NCBI RefSeq assembly: GCF_009914755.1
Contig: NC_060935.1
Reading direction: 5' to 3' (one strand)
Length of the DNA stretch: 64,000 nucleotides
Source of the DNA: the human T2T-CHM13v2.0 reference genome, Homo sapiens
Made by a program: the position numbers and the translations under genes. Below, one piece after another: positions 1 through 64,000 of this stretch (positions within the stretch are counted from its first letter, which is position 1; the number at the start of each line of letters is the position of its first letter). A model generated the notes under the pieces. The model did not search any database and was not told the origin of the DNA. It worked only from the letters and a program-made list of their open reading frames with translations.

Positions 1-149
1 AATACACTGAGGAACATTTGAGCACTATACAAATATTAATTATGATGATACCCATGAAGGTGATGGTGATAAGAGTAGTAATAATGATGAAATTGATAAC
101 ATGGGAGATGAGGGTGGAAGGGTAGAAAGGAAAAAAATATTGAAGGGAT

Positions 150-461
150 TGGGTGCAGTGGCTCATGCCTGTAGTCCTAGCACTTTGGGATTGAGCAGGA
201 GGCAGGAGGATCCCTTGAACTCCAGAATTCAAGACTAGCTTGGGAAACATGATGAAACCCTGTCTCTATAAAACAATACAAAAATTAACTGGGTGTGATG
301 GCACGTGCCTATAGTCCTAGTTACTCAGGAGGCTGAGGTGGGAGGATCACTTGAGTCCTGGCGGTCCAGGCTGCAGTAAGCCAAGATGATGCCACTGATG
401 CATCTGGAGTGCAAGATGATGTACTCTCCAGCTTGGGAGACAGACCAAGACCCTGTCTCAA

Positions 462-463
<2 letters not shown>
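150..463 (+). mobile_element. Alu, diverged (AluJ-like)
   Basis: GGGTGCAGTGGCTCATGCCTGTAGTCC ... GACCCTGTCTCAAA dimeric Alu; tail replaced by (CA)n. Confidence 0.9.

Positions 464-516
<53 letters not shown>
464..516. repeat. (CA)n microsatellite at Alu tail
   Basis: About 26 uninterrupted CA units. Confidence 0.98.
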
Positions 517-518
<2 letters not shown>

Positions 519-729
519 CTTCAGCATACAAGGCCCTTCTATATATAGAATGAATTGCAAGAAGACACAGCCTGCGAGATAGAGACCAATCAAAAGGCTT
601 ATACAATTGTTCATAATTCACAAACTCACAGCAACACAAAACCACCTCTTGATTTCAAATGTTAAAGCTCTCCATCAAAATGGGTCAAGAGAGCAGGCAT
701 TAGGCAGAGCTGACAGCTCAGAGGGAAAT

Positions 730-1200
730 CGCTGCCACTCTGAACCACATCTACTCCTGTCTACCTGCAGGCCAGCAGGGACTTGAGCTTCAAAGGTGGC
801 TGCTTGCCAAGATGAGTTTATTTGAAGCTATGGCTCTGCAGCCTCAATCATTAGCCCTCTCCCCCAGACCTGATCCCTTCTATTCACCTAAGCTTTCCCT
901 CCACGCCCCAAGATAGGCCACTGGGAACCTCGGTAGACTGCTTCCTGAACAACAAAGTGCCTCATTAGCTACTTTTTAATGAGGTCACAGCCTGTGACTG
1001 CTCATTAATAGAGTGGTTAGTCAGCATCTCTAGGGGTAAAGGAGACTGAAGACAGAAGTCAGTGATAACAGAGCTCAGCCCAGGCGTAGCTGTGTTAGAG
1101 GGAGAAAGAACTTAGCAGAGACTCTTAGGCTTGTACTCTGATGTCTCCAGGGTCCCTTCCAGCTCTGAGACTATGATTCTGGAGAAGGACATCCAGAGGG
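730..1200. promoter_or_regulatory. Candidate OR enhancer/promoter, module A copy 1 (P3-promoter/P-element-like)
   Basis: Homeodomain sites TCATTAG 848-854, CTCATTAG 961-968, ACTTTTTAATGAG 971-983, CTCATTAA 1001-1008; O/E-like TCTCTAGGGG 1027-1036; 956-1008 identical to 32696-32748. Confidence 0.7.
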
Positions 1201-1616
1201 ACCAGGTCTTTGGTGGGAAGAAGTGACAACAGAGTCAAGTGATCCAAGGTTCAGAACAGCTATTGATCTAAAGATATTCTTGAAGAAATCGAATGCTCTT
1301 TAAGTTCTCTTGGATGCTTTTGTAAATGGAATTTAGCTCTTGAAACTTTTTATAATCTTGCCTTCTATAACCACAGATTCTCTCGGTATTCCTCCATGTG
1401 TCCAAGTACAGATTCTTTGTGTTATTTTCCAAGTCTTTTAAAATTGTATTTGTCCTTGGAGTTAATTCATTGGCCCTCTTCTCTCCTCCCTGTATACTGT
1501 CCCCTAGACATCCTGTCCATTCACGGGGTTCCAACACATCACTCCTGCAGAGATGAAACTTCGGCATTGACTCATATCTTATATCTCCCACCAGGATTAA
1601 TATTGGAGCCTCCTAA

Positions 1617-2064
1617 TGTTACTGAGCAAGGGCTCACTGCCCAAAGAGCATAGAAGCCAGTACCATGTCACTAGCTTTTGAGAAAAACAGCTTTATTGCA
1701 AGTCAACTGGCAAGGAAACAGAAGGAAATGCTCAAATCTGTCTCCCTGAGCTGGGGACTGGGGCAGGTTTCATAGACAGAGTAATGAGGTGTGAATGAGG
1801 TAATGCTGGGAGGCGTGATCTGACTGGATTATGCCACGGGATGATGTCAGGGCTCAATCTGATTGGATCATGTGTTGTCTGCTTGTTAATTCCGTCCCTG
1901 TTTCTTGGACTAAGCCATTAGGTTCCACTCACGATTGTGTACTTCGTTCATCTGGGCATGCTCAAATTACCTAACTTGCAACCTAGGGTCTATGGCAACT
2001 GAAAAATGACTCATTCCTTTGTTACATAAAAGTTGAACCAGATTGGTCTGGTTTCACGGTTACA
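1617..2064 (-). mobile_element. Solo LTR, ERV1/MER4-group-like
   Basis: TGTT...TACA termini, 4-bp TSD CTAA, reverse polyA signal (TTTATT near 1693); absent at the paralogous site near 33336. Confidence 0.8.
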
Positions 2065-2390
2065 CTAATTGGTCTTCCTATCTCCCAGCCTGCTGCAGAC
2101 TTACACATACAACTCATTCCAATTCATACTCTTTAGCATCCCCGGAGTTTTTTCTGAACACACGTATGATGATCTGTCATTCTCATGCTTAAAAACTCTT
2201 GATTCACTCTCATGATCAGAATAAAACTAATGTTTTTAGTGTGTCATACAAGAATCCTTATAGTCAAGTTTTAGCTTATCTTTCCAACTTCAATTTTTAT
2301 CATTCACTTATTCATTCAATTATAGTCATACTGAACTTTTTTCTTTCCCCTTATACTATGCATTTTTAGTTTCTTTAAACAGTATTTTTA

Positions 2391-2730
2391 GGCTGGGTGC
2401 GGTGGCTCACACCTGTAATCTCAACACTTCGGGAGGCCTTGGTGGAAGGATTGCTTGAGGCTATGAGTTTGAGACCAGCCTGGGCAACATAGTGACACTC
2501 CATCTCTACCAAAAAAAAAAAAAAAAAAGAAATTTTTTTTAATTCACCAGGAATGGTGGTGTATGCTATAGTCCTAGCCACTTGGGAGGCTGAGGCAGGA
2601 GGATTCTTTGAGTCTAGGAGTTCAAAGCTGTCAAAGCTGCAGTGAACTATGATTGTGTCACTACACTCCAGCCTGGGCGACACAAAGGACACTGTCTCAA
2701 AAAACAAAACAAACAAACAAAAAACAGTAA
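2391..2730 (+). mobile_element. AluJ-like
   Basis: GGCTGGGTGCGGTGGCTCAC start, long A linker, (CAAA)n tail. Confidence 0.9.
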
Positions 2731-2942
2731 AACAAACAAAACCATATTCTGTTTTATTCCCCTTGACAATTTAGAGTCTGAAAGGTCTAGGGTCAAATCT
2801 TGTATCTACTACCTACAAGCTATGCAAGCTGATACATATTACTCTGAATTTCTGTCTTTACACTTTCTAATTTGTAAGTGGGCTATAATATAGTTATCTG
2901 ATATATGTATAATAATATTTTATAAATAATACTATACAATAA

Positions 2943-3295
<353 letters not shown>

Positions 3296-4836
3296 TATGT
3301 GATCCTTTCTATACTTTTGTATTTCCTGCAATTCAATGTGGGAGTTTTGTTATGCAGAATTCTCAAGGATGTTTACTATAATTGTGCCATAAGAAATCTA
3401 TGTAAGCTCTACCTCCTCCCAGGAAGCAGGGTAAATTAAGTAACTAGCATTTATTGACAAGGAAATATGAGTTAATATTTTAAAATAAAGTCTTGATTAA
3501 TTCTTACAGATATTAATATAATTTATAAAATAGCACATCTGCTTCAAAAGAGTAACTTGTTCAACAGTTGCAACTATTTAAGTGTCAGAGCAAGGATTTT
3601 AATGTAGGTCTAAATCTGAAATAGCCTTTACTTTTAAAATATTGCATATGCCTTCTCTACAATGTAGAGGTAGACACTAGATATAAGAGGAAATAGAATG
3701 AAGTTTAACAAGGTTATTTAAAAAAAAGCGTGATAAGAAGAAACAAAACACAACAAGAAAGAATGTTGGGACCAATTTAAATGGAGATTATCTGATCTAT
3801 TGTATGTTGAGCTATTTCTTTGGAATCATTAAAAGTACTTATAAAGTGACTTTTATTTTCTAAAAGAAAAACTTAGCACATAGTAAATGTTCAATAAATG
3901 GTAGAAATTCTTATTAAGCCCTTATGTCTTTATAAAATTTTTCTGTCAAAAATTCCTTCTTTTTCCTTACATCTTCCCCAATGTGTTTCTTCTAGAAACT
4001 CTCTGATTTCCTTTAGACAAAGCTGAGTTAATTCGCCTCTGTCACATATACTGTTAATGCACTGAAGACAATGTAATTGTATTTTATATACATATCACGT
4101 GAATGTAAGGACAACTTTTCCATTTATGTTCATATTCCTGGGCTAGCACTCATGAACACTCAATAAATATTTTAATGAATGATTAATTCCTAAATCACTA
4201 CCTCTAGCAGTAACCTCTCAACCAACTGTGAATTTTATGTTTCCAACTGCCTCCAAGACGTTTCTGCTTAGGCAGCAAGGTATCTGTGTAGCACAATGCT
4301 CCCAAACTATAATGTATGAAATAACCTTTATGAAGGATGCCTCACTCTCCCTACTAACAGTAACAGTAAACATGGCAAATACAATTGAGACTGGTAAGCA
4401 ATTTCCCATAAAAATGTTCCTGGATTTGCAAATATGTTTTTCTCAAGAGTCCCCCAAATTTTAACCCCAAAAGCCCCCAGAAATGTTACCCAAAATGTGT
4501 GCCCAAAGATGTTTACCCCTCTGCTAATAAGCATATATTGTTTGTGAGGGTTTGTTTGCATACACTGAGATGAGTAACTCACCCAGAAGGGATTAACACC
4601 CTATATATCCCAAAGTTGTAAACAACTTACATTACCCATTATGTGAGAGTACTTTGAGTATAGCCAATCAAAGCATGAATGATGCAACTGAGAGTCAATA
4701 CAAAAGTCCACACCTGGTTAAACAGGGATCTAGGATCATGGTCTGTCAGAAGTGTCCTGAGATGGTTAACTGAGGGTCACATACAGACCAGAAGACAACT
4801 CTAACTCTGTGGCATGCCTGCATGATGACATTCTGA

Positions 4837-5221
<385 letters not shown>

Positions 5222-5795
5222 TTACCTTTCTTTTTGACTTAATTTTTCACTGATTTAATTTTACATTCCATCCGAGAACATTTGATATACTGGGTCCTGA
5301 AGACAGAATTGTGATTGAGCTGCTGCTCTCTAGTTGGTGCTGGCCCAGTAGATAAGACAGAGAAGTAAACAGACAATCATAAAATGAAATTTCATTCGAT
5401 GTACTTCACTATGTGATAATGCCACACTTTGATCATTGCTATCATAAAAGTATTCAACCACTCTCCAAATTATTCCTTGGAAATACGTTTTTTTACTCAT
5501 CCTCTATGGTTAATTCGTATTTCCGTTGTCACTGCTACTGCCCTTGTTACTTATTCCTTTTTCTTATTCCCATCTTTCATTGGCATATTCATTTAATCAA
5601 TGAATATTTATTAATGTATACTAAAACCCAAGAGTATAACAATGAGCTAGGTACTGCCCTCTAGGAGCTCCTGCTCTTTCAGACAGACAAGTAAATCAAC
5701 AGCTATGGAACAAAAAGTGCCATGCAAAGGGCTTTACTATGTTATAATCTTATTCTGATATATACTATCATAGAAGTGTTCAACAAGTCTCCTAA

Positions 5796-6092
<297 letters not shown>

Positions 6093-7170
6093 TAATCCTG
6101 GTAATTCTTCATTGGAAAAATTCTTACTCAAACTTTGGTTCAATTCCCATTTTCACTGCTACTGCCATGAGCCTAGCCAAGCCCTTACTTCTAAATTGTT
6201 ATCATAAAAGCCACCTCACTGTTCTCAAATTCCATGCTCACTTCCGAATCCTCCTTTACATATACTAATAAGTACTGGATTTACAGTGGTGACCAAAACT
6301 GAGTCCTTATCCTTAGAGACATTGTCACCCTATGAAAATTAAATAAAGAATTTACAAATAAATATATAATTATATATTGCTATTATTGCTATGAAGAAAA
6401 AGAACAAAATTCTCTGAGAAAGAATACATGGGAATCCAAATACAAAAGAGTTAGGAAAGTGCTTTCTGGGGAAATGACAATAGAAAATGACAAAGTGGTA
6501 TCAGAAAACTGAATAGGAGTTAACAAGGTGAAAATTAGGGGGAAAGGCATTAAAAAACAAATGTATTAACTTACATAAAGGCCCTGAGGCAGGAAAGTTT
6601 GGTGTATTGGAGAAAAAGAAAGAAGCCAATCTGACAAACATTGAGTGTGATTAAAGAAACAGTGTTGATGGCAGTGATAGTCATCATATAGTCAGCTGGA
6701 ATGCCCCTTCTCTTCCTTGATGGCAACCTTCAAGTTCAAGGTCAAATAGTATCATGATACAGCCTAACATATGACATTCACCAGGGTTTGGCATGTTTCC
6801 TACACTTTATCTCGTTTCCTTTTCACAATGGGTATTGAGACATGGATTAATTTTAATATGTTTATTTGAGTCATAAGGCAAGAAATTATTGGGGAAATAA
6901 TCAGAATGAAAGTGTTTTGTTTCAGGTATCTCTCTTTTTCCAAAAATTTTAATAAACAGACATAATAAAATTAATTAAGTATGAAACAACATATGATTAA
7001 AATATTTCTTTCTCAATGCTGACCTTTCTGGTTCCCCACATCCCTGTCCCAAAGGCAATAATATTAACAATTTTTTTATGTATCCTTTCAGAAATTTTCT
7101 ATTTACAGTCAACTCTCTATATCTTGGGCATTGGTTCTAGGAACCTCTCCACATGAACTGATGTCTGTGC

Positions 7171-7634
7171 TGTGGAGACAAAAGTCACTCCATCTTGGAT
7201 ACTAATCTATCGTGTTGACTTTGGATTAGCCCAAGTTTCATGAATACTTCCTGATTCCTATTTTATTTTCCATCCTTAGTGTAAGAACTTGTACTCACTA
7301 TAAATTCTGCCTTTGTGATATTATCATACAAGTTATAGGCTATGATGAATATAGCATTCTTTTCTGTTCCAGAAGGTTGCCTTTAATTGTCTTGCACAGA
7401 GGACATACACCCTTTCCCTATGGTATATAAGCCCTTGGTCTGAGGGTAACAGGTGCAGAGATCTACCTGTTTTGCTGCTGCCCAAGACCATACTTCCATC
7501 CATAAGTTCCCCAATAACCCTCCCCTTACTGACAAACTGGATTCGTCTGCCTTGTTCTTTGGTTTCTCGGCTCTTTCTGCACATTTGGGGGTTGTTTTCC
7601 ATATTGTGCCTAATAGAACTCAAGTGATAGAACA
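7171..7634 (+). mobile_element. LTR (ERVL-class, LTR47-like)
   Basis: TGTGGAGACAAAAGTCACTCCATCTTGG start, TATATAA near 7424, ends AGAACA; subfamily from recall. Confidence 0.65.
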
Positions 7635-7699
7635 AATAATGCACAATATAGCACTTATGCTGTATTAGATTTGGCTTCTGCCTTCTTTAGCATCCCTTT

Positions 7700-8832
7700 A
7701 GCCCTGACTCACAGGCATTATATTGATGACTATGCTAACCCCTGAAGACTTGTCATTGCTACAGCAACACCTGGATGCACTGTGTACCATTCTCCAATGG
7801 ATAGGATAGGTCATCAACCTGCAAAAGATACAAGGCCCATGGCTGGCTGTAAAGTTCCCAGGGGTCACTTGGTTGGGTAATACACATCTTATCCCAGGCA
7901 CACTTACCTTGGGTAAGACACATCTTATCCCAGGCATAGTCATTGACAAAATACCACAGTATTCCACATCTAAGACAGTTAAACAGTTACAAATTTCCTA
8001 GGTCTTTTTGGATATTTACTTCACATTTAACGCAACGTTTGTGTCCCCTATGCCAACTAGTAAAGAAGGAATCTAGTTTGTGCTGAGATAAAAAAGAAGA
8101 GGATGCACATTAGAAGGCTAAAATACTAGTGGCTCAGGCACAAGGCTTAGGGTCCCCCCTTCCTGGGATACCAATATCTTTGGATGTGGCCATAATCCCT
8201 GAGGGACCAGTTGGGCCCTCTGCAAGTCCAGCATGGGACAACGGTTCCCTTAGGATTCTGGTCACAACAACGAAAGGATGCTGAAACCTAACTATTCCCT
8301 GATGAAACAACCAGTCCTGGGGGTAGACAAAGCTTTATGACAAATTGAACCCGTAACTGTCGCTTTGCTGGTAACAGTAAGAAGAGTTTTCCCTACTAAA
8401 CGCTGAACAGAAGTGTTGTTTGCTAGGTATGTATCAGCTATTGGTCAAGCCTCCAGTTTACAAAACTGGGATGCATATCTGCAACCTGTAGTGGCTTCTC
8501 CACAAGTCCCTTGGGAAATGAACTACATGCCATCTTAGGGCCAGTATACTATGAAGCCTGTGCTGCCCTTCTTGTGAAGCCTCCACAGGAGATACCTCCA
8601 ATGGTAGCCAAAGGCATGGCCCCCCTTTCCTGAAAACATTTGGTACTCAGATGGGTACAGCTGAGGTAACCCTTGTGTATGGACAGAAGTCGCTGTACAA
8701 CCACAGACAGATGCTATCTGGTTTGAGATGGGACTGCAGCAAAGCAGACAACGGGCAGAATTGTCTATATGAGCTATATGGTTGATTTGTACCCATGAGC
8801 CATGGCCTACAGTTATCTGTACAGACAGTTGT
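7700..8832 (+). mobile_element. Degenerate ERVL (class III) pol fragment: RT to RNase H
   Basis: HYIDD at 7716-7730, INLQKIQGP..VKFPGVTW, FLGLFGY, WYSDG..WTEVAVQP, QRAEL, ICTDS; many stops and frameshifts. Confidence 0.8.
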
Positions 8833-9699
8833 ATAAAAATATACAATTTTTAATCAATCCCCTATTGATGGAATTAAGGTAATTTTCCCATTCTTTTGCT
8901 GTTAAAAATTGTAGTCCAATAAAAAACAATCATAATTTTTCCTCGCTCTAAAATTGTGATTCTGCCTGAATCACTATTTCTATCTCGTGCTGCTCACTAA
9001 CCATTTCAAAATCTTAGGGCTTCAATTCATTTGATCAACATTTGGACAAAAAATTATATCTCATACATTTTTCTTAACCATGACCAGCCTAAGATTAGCC
9101 AAAAAAAACCCCCAAATTTTATACTAAAGGAAGTCTACTTGATTGAGTCCTTTCTGTCAGCAGTTTCCTGTTTCTCATCTCAAATTTTGTTTATAATGAC
9201 TAGTCTTATGTACTTAATCATTCATTTGTTCAACACCTGAATTCTGCCATTCAAATGTATGCTTTATGAGCAGAGAGACTTCACATGTTTTGTTCATTTC
9301 TCTATCTCAGGGTCTAGAGCAATGCCTGGCATGTAGCAATTACTCAATACATATTTGTTAAATAAATGAAAAATTATTGCCATATGATAGGTTATAGTAA
9401 TATAATGTTAATGTGAGATTTTATATATATATGTTGTAACATAATATATTAATATGATTGCTAATATATGTCATCTCATCACACCAATCCTATAAAATAA
9501 GCCTTATGATCTTTGTCTAAGCCATATGGAAACTGAAACTCAGGAAGTTTGATAAATCACTAAATACCTAAAGTCAGTGAGTTTGAGAGCTGGTTTTAAA
9601 CTTAGATCACTAAGAATCCAAAAGTTTTGTGCTTTACTTTGCACAACCCTATATCCCTAGAGTATGGTTTTTCTTTTTGAATTCATCCTTTTGACATCC

Positions 9700-10340
9700 A
9701 ATATTTCTTTGGGCCCCAAAGAACAATAGATTCAAGAAAGGTCAGGTCCTCCTGAGGAAGGGAAAGAAGAGGAGCTTCGGTGAGCCCAGAAACATCAGGG
9801 AGGTGGCCGGTGGGGATAGAGGTGCCAGCCCTTCAGCTGTCCCTGAGGACAAAAGAGGCACGACTGGGAATAATTTTCTGAAAGCCAGGACAGGGAGCAT
9901 GGCCAACCCTCCTACTGTGCTCACTCACCTCTAACATGCCACTAACACACAAGGCAGCAGTGAGCAGGCTACAGCTTCAGCCATTATTAGCTCAGCTGGA
10001 ACAAGGAATAGGACTTCGCTGATTTCTCTTTTGGCTTTGCTGAAACAAAGAGAAAGCTCTTTGATTACATTTATGAAACATGTGCATGAAGGGCATGCAT
10101 GAAGCATGGAAGTCAGGCAGAGCTGAACAAGGCACATGTTCTTGTTCGACACGGGTAAGGCTTTTTGCCAAGGACCTAATTTACCAGGGGCCACTCTCCA
10201 GCTTCAGTTGCTCAACTGGACAAGGTTTGAGCAGGGTTTGTGGGATACTTAATTTTATTCCTCTGCTCACACTAGGAAGATCTTATCAGTTCCTCTCTTC
10301 TCTAGGTCTGTTTTCTTTGCCTGTATTATAAGGTAAGTGA
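9700..10340 (+). promoter_or_regulatory. Candidate OR10A5 promoter / 5' non-coding exon, module B copy 1
   Basis: O/E-like TCCCTGAGGA 9840-9849, homeodomain CCATTATTAG 9981-9990, donors GG|GTAAGG (10155) and AAG|GTAAGT (10333); homologous to 39370-39970. Confidence 0.55.
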
Positions 10341-10766
10341 GATCTAAGGCTGCAGAAGAAATAAATGACTCAGGATTTTTTTCCTAACTCTATCCTGTAA
10401 AGCTTTCCAGGTTAGAAAAATTTCAGTAGCCGGAGCTTCCATAGGACATACACCTCTTCCAGGTCTTGATTTTCCTCTGATTAATTCAGGGAAGACTTAC
10501 CTCACTAGAACATTCATGAGGCAGAGGACATCAGGAGACACTACTTCTTTAGGGAAGTTTTATGGTTACAGAAGGCCTAGGAGAGTGGGTTTCTATTCCA
10601 GGGACAGTTGCTCAGATGATTAGCAAATAGCTGCTCCTGGGGAAGTTCTAGAGGAACTGTCAAGGAGCCTGGGGGCTGGCTATGGGCCATCAGCTTCTTC
10701 AATGTCTCCCACACTGGAGACAGGTCACCAGCTCTTCTTCCCCAGTAGGTTCCAGAAGTTCTATAG

Positions 10767-11207
<441 letters not shown>

Positions 11208-11574
11208 TAGTTGGATATGAAATCCAATGGAAACTTAGGAATAACGAACTCCCTGATATTCATGTATTTATTCTTACACTCATTCATCCAAAAATACACA
11301 TAAATTGCTTAATATGGACAGGCATTGGGCTTATTCCTATAAATAAAATAAGCAGTTTCAGGTCTGAAGGAGTTTACAGATTAAATTTAAATATCAATAG
11401 ATAACTAAAATACAACTGAATAACTAAAGAATTTTAAAAGCATACAGGAATAACCCTATCTGGAACCATCACAGGGGAGACACGTTTTAGTTTTTAAGAT
11501 GAGAAGGAAGAAGTCAGCCAGGTGGAGGAGGGGGCACATGCAACCACAGGTGATGTCATGAGCAAAGGTATAGG

Positions 11575-11986
11575 CAGGGATTAGCAAACTACAACTCATG
11601 GGCCAAATCTGTCCAGCCCTGTTTTATATGGCCCACAAGCTAAAGATGACTTTTCACTTTTAAAATTGTCAAAAATGTAAAAAGAGTGATAGTTTATAGC
11701 ATTATAAAATTATATAAAATTTTAATAAAATTTTGATGTCTATAAAGTTTTATTAGAACTCAGCCATGCACATTTGCTTAGGTATTGGATATGTTTATAT
11801 ACCTAATTATATATTTGTATACCTACATTGTATATGTTAGGTATCATATATGTTATTTATTTATTTATTTATGTGTGTGTGTGTGTGTTTGTCTAGGTAT
11901 TGAATAGTTATGACAGAGATCACATGGTCCACAAGCATGAAATATTTTATGTCTGGCCTTTTACAGAAAAAGTTTTCCAACTCCTG
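11575..11986 (+). mobile_element. MER58-like hAT-Charlie DNA transposon
   Basis: CAGGGATTAGCAAACT...AAAGTTTTCCAACTCCTG terminal inverted repeats, degenerate TSD GTATAG; absent in paralog near 41110. Confidence 0.8.
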
Positions 11987-12844
11987 GTATAGAATCATGA
12001 AAAGAAGTAATGTGTTCAATAACAAACAAATATGTTTATCCTCAGCATTGGTGAAGATTAAGGTACCTGGATGACAAAGGGACAAAAAAATGAGACCTAA
12101 GGAATATGTTGTATTCATATTGCATATCTTTCTAAAAACCCAGGTGTTGCCTTTATTATATTTTTTCTGATTATGGTTTTGAATGCAGACTCTGCCTTTT
12201 ACTGCCCATGTAAACAAGTTACCAAATTCTTTAACTAACAAATTACATAATGTATCTAAAGTTCAGTTCATCGAGTGGCAATAAGGGGAGAATAATAATA
12301 GCGTCTAGATTGGACAGTTATTGTAAGAAGAATGTGAAAAAGGAAAAAGTAACATACGTAGCATAATTCTATTATATATTAGGCAAATGCTTCCAACTTG
12401 AGGTCATAATTTTTATTTTTATTATTACTGCTTTTATTACTGCTATATAATATGTGTAGCTCATTTTAGAATGCTTGAAAACCCAGAAAGCAAAATTAAG
12501 GAGATAGTCCCATCTCTCTTCCTACCACTTCAAAGTGACTATTCCTAAAAATTTGCATATTGCTATGCACATATTGATGAGTTTGGAATTTTACATGTAA
12601 TCATATGTATTTTTGTGTTTTTTTCCATTTACTATTACCTGGTGAGTATTATTCAATAGTGGTAATGTTCTTTAAAAATGACTTATATGATTACATGACA
12701 TTTCCTTAAATGCTTGGGTCATAATTGACCCAATCATTTGTAGATTATTGACACAATTTTGATACTATAATGATGCAACATTGAACACACTTATATGTGA
12801 AATCATTGTGCCTTTTGCTTGTGCATATGTGTGTGTGTGTAAAG

Positions 12845-14500
<1,656 letters not shown>

Positions 14501-15309
14501 CCTCTACCTAAATTTCTACTCTTTGAAAATCTGTAGGAATCTTTTGCCATATATCTTAAGACATTTTCGTATTTTAATTTAATTTTTTTAAATTTTGGAT
14601 TTTTATGTTTAAAATCATTTAATTTTTATTTGGGCTAATCAATCATCTTTTTTCTTTTCTTTTCTTTTTCAATCATCTTTTTTCTTCAGGAATTTTGTTT
14701 TGGTATACTGCTTAGAAAGACCACAAACATATGTAATAAAATATAAACATATTTTCTTCACACTCAACTAAAGCTTAATTTCAACATTTAAATCATCATC
14801 TATATTGAATGTAATTCTTTATGATAAAAGGTGAGAGTTTAACTGGGCTTGTTTTTGCATTGCCCCAGAGCTCTTTATTGTAGTTTTCTTGTATGTACAC
14901 TATTTCTGGCCTTCATTATGTTTCCATGACTTGTCTAATACAAATATAATATACTTAAAGTATGTGTAGAGATACTATGTAATATTTTCATGTTATAAAT
15001 AATGTAATAAAATATTAAAAAGTTACAAAGTATTTTAACATATGGTCACAAACAGGAACTTTTAAATTTTGGAATTACTTTAAATATTTTTAATAATTTG
15101 ACAAAAATTTTTATGTTTATAAAACTATTTCTGTAGTCATAAACACAGTATGACACTAAATTTGTTCAAGATTAGATTATGACATTTCATAAGGGCTTTG
15201 ATTATTTTAAATAGGATACTAATTATTTCCTGATATGTTTATTTCAAAATTTTTGAATTTTATTGATAACATGAAATTTATTTTTTGACTGTTTTTTCCT
15301 TGTATATAA

Positions 15310-15783
<474 letters not shown>

Positions 15784-16754
15784 TAAACCAATAGTGGGAT
15801 TAAAATTTCAACAATATCTATGATCTTCAGAATATCCATAAATGCCCAAAAATTATATGTAAAATTTTGTACATATGGATATATGTACATTTGGGAGGAG
15901 AAAGAGTTCATGACTGTTGTCAGATTGTAAAAGGGTTCCATAATCCCCCAATTCTCAGAACCATTGCTCTATTATTATACTACTAATCTCAGAACTGGCT
16001 ATTGTTTATATAATATTCACGTTTCATTAAGAGAGTGGTTTTCTCTTCAAAAGTTATAAAACTTTGCTGTGCTGGATTTTTTTTTACAGATAAGTGTTGA
16101 ACTTTCAAACAGTTTTAGGATTTACTGAGGTTAACTTTTTTTTATTGAAATGATGATATAAATTATATTTGATTATTTCTTAATCACAAACAGTATTTGC
16201 ATTCCTGTAATAAATCCTACTTGGCCATACATATATAGTTTTGGATTTAAAATGACTGCATTTTATTTCTCAATTTTGCACTTATATTTACAAGTCAGAT
16301 TGGTCTTTGAGCTTTTTTGTGTGTGTATTATATTTGCTGCTTTGAAAACAGGTATAGGTAATTGTCATAATATTAATCGGAAAACACTGCATCTTCTTCT
16401 TTGTTCTGAAACAGTTCATCTAAAGATAAATCACAAGATTTACCTGTTCCCTGAAGGAATAAATTACCTCATCCATTAAACTATCCATGTTAATGACCTT
16501 TTTCATTGTAATCTTTTGATAAAATTACTTCAAACCACTCATTTTTTATCTGTTTTATTCAAGGCTGAACCTTACATACTACTAGAAAGCATTTCATTTT
16601 AAAAATCAGACATTTATTAATATAGTAGTATTTGCTTATAATTTTAAAAGTTTCATTCCGTATCTGAGATTGACATAATTTATTCCTAAATTACATATTT
16701 TTGTTTCCTCCATTATTTCTTCATCAGATTTTCCAACAATTTATGTTTACTTAA

Positions 16755-17054
<300 letters not shown>

Positions 17055-18766
17055 ACTTAAAGTTTTCTCTACCCTCAAAATTAAAAGGAAACTAGAACAG
17101 TGATTAAGATATTATTGAGCATATTTCCATAAATTTTGTTGTATAGTAAGAAATACTTTAAGTTTAAAATTATTAGCTCAATAATTTTTATTTTTTGCTA
17201 GCATTTTGTCTATCATTTCTCTACTTTGATCTGCCATTCTATGTTCCTAGAAATTTATCTATTTTTATTTCCTGAATTTTTTATTTACTCTATAATTTTT
17301 ATCATTTCATAGTATTCCTCAATTTCTCAAACATTCTCTTAATTCAGTTTCCTTCAGTATCCAGGACTGTTTTTCACAGTCTTAATTTCCTAATGAATTG
17401 TTTTATTTCCAGGTGTATTTTTCTTACAATATATTGAACATATTTATGACTACCTATTCAACAGTATTTTGTTTTATGCTGTTGGTAGTACAGATAACAG
17501 ATGTTTACATGTTTTTCCTATTACTTACTTTTTTTTTCAGAAGAGGGCCATCTCCTTTGATATCTTAGATATGTCCCATTAGTTTAAATTGTTACATTCC
17601 TATCTCCCATGACTTTACCGTTTATTCTGAAGTACAAAAGTCTAGATCGTCTTATAATAAAACAGCAGTTTCTAATTGATATACTGTGTTTACTAATATC
17701 ATTGATCCTTTTGTTTTATTCAAAATTTTATAGGTTTCTTTGTGTGTGTGTGTGTGCATGCCTGTGTGTGAGAGACAGAGGGAGAAAGAGAGAGAGCTTG
17801 AGCATTACACTTGCTAAAATCTCCAATATTTTCCTCAAAATTATAAATTTTGGTTTTTTACTTGTTAGTGCCACAGAGCAGTCCAATTTCAGTGTGATAT
17901 GTATTATTTTAAGAAATATTTTTTTCTGCATAGATTCTGCAATGTTTTGAATATATTCTTGGAAACCAAACTGTTCATGGGGGCACACTGGTTGTTAGTC
18001 ATTCTTTGATTTTGCCTGTTGCTTCATGAGTTCTTGCTATTATCTAATTGATTTCTCTTTGCTTAGTAACATCTTCATTATCTTTCTTACTATTTATTAT
18101 TCCAGCTCCATTTGTTTGGCTCACTTTTTCAGGGACATTAATTATTTGTTAGACTGTTTTCTGCTTTTAATTTTTAATTTTTATCTTATATTCATCTATT
18201 TCCCCATTTTCTGCATCTTATAGGAGAGCACTTCAAGCCTTTCCATGTAAGTTTTCTATTTTAGGCAGAGTCAGAGTCAAATCCATTCTTTACTGTTTTC
18301 AGTAAAAGTTTTGTTTCTGCTATTGCAGTTCAGTTTCATTACAATACTTTCATAATTACATATAGCATCCTGTTTATGCCTATTTTTTAAAGGACTGCCC
18401 AAAATCTAATTTTATTTTTGCATTCTTTATAAAAAAAAGCAACTGATAATCATTTTCCTCTTAACTTTGATGACCATATTTTCAGGAACTACTGAAAGAC
18501 TTCAAGTATGTTGTTTGTAAGGAATAGTTTATAATTACTGAATTTTACATTTTTGCTTAACATACAAAATTTCTGCTTAATGTATTAAGCATATTTTTGC
18601 TTAATATGTTTTGTAAACTATAGTTAACTCTCAGAATGTCTAAAGCAAGCTACCTTTATTTTCATTAATAAAAATGAGTAATTTAAAACTCCATGCACAT
18701 GTAACATTTTAAATACCCAACTTCCTTAACATAAGGTAAAACAGTCTCAGGCAGGCTGCCACTGGT

Positions 18767-18907
18767 TTTTTTTTTTTTTTTTTTAAATTAGAGGCAGGGT
18801 CTCACCATGTTGCCCAGGTTGATCTCGAACTCCTGGGCTCAAGCAATCCTCCCATCTCAGCCTCCCAAAATGTTGAGATTACAAGTGTGAGCCACCACTC
18901 CTGGCCT
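18767..18907 (-). mobile_element. FLAM/Alu left monomer
   Basis: PolyT then single antisense monomer; inside the PHAX retrocopy 3'UTR. Confidence 0.85.
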
Positions 18908-19015
18908 GGGAAATTTTTTTAAATGTATGTGGTAATACACAGTATAGATCACATTTAGTATATGGCCAAGTTAATTAAGAAGTCAAAAAACACATTAAAT
19001 TTAAGAACAAATAGA

Positions 19016-19305
19016 CTGGTTGTGGTGGCTCACGACTGTAATCCCAGCACTTTGGGAGGCCAAGGCAAGTGGACCACCCGAAGCCAGGAGTTCTAGACTA
19101 GCCTGGCCAACATGGCAAAACTTTGTCTCTATTAAAAATACAAAAAGTAGTTAGGCATGGTGGGGCGCCCGTGATCCCAGCTACCTGGGAGGCTGAGGCA
19201 TGAGATTGCTTAAACTTGGTGGGCAGAGGTTGCAGTGAGCTGAGATTGCGCCACTGCTCTCCCCCCTGGGCAACAGACCGAGTCTCTGTCTCAAAAAAAA
19301 AAAAA
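19016..19305 (+). mobile_element. AluS/J-like
   Basis: Full Alu with polyA; TSD AAGWACAAATAG. Confidence 0.9.
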
Positions 19306-22093
19306 GTACAAATAGTTATTTGAAAAACTTCTGACATTTATTTACTTCTGGACAAACAAATAAGTGGGAAGAGCTGTCAGTATAAACCTCTTTTAATTTT
19401 AGTCTTTATCATTAAAATTGCCTGAGTTCTTAGAACACAGAACAAACAAATTTGAATGCATTTGTGACAGTTTAATAATTTGTATGTCTCATTATGATCT
19501 TTTAATAGGAAGTTTTAAAGCCAAAGCATAATTTACTGCAAAGATAAATTAGAAAAGGCAAATAAACTTTTTAATAATATGTTATAGTGACCTGGACAAA
19601 ACTGATTATTAACTAGTAATACAATAATTAGAATATGCAACCGATTGAGAAATTAAATCCTGTGCTACATACTCGTAAGTATTTTGTCAGACATGATATA
19701 TATTTAAATGTTTCTATCAATTGCATTCCTTTTGCTGCATATATCAGTTTTTATTTAAAACAAGAAAACAATTCTCTTTCCTCCAGATTCTCATGTTAAT
19801 CAGTGCAAAATATTGCAATTTTAGTAAAAATTGTTTATTACAATGTTATTTTAGAACGGCTTATTCCTTAAACTATCGAAAATGTACTTAAAAAATCCAA
19901 ATTATGAGAATGATCAACTTCAATGGCTTCCTCGACATCCAGCTTGGCTTCTCCATGTCCTTCCTGTGACTTATCAAGAGAGGCCAGGGCCTCATTTTTG
20001 TCACTTGTAAAAGTTTCTCATGATATATCATCATCTTGAAAATTTAGACTTTTAATAGCTTATTTCATTTTTTCATTGTGTTCTCTTCCTAGCAGCTTTT
20101 TAATTTTCATATTCCTTTTGATTTTCTATGTAGAAAACATCCTTAATTTGTTCCTTGCTGATACTAGGAGTGTTTTTCAAGAGATTCAGAAAATCTCCAC
20201 CTGGTGTTCTCTTCAACTACTATTCATTATAAAGAGGCCACCATTTTGTTCTACTTCAGCAGTTTCCAGCAGAACAATTGCCTTTTGTTCCCAATAATCC
20301 TCACTGCTTGAGCCATCGGATCTTTCTTTGGTTCCTGTAACCTGAATAACATTTCATCAGCCACTTTCTCTTGGGAATCTTCCTCTGTGATCTCGTATCA
20401 ACCTTTATAGTTCATTTTTGGTTCTGGTCTGTTCCCTAGCCTGTCTTTGACAGGTCATTTCCTTTTGAGATGACCTTGCCCCTTTTCCTCTTCCTTTGAT
20501 CCCATTTTTTTGTTTGTTTGTTTTTGCCACCATGCATATATTCAGCTAGTTGTTTGTCTAGCCCTTTCGTATGCTCTAGAGATTCCCTCTTAAGTTTCTT
20601 AGCAAGCAAACAATCATAGGTCTCGGATTGTCTGCTTCTGTCAATAGTGCCCTCCATTCCCAAGATACCAAGTTCAGTGGCCACTGCATCTTAATTCTGT
20701 TCCTGCAGTACAGCACCCCATATGTTGTTAACCTTCTTTCCTCCAGAAACAGGTGGTTTCTGACTGCTCTGGCCAAACTGAAAAGACTCTGGTTTGGGAG
20801 GAGAGTTTACATATTTCCATCACTTCCACTTCCAAAGACAGCTATCATCATCTGAATCAGAAAAACTCTCTTCACTTGAATCCACACTTTCAACAACTCG
20901 GTAATGTGATACTGGTGCACATGCAGTCGCCCTGCTCTGGAAGGCCCTTATAAGCACTGTCCCCACCTAGCACTTTCCACACTTGCTGCAGCCTGTTGCT
21001 GGGTGTGACCATTATGTCGGAATCTGAGTCAGGTTGGAAAGCTGCCCATCTTCCATGTCGCTGGCCTCCAACACCATCTTCCCGTGGTGCCTATGCCTAT
21101 ATTTTAGCCAACATTATTTTCATCTCTGTTGCCTAGAAAGCCTTTAAAGATGATGTTATGTGTCCCTGTGCCCCTTTAAGGTACTATGTATTTTTGTATT
21201 TTGACTTTCATTGTGATGTGTTATAATTGATTATTTAAATATTTTATCTATTAAATTCTAAGCTTCAGTGAATAATCATTGTATCATCAGTGCTGCCATA
21301 GAAATTGAATAAATACAGACTTTCCTTTTATATCATTTAAGATTCTATCTCGTTTCATAACTTTTTATCCATGAATGTTTTCCTTTGAAACTTCACTCTA
21401 ATGTTTCTTATATTTTTTATAGTTTTTTTTTGTGGGAGTCTGTTTTATTTTTTCCAATTTTCCTGTTCTTGAAAGGGAAGTAGTCAGAATCTCCTTGGAC
21501 ACAGTCACTTTCCACAGAATTGTAGTACAATACTCCTCTCCGATCTTAATTTTGAGAGTCAGTGGATTATGCAGGTACTAAGAATCAGTTGCCAATTATA
21601 GATATGCTGGACCAAAGAGGAAACTGCTAACATTGTTTCCCACAGTCTGATTTGGCAAGAAAGAATAAGTATTACGTGATTTGAAGTGGTCTACAATTCT
21701 TACGGTGAGTGAGGGGGAAAGTGCATTAAAACAACCACACCCTATAAACATTCTCACTCATCCATTCCCCTCTATTATTTCTACTTTGAATAACTTCAAA
21801 ATAAAATACGATACAAGATCAGATTTGTTTTAGTAAATAGGCTAACAAGATATAAAATGGAACGTAAAAGAGAGGAGAAAGGTGACCTATTGCTCATTTC
21901 ACTGCTTAGGTTCTGACCACGTTTTATTGTGTCTTTATTCTTAGCCAACACAAGACCCTTCCTCTTCCAGCTGAGGTGCTGACCTTGCCTCTATCCCTGA
22001 CATTAAGAGAAAATCTGAAAAACAGATTGAGAATCTGACTTCCAATCAAGAATCTCTCTCCAGGACCACAGCTGGGGATTTATGCCCATACTT

Positions 22094-23047
22094 ATGGCTA
22101 TAGGAAACTGGACAGAAATAAGTGAATTTATCCTCATGAGCTTCTCTTCCCTACCTACTGAAATACAGTCATTGCTCTTCCTGACATTTCTAACTATCTA
22201 TTTGGTTACTCTGAAGGGAAACAGCCTCATCATTCTGGTTACCCTAGCTGACCCCATGCTACACAGCCCCATGTACTTCTTCCTCAGAAACTTATCTTTC
22301 CTGGAGATTGGCTTCAACCTAGTCATTGTGCCCAAAATGCTGGGGACCCTGCTTGCCCAGGACACAACCATCTCCTTCCTTGGCTGTGCCACTCAGATGT
22401 ATTTCTTCTTCTTCTTTGGGGTAGCTGAATGCTTCCTCCTGGCTACCATGGCATATGACCGCTATGTGGCCATCTGCAGTCCCTTGCACTACCCAGTCAT
22501 CATGAACCAAAGGACACGGGCCAAACTGGCTGCTGCTTCCTGGTTCCCAGGCTTTCCTGTAGCTACTGTGCAGACCACATGGCTCTTCAGTTTTCCATTC
22601 TGTGGCACCAACAAGGTGAACCACTTCTTCTGTGACAGCCCGCCTGTGCTGAAGCTGGTCTGTGCAGACACAGCACTGTTTGAGATCTACGCCATCGTCG
22701 GAACCATTCTGGTGGTCATGATCCCCTGCTTGCTGATCTTGTGTTCCTATACTCGCATTGCTGCTGCTATCCTCAAGATCCCATCAGCTAAAGGGAAGCA
22801 TAAAGCCTTCTCTACGTGCTCCTCACACCTCCTTGTTGTCTCTCTTTTCTATATATCTTCTAGCCTCACCTACTTCTGGCCTAAATCAAATAATTCTCCT
22901 GAGAGCAAGAAGTTGTTATCATTATCCTACACTGTTGTGACTCCCATGTTGAACCCCATTATCTACAGCTTGAGAAATAGCGAGGTGAAGAATGCCCTCA
23001 GCAGGACCTTCCACAAGGTCCTAGCCCTCAGAAACTGTATCCCATAG
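22094..23047 (+). CDS. OR10A5: Olfactory receptor 10A5 (class II OR, 317 aa)
   Basis: Intronless 7TM ORF with N5 sequon NWT, LHSPMYFFL, MAYDRYVAIC, HFFCD, KAFSTCSSH, PMLNPIIYSLRN; an in-frame ATG at 22082 would add MPIL. Confidence 0.95.
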   Translation: MAIGNWTEISEFILMSFSSLPTEIQSLLFLTFLTIYLVTLKGNSLIILVTLADPMLHSPMYFFLRNLSFLEIGFNLVIVPKMLGTLLAQDTTISFLGCATQMYFFFFFGVAECFLLATMAYDRYVAICSPLHYPVIMNQRTRAKLAAASWFPGFPVATVQTTWLFSFPFCGTNKVNHFFCDSPPVLKLVCADTALFEIYAIVGTILVVMIPCLLILCSYTRIAAAILKIPSAKGKHKAFSTCSSHLLVVSLFYISSSLTYFWPKSNNSPESKKLLSLSYTVVTPMLNPIIYSLRNSEVKNALSRTFHKVLALRNCIP

Positions 23048-23982
23048 ACCTTAGGAAGTAAGGCTAAATTCTATTGAATGACAATTAGTTTCATGTTTGG
23101 GACACCTCTCTGCCTCTCTTCACATATCTGTTGGAATGAAACCCAGCTATTGAAATGGCTATTGGAAAGCTCTGTGGAGAGAAGAGAGCCCAGTGTTGGT
23201 GTAAACCTGTCATTATCATCTGCTAAATTTCTTTACCTGCCCATCGTAGACTTACTCTGTTTTTCTTATTGGTGCAATTGGCACTTTGAGACTTCTGTGG
23301 CCAAACCATTCGAGATATTTACTTTGCTAATGAGCACAAATGTGACATATATTGTGGACAATCTGAAACTACTTGTAATATGACTTTGGGGATACACAAT
23401 GGGCAAGACAATGAGAAGTATCAAATGTCATCTTGGCCATCATCTTGGTTTGGAAAATTCTGACACCATTCAGTAGAAAACCCTATAATACTTCTAGTAC
23501 ATAATTCTTGCTCTTCATTTCATTTTACATGCCCCTAAGGAAGTGTTGGCTTTTATGTTTGTTGATATTTAGCATGGATAGAGAAAATAGGATCACTAAT
23601 CCCCATACATATTCCTTTATAAGCCCAATAGCCTTAAAAGACTCCTTCCTTAGGCTATTCTTCCTAGGTAGAATAAGCTATTTCCAATTGTCTCTTGCAA
23701 ATTCAGTTTCAGGTTCTTAATCCTTGTTAAAGTAATTTCAAAATTTCACAAACATAATTTCAATCATAATGCTGCTTTTTTCAAGGCTTACAGTGGATCT
23801 TAGCTGACTCCTAATATTTGCTTAGTGCCTTTAAATTTTAAGTTTTTATATATTGTTGATATGAAAATACAAAATATCATAAAGCACAATCATTGCCATC
23901 AGAAGTTAATAATTTAGTCAACAATGGGGGATTTGTAAAAGCAAATTCATTTTACAATTAAGCAAAGTAAGATTCAAGTTCT

Positions 23983-26162
23983 TCCTCCCCAGAAGCCAAG
24001 CAGATGCCAGTGCCATGCTTTAATAGCCATCAGAACCATGAGTCAATGAAATCCTTTTTCTTTATAAATTGCCCACTGTCAGGGATTTCTTTATAGCAAC
24101 GCAAGAATGGCCTAACAGAAAATTGGTACTGGCAGTGGGGCATTGCTATAAAGATACCTGAAAATATGGAAGTAACTTTGGAACTGGGTAACGGGAAGAG
24201 GTTGGGAAGTTTGGGGGGGCTCAAAAAAGACAGAAAGATGAGGGAAAGTTTGGAACTTTAGAGACCACTTAAATGGTGGTGACCAAAATGCCAATAGTGA
24301 TATGGATGGTGAAGGCCAGGCTGCTGAGGTCTCAGAAGGAAATGAGAAGCTTATTGGGAACTGGAGCAAAAGTCACACGTGTTATGCCTTGGCAAAGATC
24401 TTGGCTGCATTCTGTTCATGCCCTAGGGATCTGTGGAAGTTTGAACTGCAGAGTGATAATTTAGGGTACCTGGTGGAGGAAATATCTAAGCAGCAAAGTG
24501 TTCAAGATGTGATCAGGCTGCATCTAACAACCTATGGTAGGATATGGGAGCAAATAAATGATTTAAAGTTGGAATTTATATTTCAAGGAGAAGCAGAGCG
24601 TAAAAGTTTGGAAAATTTACAGCCTGGCCATGTGGTAGAAAATAAAAGCCCATTTTCAGGAGAAGAATCCAAGCAGGCTTTGGAGCAGCAATTTGCTAGA
24701 GAGATTTACATAACTAAAAATGAAGCCAAGTGCTAATAGCCAAGACAATGGGGAAAAAGTCTTGAAAGAATTTCAAATACCTCTGTGACAACAACTCTCA
24801 TCATAGGCCCAGAGGTCTACGAGGGAAGAATGGTTTTTGGGTCCAGGACCAGGGCCTCATTGCCCTGTGCAGCCTCAGGATACTGCTCTCCACATCTAGG
24901 CTGCTCTGGTTCCAGCTGGGGCTCAAAGGGGCCAAGGTACACCTTGGGCCACCACTCCAGAAGGCACAGGCCAAAAGTGTTGGTGGCTTCCATTTGGTGT
25001 TAAGCTGGCAGGAACACAGTACAAGAGTGAAAGAGGCTTGGCAACCTCCACCTAGATTTCAGAAGCTGTACAAGAAAACCTGGGTACCCAGGCAGCATCC
25101 TGCTGCAGGGGTAGAACCCTCACAGAGAACCTCTACTAGGGAAGTGCTGAAGGAAAATGTGGGGTTGGAGGCCCCATACAGAGTCCTCACTGGGGAATTC
25201 CCTAATGGAGCTGTCGGAAGGGAGCCACCATCTACCAGACCCCAGAAGGATAGATCCACCAGCATCCTGCATCCCACACCTGGAAAAGCACAGAAACAGA
25301 ACTGCCCAAAGCCTTGGGAGCCTGCCCCTCACACCAATGAACCCTGGATGTGGGACATGGCATCAAAAGAGATTATTTTGGAGCTTTAAGATTTAATGAC
25401 TGCCCTCCTGGGTTTCAGACTTGCATGGGGCCTGTATCCTCTTCCTTTTGGCCCATTTCACCCCTTTGGAGTGGAAATATTTACCAATTGCCTGTACCAC
25501 CATTGTATCTTGAAAATAAATACCTTGTTTTGATTTTACAGGTTCATGACTGGAAGGAAATCACCTCCAAATGAGACTCTGTACTTGAGACTTTGGACAT
25601 GTGACTGAGGCTAAAATGAATTGAGACTTTTGGAGGACTATTGAGAAGGCATGATTGTATTTTGTGATGTGAGAAAAACATGAGATCTGAGGGGTCAGGG
25701 GAGGAATAATACAGTTGGACATCTATATTATTCCTCCCCTGACCCCTCAGATCTCATGTTTTTCTCACAATCTCATGTTGAAATCCCTCTAAATCTCATG
25801 CTGAATTATAATCCCCAGTGTTGGAGGTAGGGCCTAATAGGAGGTGTTTGGGTCACAGGGGTGGATTCCTTAGGGTTTTGTGCTATCCTCATGATAGTGA
25901 GTAAGTTTCATGAGATCTGGTTGTTTAAAAGTGTGTGATACCGCTCCACACATCTCTTGCGTCCGCTCCAGCCATGCAATATGCCTGCTCCTGCTTCACC
26001 TTTGACCATGAGTAAAAGCTCCCTGAGGCCTTTCCAGAAGCTGAGCAGATGCCAGCACCATGCTTGTACAGCCTGCAGAAACATCAGCCAATTAAACTCC
26101 TTTTCTTTGTAAATTACACAGTCTTATCTATTTCTTTATAGAAACCCAAGAATAGCCTAACA
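23983..26162 (+). mobile_element. MaLR MST element: partial 5' LTR, internal region, 3' LTR
   Basis: LTR end 23983-24117, internal from GAAAATTGGTACT to GGGGAGGAA near 25708, LTR about 25710-26162. Confidence 0.88.
25668..25769. repeat. Perfect 44-bp inverted repeat with 14-bp spacer
   Basis: 25668-25711 is the exact reverse complement of 25726-25769. Confidence 0.97.
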
Positions 26163-27082
26163 TGTTGTCATTTCTCTCTTAACTTTGCTTTTGGTAATAT
26201 TTTATTCCTCAGGCTTAGGTGTCATACTTGGGTCTACAAAAATAGTATTTTATTACTTCTATTAATGCTTCTTTACTTTCATTGTTTAATATTTAAATCT
26301 TTTTGCAATGTGGAATTTATCTGGTAGGAGGTATTTTTTTTTTCTCCAATAGCTGGCCTTATTGTCCTAACATAATTTATTTAAAAATATGTTATTTCTC
26401 CTACTAACTGGAAACATCAATATACTCTTACATATAGTTATAATATTCATAAGAATATGCTTAGGAATTCTAGATAACACTAAGAAACTTAAAATTTAAT
26501 GGTTTTAAAGTTTTCAGAAAGTTAACAATACTGTACTTATTACCATGAAGAGAGAATAGAAAATTATCAACTTCACAGGAATCTTCAAAACATGTCAACA
26601 CAATTGCAATTCATCCAACTGGGTTGCTCTAAATTTTATAAATAACTTAAAATGGTAAGGTATTTATTCTGACATTTGGCTTTGAGCAAGTTCTAGATGT
26701 ACTGGGTAGTATTTAAATAAGTGGCCCTATACTTATAAAATTAAAAGTTGTGAAAATTGCCCTAGAGGGAAAAAAGGAATAACAACGCAAATCATAACAA
26801 AATAATATTTAAGCGTTCCTTAGATGATGATATGTAAGCTAATTTTTGCAACTAGGTTAAGAGGTAGGAAAATGGCATTCTAGACTGAAAAAGATCACAG
26901 AAGTCCCAGGCGAGGAAGAACTTGGTGCATTCTGAAAGTACAAGAACACCGATATTTGCTGAAATGTTGTAAACATGGGAAAGAAAGGTGAAAAATGGCT
27001 TGATAGGTAGACAGAGGTCAGGTCATAGAGGAATTCCTTTTGAGCATGTTAAAGATTTTGGAGTTTAAACTGCACGCAATAG

Positions 27083-28578
27083 TGCACTAGTCCATTTCCA
27101 CACTGCTATAAGGAACTTCCTGAGACTGAGTAATTTACAGAGGAAAAAGGTTTAAATGACTCACAGTTCCACATGGCTGGAGAGGCCTCAGGAAACTTGC
27201 AATCATGGTGGAAGAGGAAGCAGGCATATCTTATATTGTGGCAGGGAAGAGAGAGAGAAAAGCCCAGGGGAAACTGCCATTTATTTATTTATTTATTTAT
27301 TTTTATTTTTTTTAATATTCTTTTGAGTTTTTTTAAATTTTTTATTATTATACTTTAAGTTTTAGGGTACATGTGCATAATGTGCAGGTTAGTTACATAT
27401 GTATACATGTGCCATGCTGGTGCGCTGCACCCACTAACTCGTCATCTAGCATTAGGTATATCTCCCAATGCTATCCCTCCCCCATCCCCCCACCCCACAA
27501 CAGTCCCCAGAGTGTGATGTTCCCCTTCCTGTGTCCATGTGTTCTCATTGTTCAATTCCCACCTATGAGTGAGAATATGCGGTGTTTGGTTTTTTGTTCT
27601 TGCGATAGTTTACTGAGAATGATGATTTCCAATTTCATCCATGTCCCTACAAAGGACATGAACTCATCATTCTTTATGGCTGCATAGTGTTCCATGGTGT
27701 ATATGTGCCACATTTTCTTAATCCAGTCTATCATTGTTGGACATTTGGGTTGGTTCCAAGTCTTTGCTATTGTGAATAATGCCGCAATAAACATACGTGT
27801 GCATGTGTCTTTATAGCAGCATGATTTATAGTCCTTTGGGTATATACCCAGTAATGGGATGTGAAACTGCCATTTATAAAACCATTACATCTCATGAGAA
27901 CCCCCTCACTATCACAAGAATAGCATTGGGGAAACTGCCCCCATGATCCAGTCACCTCCCACCAGGTCTCTCCCTCAACACCTGGGGATTACAATTCAAG
28001 ATGAGATTTGGGTGGGGACATGAAGTCTAATCATATCATTTCATCGAAGCCCCTCCCAAATCTTATGTCCTTACATTTCAAAACCAATCATGCCTTCCCA
28101 ACAGCCCCCCAAAGTCTTAACTGATTTCAGCATTAACTCAAAAGTCCAAGTCCAAAGTCTCATTTGAGACAAGGTAAGTCCCTTCTGCCAATGAACCTGT
28201 AAAATCAAAAGCAAGTTATTTACCCACAATGGGATATAGGCATTGTATAAATGCTTCCATTCCAAATGGAAGAAATTGGCCAAAACAAATGGCTACAGGC
28301 CCCATGCAAGTCTGAAGTCCAGTGGTGGGGGCAGCCATTAAATCTTAAAGCTCCATTAAATCTTAAAGCAGGTGAGAGAGAGAGCATGTGTCAGTGTAGG
28401 AAAAACTACCATTTATAAAACCATCAGATCTCATGAGCATTCATTCACTACCACAAGAACAGCGTTGAGGAAACTGCCCCCATAATCCAATCACTTCCCA
28501 CCAGGTCACAACCTTAAACACCTGGGGATGACAATTCAAGGTGAGATTTGGGTGAGGACACAAAGCCTAACCATATCA
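27083..28578 (-). mobile_element. MaLR MSTA-like provirus with large internal deletion
   Basis: TGCACTAGTCC...CCATATCA, 5-bp TSD AATAG both sides; full LTR, about 350 bp internal, then half LTR. Confidence 0.88.
27285..27862 (-). mobile_element. 5'-truncated young L1 (L1PA2/3-like) nested in MST LTR
   Basis: L1 3'UTR and ORF2 C-terminus (WNQPKCPTMIDWIKKMW); TSD GAAACTGCCATTTAT at 27270 and 27863; GAG, not ACA, at the Ta diagnostic site. Confidence 0.93.
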
Positions 28579-28637
28579 AATAGGTATCCATTGAAACATT
28601 TTGATTCAAGAGGGTGATTTTTAAAAATGATGGTAGC

Positions 28638-29303
<666 letters not shown>

Positions 29304-29464
29304 CTATGTTTAGTCTACCAAAGTAGATACTTGAAGACAAGGTATAACCACTGAAATAGATACTGAGAAAAAAAATTGAGTTTTACATAATAATACACTA
29401 ATATAAAAGTAAAATTTGGTTTATTTGGTGCCAAAAATCATACAAGAAGCATAGCCAAACAGGA

Positions 29465-32124
<2,660 letters not shown>

Positions 32125-32469
32125 GGAGGATTAGTTTGATGAGGTAAGTAAGCATCAGATCTTGAAAGTCCTCTATGCTGAAGTGTTTGAATGCTATCTT
32201 GTGAACTATGTAAATCAATTTAAGCGTTTTCAGCATGAAAAAACAATCAGATATGTATTTTGGAAAAATTACTTTGGCAGTTGTATGGCAAATGGGCCAT
32301 AAGGGGACACAGGCTATAAGACAGAGACCAGAGACTTCTGTAAATGAGCAGTTAAGAGATATGAGACCAAAACTCAGTGCAAGGAAACCCTCTTCTTAAT
32401 CTTCAGAAATTGAAGTCCCTATCAAAATAGGACAGCAGAGCAGACATGCTACCAGCTCAGAGGAAAATC

Positions 32470-32950
32470 ACTGCTGTTCTGGACCACATCTACTCCCGTC
32501 TACCTGCAGGCCAGCAGGACTTGAGCTGCAAAGGTGGCTGCTTGCCAAGATGAGTTTATTTGAAGCTATGGCTCTGCAGCCTGAGTCATTAGTCCTCCCT
32601 CCCATATCTGATCCTTTCTATTCACTTAAGCTTTCCTTCCAGGCCCCAAGATAGACCACTGGGAACCTCAGTAGACTGTGCTCCCTGAACAACAGAGTGC
32701 CTCATTAGCTACTTTTTAATGAGGTCACAGCCTGTGACTGCTCATTAACAGACTGGCTAGTCAGCATCCCCAGGGGTAGGGGAGACTGAAGACAGAAGTC
32801 AGTGATTACAGAGCCTAAGTGTAGCTGTGTTAGAGGGAGAAGGAACTTAGCAGAGACTCTGAGGCTTTTACTCTGAGGTCTCCAGGGTCACTTCCAGCTC
32901 TCAGAGACTATGATTCTGGAGAACATATTGAGGGACCAGGGCCTTTTTGG
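32470..32950. promoter_or_regulatory. Candidate OR enhancer, module A copy 2 (P-element-like), between OR10A5 and OR10A2
   Basis: TCATTAG 32586-32592, CTCATTAG 32701-32708, ACTTTTTAATGAG 32711-32723, CTCATTAA 32741-32748, O/E site TCCCCAGGGG 32767-32776. Confidence 0.72.
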
Positions 32951-35399
32951 GAGGAAGTGACAACAGAGTCAAGTGATCCCAGGCTTGTAACAGCTGTTGG
33001 TCTAGAGAGATTGTTTAGGAAGTCAAATGCTCTTCAAGTTCTCTTGGATGCTTACGGAAACGGAATATTGCTTTTGCAACCTTTTGTCATCTTGCCTTCC
33101 ATAACCATGGATTTTCTTGCTATTCCCTGTACATGATTAAGTGCAGATTGTTTGGATTATTTTCCAAGTATTTTTAAACTGATCCTGGGAGTTAATTTAT
33201 TGGCCCTCTTCTATACTCCCTGTTTACTGTCTCCTAGACATCCCGTTCATTCACAGGATTCCAACCTATCACTCCTCTGGAGATGAAACTTGGGCATCGA
33301 CTTATATCTCCCACTAGGATTAGTGCTACAGCCTCCTAATTGTATTCCCTGCCTCCAGTCATGCTGCAGATTTACACATATACCTCATTCCCATTCAGCC
33401 CTTAGTCTCCCCAGAGTTCTTTCTAAACACACGTGGCAATCTGTCTTAATCATGTTTAAATTCCTTATGAATCACCCTCATAATCAGAATGAAACCATCG
33501 TACTTAGCATGTCATACAAACCTTATATTCCAGTTCTAGTTTCTCTTTCAAATTTCAGTTCTTACCATACTCCCATCCATACATTTGAATGGGGTATGAT
33601 GAAAATAGTGCATCATACTGAACTATTTTCTTTTCCCTTATACCATGCATTTTTAATTTCTCTAAATGTGCTTTTTTGTTTCTCTCAAAAATTTGGAGTC
33701 TAAAAAGCCTTAGTTCAAATTGTGTGTCTGCTACTTACCAGATATGAAAATCACTCTGTTTCTCTCCTATTTCCTCTTCTGTGAATTGAGTGATAATATC
33801 TTGTGGATTTAATGCAAAGATGAAATGAGAATAATGAAACCTACTGTGAAGATATTAAGAGGCCAGCCATTCTGTGACAGCAGAGGTAACAGGTGGGCTA
33901 ATCAAATGATATTAGCCAACAACTAACACCTGTGGAACTTTATGACTTTTATCTATTCTTTGTTATTTTTTACATTTAAAGTAATATATCAGTTATGTAA
34001 AATTCCCAATAGGTATTTGCTATTATTCATAACACGAGTAAATTATTAGGTTCCCTCCTTTTCCCAGTGAACAGAGTAAAGAGAGGAAGTAATATGTTAA
34101 ATATGAGCTACATGTTTGTCAATAAAGTGTTATTTACTCCTCACAGGTATTAACAAGAAGTATATAATATGGCCAAGTAACAAGTAATGGGTGTCAAAGT
34201 TTGGGTTTGAATCTAAGTCTATCTGATTCCAAAATATCATGTTTAAGATAACATATTTAATCTCTAAAATATAAAGAAAGAATCTAAGAGTCTAGAAAGA
34301 TATTTGGAAGTAAAGGAATGTAATATGGACAGCCAAGAGGCTTCAGGAGGGTTATAAGAGAGAGGAAAAAAACCTTTGAGGCCAATAGACATAAATGGAT
34401 GACATATCACCATATTGTAACCTATTTCTTTGGGGTAATTGAAAGAAATGAATAGTTATTTTTTATTCTCTAATGCAAGCTCTTTATTCTCTAAATCAAG
34501 CTACTTGGAAAAGAGTACGTCTTCAACAGAAGGTAGACATTATTATTAAATCTTTATATCTTTACTCAATTCCTCTGCCTGCTATTCTTGCCTATCACCC
34601 CATACTCACCATACCAAGTTAATCCCTACATATTATTTAAGATTCAACTCTAGTGTTTTCTCTCCTATGAATCTCTCCCTGATTCCTCTAGGCAAGTCTG
34701 AGTTTGCTCTCCTTTGTACACATGTGATATCTTGTATATATAATTGTTAAGCATTGAAGACATTGAAATTGTCTCTTCATAAGCATAGAGGATACAGTAA
34801 GAGCAGTTCATCATTCTTGTTTGTATTTCTGACACCTAGTCCAGTGCCTGGCATATAGTAAGTACTCAGTAAATGACTGAAGAAATGCATAGTCCCCAAG
34901 TTGTTTCTCTAGCCTTGGCCTGTTCCATTCTCACTGAAAAGTGAAAATTGTCTCTGAGACATTTCTGCCTAGGTGTCAAGGCACATGTCAGACAACAACA
35001 AGCTCTCAGACAAAATTTTCTCCCATTCTCTAAATCATGAAAGAAAAATGTCTTATTACATATTTATTGCTTTTACCCCACTTTTCATTGACATATTCTT
35101 TCATTTAATCAGTGAATATTCATACTGAATCCTGAAGGTACAACAATGAACAAGGTGCATCCCTCTAAGAGCTCCTGGCTCCTTAAGTGAGAAAACGTAA
35201 ATACACAGATACAGACAAAAAGACAGTGCCATGGAAAAGGCTTTACTGTATTATAATTTTGCATTGATAAGTGCTATCAAAGAAGTGTTCGATCAGTCTC
35301 CTAATCCTATTAATTCCTCCTTGGCAACATCTTCTTACTCAAACCTTGGTTAAATACCCATTTTCACTGCCACTGTCATGAGTCTAGCCAGTGGATCTT

Positions 35400-36698
35400 C
35401 TCAGAGAAACTTCTGCCTGGGCATCCAGGCATTTCCATACATCTTCTGAAATCTAGGCAGAGGTTCCCAAACCTCAATTCTTGGTTTCTGTGCGCTCGCA
35501 GGCTCAACACCACGTGGAAGCTGCCAAGGCTTAGAGCCTGCACCCTCTGAAACCACGACCCAAGCTCTAGGTTGGCCCCTTTCAGCCATGGCTGGAGTGG
35601 CTAGGATGCAGGGCACCAAGTTCCTAGGCTGCACACAGCATGGGGACCCTGGATCCAGCCCATGAAAACATTTTCTTCTAGGCCTGTGATGGGAGGGGTT
35701 GCCATGAAGCCCTCTTACATGCCCTGGAGACATTTTCCCCATTGTCTTCTGGATTAACATTCGGCTCCTCGTTACTTATGCAAATTTCTGCAGCCAGCTT
35801 GAATTTCTCCTCAGAAAATGGGTTTTTCTTTTCTATCACATTGTCAGGCTGCAAATTTTCTGAACTTTGCAGTTCCAATTTTCTAAACTTTGCAAGGATG
35901 CTCTGCTTCCCTTATAAAACTGAATGCTTTTAACAGCACCCAAGTCACATCTTGAATGCTTTGCTGCTTGGAAATTTCTTCCGCCAGATACCCTAAATCA
36001 TCTCTCTCAAGTTCAAAGTTCCACAAATCTCTAGGCCAGGGGCAAAATGCCACCAGTCTCTTTGCTAAAACATAACAAGAGTCACTTTTGCTCCAGTTCC
36101 CAACAAGTTCCTCATCTCCATCTGAGACCACCTCAGCCTGGACTTTATTGTTCATATCACTATCAGCATTTTTGTCAAGGTCATTCAACAAGTCTCTAGG
36201 AAGTTCCAAAGTTTCCCACATTTTCCTGCCTTCTTCCGATCCCTCCAAACTGTTTCAACCTCTGCCTGTTACCCAGTTCGAAGTCACTTCCATATTTTCA
36301 GGTATTTTTCAGCAATGCTGAGCTATACTGGTGCAAATTTACTGTATTAGTTCATGTTCACACCGCTGATAAAGACATTCCTGAGACTGGGCAATATACA
36401 AAAGAAAGAGGTTTAATTGGACTTACAATTCCACATGGCTGGAGAAGCCTCACAATCAGGCAGAAGGCAAGGAAGAGCAAGTCACGTCTTACGTGGATAG
36501 CAGCAGGCAAAGAGAGAGAGCTTGTGCAGGGGAATTCCTCTTTTTAAAACCATCGGATCTCATGAGAGTAATTCGCTATCACAAGAACAGCATGGGAAAG
36601 AACTTGCCCCCATGATTCAATTACCTCCTACTGGGTTCCTCCCACAACATGTGGGAATTCAAGATGAGATTTGGGCAGGACACAGCCAAACCATATCA
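35400..36698 (-). mobile_element. THE1 MaLR: 5' LTR (36343-36698) and truncated internal region
   Basis: TGTATTAGT...CCAAACCATATCA LTR; adjacent internal sequence stops near 35400. Confidence 0.88.
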
Positions 36699-37350
36699 GT
36701 TACTCTTTTCTCCCCTTTTCATACTGTACTCTTTGTAAAGAGGTCACCATGATAAGCCCACACTCAAAAGGTAGGGAGTAATGTTCCACCTCCTTATGGG
36801 CAAAGTAACTACATAAATTATGTTGAATTCTTCCAGACAGACTTGTTGACTCTTCCTCATTTATTTCTTTACTTAATCATTTATTTACATCATATATACT
36901 CATAAACATTTATTTTATATGTTGGCTTATAAACCAATACTACCTTATTTGTTGCTCAAATATTCCGGCTTTGGCTACTGGGAGCTCTTCATTTGGTTTC
37001 TGTGTTCCTTTGACAAACCCAATAATGTGGGGTTTTTTTTTTTTCATCACTTTCTTACTTTCTGCATTACAAGAGTCTCCAGGATCATCTTGCATATTTC
37101 CTAACTCAGTCCTAGAATCAGCCATTTCTCCAGGGAACATGAGTTCCTTCTAATGGAAGACTGTATTAGAAAGAAATATTTGGGTGTTAGGTGTCCATAT
37201 TAAGTTTTTACATAAATATTAATGCATATCCCCAGTTACATTGTATTCCATTGTAATCTACGGAAAATCTGCAAGTTTTGAATCAGTCTCCTATTAATGA
37301 AATCAAGATTTTTTTTTTACATTATTTTGCAAGTAAAATGTGCTGCATTA

Positions 37351-38294
37351 GCAAAAGTATGAACAGAGTAAACAGACATCCTATAGAATGGAAGAAAATA
37401 TTTGGAAATTAGGCATCTGATAAAGGTCTAATATCCGGCATCTATAAGGAATGTAAACAAATTTATGAGTAAAAACCAAAGAACTCCATTAAAAAGTGGG
37501 CAAAGAATATGAACAGACACTTTTCAAGAGAAGACATATATGCAGCCCAAAAGCACATGAGAAAAAAGCTCAATATCATTAGAGAAATGCAAATCAAAAC
37601 CACAATGAGATATCATCTTACACCAGTCAGAATGGCCATTATTAAAAAGTCAAAAATTAACAGATGCTGGCAAGGTTATGGAGAAAAGGGCATGCTTATA
37701 CGCTGTTAACAGGAGCGTAAATCAGTTCAACTATTGTGGAAAGCAGAGTGACAATTCCTCAAAGAGCTAAAAACAGAACTACCATTTGACCTAGTAATCC
37801 CATTACTGGTTATATACCCAAAGGAGTACAAATCAGTCTACCACAAAGACACATGCATAAGTATGTTCATTACAACACTATTCACAATAGTAAAGACATT
37901 GCATCAACTTAAATGCCCATCACTGGCAGATTGGATAAAGAAAATGTGTTACATATATACCATGGAATATTATGCAGTCATAAAAAAAGAACAAGATCAT
38001 GTCCTTTGCAAGAAAATGGATGGAGCTGGAGACCATTATCCTTAGAAAACTAATGCAGGAACAGAAAACCATATACCATATATTCTCATTTACAAGTGGG
38101 ACCCAAATGATGAGAACATATGGATACAAAGACAGGAACAACAGACACACTGGGGCCTACTTGAGAGTGGAAGGTGGAAGGAGGGAGAGAATCAGGAAAA
38201 AATAACTAATGAATACTAAGCTTAGTACTTGGGTGACAAAATAATCTGTACGGAAACCTCCCATGACATATACCCTTGAATTTAAAAGTTTTTT
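37351..38294 (+). mobile_element. L1 3' fragment (older L1PA/L1PB-like)
   Basis: ORF2 C-terminal remnants [26 protein letters not shown], plus 3'UTR. Confidence 0.9.
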
Positions 38295-38326
38295 AAACAA
38301 TGGTGCTACATTTAAAAAATAATATC

Positions 38327-38650
<324 letters not shown>

Positions 38651-39369
38651 CTAGCTTTTAAAAGCATGGATCAATTTAATATCATTTTATCTCTATCTTG
38701 TATTGTTCACTAGCTATTTCAAAATTAGGTAGCCTCAATTCATCTGAACACCCAAGAGACTGGGGATGATGTCTCCTACATTTTCCTTAACAATGACCAG
38801 AATAGAACCAAATAACAACAGCAAAAATTCTTACGCCAAAGTCTACATGTCTGCGTCCCACTTTCCGTGCAGTTTCCTATTTCTTCCTTCTGGATTCAAT
38901 AACAGCTATATTAGTCATATGTTCTTAGTTGTTATCTTATAATTTATCTAATTGTAGTTCACATTTCCCCATTAAAATGTAAGCTTTATGAATACAGGAA
39001 CCAAACCTGTTTTTGTTTTACTTCCATAACCTAATGCTTAGGAGAGTATTTGACATTTAGTAGATACTTAATGAACAATTATTCAGCGTGCAATAGGTTT
39101 AACTAATATAAGCCATTTAATTTCATCATAACACTAACTCTGTAAAATAAGAACATTTGTTGTCTTTAAGAAATGTGGAAATCAAAGCTCAGCGAGTTTA
39201 ACAAAATTGCTAAGCATTATGAGCCAGAGTTCCAGTGCTGAGATTAAATTTAGGTTGCTCTGACTTCAAATTCTTATAGTGCTTCTCTACACAATGCTGC
39301 TTCCCCTAGCCTGGAGTTTGGTTTTTCTTTCTTGAATTTTATCCTGTTGGCATCTGAAATTCATTATAT

Positions 39370-39970
39370 TCTCAAAGGATGGTAGATTCAAACAAGACCA
39401 GGTCCCCTGAGGAAAGGAAGGAAAAGCCTATAAACAGCTGGGAAAAAATACAGGTCTCATCCCTTCGACTAGCCCCAAGAACAAAAGAGGCACAGGTGGG
39501 AACAACTCTCCCAAAACCAGGACTGGGAGCATGGCCAAACTTCATAGTGAGCTTACTTGCCTCTGACACACAAGGCAGCAGTGAGCTGGCTACAGCTCCA
39601 GCCATTAATAGCTCAGCCAGGACAGGGAATAAGACTTCCCTGGTTCTTCTTTTGGCTTTGCTGAAACAGAAATAGAGCTGTTATATTACATGCATGAAGG
39701 ACATGCATGAAGCATGGATGTCAGCCAGAGTTGAACAAGGCAGATGTTCCTGTTGGACACAGGTAAGCCTTTTTTTTTTTTTTTTTTTTTTTTTTCCACC
39801 AAGGACTGAATCTACCAGAGGCCACTCTCCAAGTTCAGTTACTCAGCTGCACAAAATATGATCAGAGTTTGGATACCTAATTCTATTCTTATGTTCACAC
39901 TGGGAGATCTCATCAGTTCCTCTCTCCTTGGGCATCAGTTTACTCTATGTCATAAGAAAAGTGAGATCTG
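39370..39970 (+). promoter_or_regulatory. Candidate OR10A2 promoter / 5' non-coding exon, module B copy 2
   Basis: O/E-like TCCCCTGAGGA 39403-39413, homeodomain CCATTAATAG 39602-39611, donor CAG|GTAAGC (39763). Confidence 0.6.
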
Positions 39971-40271
39971 GGCTCACAAAAAGACTGATATTACCCAGGC
40001 TTTTTCCAATTCTGTCCTCTAAAGTTTTCTGAGTCAGGAAGCTTCCAGGCCCTACAACCTTCACAGGACATATACCCCCTTCAGGTCTTGATTTTCGTCT
40101 AAGTAACACAAAAAAGACTTGCCTCAGTGGAACATTTATGAGATGGAGAACATCAGGGCAAACTACTACTTTACAACAATTCTACAGTCAGAGAAGGCCT
40201 AGAAGAGTGGGTTCCAGGTCCTGGGACAGTCAGGTGATTAGCAAAGGGATGTTCCTAGGGAAGTTCTAGAG

Positions 40272-40489
40272 CAAGTTTGTCCAACCTGTGGCCCATGGGC
40301 CACATGCGGCCCAAGATGGCTTTGAATGTGGCCCAACATAAATTCATAAACTTTGTTAAAACATTATAAGATTTTTTTCCTTTCTTTTTTGCTTATAAGC
40401 TATCATTAGTGTTAGTGCATTTTATGCGTGACCAAGAAATTTTTCTACTTCCAATGTGGCCAGGGAAGCCAAAAGATTGGACACCCCTG
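40272..40489 (-). mobile_element. MER30 (hAT-Charlie MITE)
   Basis: CAAGTTTGTCCAA...TTGGACACCCCTG TIRs; 8-bp TSD TTCTAGAG; empty site at 10646-10653. Confidence 0.92.
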
Positions 40490-41304
40490 TTCTAGAGGAA
40501 CTGGCAAGAACGCTGTGGGCTGGCCATGAGCTGCCACCTTCTGCAATGCCTCTCCCACACTGGAGACGGGGCACTAGCTTTTCTTCCCCAGTAGTTTTCA
40601 GAAGTTCTGTGGAAATCCCAGCAAGTGTTTCTGCCCCTCCTTCTCCCCAGTCTTCTCCGCCAGCACCACATACAACACATCTGTCATGAGGCTTCTAGTT
40701 AAAGTGCGGTTCTAACAAAAAAAAAAAGAACAGTCATTGAGAAAAAAAAATTCTAATAGTGAATAAAAACTCCAAGAAGAATGAACTTTGTAGAACTCAT
40801 GTAATCCTTTATACAATCAGCTGTCCAAAAACATGTATGAATAGCTTACTTGGTAAAAACACTGGGCTTCTTCTTATAAAGATGACTAAGACAGTTTATA
40901 CTATGGAGAAGTTTAAAGAGTGAGATATATATTGGTAGTAGAAATATCTGAATAATTAAAAACATTTTTAAAGGATAGAGGAAAATAGAGAAGATGACTA
41001 ATCCTATCTGGAAGTATCACATGACAGACAGAGCTGAGTTTTGAGGATCTGAAGGAGTCAGCCAGACAGAGGAGGGGATGTGCAGGCAGAAATGATGTCA
41101 CATGAAAAGGCAGAGGCAAGCAAAAAGAACTCTGTTCAGTAAATAGTAAGAAGCTCAGCAGTGAAGCAGAAGAAGGAGAGATGGATGTGGGAGACCAAAG
41201 ATGACATTTCGGGTGTAGCTTAAGTTCATTTCATATGGCTTGTTGAAAACCCCAATTTTGTAATTATAAATTTTTCTGTTTTAAGTTCAGGCTCTGCCAT
41301 TTAT

Positions 41305-41600
41305 TTTCCATATAATTACAAAATTTCTTATATATATAAATATATATTTATATTCATAAATATGTATTCTCATATATAAATATATATATTGTAAGATGAA
41401 CATATATGTATATATAAATATACATATATACATAAATGAACATTTATGTTCATCTTACAATGAATATATATTTCTATATATGATAATATATATGAATAAA
41501 AATATATATTTATATATTTATATATTTTCATATAATTACAAAATTTCTTATATATAAATATATATTTATATATACTTATCTAGATATATATTTATATATT
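41305..41600. repeat. AT-rich low-complexity tract with internal direct and inverted repeats
   Basis: (TA)-rich; CATATAATTACAAAATTTCTTATATAT occurs twice; 17-bp inverted repeat. Confidence 0.85.
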
Positions 41601-42299
41601 TAGAAAATTTGGAAATCCAGAAAAATAAAAATAATAAATCCCCTCCTTTTACCACTTGAAATAGGTCACTTTTACATTTTGCATATAGCCTTTCAGTCTT
41701 TTTATATAGCATATATTTTTAAAATTGTAAATGTATCACATGTGTGCAGGCTGTGTTATTTTTCATTTAATATTATATGGTGATTATTATATGACAGCAT
41801 TAAATGTTCTTCAAAAATGACTTTAAAGATTACAGGTTATTTCCTTAAATACATGCTTCATAATTGAGCCATTCATTCTGTTAATTATAATTTTCAATTT
41901 ATAACTATAATAGTCAGCACTGAACAAACAATTGGCTATGCTTACTAAATATTCACACTGATTCAATAATTCTGACCCACAAATATACAAAGATTTCATT
42001 GAAATATGACTGGGAAATTTCTATTTTTCAGAGACAATTTTTAAATAAATTAAGAAGATAATTGTCTTTTATTATTTTAAAAAATGTGTTCAAAGCTTAT
42101 TGCAACTCTATATTTAGCAGATTTAAAAAAATCATTAGCAATTCTTTTTATCAGTTTTTTATGTGAGTAAATATGGAGTTTTACAGGGGACATAATCATT
42201 TCTGTCAACAAAATCATGTAATGATGAAAGTATTTGCAAACATCCAAATGACCCTCCATAGCAGAGGATTCCATTGCTAGGAAAATCTCCCACCTTGGT

Positions 42300-43070
42300 C
42301 TTTTATATCCAGACCTGCTTCCCTCTTGTCCCCACCCTCTCGTTAGTCACTGGCAATCACTAATCTCTTTTCCATTCCTATAATTTTGTCATTACAGAAA
42401 TGTTATGTAAGTGGAATAATAAAATATGTGTCTGTTTTATTCACTCAGAATTATCTGTAAATTCATTCATGTTATTGCATGTATCAATAGTTCATCCTCT
42501 CTATTGCTGAGTTTACTAAGGTATAAATGCATCATAATTTGTTTCATCATCTGGGTTTTTAACAATTTGAGGCTATTATGAATACAGTACTGAGGAATAT
42601 TCATGTTTTTATATGAACATAGTCTTCATTTCTCAGGGATAAATACCCAAAGGTACAATTACTGGTTGTACCACAGTTACATGCTTAGTTTTTTTAAAGA
42701 ACTGTCAAACTGTTTTCTGCAGTGGCTATACCAAGCTTGTCCAACCCTGCGGGCTGCATGCAGACCAGGACGGCTTTGCATGTGGCCCAACACAAATTTG
42801 TAAACTTTCTTAAACCTTTATGAGATTTCTTTTTTTTTAATTTTAGCTTATCAGCCAATTCTTCTTCCAATGTGGCCCAGGGAAGCCAAAAGATTGAACA
42901 TCTCTGATACTATTTACATTTTCATGAGCAATGTATGAATGATCCAATTCATCAAATCCTCACCAGCATTTGGTGTTGTCACTTTTTTTTTAACCCATTC
43001 TTATATGTGTGTAGTGACATATCATTGGGGTCTTTATAAGCATATATGCATTTCCCTAATGGTGAATACT
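42300..43070 (-). mobile_element. Old L1M 3' fragment with nested MER30 (about 42732-42906)
   Basis: Antisense L1M motifs interrupted by CAAGCTTGTCCAACC...AAGATTGAACA. Confidence 0.75.
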
Positions 43071-43619
43071 TTATTTTTTTGTTTGGTTGTGGTTTATAGG
43101 GGGTATTTTTGTTTTGTTTTATTTTGTTTTAATCATTTTCCAGTTTGGTTACTTATCAGAACTTTTCTCTATTTTCAGAATTAAAAAAAAATCTTTCATT
43201 AAAATAAAAACATGTTTGTGTGAATATATTAAAATTTTCTTTCATACTTAGGGATTCTTTTGGTTCAAAAAGTCATCTCTTCCATTAGATCAGAGACATT
43301 TATTCTTCCTCTGGTACTTCTTTGGATATTATTTCTACCCCTCTCCATTCTTTCTGTCATTCTGGAATACCTGTTATAGTGATTTTATTTCTTGTATTTT
43401 ACTTCATTATTCCTCTTATAATTGTTATGTTTTCATAATTTTTCCCAGTAACTTGGGTGTAATTTTTCAAATTTGTATTCTAATTGACTCAGTTTTCTTA
43501 AGTTTCTGGCATTTTGCTCCACAAGGTTTAACTTCAATAATCATGGCTTTGTTTTGTCCCCCAGGTGGTCTTTTCTGGCCCCACACTGTCATTTTCATGA
43601 GTACTTATTCAATATTCTA

Positions 43620-43921
43620 TATTATTATTATTATTATTAAGACAGAGTCTCCTTCTGTCACCCAGGCTAGAATGCAGCGGTGCAGTCTTGGCTCACTGCA
43701 ACCTCTGCCTCCCGAGTTCATGCAATTCTCGTGCCTCAGCCTCCCAAGTAGCTGAGATTACAGCCATGTGCCACCACGGCCAGCTAATTTTTGTATTTTT
43801 AGTAGAGAGGGGGTTTCAGCATGTTGGCCAGGCTGTTTTCAAACTCCTGGCCTCAAGTGATCCTCCTGCCTTGGCCTCCCAAAGTGCTGGGATTACAGGC
43901 ATGAGCCACCGTGCCTGGCCT
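43620..43921 (-). mobile_element. AluS-like with (ATT)n tail
   Basis: Antisense Alu; TSD TATTCAATATT. Confidence 0.9.
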
Positions 43922-44157
43922 CGATATTCAATATTTTATAGGGCTTTGTTGAGAGTAAGTAATAAAGACAATTTAATGTCTTTCAACTTCCTTTCAGACT
44001 CTTGTTTTTGAAAAGGGAAACAATTGATTTGATATCTTGGATTTCATCTCATTAACCTAAAGTGTTTTGTCTTCATATCTCCCATAACCTTTTCTGTTTA
44101 CTTATGGGCTGGCTTGCCTTGGAATGACAGTAAGAGAGTTTCTATTTTTTACTTTAC

Positions 44158-44458
44158 TTTTTTTTTCTTTTTTGTTGAGACTGAGTCTCACTCTGTCACC
44201 CAGGCTGGAGTGCAGTGGCACAATCACAGCTCAATGTAGCCTCAACCTCCCGAGCTCTGGTGATCCTCCCATCTCAGCCTCCTGAGTAGCTAGGACAACA
44301 GGCATATGCCACCACAACTGGATATTTTCTCCATTTTTTGTAGAGATGGGGTTTCGCCACCTTGCTGAGGCTGGTCTCAAACTCCTAGGCTCAAGTGATC
44401 CACCTGCCTCAGGCTCCCAAAGTCCTGGGATTACAGGCGTCAGCCACCACGCCTGGCC
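44158..44458 (-). mobile_element. AluJ-like
   Basis: Antisense Alu with J-type CAATCACAGCTCA. Confidence 0.9.
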
Positions 44459-46120
44459 TACAGTGAAAGAGTTTCTAGTTGAGATGATCTGTCTTTTCAT
44501 CATTGGTTCTTTTATTATTTTTTAAACTTACATTTGTTTTTCTGAAACTGAGCTAAAAACTGTAGACATTGCTTCATTTAATGTTTAGCATTTCTGAGAA
44601 ATCTTAGATCAGTTTGATTATAATTCTTTTATAAGAATGGTGTTTTTTCCTTCATAGATTCTCTGGAATTTTAAACATAACCTTGAAGTTCAAATTATTC
44701 ACCAAGACCTGACTAATATTTAGCCTCTTTTAAATAAGTTGTCTGCTGCTTGAAAATGGATTGTGCGTAAAGACGGAGGGTAATTATAGATATACCACCT
44801 AGTCTTCTTGATCCGAGGCCTACAGATTTTGATCCCTTCTCTATCCCATTCTATCAACAATGTCAGAGTGATCCTTCTAAGTAGCATTATGACAATGTCA
44901 CTCTGCAGCTTCAAATATTCAGGTGAATCTCCTCATCTATAAAATAAAGTCCAAAATTCTCAGCATGTAATATAAGTCTATTAATGTAATATATCCAAAA
45001 CACTGACCATATCTTTGTTTATCTTTTACTTTGTGTCAGCTCTGGTTTTTACTGTTCCTAATAAAGTTTTTAATTTTTATTATTAATTTTTTTAACCACA
45101 GTTTGCTAACCACATTCATTTCTTTTTTTATTTATCCCAGCCTCTCAATTTCATTTTCCAGCTTAATATCACCATTTCTCCACTAGACTTCAATATTCTA
45201 GATTATGAATACAATAAGAAGAGCCTCTAGATAACCAACTGCAAATTAGAAACCAGTAATACAAAATTGGGATTCAGTTGTGTCTAGGAAATCTCCTAAA
45301 CATCTTAATGCTGATGATGTTGGTTCTCGTGCTTATCTTTGTCTGTCTTCACTGTGATTTTGCAGAAATGCCAATTCTAATTCTCCTACAAATTAATAAG
45401 TTAGTCATCAGATAAGGCATGACAGTCCAACAAAGCATGATTTAGTAAAAATCTGAAGGGTTTTGTAATCCAATAGATGTGGTTTGGATTCAAGATCTTC
45501 CATGTGATTTGTGTTTCTTAAATTATCTGGGATCAGTTTCCTCATGTATAAACCAGAGATATAAAAGAACAAAAACATGCATATGTAAATGGTCCTCAAT
45601 ACATGCTAACCTTTCACCCTCCTCTCAAATTCTAGCCAGTCAAGAAAGGTTCATGAAGAGTAGAAAACATATTATATGCATTCTTCATGATAGTTATAAA
45701 TATATTTCTAAAGTTTTGATAAATTTAAATGTATGTGTTCTTTTACGAGATTATAAACACTTGGTGTGTTTCATAAGTTTAAGTGTTTTCAGAAACATCA
45801 CTTTCTCCCAAAATGTATCCTTTGATGGACCCTTCAGAAACTTGTGATTCTGACTTTGCATGCCCTTTCTGAATAACTTAAGGTGTGAACAGAAATATCA
45901 GCTCCTCTAGAAGCTGATTCAGGCCCATCTCAGAGATTAGGCTCTGGCTACTATTTATTGTGTTTTATTCTTAGACAACCCAAGGCACTTCCTCTGCCTG
46001 AGGTGCTGACCTTGCCTCTTTCCCTGACAGTAAGAACGAGTCTGAAAAACAAATTGAGAATCTGACTTCCAATCAATAATCTTTCTCCATGACCACAGTT
46101 GGGGACTTCTGCCCATACTT

Positions 46121-47074
46121 ATGGCTACAGGAAACTGGACAAGAATAAGTGAGTTTATCCTCATGAGCTTCTCTTCCCTGCCTACTGAAATACAGTCATT
46201 ACTCTTTCTGACATTTCTAACCATCTACCTGGTCACCCTGATGGGAAACTGCCTCATCATTCTGGTTACCCTAGCTGACCCCATGCTACGCAGCCCCATG
46301 TACTTCTTCCTCAGAAACTTATCTTTCCTGGAGATTGGCTTCAACCTAGTCATTGTGCCCAAAATGCTGGGGACCCTGCTTGCCCAGGACACAACCATCT
46401 CCTTCCTTGGCTGTGCCACTCAGATGTATTTCTTCTTCTTCTTTGGAGTGGCTGAATGCTTCCTCCTGGCTACCATGGCATATGACCGCTATGTGGCCAT
46501 CTGCAGTCCCTTGCACTACCCAGTCATCATGAACCAAAGGACTCGTGCCAAACTGGCTGCTGCCTCCTGGTTCCCAGGCTTTCCTGTAGCTACTGTGCAG
46601 ACCACATGGCTCTTCAGTTTTCCATTCTGTGGCACCAACAAGGTGAACCACTTCTTCTGTGACAGCCCACCTGTGCTGAGGCTGGTCTGTGCAGACACAG
46701 CACTGTTTGAGATCTACGCCATCGTCGGAACCATTCTGGTGGTCATGATCCCCTGCTTGCTGATCTTGTGTTCCTATACTCGCATTGCTGCTGCCATCCT
46801 CAAGATCCCATCAGCTAAAGGGAAGAATAAAGCCTTTTCTACATGTTCCTCACACCTCCTTGTTGTCTCTCTTTTCTATATATCATTAAGCCTCACCTAC
46901 TTCCGGCCTAAATCAAATAATTCACCTGAGGGCACGAAGCTGCTATCATTGTCCTACACTGTTATGACTCCCATGTTGAACCCCATTATCTACAGCCTGA
47001 GAAATAACGAGGTGAAGAATGCCCTCAGCAGGACGGTCTCTAAGGCCCTAGCCCTCAGAAACTGTATCCCATAG
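46121..47074 (+). CDS. OR10A2: Olfactory receptor 10A2 (317-aa ORF; 303 aa from second ATG at 46163)
   Basis: OR motifs as in OR10A5; 16 aa differences from OR10A5 by manual comparison; lies between OR10A5 and OR10A4. Confidence 0.93.
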   Translation: MATGNWTRISEFILMSFSSLPTEIQSLLFLTFLTIYLVTLMGNCLIILVTLADPMLRSPMYFFLRNLSFLEIGFNLVIVPKMLGTLLAQDTTISFLGCATQMYFFFFFGVAECFLLATMAYDRYVAICSPLHYPVIMNQRTRAKLAAASWFPGFPVATVQTTWLFSFPFCGTNKVNHFFCDSPPVLRLVCADTALFEIYAIVGTILVVMIPCLLILCSYTRIAAAILKIPSAKGKNKAFSTCSSHLLVVSLFYISLSLTYFRPKSNNSPEGTKLLSLSYTVMTPMLNPIIYSLRNNEVKNALSRTVSKALALRNCIP

Positions 47075-47353
47075 ACCTTAGGAAGTAAGGCTACATTTTA
47101 CTGGATGAGAAACAATCAGTCCCAGATTTGAGATTCCTCTCTGCATCTTTCCACATCTCCAATAAGATGAAGTCCTGTTGCTGAAATGGCTTTTGGAAAG
47201 CTGAGTGGAGAGAAAGGAGCAGAGAAGTAGTTTCGACCTAGCACCACCAACTATGAAAACTCCTCTGCCTGCCCATTGTAGACTTACATTGTTTTCCTTG
47301 TTTCAACTGGTATGACAGCACTTCTGTGGCCAACTATTTCCAGGTGTTATATT

Positions 47354-47659
47354 TCTTTTTTTTTTTTTTTTTTTTTTGAGACGGAGTCTCGCTCTGTCCC
47401 CCAGGCTGGAGTGCAGTGGCGCGTCTCTGCTCACTGCAAGCTCCGCCTCCTGGGTTCACGCTGTTCTCCTGCCTCAGCCTCCCAAGTAGCTGGGACTACA
47501 GGTGCCCGCCACCATGCCCGGCTAATTTTTTGTATTTTTTTAGTAGAGACAGGGTTTCACCATGTTAGCCAGGATGGTCTCGATCTCCTGACCTCGTGAT
47601 CCACCCGCCTCGGCCTCCCAAAGTGCTGGGATTACAGGCGTGAGCCACCGCGCCTGGCC
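47354..47659 (-). mobile_element. AluY
   Basis: CpG-rich, GCAAGCTCCGCC, GTTAGCCAGGATGGTCTCGATC; 280 bp after the OR10A2 stop. Confidence 0.93.
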
Positions 47660-48899
47660 AGTGTTTATATTTCTGTGTGACGTGCATTGTGCACAATATG
47701 AAACTGCTAGTCATTATAACATGGGGGCACACATAGTAACAGAGGGTAAAACCCAATAAAAATCATCTTGTCACTTTTCCTCTTCTGGGCAGATCTGACT
47801 CTACATTCATGACATAGAAAATCTCATGATCTTTCCCAACACATAACTCTCCTCATCATCTTACTTCATTCTCATGCGCTTAAGCAGTGTTAGTTCTTTT
47901 AAGCTTACTGGTATGCAGTATGCATGTATGAGAGTAGATCAAAAGTTCACATGCATATGCCTTTATAACCCCAATAATTATTTCCTTCACACTAGATTCT
48001 TCCCAAGAAGAACAACCTGAGCTTCCCTAAGATCTCTATTCCATATTCAGGTTCTTATGTTTTGTTGAAGTAATATCGTAAATTTCAGTCATAGCTTTGC
48101 TTTGATGAGAACAAAGCTCCAGAATAAGTCTTCTTTAACCACAAGATTTCTCCTTCTTATAATCTGGTAGTACTCTATTTGTAGATGTGCCCTAATTTAT
48201 TTAGCCAGTCTTTTACTACTACAAATCATGCTGTAAATAATGGACTTATCCATATATCTGTTTTTATATTTTTGCTAGTGTACCTGACAAATAGAAATCT
48301 AGAAATTGAGTTTCTTGGGCAAAAGTTAAATACATACATAATGTTGCTATATATATTGATTGTCTATCTAGCTCCCCTCTGAACTTATTGCACCATTTTA
48401 TGCTCCCACCAGCAATTTATGAGGTGTTTGTTTCCCCACAACTCAACAATAACATTTCTCATGAAATATTTAGAATTTCGATTATTTAATATTTTATAAA
48501 AACTCAATGAAATTTTAATTTGAATGAAATAAATTTTGAAGAATAAGAAAGAAACAGATGATCAAATCAGAGGAAAGGTGTGCATTTCATTGAAACTTGA
48601 GTTATAGATTAGACGATTAGCAATTGGTGATGTCTTGGTGTTTTATTTTCTCTTCTTGAAAGGTTGTTTTTCACTTTTATTTTAGCCAAATCTATCCCAT
48701 CTCTCAAGACCCCACTGTGATTCCTAAAGAAGCAGAAATCACTCTTTCTGTATGCACCCATTTCAAGTTTATTAATAAATTCGTTAAATTTTGTATATAC
48801 TACATGTAGAAACTGTACATGTACTTATTTTTACATGTTTGTCTTCCTCCAACTTTTCTGTAACTCTTCAAAAATAAGAATTGTTCAAGTGTTTCTGGT

Positions 48900-49522
48900 G
48901 TTTTGTTTTGTGTTTGAGACAGGGTCTCTCTCTCTGTCACCCAGGCTGGAGTGCGGTAGCAGAATTATGGCTCACTGTAGCCTCAAACACCTGGGCTCAG
49001 GCCATCTTCCTGCCTCAGTCTCCCTAGTGGCTGGGACTATAGGCGTACATCACCATGCCTGGCCATTTAAAAATTTTTTTTTAGTAGAGACGAGGTCTTG
49101 CTATGCTACCCAGTCTGGTATCGAACTTCTGAGTTCAAGCAATCCTTCTGCCTGAACCTCTCAAAGTGCTGGGATTATAAGTGTGAGCCATTGCATGCAA
49201 CACAAGTGTTTCTCTTTTCTTTTCTTTCTTTCTTTTTTTTTTTTTTGAGACAGGGTCTGCTCTATTACTCAGGCTGCTGGGGTGCAATGGCACAATCTTG
49301 GCTCGCTGTAACTTCTGCCTTCTGGGTTCAATCAATTCTCATGCCTCAGCCTCTTGAGTAGCTGGGATTACAGGCGTGCCAAGCCATGCCCAACTAATTT
49401 TTTTTTTGTATTTTTTAATAGAGATGCAGTTTTACCATGTTGGAGCTCCTGGCCTCAAGTGATCTGCCTGCCTCAGCCTCCCAAGGGCTGGGATTACAGA
49501 CGTGGGCCACCATGCCAGGCCA
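48900..49522 (-). mobile_element. Two tandem diverged Alus (about 48900-49200 and 49215-49522)
   Basis: Two antisense Alu bodies, each with a T-rich tail. Confidence 0.88.
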
Positions 49523-51476
49523 AGTATTTCCCTTTTAATATGACGTAGGCATTCCTGAAAAGCTTATGTAATGCAAACCTTTGTATTAAAAATATTATGG
49601 GGAAGTAGGGCTAGGGTTAGGGCTAGACTCAAAATACATGCAACTTTAAAGACAAGGCATTAGTAGAAACAACATTTGGTTCCCAGAGAGACAATGTAGA
49701 CTGCCCAGGCAGGCAGCTCATTGAGGCTGGAGGTTGCCACAGTAGATATTTAAAATATACAACAACAGTAGAATGAAAATACCAACAATGCTTGGATTAG
49801 AACAATGATGCTTGATGCTGAGACAATTTGTACTGGGGTAGGGGGTAGTCCTTAGTATGGGTAAAGAATTTGAAGTAAAGCAAATAAGAATAACCCAAAA
49901 CCTAAAGAAAAAGTTGTACATAGTTTCAGGGAAAGGATTCCAACAGAAGAGTGCCACATGCACAAACACAGGAGTGCTGAGAGACTATGATGTGTGTAAG
50001 GAACACAAAGCATTTTTGTGTGACTGAAAAATCAGCTGCACTGGGGATGTGAAACCGGAAAAATAAGCAGAGATCACAGGAAAAGACCTTGTTAAAGGAT
50101 TTACTTTATCCCAGGGGCCATACGGAGTAATTGAAAGACATTAAGCAGGTAAGTGACTTAACCAGAGTTGCTGGTAAGACAGATCACATACAAGCCAAGG
50201 ATGGTTTGAAGAGAATGAACCAGAAGCAGGTTCCTACCATACTCTAGGCCAGAGAAAATAAATCCAGAACCTAAAGGCAGTGGTGGTAGAGCTGGAGAAG
50301 GTGACACTGAATTAGTGTTTAGGAGTAAAAATAATCAAATTTGGGGCACAAATTAAAGGATTATATCCCAGTTCCTGGCTTGTACTTTGGGGTGGTGCCA
50401 TTTACTGAAATGGGGTATCTACAAAGAGGAGGTTTGAGGTGGAGGAAGCAGACAAGCACATTTATATCTCTTATCATTGTTTCAGTCCGTGTTAATTGTA
50501 TGATGCTATATTATATTCTTTTGTGCCTTTGTCTAAATTCCTTATGAATGGGGCTCACTGTACTTACTTTGTGTCTGTGTAGATGTTTCCCTGATTATTT
50601 ACCACATTTTCTTCATTATCTATTAATTTATTCAATAACAATTTACTGGGCATCTACCTTTCTAGGCATTGGGGTAAAAAAATGAATAACACAATTTCTA
50701 TTTCAAGGAGCATGTCATCTACTGTATGAGACAAATACATACAATAATGATTATTCTAAAATAAGAACTATGAAAGTGGTATTCCAGTTCTCCAATGTTA
50801 CTAATATATTGAAATTTTCTGCCCATCTTTAGAAATTGTGTTGCTTTGTTCTTACTACCACCCTGTACTGGATACTGGCTTGTCCTCACCTGTGGCTCAG
50901 ATTTATTCCCATTCTGAAAAAGTGAGTGCAAGTGTCACTTGTCGGCCAAATCCCTGACTTGGACTCAGCCACCCAGGATTCCAACACTTGCTGAAAAAAC
51001 TACTAAACTTATCTGTGTCTCAGATTCCTTGACTGTAAAATGGGTATAATACTATCTGTATCTTCAGGTGTTGTGAGAATCAAATAAGATAATACATGCA
51101 AAACACTTAGAACGGTGTGTGGTGCTTATTTGCTGCTTCATAAATGCTCATTCTTACTATGAAAGTAGATGAGGTATCAAGGATGTTTTCATAAGAGAAG
51201 TGATTCCTTGGTTGAATTGTTTTAAATGAATATGAATCAGCAAAAAAATTAAAATAGCATTTTCTCATTTTTTTCTCTTTACCGCCCTCTTTCCTTCACC
51301 AACCTAAATTCACTTCTTGCACCTGCTCAGAACTTTACTCAAATATCATATTCTCAGTGGAGCTTTCCCTGACACTTTCCACCTCTAAATGTTTGTCTCC
51401 TTCTCTACTACTTTATTCTTCTCCATTGCTCTTATATACCATACTTTCTACTAACATAATTAATTAATTAATTAAT

Positions 51477-51761
51477 TTTTGAGTGGAATTTTGCTCTTGT
51501 TGCCCATGCTGGAGTGCAATGGTGTGATCTCGGCTCACCGCAACTTCCGCCTCCCGTGTTCCAGCGATTCTCCTGCCTCAGCCTCCTGAGTAGCTGGGAT
51601 TACAGGCATGCACCACCACGCCGAGCTAATTTTGTATTTTTAGTAGAGACAGGGTTTCTCTATGTTGGTCAGGCTGGTCTTGAACTCCCGATCTCAGGTG
51701 ATCAGCCAGCCTCCACCTCCCAAAGAGCTGTGATTACAGGCGTGAGCCTCCGTGCCTGGCT
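51477..51761 (-). mobile_element. AluSp/Sq-like
   Basis: GCTCTTGTTGCCC, CTCACCGCAAC, GTTGGTCAGG; (TAAT)n tail. Confidence 0.9.
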
Positions 51762-53026
51762 TAACAGAATTTGTTTATAACCTGTCTTCCCTATGATGAG
51801 TTTTATGAGGGCAGAGATTTTTGCTTGTTTTATTTACTAATGTATTATCTTCAGTATCTAAAACAGAGCATAGCATACAGAATTATCTTCTGATAATCAA
51901 TATTTACTGAATTAATTATTTTATTTTAGAGATTGAATAGTAGGGGCTATAGTGAGTTTTGGCAATGAGCTGGATAAGAAGATTTAGAAGATAGGTCTAG
52001 CATTATATCAATAATTATAATGGTTAACATTCATGGAACATGTACAGTATAGCAGACAACATGCTAAGTGCTTCAGATTTTATTCCTCCATATGTTTATA
52101 GTCATCACAAAGAATTTCAGGGTCCCAATTTTGAAGCTTCGTTATTAATGCAATGATGAAATCTTTTGTTTCCTTTTCATGGGATTTCATATTAGTCACA
52201 CTTGCATATTTAAGTTGTATTTTATTAACATGTAAAATGTGAGCTTCAAGTTTCTTGAGAGTCAAGACACAAGTCAACCAAGAGAGCTGATGAAAAAGTT
52301 CATGCTTAACCCATCTAGATTCTGTCCATGGTTCTGATGCTATCTTGACACATACAACCACTTGGAAAATACTCATCCCTGGGATCAAGATAAGCCACAC
52401 TGACTATGTTGTGTGTCTTCTTGTTTACACTGCAATTTTCAGAGTGTAGAAATTGAGATTCTCACAATATAGTGAAACCTTCCTGAGTATGGGCTTCTTG
52501 AGATTGAGACACATTCGGATCTCCTCCTCAGGAATCATTTAGTAATTGCTGAATCAGTTTCTTTGATTTTCTCCTTCCTACATTTTTGTTTTGCAAAAAA
52601 TATACCTGCCTGACCTCACCACTTTTCATTATGTGTCACGACCTCTCTCTTCATAAATGCTTGGCCTGCCTTTCTTAGCACCATTATTGAAGAGAGATAA
52701 GGTAGGAGCATGAACATAAAGCTGTGATTTTGCCCATTCTCTACAGAGAACAGAAAAATCAGGACATGTATAGATATATATAGTATGTTAATTAAGTCTG
52801 GAAAAGTAGAATTCTTTCCCCAAAAATTGTGAATCTAATGGTCAAATTTGTTTTATTATATTTTGGAGAGTATAGATGTTTGATCCTCAACAACTCTAAC
52901 AAGGAAAGTAAAGAATGAGGCCACAGGAGGTCCCCTTTATAAGAATATAATAAAGGTATAAATAACATATGAGATTTCTTCTACCTTCCTAGATTTTGAA
53001 TGCCCAGTGAAGTCCTGGGCAGAAGA

Positions 53027-53974
53027 ATGATGTGGGAAAACTGGACAATTGTCAGTGAATTTGTTCTCGTGAGCTTCTCAGCCCTGTCCACTGAGCTTCA
53101 GGCTCTACTGTTTCTCCTTTTCTTGACCATTTACTTGGTTACTTTAATGGGCAATGTCCTCATCATCCTGGTCACTATAGCTGACTCTGCACTACAAAGT
53201 CCTATGTACTTCTTCCTCAGAAACTTGTCCTTCCTGGAGATAGGTTTCAACTTGGTCATTGTGCCCAAGATGCTGGGGACCCTGATCATTCAAGACACAA
53301 CCATCTCCTTCCTTGGATGTGCCACTCAGATGTATTTCTTCTTCTTTTTTGGGGCTGCTGAGTGCTGCCTCCTGGCCACCATGGCATATGACCGCTACGT
53401 GGCCATCTGTGACCCCTTGCACTACCCAGTCATCATGGGCCACATATCCTGTGCCCAGCTGGCAGCTGCCTCTTGGTTCTCAGGGTTTTCAGTGGCCACT
53501 GTGCAAACCACATGGATTTTCAGTTTCCCTTTTTGTGGCCCCAACAGGGTGAACCACTTCTTCTGTGACAGCCCTCCTGTTATTGCACTGGTCTGTGCTG
53601 ACACCTCTGTGTTTGAACTGGAGGCTCTGACAGCCACTGTCCTATTCATTCTCTTTCCTTTCTTGCTGATCCTGGGATCCTATGTCCGCATCCTCTCCAC
53701 TATCTTCAGGATGCCGTCAGCTGAGGGGAAACATCAGGCATTCTCCACCTGTTCCGCCCACCTCTTGGTTGTCTCTCTCTTCTATAGCACTGCCATCCTC
53801 ACGTATTTCCGACCCCAATCCAGTGCCTCTTCTGAGAGCAAGAAGCTGCTGTCACTCTCTTCCACAGTGGTGACTCCCATGTTGAACCCCATCATCTACA
53901 GCTCACGGAATAAAGAAGTGAAGGCTGCACTGAAGCGGCTTATCCACAGGACCCTGGGCTCTCAGAAACTATGA
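53027..53974 (+). CDS. OR10A4: Olfactory receptor 10A4 (315 aa)
   Basis: MMWENWT start with sequon, PMYFFL, MAYDRYVAIC, AFSTC, PMLNPIIY; candidate acceptor AG at 52991-52992; in-frame ATG at 53000 would add 9 aa. Confidence 0.94.
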   Translation: MMWENWTIVSEFVLVSFSALSTELQALLFLLFLTIYLVTLMGNVLIILVTIADSALQSPMYFFLRNLSFLEIGFNLVIVPKMLGTLIIQDTTISFLGCATQMYFFFFFGAAECCLLATMAYDRYVAICDPLHYPVIMGHISCAQLAAASWFSGFSVATVQTTWIFSFPFCGPNRVNHFFCDSPPVIALVCADTSVFELEALTATVLFILFPFLLILGSYVRILSTIFRMPSAEGKHQAFSTCSAHLLVVSLFYSTAILTYFRPQSSASSESKKLLSLSSTVVTPMLNPIIYSSRNKEVKAALKRLIHRTLGSQKL

Positions 53975-54147
53975 TTGGCTTAGATGGAAACTGAAGGGGT
54001 AAAATGTAAGTACACACACAAAAAATAGAAAAATGAATTCCTCAAGTGGATTTTGTGTTTCTACTCTTTCCAGGTGACACGGTATGCCTACTGAAATTTT
54101 TTACTTTCTACTAAGACCTATTTCTGAAAGAAAGAACATGAGTAATG

Positions 54148-55608
54148 TGCTACCTGACTTCAAACTATACTACAAGGCTACAGTAACCAAAACAGCATGG
54201 TACTGGTACAAAAACAGACATATAGACCAATGGAACACAACAGAGCCCTCAGAAATAATACCACACATCTACAACCATATGATCTTTCACAAACCTGACA
54301 AAAACAAGAAATGGGGAAAGGATTCCCTATTTAATAAATGGTGCTGGGAAATCTGGCTAGCCATATGTAGAAAGCTGAAACTGGATCCCTTCCTTATACC
54401 TTATACAAAAATTAATTCAAGATGGATTAAAGACTTACATGTTAGACCTAAAACCATAAAAACCCTAGAAGAAAACCTAGGCAATACCATTCAGGACATA
54501 GGCATGGGCAAGGACTTCATGTCTAAAACACCAAAAGCAATGGCAACAAAAGCCAAAATTGACAAATGGGATCTAATTAAACTAAAGAGCTTCTGCACAG
54601 CTAAAGAAACTACCATCAGAGTGAACAGGCAACCTACAGAATGAAAGAAAATTTTTGCAATCTACTCATCTGACAAAGGGCTAATATCCAGAATCTACAA
54701 AGAACTCAAAAAAATTTACAAGAAAAAAACAAACAACCCCATCAACAAGTGGGCGAAGGATATGAACAGACACTTCTCAAAAGAAGACATTTATGCAGCC
54801 AACAGACACATGAAAAAATGCTCATCATCACTGGCCATCAGAGAAACGCAAATCAAAACCACAATGAGATACCATCTCACACCAGTTAGAATGGTGATCA
54901 TTAAAAAGTCAGGAAACAACAGGTGCTGGAGAGGGTGTGGAGAAACAGGAACACTTTTACACTGTTGGTGGGACTGAAAACTAGTTCAACCATTGTGGAA
55001 GTCAGTGTGGCAATTCCTCAGGGATCTAGAACCAGAAATACCATTTGACCCAGCCATCCCATTACTGGGTATATACCCAAAGGATTATAATAATACCAAA
55101 GGATTATAAATCATGCTGCTGTAAAGACACATGCACACGTACATTTATTGCAGCACTATTCACAATAGCAAGACTTGGAACCAACCCAAATGTCCAACAA
55201 TGATAGACTGGATTAAGAAAATGTGGCACATATACACCATGGAATACTATGCAGCCATAAAAAATGATGAGTTCATGTCCTTTGCAGGGACATGGATGAA
55301 GCTGGAAACCATCATTCTCAGCAAACTATCACAAGGACAAAAAACCAAACACCGCTTGTTCTCACTCAGAGGTGGGAATTGAACAATGAGAACACATGGA
55401 CACAGGAAGGGGAACATCACACACTGGGGCCTGTTGTGGGGTGGGGGGAGGGGAGAGGGATAGCATTAGGAGATATACCTAATGTAAATGACGAGTTAAT
55501 GGGTGCAGCACACCAACTAGGCACATGTATACATACGTAACAAACCTGCACGTTGTGCACATGTACCCTAGAACTTGAAGTATAATAAAATATATATATA
55601 TATGTATA
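54148..55608 (+). mobile_element. 5'-truncated L1PA (about 1.45 kb)
   Basis: ORF2 C-terminal [19 protein letters not shown]..., 3'UTR, AATAAA 55584-55589; TSD AAAGAAAGAACATGAGTAATG at 54127 and 55609. Confidence 0.95.
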
Positions 55609-56883
55609 AAAGAAAGAACATGAGTAATGAAAGAAAGCATTATAGTATCCCATAGTATCTATGGGATGGTGGTACCAATGTCTCTGGAGATGCTGCTAGT
55701 TTATATAAATTAGGATCCTCAGAAGATCGATAACTATAATCCACCATGTTTTAAAATTTGTTTTAATCTTTCTTGAACTCCCACATCCATTTCATTTTAT
55801 AATTTTCTGCTTTAATTTCTTCTATTTGTCCAAAACCTACCTGCATATTTCTAGGCTGTCTTTGTTTACAAAGTGATTAAAATAAAAATAATAATGCTAA
55901 TAAATTGTAGAGTTTTGTTTTATTCTTTTACTCATGTTTTTCAACAAATTTGAGTTTGAACTCAAAATTTTAACACATTTTTATTCAGCACTCAGCATGT
56001 TTCAGACTTCGTTTAGGCCCTGAAGACACCTTGGTGAATAAAACAGATAAATTTCTTACCCCATAGAATATACATTCTAGTGATAAAACAGATAATAAAA
56101 AGATACTTCAATCCTCCAGTGGTTTATAAAGTATACGTGTTTAGAGGACTAGCGACTGAAGAGTTCTGTCTCTGCTACCAGTCAGTCTGTGCCTTATCTG
56201 GAGAAAGGCTACTCCACAACGACAACTGTCTAAATCTCACATTATTCACCTGGTGTATGAGAACTGCTTGATAGCAAAGGTATAAAGAACTCCCAGTCAA
56301 GTATAAGTGGGGAAATTATGGGGAACTGGTATAAAGAACCCAAAGATTCTTTGCTTACGAGATTTTTTTCTGTAATCTTATTGTGATTGGATGGAATCAA
56401 TTGTCTTTTTCAAGCTTGTGTATCTTTCAACCACACAGTAGCCTCTCTTTATGATTTTATCTAGTGAACACAGTCCAACTCTGGACTCAGCAAACAGCAA
56501 CGTTGTGTATGGGCAACATAACTGTGTGTAAACTTACTCCTGGCAATTCATTGATAATTACAGGGCAAAATTATTTTACTACACAGGCATGTCCACCTCA
56601 CCAACTCTGTAAACAACCCTATCTCTGTGTGCCATAGAAGTACCAGGACCAGTTTCCTTTCCTGCACAAAGTGTCCTTCAGCTCTCGTGACACAAGGGCT
56701 TCAGAAAGATAGCTCATTCTGTAAAATGACCATAAGAATTTTCAAAAGAAAAGGCAGATCATGGGGTTCTATTTGCATGATGGCAATCACACAGTTAAAC
56801 AGATTGTCACCATTAAATATTGGTAGTCTCCAATTTCAGTCAAATTTTAATCACTTGTTCACATTCCTTTTTCTTGACCTTGG

Positions 56884-57399
56884 TGGGTAAGGTAAATAGT
56901 GGCCCCCCCCCGAAGATATCTATATTCTAGTCCCTGGAACCTGTGAAGGTGGTACCTTCCATGGTAAAAGGGCTGCAGATGTGATTGACTTAAGGATTCT
57001 TATATAGGGAGATTATCTTGTGCTATCTGGATGGACCCAATCTAATCACAAACATCCTTCTAAGAGGGAGGCAAGATGATCAGAAGGAGGGACAGAAAGA
57101 TGTAAGCATGGGCAGAGGTTAGAGAAGACAGAAGGTGATATGCCACTGATTTTGAAATTAGAAGACAGGGCCATGATCCAGGAATGTAGGCAGCCTGTGG
57201 AAGCTGAAAAAGTCAAGGGGACAAAATTTTCCCCTAGAGCCTTCAGAAAATAATGTAGGTCTAGCTGACACCTTAATTTTAGCACAGTGAAACTGATTTT
57301 GGTCTTTTGAACTCTAGAATTCTCAGATAACAAATCTAGGTTGTTTTAAGCTACTAGGTTTGTGGTAATTTGTTACAGCAGCAATACGACATTAATGCA
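56884..57399 (+). mobile_element. MLT1 (MaLR) solo LTR
   Basis: GGCCCCCC..AAGATATC..CCCTGGAACCTGTGAA start; GTTTGTGGTAATTTGTTACAGCAGCAATA end. Confidence 0.82.
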
Positions 57400-60392
57400 C
57401 TTGGTCTTACTTTATTCTTCTCAGCTAATATCCAAGTTTTTGCTACTTTTCCCTGTACCACTCTTCCTTCTTTTATTCAAGAAAACAACTTCCACTTCAT
57501 CAAGAAAATTGGGGTGATCAGATTTAAATGACTTTTACTCATGCCCTTACATCTAAAAATGTTTCCATCTATGCCCACATCTATGCCTATTTCTCTTAAT
57601 CTGAGAAATACTTGATTGCATAGCCTCTTGTCTATGAACCATGCTTCTTGGAGTATCTCTTCTGTTTCACCTGTAACTTCAATCTCTTCCCCTCTTTTGT
57701 CTCAAGCTGTAAACAGGCCCTGATCCTTAAAACAAAAACGAATTACAATCTTGATCACGTTTCTCTTATCTTTCTCATTTACGCTTGGACTACTTTTGTA
57801 CCATCTTTATTGAAATAACTTACATATTATACAACTCACCCATTTAAAGTTTATAATTCAATTTTTTTAGCATATTCACAATGTTGTGCAACCATCACCA
57901 CAATCTAATTTTACAGTTTTATCACCCCTAAAAGAAAACCCACACCCATTAGCATCAGACAACTTCTTGGGGAAAAAAAGTTTATAATTTCTATTTTATT
58001 TTCATTAAATTTACTATTTATTCACTGAAATCTAGTTTCTTCCCCTATCACTTCATTGCAATAGATCTTTCAAAATCATTAATGGCCTCTATATTAACCT
58101 GTCCAGTGTTTAATCTTGATTTTGCTACTCTATTACAACTCTTACATTGCTCATGTATTTCTTTTGAAAATTTCTACACCTGTTATTTCCCAAATACCAT
58201 TCTGTTCTGGTTTTCTTTCTGCATCTCTGAACACTCGTTCTCAATCTTCAAGGAGTTTTCTCACAAACACTTAACCATTGGAAACACTATGTTCCCCAAA
58301 GTTCCAATAATAACCTTGGTGCTTTTTTTCACTCTGTTGCTTTTTTAAAAAATAGCTATATTGAAGTATAAGTAATATAGAGAAACTGCATATATTTAAT
58401 GTATACAATTTGATGAGTTTGTACAAAGTCATATACCCATACCATACACACATGAACAAGGTGAGAGAAGGAGAGAGAGAAAGAGAGAGAGAAACCTCAT
58501 CACTCTAAGCTTGAGAGTCAGATATTTGCAAGTGTCCATAAGACATATCCACATTGATTTCCAAAAGGCACCTCAAAGGTATCTTTTAACTCATGTCAAA
58601 AACTTAACTCATTTTCTTTATCAAATCCTGCTTCTTGAACTGAATTCCTATTTCAAAGACTGTCACTAGCACTACCTAGTCAACAAAATCAGAAATCTGA
58701 TAATCAAATGAGGCTCATCCTTCATACCAGAAAGTCCAATAAAAAGTCCTCACCTAATCAGCACGTTGTCAGTTACTTTCTGCCACAATACTACATTACA
58801 CATAATCTTCACTAAATTCTACAAGGACTGTATGATTCTTTTTCTGGATCATAATTTAGAAATACTGTTTACAAAGAAGAGTTAAGTTTACTTCTTCCTA
58901 AAACTTTTTATTGCCTATTTAAAAATTTTATTACTATTCTGCTCATTCAAAATATTGTGATATATTCATAAACTGACCATCCTTCAAGATGTATTTCAGA
59001 TATTACCTCTTTCATGGCGTGGGTTCAATTGCTTCCAACCTGACAGTATTTTCTTCTCTGAAAACACATGCACACAAACATATGATCTACTTTTATTCTG
59101 TCCTACTTCTTTGCTCCTTGATTATACTGTTTTCTTGTAAGGACAGGGTTTATAACATACTTATATCTCCTACATGGCCTAGCACAGTGACTTGAGCATG
59201 GGAAAAATGCAATTAATATACATTTGATTTCCCATGAAATAAATTGGAAGTGCTAAATAAGTCCAAACATTCAACTATCCAGGATCCCTCACAGATATCC
59301 ATATATAATCCCTGCAGAGAAATGCTGACTTATCAATATTTTAGGTTTCCAATATTTAAAACAATTCTATATTTATGATTAAATGTGGGAATTAAAAATG
59401 ATAAAAACTTTATATCTGTCCATCTGAAGGGTGTCTGTATTATCCAAGAAAATGTGTAAAATACATAACTTTTCTATCTACTCCCTGCCTGCAGTTAATC
59501 ATTTCTATGTAAATTACATAATAGGGTTGGATTAGAAAATATAACAAAAAATATACATTTCTATAGTTTATAAGTTACATTTATAAAATTCTACTTTTAT
59601 CTTTAAAACAGCCCTTTGAAATAACTATTGTTATTATTATTCCCATGTTAGAGATCATCTAAAAGATTTTATCTGGTTTCATGCCTTTATATACTATGTA
59701 CAGAGTACTGATCCCCAAAATTTTATCTTCAAATGTGATATCTCCCCTGAGCTCAAATCCAATATCCAATTGTATTCTTCATCCCTCTGCATTTATGTCA
59801 AGTAGGCAGCTCAAACTTAATTCATCCAAAACACTTCCATAAAACTTGCTTTTTTATTCCCCTCTTCTACTCACCAGCAAATATTATCACCATTTATTCA
59901 GTGACTCAAGCCAAAACCTTAAGAGCCATTCTTATTTACTCACTACCTTTCATCCCTCATATTGAACCTATCAGCAAACCTGACAAATGGTTTCCAAAAT
60001 ATATGCTATATCCAATTTTCTTTGACCTATGCTGCTATTATCCTAGACCAAGACACAATCGTTCTTTACCTTGACTACTGCAGTACTTCCTAACATATCT
60101 TCCTATTTCTATCTTGCTTCCCTATAATCCACTATCCGTGGAGGATCCTGAGTAGTCTTTTCAATATGTAAATAAGATTGTGTCATTCCCTTGCTTGAAA
60201 ACTTTTCACAGCTTCCCATCACTATTAAAGTAAAATGCAAAACCTTTACTAATTCTACATTCCCAACTTGTGCTAGTCTCTATCCACCTTTCCAGCCTCA
60301 CTTAAAATCCCCTGGCCTCTCAATTACATTGATATAGTACAATGATTTTGAACTGTGGATCAGAATCACCTGGATAACTTTAAAGACACACT

Positions 60393-63965
<3,573 letters not shown>

Positions 63966-63979
63966 CCCACTACATCTAT

Positions 63980-64000
63980 ACACACACACACACACACACA
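63980..64000. repeat. (CA)n microsatellite, truncated by window end
   Basis: CA run to end of window. Confidence 0.9.

What the first reader, a model, noticed from the sequence alone, without database searches (positions are those of the whole stretch)
730..1200. Duplicated candidate human OR-choice element (copy 1) carrying the H/P/P3 homeodomain motif
Seen: this non-repeat block recurs at 32470-32950 (core offset 31740). It is visibly more similar than neighbouring duplicated DNA and has a 53-bp identical core (956-1008) containing TACTTTTTAATGAG, with three further TCATTA sites and an O/E-like site nearby. Known: AACTTTTTAATGA is the Lhx2/Emx2-type 13-mer shared by the mouse H element, P element and P3 promoter, and mouse P3/P4/P2 (Olfr713/714/17) correspond to OR10A5/A2/A4. 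The human core matches 12 of 13 bases. Inference: this copy, 21 kb upstream of OR10A5, is the human counterpart of the P3 promoter or a Greek-island-type enhancer. I cannot verify whether it has been functionally described in human.
Basis: partly seen in the sequence, partly recalled or inferred. Interest (0 to 1): 0.85.

Follow-up and report, generated by a model that had tools for sequence, protein, structure and literature searches.

The report
Human twin of P enhancer upstream of OR10A5
This short stretch 21 kb upstream of the smell-receptor gene OR10A5 is a well-preserved twin of the human counterpart of the mouse "P" receptor-choice enhancer, and probably matches the mouse P3 gene promoter; it is a sensible but largely expected find and untested in people.

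Summary
Window 622-1617 recurs at 32370-33340. The 720-1240 core is 88.6% identical, against 66-78% for the other collinear non-coding pieces of the same old OR10A5/OR10A2 duplication. Both copies share a 53-bp identical run (956-1008) carrying TACTTTTTAATGA (12 of 13 bases of the published H/P/P3 extended homeodomain motif), four TAATGA sites at matching positions, and a second 54-bp identical run.

A supplementary table of Iwata et al. 2017 places the human region syntenic to mouse P at hg19 chr11:6876957-6878266. That converts to window ~32137-33446, which is copy 2, not this copy.

Copy 1 is the paralogue on the OR10A5 (P3-orthologue) side. In mouse, the sequence published as "remarkably similar" to P is the P3 promoter. 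By synteny and paralogy, copy 1 is therefore most likely the human counterpart of the P3 promoter module. I could not align it to mouse DNA.

Whether it still starts transcripts is open:
- No 5' exon is annotated for OR10A5.
- No good splice donor follows the block.
- Its O/E site is weaker than copy 2's.
- OR10A5 is barely expressed in human olfactory mucosa.

This is a new member of a known kind, of modest interest.

The parts
622..1617 (+). Copy 1 of the duplicated block, at the 5' edge of the OR10A5 duplication unit
   Evidence: Local alignment to 32370-33340, 82.7% over 1004 columns. Only 3 genomic matches to its core.
720..1240 (+). High-identity core of the block
   Evidence: 465 of 525 columns identical (88.6%). 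It holds two perfect runs of 53 bp or more; permutation P for two such runs is 0.0008. Jukes-Cantor distance is about 0.12, against 0.26-0.45 for neutral flanks.
791..844 (+). 54-bp run identical in both copies, holding an NFI-type palindrome TGGCTGCTTGCCA at 797-809
   Evidence: The NFI consensus TGGC(N5)GCCA is recalled, not taken from a call.
848..853 (-). Homeodomain site TAATGA, conserved in copy 2 at 32586
956..1008 (+). 53-bp run identical in both copies: three TAATGA sites plus a 7-bp inverted repeat GTCACAG-C-CTGTGAC at 984-998
962..967 (-). Homeodomain site TAATGA
970..982 (+). Extended homeodomain 13-mer TACTTTTTAATGA, 12 of 13 bases of the H/P/P3 motif. 13 contiguous bases (971-983) match the published 21-mer.
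   Evidence: Motif is printed in PMC5638857 and PMC7804114; the 21-mer is printed in PMC8213819.
1002..1007 (-). Homeodomain site TAATGA
1027..1036 (.). Degenerate O/E-like site TCTCTAGGGG, 19 bp from the last homeodomain site. Copy 2 has the better TCCCCAGGGG at 32767.
   Evidence: The consensus TCCCNNGGGA is recalled; YYYCARRRR, from PMC5638857, is matched only by copy 2 at this position.
1617..2065 (.). Dispersed-repeat insertion that interrupts copy 1. It is not part of the element; homology to copy 2 resumes at 2065.
   Evidence: 475 first-look candidates genome-wide, about 70-75% identity..
32370..33340 (+). Copy 2, the human region syntenic to the mouse P element
   Evidence: Iwata 2017 Suppl. 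Data 1, row P: hg19 chr11:6876957-6878266, which converts to window about 32137-33446 (coordinate anchors).
9836..10154 (+). Paralogue, in the OR10A5 unit, of OR10A2 exon 1 (39468-39762), with the splice donor retained (CGG|GTAAGG). An alternative candidate first exon and promoter for OR10A5.
22094..23047 (+). OR10A5 coding exon, the presumed target gene
   Evidence: Hub annotation. Barnes 2020 gives a single-exon model.

Best explanation
Copy 1 is the OR10A5-side member of an old duplicated pair of P-type control modules: a homeodomain cluster plus an O/E-like site. An ancestral unit [module ... upstream exon ... OR coding exon] was duplicated in tandem, giving the OR10A5 unit (622-23304) and the OR10A2 unit (32370-47333).

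The module of the OR10A2 unit (copy 2) is the human orthologue of the mouse P enhancer. The module of the OR10A5 unit (this finding) sits where mouse has the P3 (Olfr713) promoter, the sequence published as closely resembling P.

Proposed mechanism, inferred from mouse work and not shown in human: LIM-homeodomain protein Lhx2 (and Emx2) bind the three to four TAATGA sites, including the extended 13-mer, and Ebf/O-E proteins bind the flanking O/E-like site. Together they raise the probability that OR10A5 is chosen in cis. I commit to the promoter-type mode, as in mouse P3: transcription starting a short way downstream of the cluster (around 1040-1130), from a far-upstream untranslated first exon.

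Shown here: the duplication, the above-neutral conservation, the motif architecture, and the synteny. Inferred: factor binding, use of a start site in the block, and activity in human neurons.
For: 1. The whole OR10A5 and OR10A2 units are collinear duplicates. Eight non-coding pieces besides this block align at 66-85% (seven pieces over 100 bp at 66-78%). The block core is 88.6% identical.
2. Within the core, two perfect runs of 53 bp or more cover the homeodomain cluster and an NFI-like palindrome. Permutation P for two such runs is 0.0008. This points to constraint on both copies rather than uniform decay.
3. Iwata 2017 Suppl. Data 1 maps mouse P (mm9 chr7:114190700-114192100) to hg19 chr11:6876957-6878266, 9090 bp beyond HsOR11.4.4 (the OR10A5 coordinates). 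That interval is copy 2. Monahan 2017 supp file 1 gives P as mm10 chr7:107047186-107048586, which lies between Olfr713 and Olfr714.
4. [quoted passage not shown] P was identified by similarity to an OR promoter (PMC12547500). The 13-mer is in H, P and the P3 promoter (PMC7804114). P has three homeodomain sites with the central one extended (PMC4721658 figure legend), and copy 1 has the same layout.
5. Distances fit. Mouse Olfr2 start (107006058) to Olfr713 start (107031174) is 25.1 kb. Human OR6A2 start (window -23889, hub table) to the copy 1 core (980) is 24.9 kb.
6. Gene structure hint. OR10A5 has AT where OR10A2 has the AG acceptor of its coding exon. Similarly, mouse Olfr713 uses a different, more upstream acceptor than Olfr714.
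Against:
- No 5' exon of OR10A5 is annotated in RefSeq (hub table) or in the RNA-seq-guided HAVANA models of Barnes 2020.
- A crude donor matrix finds no splice donor of 6 bits or more in 1010-1617. The only two hits (1789, 1800) lie inside a later repeat insertion.
- A nearer candidate first exon with an intact donor exists at about 9836-10154.
- 21 kb from the ATG is four times the mouse distance of 5 kb.
- This copy's O/E site has 2 mismatches where copy 2 has 1.
- OR10A5 is almost silent in human olfactory mucosa: 12 values of 0-3, against 2.7-73 for OR10A2. The table header was not seen.
- The synonymous distance of the two coding regions (0.133) is as low as the block's distance (0.12) and far below the flanks (0.26-0.45). 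Gene conversion could therefore explain part of the similarity.
Confidence: 0.45

Rival explanations
1. Copy 1 is a distal enhancer only: a second P-like element about 8.8 kb upstream of the real OR10A5 promoter at about 9.7-9.84 kb. This would mirror copy 2, which lies 6.7 kb upstream of the RNA-seq-supported OR10A2 first exon. It would bind the same factors but start no mRNA.
For: - Copy 2 lies well upstream of OR10A2 exon 1 (39468-39762).
- The paralogous exon in the OR10A5 unit keeps a good donor (9.2 bits, against 11.2 for the OR10A2 donor).
- No donor is found downstream of copy 1 before the repeat insertion.
- No upstream exon is annotated.
Against: - In mouse, the sequence at this syntenic position is a promoter with a 559-bp first exon.
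- OR10A5 expression was too low for its 5' exons to be annotated, so absence of a model says little.
Confidence: 0.3
2. Copy 1 is a decaying relic with no function of its own in humans. It looks conserved only because non-allelic gene conversion from the functional P orthologue (copy 2) has refreshed it.
For: - The block distance (0.12) equals the synonymous distance of the coding regions (0.133), and both are far below the flanks. That is the signature of conversion between the two units.
- The O/E site is degraded in copy 1.
- OR10A5 is nearly silent in olfactory mucosa.
- A repeat has inserted at 1617.
- A third copy upstream is already truncated.
Against: Two separate perfect runs of 53-54 bp fall exactly on the factor-site clusters, with 13 differences in the 111 bp between them. 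Under uniform decay this is unlikely (P = 0.0008). It would require two recent micro-conversions rather than one tract.
Confidence: 0.2
3. The resemblance to the H/P/P3 motif is chance, inside a duplicated stretch with no regulatory role.
For: - The 13-mer at up to 1 mismatch also occurs at two unrelated places in the window.
- TAATGA is not enriched overall.
- 7% of 500 simulated windows contain one cluster of three or more TAATGA sites.
Against: - The paralogue is the published syntenic counterpart of mouse P in all seven placental species tested.
- Conservation is above neutral and concentrated on the motif cluster.
Confidence: 0.03

Closest known systems
Mouse P3 (Olfr713) promoter
   Same: - Position: upstream of the P3 orthologue and about 25 kb from the divergent I7/OR6A2 start site.
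- Close sequence relative of the P element.
- Carries the extended homeodomain 13-mer (12 of 13 here) with further TAATGA sites and an O/E-like site.
   Different: - 21 kb from the ATG rather than 5 kb.
- No annotated first exon and no convincing splice donor.
- No direct alignment was done.
- No transgene or transcript evidence in human.
Mouse P element (enhancer of 10 OR genes of the P cluster; Bozza 2009 and Khan 2011, known here only through citing papers)
   Same: Three TAATGA sites with the central one extended, plus a neighbouring O/E-like site. 88.6% identical to the human P orthologue over the core.
   Different: The syntenic human P is copy 2 (between OR10A5 and OR10A2), not this copy. 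This copy's O/E site is weaker.
Mouse H element core
   Same: Three TAATGA sites close together (within 92 bases in H; within 46 bases here). The same extended motif; 13 contiguous bases match the 21-mer used as the x21 choice enhancer.
   Different: Different chromosome and cluster, and no sequence homology outside the motif was examined. H is bound by Lhx2 and Ebf in mature neurons, whereas mouse P is not.
Greek Islands (Monahan 2017)
   Same: Intergenic element in an OR cluster with homeodomain and O/E motifs.
   Different: The defining Lhx2/Ebf co-binding is absent even at mouse P. [quoted passage not shown]

Membership tests
Orthologue of the mouse P enhancer | Lies between the P3 and P4 orthologues and is the target of the mouse-human whole-genome alignment of P | tested here: not met
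   Iwata 2017 Suppl. Data 1 maps P to hg19 chr11:6876957-6878266, which is window about 32137-33446 and so copy 2. Copy 1 lies upstream of OR10A5.
Orthologue of the mouse P enhancer | Three homeodomain sites with a central extended 13-mer, plus an O/E-like site | tested here: met
   TAATGA at 962, 977 and 1002. The 13-mer matches 12 of 13 bases. The O/E-like site at 1027 has 2 mismatches. Layout as in the PMC4721658 figure legend.
Orthologue of the mouse P enhancer | Deletion lowers expression of linked OR genes in cis | not testable with these tools
   Needs genetics in olfactory neurons.
Counterpart of the mouse P3 (Olfr713) promoter | Syntenic position: upstream of the P3 orthologue and downstream of the divergent I7/OR6A2 gene | tested here: met
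   Gene order and distances: 24.9 kb in human against 25.1 kb in mouse (hub table).
Counterpart of the mouse P3 (Olfr713) promoter | Close sequence similarity to the P element of the same species | tested here: met
   88.6% identity over 525 columns to the human P orthologue. The mouse statement is in PMC6744719.
Counterpart of the mouse P3 (Olfr713) promoter | Direct sequence alignment to mouse chr7:107030879-107031732 (mm10) | not testable with these tools
   No mouse genome or printed P3 promoter sequence was available. Bozza 2009, Vassalli 2011 and Lane 2001 are not held.
Counterpart of the mouse P3 (Olfr713) promoter | A transcription start within about 150 bp of the homeodomain sites and a spliced first exon | tested here: inconclusive
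   No annotated exon (hub table). No donor of 6 bits or more in 1010-1617 with a crude matrix recalled from memory. No TATAWA in 700-1260. OR10A5 expression was too low for annotation.
Greek Island (Monahan 2017 definition) | Ebf and Lhx2 co-bound in mature olfactory neurons inside an H3K9me3 domain | not testable with these tools
   No human data were available. The mouse P orthologue of the paralogue is listed Ebf No, Lhx2 No, H3K9me3 Yes, 'Not included'. PMC8213819 says the same.
Greek Island (Monahan 2017 definition) | Composite motif of juxtaposed Lhx2 and Ebf sites | tested here: inconclusive
   The matrix is not printed in the text. The nearest homeodomain site (1002-1007) and O/E-like site (1027-1036) are 19 bp apart, and inserting even 2 bp impairs the composite in vitro. 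The mouse P3 promoter scores 7.2, between the permissive cut-off of 5 and the stringent cut-off of 10.

The most novel reading that the evidence does not exclude
The two human modules are an evolutionarily frozen promoter/enhancer twin pair. One ancestral choice element was duplicated together with its receptor gene. One copy kept or gained start-site activity (P3/OR10A5), while the other became a cluster-wide enhancer (P). Selection, helped by gene conversion, keeps their factor-binding cores base-for-base identical. The reason would be that choice of OR10A5 depends on homotypic pairing of the two look-alike modules, through the same Lhx2/Ebf/Ldb1 platform on both.
Probability: 0.12. Interest if true: 0.6.

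Novelty: new member of a known kind. Interest (0 to 1): 0.33.

Why it matters
Almost everything known about cis-elements for odorant-receptor choice comes from mouse. This locus offers a defined human pair: a catalogued P orthologue and its promoter-like twin. Their binding-site cores are identical, but their O/E sites differ and their linked genes are expressed very differently (OR10A2 robust, OR10A5 nearly silent in the Barnes 2020 table). That gives a natural experiment on what makes such a module effective, and a small fragment (about 850-1150) that can be tested directly in existing reporter-mouse assays. It does not change the current picture, because conservation of P and its likeness to the P3 promoter were already published.

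Tried and rejected
- Primary papers not held: Bozza 2009, Vassalli 2011, Lane 2001 and Markenscoff-Papadimitriou 2014. What I say about them comes from citing papers. Lane 2001 compared exactly these mouse and human clusters and may already describe this non-coding homology; I could not check.
- No mouse or other mammalian DNA was reachable, so there is no direct alignment, no tree, and no test of conversion against selection.
- Supplements of PMC6744719 gave no P coordinates. Its pipeline predicted only one human element, on chr7, not this one.
- The 13-mer as stand-alone evidence was rejected. There are 4 hits at up to 1 mismatch, two of them unrelated, and TAATGA is not enriched.
- A coding or RNA-gene explanation was rejected. 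Copies differ by indels of 1, 2, 5, 2 and 3 bases in the core. No ATG-started ORF of 50 aa or more overlaps 720-1240. No Rfam match was found; the only hit, at E = 0.63, is far below its gathering score.
- The splice-donor scan found nothing usable in either copy. The two hits in copy 1 sit in a dispersed repeat.
- Literature searches for a human description found no functional study of this element: the 13-mer (5 papers), OR10A5/OR10A2 promoter (8 papers), human Greek Islands (243 papers, 25 listed), and OR10A5 with LHX2/enhancer/ATAC (586 papers; none of the 15 listed contains OR10A5).

Full report
**The observation**

The sequence at 730-1200 is as described.

- A local alignment extends the duplicated block to 622-1617 <-> 32370-33340: 1004 columns, 82.7% identical.
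- The stated 53-bp identical core (956-1008 = 32696-32748, offset 31740) is exact.
- There is a second identical run of 54 bp at 791-844.
- In the 720-1240 core, 465 of 525 columns are identical (88.6%).
- The core is not an interspersed repeat. Searched against the whole genome it finds 3 places: itself, copy 2 (89%), and a truncated relic about 6.4 kb upstream of the window.

**Context: an old duplication of whole gene units**

Sensitive self-comparison shows that 622-23304 and 32370-47333 are collinear duplicates.

- Besides this block and the coding exon, eight non-coding pieces align. Seven are longer than 100 bp and 65.7-78.1% identical; one 96-bp piece is 85%.
- One piece (9656-10656 <-> 39310-40274, 71%) contains the first exon of OR10A2.
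- The block therefore stands well above the neutral level of its own duplication.
- Jukes-Cantor distances are about 0.12 for the core and 0.26-0.45 for the flanks.
- The two coding regions are 95.4% identical, with synonymous distance 0.133 and dN/dS 0.17.
- The coding synonymous distance is as low as the block's and much lower than the flanks. Gene conversion between the two units has therefore probably acted on both the coding exon and the block. Raw identity alone does not prove purifying selection.
- The differences inside the core are not spread evenly. Two perfect runs of 53 bp or more are expected in only 0.08% of permutations of the same 60 differences. The runs cover the homeodomain cluster and an NFI-type palindrome. 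That argues for constraint on these sub-blocks in both copies.

**Motifs**

- TACTTTTTAATGA (970-982) matches the published extended homeodomain sequence AACTTTTTAATGA at 12 of 13 bases.
- Thirteen contiguous bases (971-983) match the 21-mer choice enhancer printed in PMC8213819.
- Four TAATGA sites (848, 962, 977, 1002) sit at the same aligned positions in copy 2.
- The layout of three sites with the central one extended is what the PMC4721658 figure legend describes for mouse P.
- The motif alone is weak evidence. There are 4 hits at up to 1 mismatch against 0.56 expected, and two of them are unrelated sites. TAATGA is not enriched overall, 62 against 65 expected.
- A cluster of three or more TAATGA within 50 bp occurs only at the two copies. 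Simulation gave a mean of 0.074, and 7% of 500 simulated windows had at least one.
- The O/E-like site beside the cluster is TCTCTAGGGG in copy 1 (2 mismatches to the recalled consensus TCCCNNGGGA) and TCCCCAGGGG in copy 2 (1 mismatch). Only copy 2 fits YYYCARRRR at that position.

**Which copy is the P element?**

- Iwata et al. 2017 (PMC5638857; I read Supplementary Data 1 in full) list the region syntenic to mouse P in seven placental mammals.
- For mouse the entry is mm9 chr7:114190700-114192100, 10076 bp past an OR at 114179650-114180624.
- For human the entry is hg19 chr11:6876957-6878266, 9090 bp past HsOR11.4.4 (6866902-6867867). Both ORs belong to group OGG2-71.
- HsOR11.4.4 ends at the OR10A5 stop codon. 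Using GRCh38 anchors from Barnes 2020 (OR10A5 CDS start 6845683 = window 22094; OR10A2 exon 1 start 6863057 = window 39468), the human P interval is window about 32137-33446. This assumes a constant hg19-to-GRCh38 shift over 10 kb.
- That interval is copy 2.
- Monahan 2017 supplementary file 1 (read in full) gives P as mm10 chr7:107047186-107048586. This equals the mm9 interval shifted by the Olfr713 offset.
- Mouse P therefore lies between Olfr713 (CDS from 107036157) and Olfr714 (first exon 107070981). This mirrors copy 2, which lies between OR10A5 and OR10A2.

**What copy 1 is**

- P was found through its similarity to an OR promoter (review PMC12547500).
- The Olfr713 promoter interval used by Monahan 2017 is chr7:107030879-107031179. 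It sits at the start of a 559-bp first exon, 5 kb upstream of the ATG.
- Copy 1 is the paralogue of the human P orthologue and lies upstream of the P3 orthologue.
- Its distance from the divergent OR6A2 start site (24.9 kb) matches the mouse distance from the Olfr2 start to the Olfr713 start (25.1 kb) (hub table).
- The most economical reading is that copy 1 corresponds to the mouse P3 promoter module.
- This rests on synteny, paralogy and published statements. No mouse DNA was available for a direct alignment.

**Promoter or enhancer in human?**

Against a promoter:
- No 5' exon of OR10A5 is annotated in RefSeq or in the RNA-seq-guided HAVANA set.
- A crude donor matrix, recalled from memory, finds nothing of 6 bits or more in 1010-1617 or downstream of copy 2. 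The only hits in copy 1 (1789, 1800) lie in a dispersed repeat inserted at 1617-2065.
- The OR10A5 unit retains a paralogue of OR10A2 exon 1 with a good donor at about 10154.

For a P3-like gene structure:
- OR10A5 has AT where OR10A2 has the AG acceptor of its coding exon. Similarly, mouse Olfr713 uses a different acceptor from Olfr714.

Bearing on function:
- OR10A5 is nearly silent in human olfactory mucosa: 12 values of 0-3, against 2.7-73 for OR10A2. The table header was not seen. This explains the missing annotation, but it also fits a weakened element.

My estimates are promoter-type module 0.45, distal enhancer only 0.30, conversion-maintained relic 0.20, and chance 0.03.

**Relation to Greek Islands**

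- Mouse P was in the earlier 35-element list used by Iwata 2017.
- P is 'Not included' among the 63 Greek Islands of Monahan 2017: Ebf No, Lhx2 No, H3K9me3 Yes. PMC8213819 notes the same lack of binding.
- The label 'Greek-island-type' is therefore not supported, even for the orthologue of the twin.
- The composite motif could not be scored, because the matrix is not in the text. [quoted passage not shown]

**Other readings excluded**

- No Rfam family matches.
- No ATG-started ORF of 50 aa or more lies in the core.
- The copies differ by frame-breaking indels.

**Novelty**

- Already in print: conservation of P across placental mammals, including the human interval (a supplementary table), and the P/P3-promoter resemblance in mouse.
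- Not found in any paper I could search or read: a description of the human twin upstream of OR10A5, the base-perfect cores shared by the two human copies, or any functional test in human.
- Lane et al. 2001, which compared these very clusters, was not available and may bear on this.
- Verdict: a correct and well-read observation, a new member of a known kind, of modest interest.

Noticed in passing
Outside the window: own genome C11:6875469-6875649 (window about -6531 to -6351); locus L003:1425-1605: A third, truncated copy of the block's 5' part. It aligns to window 644-824 at 86.7% (78.6% to copy 2) and then breaks off into L1-like sequence. It lacks the homeodomain core.
   Followed up: partly
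window 22094-23047 vs 46163-47074: The OR10A5 and OR10A2 coding regions are 95.4% identical with synonymous distance 0.133. The surrounding duplicated non-coding DNA has distance 0.26-0.45. This suggests gene conversion between the two genes.
   Followed up: partly
window 46121-46165: OR10A2 has an in-frame upstream ATG 42 bases before the annotated start, with no stop between (MATGNWTRISEFIL-MS...). The extension matches the N-terminus of OR10A5, including an N-W-T glycosylation-type motif. The annotated 303-aa protein may be N-terminally short.
   Followed up: partly
window about 21999-22000 vs 46029-46030: The AG splice acceptor of the OR10A2 coding exon is AT at the paralogous position in OR10A5. 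OR10A5 must therefore be spliced differently or not at all there. A conserved polypyrimidine-AG lies about 55 bp further upstream in both genes.
   Followed up: no
window 984-998 (and 32724-32738): A perfect 7-bp inverted repeat GTCACAG-C-CTGTGAC lies between the central and third homeodomain sites and is identical in both copies. No factor was assigned.
   Followed up: no
window 54898-54910 (-) and 19565-19577 (+): Two further 12-of-13 matches to the 13-mer. GACTTTTTAATGA lies inside a multi-copy repeat just downstream of OR10A4. AACTTTTTAATAA lies next to the PHAX pseudogene. They look incidental.
   Followed up: no
Iwata 2017 Suppl. Data 1, rabbit row for P: In rabbit, the mouse P interval maps to a 28-kb span that contains an OR gene (distance 0). 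This is what a split alignment onto two paralogous modules flanking the OR10A5 orthologue would look like. It hints that the twin arrangement is older than primates.
   Followed up: no

What the first reader, a model, noticed from the sequence alone, without database searches (positions are those of the whole stretch)
730..1200. Duplicated candidate human OR-choice element (copy 1) carrying the H/P/P3 homeodomain motif
Seen: this non-repeat block recurs at 32470-32950 (core offset 31740). It is visibly more similar than neighbouring duplicated DNA and has a 53-bp identical core (956-1008) containing TACTTTTTAATGAG, with three further TCATTA sites and an O/E-like site nearby. Known: AACTTTTTAATGA is the Lhx2/Emx2-type 13-mer shared by the mouse H element, P element and P3 promoter, and mouse P3/P4/P2 (Olfr713/714/17) correspond to OR10A5/A2/A4. 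The human core matches 12 of 13 bases. Inference: this copy, 21 kb upstream of OR10A5, is the human counterpart of the P3 promoter or a Greek-island-type enhancer. I cannot verify whether it has been functionally described in human.
Basis: partly seen in the sequence, partly recalled or inferred. Interest (0 to 1): 0.85.

Follow-up and report, generated by a model that had tools for sequence, protein, structure and literature searches.

The report
Duplicated homeodomain-site block near OR10A genes
Two nearly identical 520-base stretches upstream of two neighbouring human smell-receptor genes carry the same cluster of homeodomain-protein binding sites as a known mouse receptor-choice element, which makes them plausible but untested human counterparts of it.

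Summary
Window 728-1250 recurs at 32467-32984 with 90.7% identity, against 65-81% for the other non-coding duplicated DNA. The 53-bp run 956-1008 is exact, and a second exact run of 54 bp lies at 791-844. The 53-bp core holds three TAATGA sites; the central one is TACTTTTTAATGA, 12 of 13 bases of the published mouse H/P/P3-promoter motif. The block heads a collinear OR10A5/OR10A2 tandem duplication. Copy 2 lies 6.7 kb upstream of an ordinary-looking OR10A2 promoter. Locus, duplicated state and three-site layout match what papers say of the mouse P element and the similar Olfr713 (P3) promoter. No mouse sequence could be aligned. The 13-mer occurs 975 times in the genome. The raised similarity is not clean evidence of constraint: the OR10A5/OR10A2 coding regions were homogenised too (dS 0.13 against flanks 0.28-0.36), and a third, truncated copy gives a star-like tree in the part of the block it covers (728-824), which points to gene conversion. 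Two exact cores within a roughly 10%-diverged block (0.07% of shuffles) still argue for constraint on the site clusters. Verdict: a probable human P/P3-type regulatory module pair, a new member of a known kind, with function unproven.

The parts
728..1250 (+). Copy 1 of the high-identity block, at the 5' end of the OR10A5 duplication unit. GC is 50% against 38% for the window.
   Evidence: 90.7% identical to 32467-32984. The sharp left edge lies near 728.
791..844 (+). Core 1: a 54-bp run identical in both copies. It holds an NFI-like palindrome TGGCTGCTTGCCAA (797-810) and a T-rich GTTTATTTG (816-824).
   Evidence: The NFI consensus is recalled. The pattern occurs only at the two copies in the window, but the shuffle expectation is 0.61, so it is not significant on its own.
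848..853 (-). Homeodomain site TAATGA (read as TCATTA on the + strand), followed by a pyrimidine-rich run kept as pyrimidines in both copies.
956..1008 (+). Core 2: a 53-bp run identical in both copies, with three TAATGA sites (962-967 on the - strand, 977-982 on the + strand, 1002-1007 on the - strand).
970..982 (+). Extended homeodomain site TACTTTTTAATGA, 12 of 13 bases of the published mouse H/P/P3-promoter 13-mer. Thirteen contiguous bases (971-983) equal part of the published 21-bp H-derived multimer unit.
   Evidence: Published sequences are in PMC7804114, PMC6744719 and PMC8213819.
960..1008 (.). Nested inverted repeats: CCTCATTA / TAATGAGG (960-967 / 977-984), TTAATGAG / CTCATTAA (976-983 / 1001-1008), and GTCACAG / CTGTGAC (984-990 / 992-998). 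An AGGTCA half-site lies at 982-987.
1027..1036 (+). O/E-like site, degenerate in copy 1 (TCTCTAGGGG), 19 bp after the last homeodomain site.
32467..32984 (+). Copy 2 of the block, between OR10A5 and OR10A2, 6.7 kb upstream of OR10A2's RefSeq start site (39468).
32529..32582 (+). Core 1 in copy 2, with the NFI-like palindrome at 32535-32548.
32696..32748 (+). Core 2 in copy 2. Homeodomain sites at 32702, 32717 and 32742; the 13-mer-like site at 32710-32722.
32767..32776 (+). O/E-like palindrome TCCCCAGGGG, stronger than its copy-1 counterpart.
39361..39468 (+). Context: OR10A2's proximal promoter. TCATTA at 39361, O/E-like TCCCCTGAGG at 39403, TATAAA at 39429, RefSeq start site at 39468.
   Evidence: and the RefSeq annotation supplied with the finding.
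9830..10155 (+). Context: the OR10A5-unit paralogue of OR10A2 exon 1. The splice donor is retained, but the TATA box and homeodomain site of the OR10A2 promoter are absent.

Best explanation
The two blocks are paralogous cis-regulatory modules heading the OR10A5 and OR10A2 tandem-duplication units. They are most likely the human counterparts of the mouse Olfr713 (P3) promoter / P element pair.

Each module carries a 53-bp core with three TAATGA homeodomain sites, the middle one extended. An NFI-like palindrome lies about 150 bp upstream of the core, and an O/E-like site lies 19 bp downstream.

Inferred mechanism, by analogy with mouse H and P: in olfactory sensory neurons, LIM/paired-type homeodomain proteins (Lhx2, Emx2) occupy the TAATGA cluster, helped by Ebf and possibly NFI. 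This opens the block within otherwise silent OR chromatin and raises the probability that a nearby OR gene (OR10A5, OR10A2, perhaps OR10A4) is chosen in cis. It does not raise transcript level per cell.

Copy 2 sits 6.7 kb upstream of an ordinary OR10A2 promoter, so I take it to act as a distal element like P. Copy 1 is its equivalent for OR10A5.

Shown: the sequence anatomy, the duplication, the locus, and the motif match to published mouse strings. Inferred: homology to mouse P/P3, protein binding, and any activity in humans. The pair's overall 90% identity owes much to gene conversion. Only the two exact cores give evidence of constraint.
For: 1. The anatomy is as described.

2. The triple exact TAATGA cluster is unique to the two copies in the window, among 62 sites in total.

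3. The motif is 12 of 13 bases of the string shared by H, P and the Olfr713 promoter.

4. The layout matches the published description of P: three extended homeodomain sites, with the central one identical to H's (PMC4721658, Fig. 4 legend). H likewise has three TAATGA sites within 92 bases (bioRxiv 2022.05.05.489571).

5. Mouse P is 'remarkably similar' to the nearby Olfr713 promoter (PMC6744719), and the human block is also a pair.

6. The locus is orthologous per the table in PMC4133803.

7. The non-coding flanks of the duplication have K 0.22-0.48. With recalled human-lineage neutral rates, this fits a duplication about as old as the primate-rodent split.

8. Conservation within the block is uneven. 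The alignment has 527 columns, 61 of them not identical, yet it contains exact runs of 54 and 53 bp. Of 100,000 shuffles, 0.07% gave two runs of 53 or more. The chance that a pre-specified 53-bp stretch has no difference at the block's own rate is about 0.0015.

9. Copy 2 lies upstream of a separate TATA / O/E / homeodomain promoter.
Against: 2. The 13-mer is common genome-wide: 975 matches. The paired inverted-site pattern gives 70 genome matches, and only 5 of the 70 lie within 100 kb of an OR gene. Two of those are this pair. The other three are one recurring sequence in OR7E-pseudogene duplications. The layout therefore does not mark other human OR clusters.

3. Gene conversion can explain the raised identity. 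OR10A5 and OR10A2 have dS 0.13 against a 3' flank K of 0.36. In the three-way comparison with the truncated third copy, copy-2-specific differences fall from 20 of 76 ungapped columns in the left flank to 2 of 96 in block part 728-824. Copy-1-specific differences (2, then 5) and fragment-specific differences (7, then 7) do not fall. This is a star-like tree, not slower evolution on all functional branches.

4. There is no juxtaposed homeodomain-O/E composite site, and the copy-1 O/E-like site is degenerate.

5. No RefSeq functional element is annotated here. The pipeline of PMC6744719 reported only one human candidate, on chr7.

6. Mouse P itself shows little Lhx2/Ebf/Ldb1 ChIP enrichment in bulk mature neurons (PMC8213819).
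Confidence: 0.5

Rival explanations
1. The blocks have no present function. They are similar because a stretch of about 0.5 kb was homogenised by non-allelic gene conversion, or re-duplicated, in the same period as the OR10A5/OR10A2 coding regions. The homeodomain cluster is then an inherited relic of an ancestral element, or a chance feature, that has simply not had time to decay.
For: Block K is 0.10, CDS dS is 0.13, and the fragment-to-copy-1 divergence is about 12-13%. These all point to one period. The left boundary near 728 is sharp: identity rises from 0.655 to about 0.9. The three-way tree in 728-824 is star-like, with copy 1's own branch no shorter than in the flank. The motif is common in the genome.
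Against: Mismatches laid down since a single conversion should be spread evenly. Two exact runs of 53 or more appeared in only 0.07% of 100,000 shuffles, and one of them coincides exactly with the triple homeodomain cluster, which was specified in advance from mouse work. The converted tracts are the coding region and this block, not the roughly 20 kb between them. OR10A5, OR10A2 and OR10A4 are intact genes that need regulation. Several short, more recent conversion tracts could, however, mimic the two exact runs.
Confidence: 0.25
2. The blocks are upstream alternative promoters with first non-coding exons of OR10A5 and OR10A2, that is, true P3-promoter counterparts. Transcription would start 100-200 bp downstream of the homeodomain cluster and splice over long introns to the coding exon.
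For: Papers place the 13-mer in the mouse P3 promoter. OR genes have one to six alternatively spliced 5' non-coding exons (PMC7055050). The block is a GC-richer island, 50% against 38%, and the review PMC12547500 notes a GC peak at OR start sites. The OR10A5-unit paralogue of OR10A2 exon 1 has lost its TATA box and homeodomain site, so OR10A5 may need another start site.
Against: No transcript is annotated here. There is no TATA box. Between 1000 and 1640, no aligned GT reaches 7 of 9 matches to the recalled donor consensus; the two sites shared by both copies reach only 6 of 9. For OR10A5 the start site would be 21 kb from the coding sequence, beyond the human range quoted for split-gene introns, which that paper found no different in length from the intron preceding the CDS (1.4-7.6 kb; mouse up to 22.6 kb; PMC7055050). 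OR10A2 already has a canonical promoter at 39361-39468.
Confidence: 0.2
3. The block is a small coding exon or a structured RNA gene.
For: A 34-codon ORF (812-916) is open in both copies, and inverted repeats lie in the core.
Against: Of the ORF's 35 codons (stop included), 9 differ: 8 non-synonymous and 1 synonymous. The Rfam scan of 500-1800 gave only 2 weak matches (E 0.48 and 0.83), both outside the block and far below the gathering scores. The GTCACAG / CTGTGAC arms are separated by a single base, which cannot form a hairpin loop.
Confidence: 0.03

Closest known systems
Mouse P element (class II OR choice enhancer in the P2/Olfr17 cluster, chr7)
   Same: It lies in the orthologous OR cluster. 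It has three homeodomain sites, the central one being the extended AACTTTTTAATGA-type site, with O/E-like sites nearby. It exists as one of a pair with a promoter-like paralogue (PMC4721658, PMC6744719, PMC5638857, PMC7804114; passages seen).
   Different: The human site differs at the first base of the 13-mer. No sequence alignment was made. Function, a regulated gene set (10 of 24 genes in mouse, per PMC5638857) and chromatin state are unknown in humans. My recollection that mouse P lies between P3 and P4 could not be checked, because Bozza 2009 and Khan 2011 are not held.
Mouse Olfr713 (P3) promoter
   Same: It carries the same 13-mer and is highly similar to P. OR10A5 is listed as the Olfr713 orthologue (PMC4133803), and copy 1 lies upstream of OR10A5.
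   Different: Copy 1 is 21 kb from the OR10A5 coding sequence. It has no annotated start site, no TATA box and no conserved strong donor. An exon-1 paralogue lies between it and the gene.
Mouse H element and its 21-bp core (x21)
   Same: Three TAATGA sites in a short span. Thirteen contiguous bases (ACTTTTTAATGAG) equal part of the published 21-mer. No proximal O/E site lies next to that homeodomain site, as stated for x21 (bioRxiv 2022.05.05.489571; PMC8213819).
   Different: It is a different locus (the mouse chr14 MOR28 cluster). The bases flanking the 13 shared ones differ: 8 of the 21 positions, by my own reading.
Greek Islands (Lhx2/Ebf co-bound OR enhancers with a composite motif)
   Same: [quoted passage not shown]
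   Different: The nearest O/E-like site is 19 bp from a homeodomain site, not juxtaposed. The published composite matrix is not printed in the text, so it could not be scored. Binding data are not available here.
J element (class I OR enhancer)
   Same: It has a similar extended homeodomain site (AAACTTTTAATGA, HD1), multiple homeodomain sites and an O/E-like site (PMC7804114).
   Different: It sits in the class I cluster, carries a class-I-specific AAACTTTTC motif, and acts over about 3 Mb.

Membership tests
Human counterpart of the mouse P element / Olfr713 (P3) promoter pair | Lies in the cluster orthologous to mouse P2/P3/P4 | tested here: met
   The window holds OR10A5, OR10A2 and OR10A4 (RefSeq). 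The table in PMC4133803 pairs OR10A5 with Olfr713/P3 and OR10A4 with Olfr17/P2. No printed source was seen for the OR10A2-Olfr714 pairing.
Human counterpart of the mouse P element / Olfr713 (P3) promoter pair | Carries the 13-bp extended homeodomain site AACTTTTTAATGA | tested here: inconclusive
   12 of 13 bases (TACTTTTTAATGA) in both copies. No exact match lies in the block.
Human counterpart of the mouse P element / Olfr713 (P3) promoter pair | Three homeodomain sites with the extended one central | tested here: met
   Sites at 962, 977 and 1002, with the 13-mer-like site at 970-982. The description of P comes from the Fig. 4 legend of PMC4721658.
Human counterpart of the mouse P element / Olfr713 (P3) promoter pair | Exists as two similar copies within the cluster | tested here: met
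   Copies at 728-1250 and 32467-32984, 90.7% identical. The mouse statement is in PMC6744719.
Human counterpart of the mouse P element / Olfr713 (P3) promoter pair | Aligns to the mouse P element / P3 promoter beyond the motif | not testable with these tools
   No mouse genome or P sequence is reachable. Bozza 2009, Vassalli 2011, Lane 2001 and Khan 2011 are not held.
Human counterpart of the mouse P element / Olfr713 (P3) promoter pair | Changes the probability of choice of linked OR genes | not testable with these tools
   This needs deletion or reporter experiments.
Greek Island enhancer | Composite motif: an Lhx2 site juxtaposed to an Ebf site. An insertion of 2 bp already impairs it (PMC5608512). 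| tested here: inconclusive
   No strict O/E site lies next to a homeodomain site, and the nearest O/E-like site is 19 bp away. A pyrimidine run follows the site at 848. The matrix itself was not available to score.
Greek Island enhancer | Lhx2/Ebf co-binding and accessibility in mature olfactory neurons | not testable with these tools
   No chromatin data are available here. Mouse P itself is weakly bound in bulk data (PMC8213819).
OR gene proximal promoter | A start site with O/E and homeodomain sites within a few hundred bp upstream, followed by a spliced non-coding first exon | tested here: not met
   No transcript is annotated at either copy. No conserved donor reaches 7 of 9 consensus matches in 1000-1640. 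By contrast, OR10A2 exon 1 at 39468 meets this feature. Olfactory-tissue start-site data were not available, so this rests on annotation and sequence only.

The most novel reading that the evidence does not exclude
The promoter-like module was copied along with its gene before primates and rodents split. Both lineages then kept the pair, P3 promoter plus P in mouse and copy 1 plus copy 2 in human. In humans, selection together with recurrent gene conversion holds a 53-bp triple-homeodomain core identical in both copies. On this reading the locus has two interchangeable choice elements, and it is a natural example of an OR enhancer born from a promoter by tandem duplication.
Probability: 0.25. 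Interest if true: 0.55.

Novelty: new member of a known kind. Interest (0 to 1): 0.38.

Why it matters
OR choice elements have been demonstrated almost only in mouse. A compact human candidate with a defined 53-bp core, present in two copies next to three intact OR genes, would give a concrete target for human olfactory-epithelium chromatin and transcript data and for reporter tests. The copy pair would also bear on how OR enhancers arise from promoters by duplication. The gain is incremental. The mouse elements and their motif are well described, and the human counterpart is probably visible in existing whole-genome alignments.

Tried and rejected
1. Papers that could settle the position and sequence of mouse P and the P3 start site were not held: Bozza 2009, Lane 2001, Vassalli 2011, Plessy 2012, Khan 2011 and Markenscoff-Papadimitriou 2014.

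2. I searched for a printed P-element 19-mer. It was not found in bioRxiv 2022.05.05.489571 or bioRxiv 2026.09.23.753647.

3. I tried a genome-wide search with the published 21-bp H-derived unit, allowing up to 3 mismatches, as a positive control for a human H counterpart. It gave 250 matches against 321 for the reversed control. Only the first 100 were listed, and I did not check them against OR genes. The result is uninformative.

4. I tested whether the inverted-site-plus-extended-site layout marks other human OR clusters. It does not. Of 70 matches, 5 lie within 100 kb of one of 842 OR genes or pseudogenes. Two are this pair and three are one recurring sequence near OR7E pseudogenes.

5. 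An RNA family was rejected.

6. A coding exon was rejected.

7. An interspersed repeat was rejected.

8. A first exon with a conserved donor was not supported.

9. The NFI-like palindrome is not significant as independent evidence. It has 2 matches that are really one event, the expectation is 0.61, and 14 of 100 shuffles reached 2.

10. Generic TAATKR clusters are common. One search listed twelve 60-bp windows with 3 or more such sites, this pair among them, and the list was cut off there. Only the exact-TAATGA triple is distinctive.

11. I looked for print claims about a human element here. The search for OR10A5 / OR10A2 / enhancer found 22 papers, 19 listed, and none concerned olfactory regulation judging by title and abstract start. 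The search for Olfr713 found 3 papers. The search for Greek Islands / human / olfactory receptor / liftOver led to PMC10088727, which lifts 35 mouse islands to human and keeps 15. Supplementary file 1 of PMC5608512 and the gene models of PMC7055050 are likewise unseen, and could show a P counterpart or an upstream OR10A5/OR10A2 exon.

Full report
OBSERVATION. The block exists as described. Window 956-1008 and 32696-32748 are identical over 53 bp, at offset 31740, and hold TACTTTTTAATGAG at 970-983 / 32710-32723. A second exact run of 54 bp lies at 791-844 = 32529-32582. Over 728-1250 against 32467-32984 the identity is 0.907 and K2P is 0.10, on 514 aligned sites. The left flank 540-727 gives 0.655 / 0.48. 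The stretch 1251-1600 gives 0.81 / 0.22. Other collinear non-coding pieces of the same duplication give 0.72-0.81 / 0.22-0.37. No masked repeat of 100 bp or more overlaps either copy. A whole-genome search returned 3 of 3 scored matches: the block itself, copy 2 at 87%, and a short fragment.

ANATOMY. Core 2 (956-1008) holds three exact TAATGA sites, at 962 (- strand), 977 (+ strand) and 1002 (- strand). The middle one is extended to TACTTTTTAATGA. A fourth site lies at 848. The core is built of nested inverted repeats: CCTCATTA / TAATGAGG, TTAATGAG / CTCATTAA, and GTCACAG / CTGTGAC one base apart. Core 1 (791-844) holds TGGCTGCTTGCCAA, which fits the NFI palindrome as I recall it. An O/E-like site follows core 2 after 19 bp. 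It reads TCCCCAGGGG in copy 2 and the weaker TCTCTAGGGG in copy 1. The block has 50% G+C in a 38% window.

CONTEXT. The window holds a collinear tandem duplication. The pieces 622-1617, 2065-2379, 5543-5797, 9656-10871 and 21892-23304 match 32370-33340, 33336-33666, 35052-35306, 39310-40706 and 45923-47333. The block therefore sits about 190 bp inside the 5' edge of each unit. Copy 2 is 6.7 kb upstream of OR10A2's RefSeq exon 1 (39468-39762). That exon has TATAAA at 39429, an O/E-like site at 39403 and TCATTA at 39361, which is an ordinary OR promoter layout. The OR10A5-unit paralogue of that exon keeps its splice donor but lacks the TATA box and the homeodomain site. Copy 1 is 21.1 kb upstream of the OR10A5 coding sequence.

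WHY THE COPIES ARE SO ALIKE. That inference is not safe, for two reasons.

First, the OR10A5 and OR10A2 coding regions are 95.4% identical, with dN 0.023 and dS 0.133. Their 3' flank has K 0.36. Parts of this duplication have therefore been homogenised, and the block's K of 0.10 is close to that dS.

Second, a truncated third copy at chr11:6875469-6875649 matches window 644-824 at 87% and ends before the homeodomain core. It allows a three-way comparison. In the left flank 644-727 (84 columns) there are 45 invariant columns, 20 copy-2-specific, 2 copy-1-specific, 7 fragment-specific, 2 where all three differ, and 8 gapped. In block part 728-824 (97 columns) there are 82 invariant, 2 copy-2-specific, 5 copy-1-specific, 7 fragment-specific and 1 gapped. 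The copy-2 class collapses from 20 of 76 to 2 of 96 (Fisher p = 2.4e-6). The other two branches do not shorten. That is a star-like tree, as expected if copies 1 and 2 were homogenised at about the time the fragment arose. It is not what lasting constraint on both functional copies would give. The fragment reaches only to window 824, so this tree tests only that 5' part of the block.

Against a purely neutral history, the differences inside the block are uneven. The alignment has 527 columns, 61 of them not identical, yet it contains exact runs of 54 and 53 bp. Of 100,000 shuffles, 6.2% gave one run of 53 or more and 0.07% gave two. A stretch fixed in advance, the triple homeodomain cluster, has about a 0.0015 chance of no change in 53 bp at the block's own rate. 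My reading is that conversion explains the block's overall identity, and that the two cores show constraint since then. Several short, recent conversion tracts remain a possible alternative.

MOTIF STATISTICS. In the window, AACTTTTTAATGA with at most 1 mismatch matches 4 times against a mean of 0.56 in 100 shuffles, and 1 of 100 shuffles reached 4. The other two matches are at 19565 and at 54898 (- strand). Three exact TAATGA sites within 100 bp occur only at the two copies, among 62 sites. From that density I estimate, by my own arithmetic, about 0.06 such clusters per window. Genome-wide the motif is not rare: ACTTTTTAATGAG occurs 975 times against 347 for the reversed control. The inverted-site-plus-extended-site pattern occurs 70 times against 35 for the control. 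Only 5 of the 70 lie within 100 kb of one of 842 OR genes or pseudogenes. Two are this pair and three are one repeated sequence near OR7E pseudogenes. The case therefore rests on the coincidence of motif, layout, locus and exact conservation, not on the motif alone.

COMPARISON WITH THE LITERATURE (passages seen, not whole papers).
- PMC7804114 (Discussion) and PMC5638857 (Fig. 6 legend) give AACTTTTTAATGA as the extended homeodomain site of H, P and the P3 promoter.
[quoted passage not shown] It says mouse P is remarkably similar to the nearby Olfr713 promoter. Its pipeline found only one human candidate, on chr7.
- The Fig. 4 legend of PMC4721658 describes three extended homeodomain sites in P, the central one identical to H's.
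- bioRxiv 2022.05.05.489571 notes three TAATGA sites within 92 bases in H, and no proximal O/E site next to the multimerised 21-mer.
- PMC8213819 prints that 21-mer and reports weak Lhx2/Ebf/Ldb1 signal at P in bulk neurons.
- PMC4133803 lists OR10A5 with Olfr713/P3 and OR10A4 with Olfr17/P2.
- PMC5608512 defines the composite motif of Greek Islands and its strict spacing.

The human pair matches P and the P3 promoter in locus, paired state, number and order of sites, and 12 of 13 motif bases. It does not show a juxtaposed composite site.

ALTERNATIVES. A coding exon is unlikely. The 34-codon ORF at 812-916 differs at 9 of its 35 codons (stop included), 8 of them non-synonymous. No RNA family matches the block. 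A promoter with a first exon cannot be excluded, but it has no support from annotation or from conserved donors. For OR10A5 it would also need an unusually long 5' region (PMC7055050).

DATING (inference from recalled neutral rates, not from a call). Flank K of about 0.22-0.48 fits a duplication near the primate-rodent split. This would make the human pair orthologous to the mouse pair. K of about 0.10-0.13 for the block, the coding regions and the fragment fits a later homogenisation within primates.

VERDICT. The most likely reading (0.5) is a pair of P/P3-type homeodomain-cluster regulatory modules that raise the choice probability of nearby OR genes in cis. Copy 2 would act as a distal element, and copy 1 would be its equivalent for OR10A5. 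The rivals are a converted but inert relic (0.25), upstream alternative promoters (0.2), and an exon or RNA (0.03). It is a new member of a known kind and of moderate to low surprise.

LIMITS. No other species' sequence, no chromatin or transcript data, and no supplementary tables were available. The key primary papers on P and P3 were not held.

Noticed in passing
chr11:6875469-6875649 (6.4-6.5 kb left of the window start; L003/L011): A solitary 181-bp truncated copy of window 644-824, 87% identical. It ends inside core 1, so it lacks the homeodomain core. In the left flank it groups with copy 1, not copy 2.
   Followed up: yes
window 22094-23047 and 46163-47074: The OR10A5 and OR10A2 coding regions are 95.4% identical, with dS 0.13, while the 3' flank has K 0.36. 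Differences cluster at the two ends of the coding region. This looks like gene conversion of the coding regions.
   Followed up: partly
window 9700-10155 versus 39360-39765: The OR10A5-unit paralogue of OR10A2's non-coding exon 1 keeps the GT donor and much of the exon. It lacks the TATAAA and TCATTA of the OR10A2 promoter. RefSeq gives OR10A5 no 5' exon at all.
   Followed up: partly
window 54898-54910 (- strand): GACTTTTTAATGA, another 12-of-13 match to the mouse 13-mer, lies inside a masked repeat (54118-55615) just downstream of OR10A4. AACTTTTTAATAA lies at 19565-19577.
   Followed up: no
window 1618-2064: About 450 bp present in the OR10A5 unit with no counterpart in the OR10A2 unit, between two collinear homologous pieces. 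It is not soft-masked. Whether it is an insertion or a deletion was not determined.
   Followed up: no
G000 chr4:9408359, chr8:7090780, chr11:71747255, chr12:8187345: The same 25-bp string with an inverted TCATTA ... CTTTTTAATGA pair recurs at four places. Three of them lie within 100 kb of OR7E pseudogenes, so it is probably one segmental-duplication family.
   Followed up: no

What the first reader, a model, noticed from the sequence alone, without database searches (positions are those of the whole stretch)
32470..32950. Module A copy 2 lies between OR10A5 and OR10A2: best candidate for a human P element
Seen: same homeodomain core as copy 1 but a closer-to-consensus EBF site (TCCCCAGGGG vs TCTCTAGGGG; consensus TCCCNNGGGA). 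Known (from recall): the mouse P element is a ~300-bp paralog of the P3 promoter lying between P3 and P4 and sets choice probability of nearby ORs. Inference: a duplicated promoter-like module acting as the cluster enhancer, so variants here could change expression of the OR10A/OR6A2/OR2-family neighbours.
Basis: partly seen in the sequence, partly recalled or inferred. Interest (0 to 1): 0.8.

Follow-up and report, generated by a model that had tools for sequence, protein, structure and literature searches.

The report
Human counterpart of mouse P element
A roughly 325-base stretch between the smell-receptor genes OR10A5 and OR10A2 looks like the human version of a mouse switch, the P element, that sets how often nearby receptor genes are chosen; its activity in people is untested.

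Summary
TCCCCAGGGG lies at 32767-32776 and TCTCTAGGGG at 1027-1036. Both sit in a roughly 1-kb paralogous block, 32370-33340 against 622-1617.

The block is not a lone duplicated promoter. It is the upstream end of an old tandem duplication of the whole gene unit, OR10A5 unit against OR10A2 unit. Its 325-nt core (32455-32780) is 90.7% identical between copies. Other colinear non-coding blocks are 72-81% identical.

A 40-nt homeodomain block of mouse and rat P and of the P3 promoter, printed in a supplement of PMC6744719, matches the reverse strand of both copies at 32-36 of 40. A 22-nt core pattern allowing either the rodent or the human letter at its two variable places occurs only at these two places in the whole T2T genome.

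Gene order and strand are the same in mouse (Olfr2, P3, P4, P2) and human (OR6A2, OR10A5, OR10A2, OR10A4). Copy 2 therefore sits where I recall P to lie.

Limits remain. Sequence cannot tell P from the P3 promoter, because the human copies were homogenised (coding dS 0.13). P's mouse coordinates were not obtained. No functional data exist. The verdict is a probable human P counterpart: a new member of a known kind, of moderate interest.

The parts
32455..32780 (+). Module A copy 2, high-identity core (T2T chr11:6914455-6914780; by a constant offset of 58411, GRCh38 chr11:6856044-6856369)
   Evidence: 90.7% identical to 716-1040, K2P 0.101. Sliding identity is 43-50 of 50. It is a local GC peak of 0.47-0.49 in flanks that are mostly 0.30-0.44. 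Offset taken and the hub annotation.
32700..32724 (+). Inverted pair of homeodomain sites, CCTCATTA - 9 nt - TAATGAGG. It includes the extended HD motif at 32710-32722 (TACTTTTTAATGA).
   Evidence: 12 of 13 match to AACTTTTTAATGA. HD sites at 32702 (-) and 32717 (+). The 22-nt rodent core matches 32701-32722 (-) at 20 of 22, with 0 expected.
32742..32747 (-). Third homeodomain site (TCATTA) of the core cluster
   Evidence: identical in copy 1 at 1002
32586..32591 (-). Fourth, upstream homeodomain site (TCATTA)
   Evidence: conserved in copy 1 at 848
32767..32776 (+). O/E (Ebf)-like site TCCCCAGGGG, about 20 nt 3' of the last HD site
   Evidence: 12 of 15 to the mouse P O/E 15-mer, which is not significant on its own.
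32781..33340 (+). 3' extension of module A with intermediate paralog conservation and no strong splice donor
   Evidence: 84.2% identical, K2P 0.18. Best GT donor score is 5.5 bits, against 11.1 for the real OR10A2 exon-1 donor.
716..1040 (+). Module A copy 1 core, upstream of OR10A5; the O/E site is degenerate (TCTCTAGGGG at 1027-1036)
39310..40274 (+). Module B of the OR10A2 unit: the annotated promoter and exon 1 (39468-39762), 6.7 kb 3' of module A copy 2
   Evidence: Hub annotation and the HAVANA model. The paralog in the OR10A5 unit is at 9656-10656.

Best explanation
Module A copy 2 is the human counterpart of the mouse P element.

What it is. It is the upstream homeodomain/O-E module of the OR10A2 gene unit. 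OR10A2 is the positional orthologue of mouse P4 (Olfr714). The unit arose with the OR10A5 unit (positional orthologue of P3, Olfr713) by an old tandem duplication. Copy 1 corresponds to the P3-promoter module and copy 2 to P.

What is shown. The duplication structure, the homology to rodent P and P3 promoter, its uniqueness in the human genome, and the synteny of the flanking genes are shown.

What is inferred. In olfactory sensory neurons the three TAATGA sites would bind Lhx2-type homeodomain proteins and the CCCCAGGGG site would bind Ebf (O/E). The occupied module would then act in cis to raise the probability that OR10A2, and to a lesser degree its neighbours, is the receptor gene chosen. 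It lies 6.7 kb 5' of the annotated OR10A2 start and has no usable splice donor. In humans it would therefore work as a distal element rather than as the productive promoter.
For: (1) Colinear duplication of the whole unit: module A, three further non-coding blocks, module B with OR10A2 exon 1, and the coding exon.

(2) Module A core has K2P 0.10. Other colinear non-coding blocks have 0.22-0.37, and its own 5' flank has 0.44.

(3) The 40-nt HD block printed for mouse P, rat P, mouse P3 and rat P3 in the PSWM-1 file of PMC6744719 aligns to the reverse complement of 32691-32730. Matches are 33, 36, 35 and 32 of 40 (hand count). The central 22 nt were checked by tool: 20 of 22 at both copies, nowhere else in the window, 0 expected.

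(4) Whole T2T genome: the 121-nt HD/O-E core hits only the two copies. The 22-nt pattern allowing rodent or human letters, with up to 1 mismatch, hits only the two copies. The reversed control gives 0.

(5) Synteny from the Barnes 2020 gene tables. Mouse: Olfr2(-), Olfr713/P3(+), Olfr714/P4(+), Olfr17/P2(+), Olfr715b(-). Human: OR6A2(-), OR10A5(+), OR10A2(+), OR10A4(+), OR2D2(-).

(6) The architecture matches what papers say of P: three HD sites with the extended one central (figure legend in PMC4721658), a neighbouring O/E-like site (PMC5638857), and a length of 317 bp (PMC7804114) against a 325-nt human core.

(7) Mouse P and P3 O/E stretches both read CCCCAG. Copy 2 keeps this and copy 1 reads CTCTAG.

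(8) In 12 human olfactory mucosa samples, OR10A2 has normalised counts of 2.7-73. OR10A5 has 0-3.0 and OR10A4 0-1.8.

(9) No strong donor lies 3' of the module, and the curated OR10A2 start is at module B.
Against: Only 40 + 26 nt of the roughly 317-nt mouse element could be compared.

Both human copies match equally well, so sequence does not say which one is P. At the positions that separate rodent P from P3, the human letters are mixed.

The coding regions of OR10A5 and OR10A2 have dS 0.133, well below the flanking K of 0.29-0.36. Gene conversion has therefore acted in this pair, and it could account for the high paralog identity of module A without selection.

Mouse P's coordinates were not obtained. 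Its place between P3 and P4, and its distance from the P4 start, are recalled.

The printed HD block aligns to the minus strand and the printed O/E block to the plus strand of the window. The orientation in which the paper printed them is unknown.

A pipeline using P-derived matrices on conserved human sequence reported only one human element, on chr7 (PMC6744719 main text).

No composite (juxtaposed) Lhx2/Ebf motif is present, because HD and O/E are about 20 nt apart. Mouse P itself shows little Lhx2, Ebf or Ldb1 ChIP signal in bulk mature neurons (PMC8213819).

The expression asymmetry is correlative. It may be confounded by 95% coding identity and by a changed splice acceptor in OR10A5.
Confidence: 0.6

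Rival explanations
1. Vestigial or alternative promoter. Module A copy 2 is the ancestral start site of the OR10A2 unit, as the homologous module is for mouse P3. In humans it either still fires at low level or is a dead promoter, with no enhancer effect on neighbours.
For: Papers call mouse P 'remarkably similar' to the nearby Olfr713 promoter. Mouse P3 exon 1 is 559 nt, and the human 3' extension of module A is about 560 nt with intermediate conservation. There is a local GC peak, as reviews describe for OR start sites. HD and O/E are spaced as in promoters, not juxtaposed as in most Greek Islands.
Against: The curated human OR10A2 model from olfactory mucosa RNA-seq starts at 39468, 6.7 kb 3' of the module. 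No GT donor above 5.5 bits lies within about 900 nt 3' of the module, against 11.1 for the real exon-1 donor. This reading does not exclude enhancer action, since promoter and enhancer roles can coexist.
Confidence: 0.15
2. Relic without function in humans. The module is similar to copy 1 only because gene conversion between the two units homogenised it, as it did the coding regions.
For: Coding dS is 0.133, and there are only 8 differences across coding positions 127-632, against a flanking K of 0.29-0.36. Module A core has K 0.10, in the same range as dS. Copy 1 has already lost its O/E site. The human element was not called by a conservation-based pipeline.
Against: The HD block is 32-36 of 40 identical to four rodent sequences. 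That is far above what I recall for neutral human-rodent DNA (about 65-70% where alignable). The three HD sites and their 9-nt spacing are intact in both copies. The gene next to the intact copy is the best expressed of the neighbourhood.
Confidence: 0.2
3. Parallel, not orthologous. Primates and rodents each duplicated a single ancestral P3/P4 unit independently, so copy 2 resembles P by parallel history and is not its orthologue.
For: The human copies are closer to each other (39 of 40 in the HD block) than to any rodent copy. Rodent P and P3 likewise differ from each other at 6-7 of 40 (hand count).
Against: Three colinear same-strand genes are flanked by the same neighbours in both species. 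K between the non-converted human blocks is 0.28-0.37. By my recalled human-branch length of about 0.16 substitutions per site, that puts the duplication at or before the primate-rodent split. No masked repeat interval listed in the hub annotation lies at homologous positions of both units (compared by eye with the colinear blocks). Concerted evolution is directly indicated by the low coding dS.
Confidence: 0.15

Closest known systems
Mouse P element (class II odorant receptor choice element of the P2/Olfr17 cluster, chromosome 7)
   Same: Clustered TAATGA homeodomain sites, with an extended central site that is 12 of 13 identical. A neighbouring O/E-like site. A core of about 320 nt. Paralogy to the module upstream of the P3 orthologue. 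A position inside a colinear gene stretch.
   Different: No functional test in humans. The first base of the 13-nt extended motif differs. Two bases differ in the spacer between the inverted HD sites. The full sequence was not compared. The human copies are homogenised, so the P versus P3 identity is blurred.
Mouse Olfr713 (P3) promoter
   Same: 35 of 40 in the HD block, and the same O/E core letters CCCCAG. Module A copy 1 sits upstream of the P3 orthologue OR10A5.
   Different: In humans no transcript start is annotated at either module A copy. OR10A2 starts at module B. Copy 1 has lost the O/E-like site.
H element and Greek Islands (Lhx2/Ebf-bound intergenic OR enhancers)
   Same: HD plus O/E content. 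The extended HD motif is shared with H. The position is intergenic within an OR cluster.
   Different: No juxtaposed Lhx2/Ebf composite motif, because the nearest HD and O/E sites are about 20 nt apart. The composite tolerates not even 2 inserted bases in the assay of PMC5608512. Mouse P likewise shows weak Lhx2/Ebf/Ldb1 signal.

Membership tests
Orthologue of the mouse P element | Sequence homology to mouse P over its roughly 317 bp | tested here: inconclusive
   Only the 40-nt HD block and a 26-nt O/E stretch are printed in a source I could read. Matches to mouse P are 33 of 40, and 17 of 26 by hand count. The central 22 nt match at 20 of 22 by tool, with 0 expected. The rest of P was not available.
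Orthologue of the mouse P element | Lies between the P3 and P4 orthologues in a syntenic cluster | tested here: inconclusive
   Gene order and strands are colinear, and copy 2 lies between OR10A5 and OR10A2. The coordinates of mouse P itself were not obtained, so its place between P3 and P4 is recalled.
Orthologue of the mouse P element | Closer to P than to the P3 promoter | tested here: not met
   Copy 2 matches at 33 (mouse P), 36 (rat P), 35 (mouse P3) and 32 (rat P3) of 40. Diagnostic positions are mixed, and both human copies are alike. Concerted evolution in the pair is indicated by dS 0.133.
OR choice elements (H, P, J type) | Several homeodomain sites (TAATKR) clustered, one of them the extended AACTTTTTAATGA | tested here: met
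   Three sites lie within 46 nt (32702, 32717, 32742) and a fourth at 32586. The extended motif matches at 12 of 13, at 32710-32722.
OR choice elements (H, P, J type) | Neighbouring O/E-like site (YYYCARRRR) | tested here: met
   CCCCAGGGG at 32768-32776 in copy 2. It is absent at the homologous place of copy 1.
OR choice elements (H, P, J type) | Deletion lowers the choice frequency of cis-linked OR genes; open chromatin with H3K27ac and H3K4me1 in olfactory neurons | not testable with these tools
   No human olfactory chromatin or genetic data are reachable here. RefSeq lists no functional element in the window (hub annotation).
Greek Islands | Juxtaposed Lhx2/Ebf composite motif | tested here: not met
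   The nearest HD (32742-32747) and O/E (32768-32776) sites are 20 nt apart. I had no composite matrix, so only spacing was judged (for the spacing rule).
OR gene promoter | HD and O/E sites within a few hundred bases 5' of a transcript start, followed by a spliced 5' exon | tested here: not met
   The curated OR10A2 start is at 39468. No donor above 5.5 bits lies 3' of the module. Human RNA coverage is low, so a weak start cannot be excluded.

The most novel reading that the evidence does not exclude
The human cluster carries two P-like choice modules kept alike by gene conversion. One of them, copy 1, is naturally crippled by two C-to-T changes in its O/E site. This natural 'O/E knock-out' and the intact copy 2 would together explain why OR10A2 is chosen far more often than OR10A5 in human noses. 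Human variants in the O/E or homeodomain sites of copy 2 would then be cis-acting determinants of how many neurons express OR10A2 and its neighbours.
Probability: 0.25. Interest if true: 0.6.

Novelty: new member of a known kind. Interest (0 to 1): 0.45.

Why it matters
H, P and Lipsi are named in a 2017 review as the only OR elements robustly confirmed in vivo in the mouse (PMC5318403). Pinning its human counterpart to about 325 nt gives a concrete target for three kinds of work: human olfactory ATAC and Hi-C, allele-specific expression, and fine-mapping of smell traits near OR10A2, OR10A5, OR6A2 and OR2D2. It also offers a clean case of a duplicated promoter module retained as a distal element, with a paralogous copy that has lost one site. 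It is, however, the expected orthologue of a known element. Older papers that I could not read (Lane 2001, Bozza 2009, Khan 2011, Vassalli 2011) may already mention it.

Tried and rejected
Papers not held: Lane 2001, Vassalli 2011, Khan 2011, Bozza 2009, Markenscoff-Papadimitriou 2014 and Plessy 2012. The primary descriptions of P and of the mouse-human cluster comparison were therefore not seen.

Conserved-element BED of PMC6744719: the held text is cut before chr11, so the absence of hits says nothing about constraint.

Monahan 2017 supplements: number searches gave only unrelated peaks, and a phrase search gave nothing.

Main-text searches for P coordinates found none.

Literature searches for a described human P element or human Greek Islands returned no relevant paper in the held library.

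Rfam: no match in 32000-33600 at E up to 1.

Transposon origin is rejected. The 346-nt core has 3 matches in the 3.1-Gb genome: itself, copy 1 and one 180-nt fragment.

A spliced first exon is disfavoured.

Motif clustering as evidence on its own is rejected as too weak.

The mouse P O/E 15-mer match at 12 of 15 is not significant alone: 4 hits against 1.21 expected, and 5 of 100 shuffles reach 4.

Full report
**What is there.** The finding's two strings are real and unique in the window. TCCCCAGGGG lies at 32767-32776 and TCTCTAGGGG at 1027-1036, with 0.05 and 0.07 matches expected from shuffles. They sit at homologous columns of a paralogous block, 622-1617 against 32370-33340, 82.6% identical.

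Identity is not even along the block. A core, 716-1040 against 32455-32780, is 90.7% identical (294 of 324 aligned, K2P 0.101). The next 560 nt are 84.2% identical (K 0.18). The 85 nt on the 5' side are 67% identical (K 0.44).

The core holds four TAATGA/TCATTA homeodomain (HD) sites, at the same places in both copies: 32586, 32702, 32717 and 32742 in copy 2, and 848, 962, 977 and 1002 in copy 1. Two of them form an inverted pair, CCTCATTA - 9 nt - TAATGAGG.

I used the O/E definition printed in PMC5638857, YYYCARRRR. Copy 2 has an O/E-like site at 32768-32776, and copy 1 fails at the homologous place.

Motif content alone is weak evidence. Four clusters of three or more HD sites within 50 nt occur in the window, against 3.6 expected. 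One of them, copy 2, has an O/E-like site within 40 nt, against 0.32 expected.

**Context: a duplicated gene unit, not a duplicated promoter.** Self-comparison of the window gives a colinear series of blocks:
- 622-1617 against 32370-33340
- 2065-2379 against 33336-33666
- 5543-5797 against 35052-35306
- 9656-10656 against 39310-40274, which holds the annotated OR10A2 exon 1 at 39468-39762
- 10645-10871 against 40489-40706
- 21892-23304 against 45923-47333, the coding exons

Module A is therefore the upstream end of an old tandem duplication of a whole unit: module A, module B (promoter and exon 1), and the coding exon.

K2P in the other non-coding blocks is 0.22-0.37. By my recalled human-branch length of about 0.16 substitutions per site since the primate-rodent split, that dates the duplication to about that split or earlier. 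This date is an inference.

None of the masked repeat intervals listed in the hub annotation lies at homologous positions of both units. I judged this by eye against the colinear blocks.

The module is not a dispersed repeat. The 346-nt core has three matches in the 3.1-Gb assembly: itself, copy 1, and a 180-nt fragment 6.4 kb 5' of the window that keeps only the 5' part and lacks the HD and O/E sites. Rfam finds nothing in 32000-33600.

**Homology to the mouse P element.** The primary papers on P were not held. A supplement of PMC6744719 (the PSWM files) does print 44-nt stretches of mouse and rat P, mouse and rat P3 promoter, and H. It also prints 26-nt O/E stretches of P and P3.

The 40-nt HD block aligns to the reverse complement of window 32691-32730. 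Matches are 33 (mouse P), 36 (rat P), 35 (mouse P3) and 32 (rat P3) of 40. Copy 1 has one match fewer in each case. These are hand counts.

The central 22 nt, which are identical in mouse P, rat P and mouse P3, were checked by tool. They match 20 of 22 at 32701-32722 and at 961-982. There are no other hits with up to 3 mismatches, and 0 were expected.

In the whole T2T genome, a 22-nt pattern allowing either the rodent or the human letter at the two variable places, with up to one mismatch, occurs only at these two sites. The reversed control gives none. The 121-nt HD/O-E core likewise hits only the two copies.

The 13-nt extended HD motif, described as shared by H, P and the P3 promoter (PMC7804114; PMC6744719 main text), is present at 12 of 13 in both copies.

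The mouse P O/E 15-mer matches 32761-32775 at 12 of 15. That is not significant on its own. Mouse P and P3 both read CCCCAG there. Copy 2 keeps this, and copy 1 reads CTCTAG, so the two T's of copy 1 are most simply derived losses. This last step is an inference.

One caveat concerns orientation. The printed HD block aligns to the minus strand and the printed O/E stretch to the plus strand. I do not know in which orientation the paper printed each.

**Synteny.** The gene tables of Barnes et al. 2020 (PMC7055050 supplements) give this order for mouse chr7: Olfr2(-), Olfr713/P3(+), Olfr714/P4(+), Olfr17/P2(+), Olfr715b(-). For human chr11 they give OR6A2(-), OR10A5(+), OR10A2(+), OR10A4(+), with OR2D2 as the next row. 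OR2D2's minus strand comes from the hub annotation. Order and strand are the same.

Copy 1 thus sits upstream of the P3 orthologue.

I could not get P's coordinates from any source. [quoted passage not shown]

The same tables fix the coordinate offset between assemblies at 58411 on both sides of the element. The copy 2 core is therefore GRCh38 chr11:6856044-6856369.

**What sequence cannot decide.** The human copies differ at 1 of 40 HD-block positions from each other and at 4-8 of 40 from any rodent sequence. At the positions that separate rodent P from P3, the human letters are mixed. Assigning copy 2 to P therefore rests on position only.

The cause is probably concerted evolution. The OR10A5 and OR10A2 coding regions are 95.4% identical, with dS 0.133 and dN 0.023 over 303 codons. 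Only 8 differences fall across coding positions 127-632. The 3' flank, by contrast, has K 0.357.

The same process could explain the high paralog identity of module A. That identity is therefore not proof of selection. The argument for constraint is the rodent comparison of the HD block, and it covers 40 nt only.

**Promoter or distal element.** The curated human OR10A2 model, built with olfactory mucosa RNA-seq, starts at module B (window 39468), 6.7 kb 3' of module A.

The real OR10A2 exon-1 donor scores 11.1, and its paralog in the OR10A5 unit scores 9.1. Mouse P3, by contrast, starts at its module (exon 1 is 559 nt).

The HD and O/E sites are about 20 nt apart. There is thus no juxtaposed Lhx2/Ebf composite of the kind that marks most Greek Islands. 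Mouse P itself shows little Lhx2, Ebf or Ldb1 signal in bulk mature neurons (PMC8213819).

The module is a local GC peak (0.47-0.49) in flanks that are mostly 0.30-0.44.

I read this as a promoter-derived module that in humans acts, if it acts at all, from a distance.

**Expression.** Normalised counts come from 12 human olfactory mucosa samples (PMC7055050 Supplementary File 6):
- OR10A2: 2.7-73
- OR10A5: 0-3.0
- OR10A4: 0-1.8
- OR6A2: 0-24

The gene 3' of the intact module is the best expressed. The gene 3' of the module with the broken O/E site is nearly silent.

This is correlative. The two coding regions are 95% identical, so read assignment may be affected. OR10A5 has also lost the splice acceptor that OR10A2 uses.

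**Known or new.** Five searches of the held library found no paper describing a human P element, human Greek Islands, or an enhancer at OR10A2/OR10A5.

A pipeline that used P-derived matrices on conserved human sequence reported one human element only, on chr7. RefSeq lists no functional element in the window (hub annotation).

The papers most likely to mention a human counterpart were not readable. These are Lane 2001, which compared this very cluster between mouse and human, and Bozza 2009, Khan 2011 and Vassalli 2011.

I file the element as a new member of a known kind, with that reservation.

**Verdict.** Homology to P and the P3 promoter is strong, and it is unique in the genome. Positional correspondence to P is good but rests partly on recall. 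Enhancer function and any effect on neighbouring receptors are inferred. Interest is moderate.

Noticed in passing
L003:1428-1608 (window -6531..-6351; T2T chr11:6875470-6875649): A third, partial copy of module A lies between OR6A2 and the window. It keeps only the 5' 180 nt (86.7% identical to copy 1, 78.6% to copy 2), including the near-invariant block GACTTGAGCTGCAAAGGTGGCTGC..GCCAAGATGAGTTTAT. It lacks the HD and O/E sites. No further colinear blocks follow it.
   Followed up: partly
window 9656-10656, donor at 10154/10155: The OR10A5 unit carries an unannotated paralog of OR10A2 exon 1 with an intact donor (GACACGG|GTAAGG, 9.1 bits). RefSeq and HAVANA model OR10A5 as a single exon.
   Followed up: partly
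window 22002-22003 versus 46029-46030: The AG acceptor of OR10A2 exon 2 reads AT at the homologous place in OR10A5. About 60 nt further 3', OR10A5 has CTCTCTCCAG where OR10A2 has CTTTCTCCAT. The two paralogs therefore seem to have swapped acceptors.
   Followed up: partly
window 46121-46162: The OR10A2 reading frame stays open for 14 codons 5' of the annotated ATG (46163), back to an ATG homologous to the OR10A5 start (MATGNWTRISEFIL...).
   Followed up: no
window 22094-23047 versus 46163-47074: The coding regions are 95.4% identical with dS 0.133, and only 8 differences fall across coding positions 127-632. The 3' flank has K 0.357. This is the signature of gene conversion between OR10A5 and OR10A2.
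   Followed up: yes
window 1618-2064: About 450 nt are present in the OR10A5 unit and absent from the OR10A2 unit at 33335. This is either an insertion in one unit or a deletion in the other, directly 3' of module A.
   Followed up: no
window 52721-52901: A cluster of HD sites (TAATTA, TAATGG) with an O/E-like site lies just 5' of the annotated OR10A4 exon (53004). It is probably the OR10A4 promoter. It has no sequence similarity to module A.
   Followed up: no
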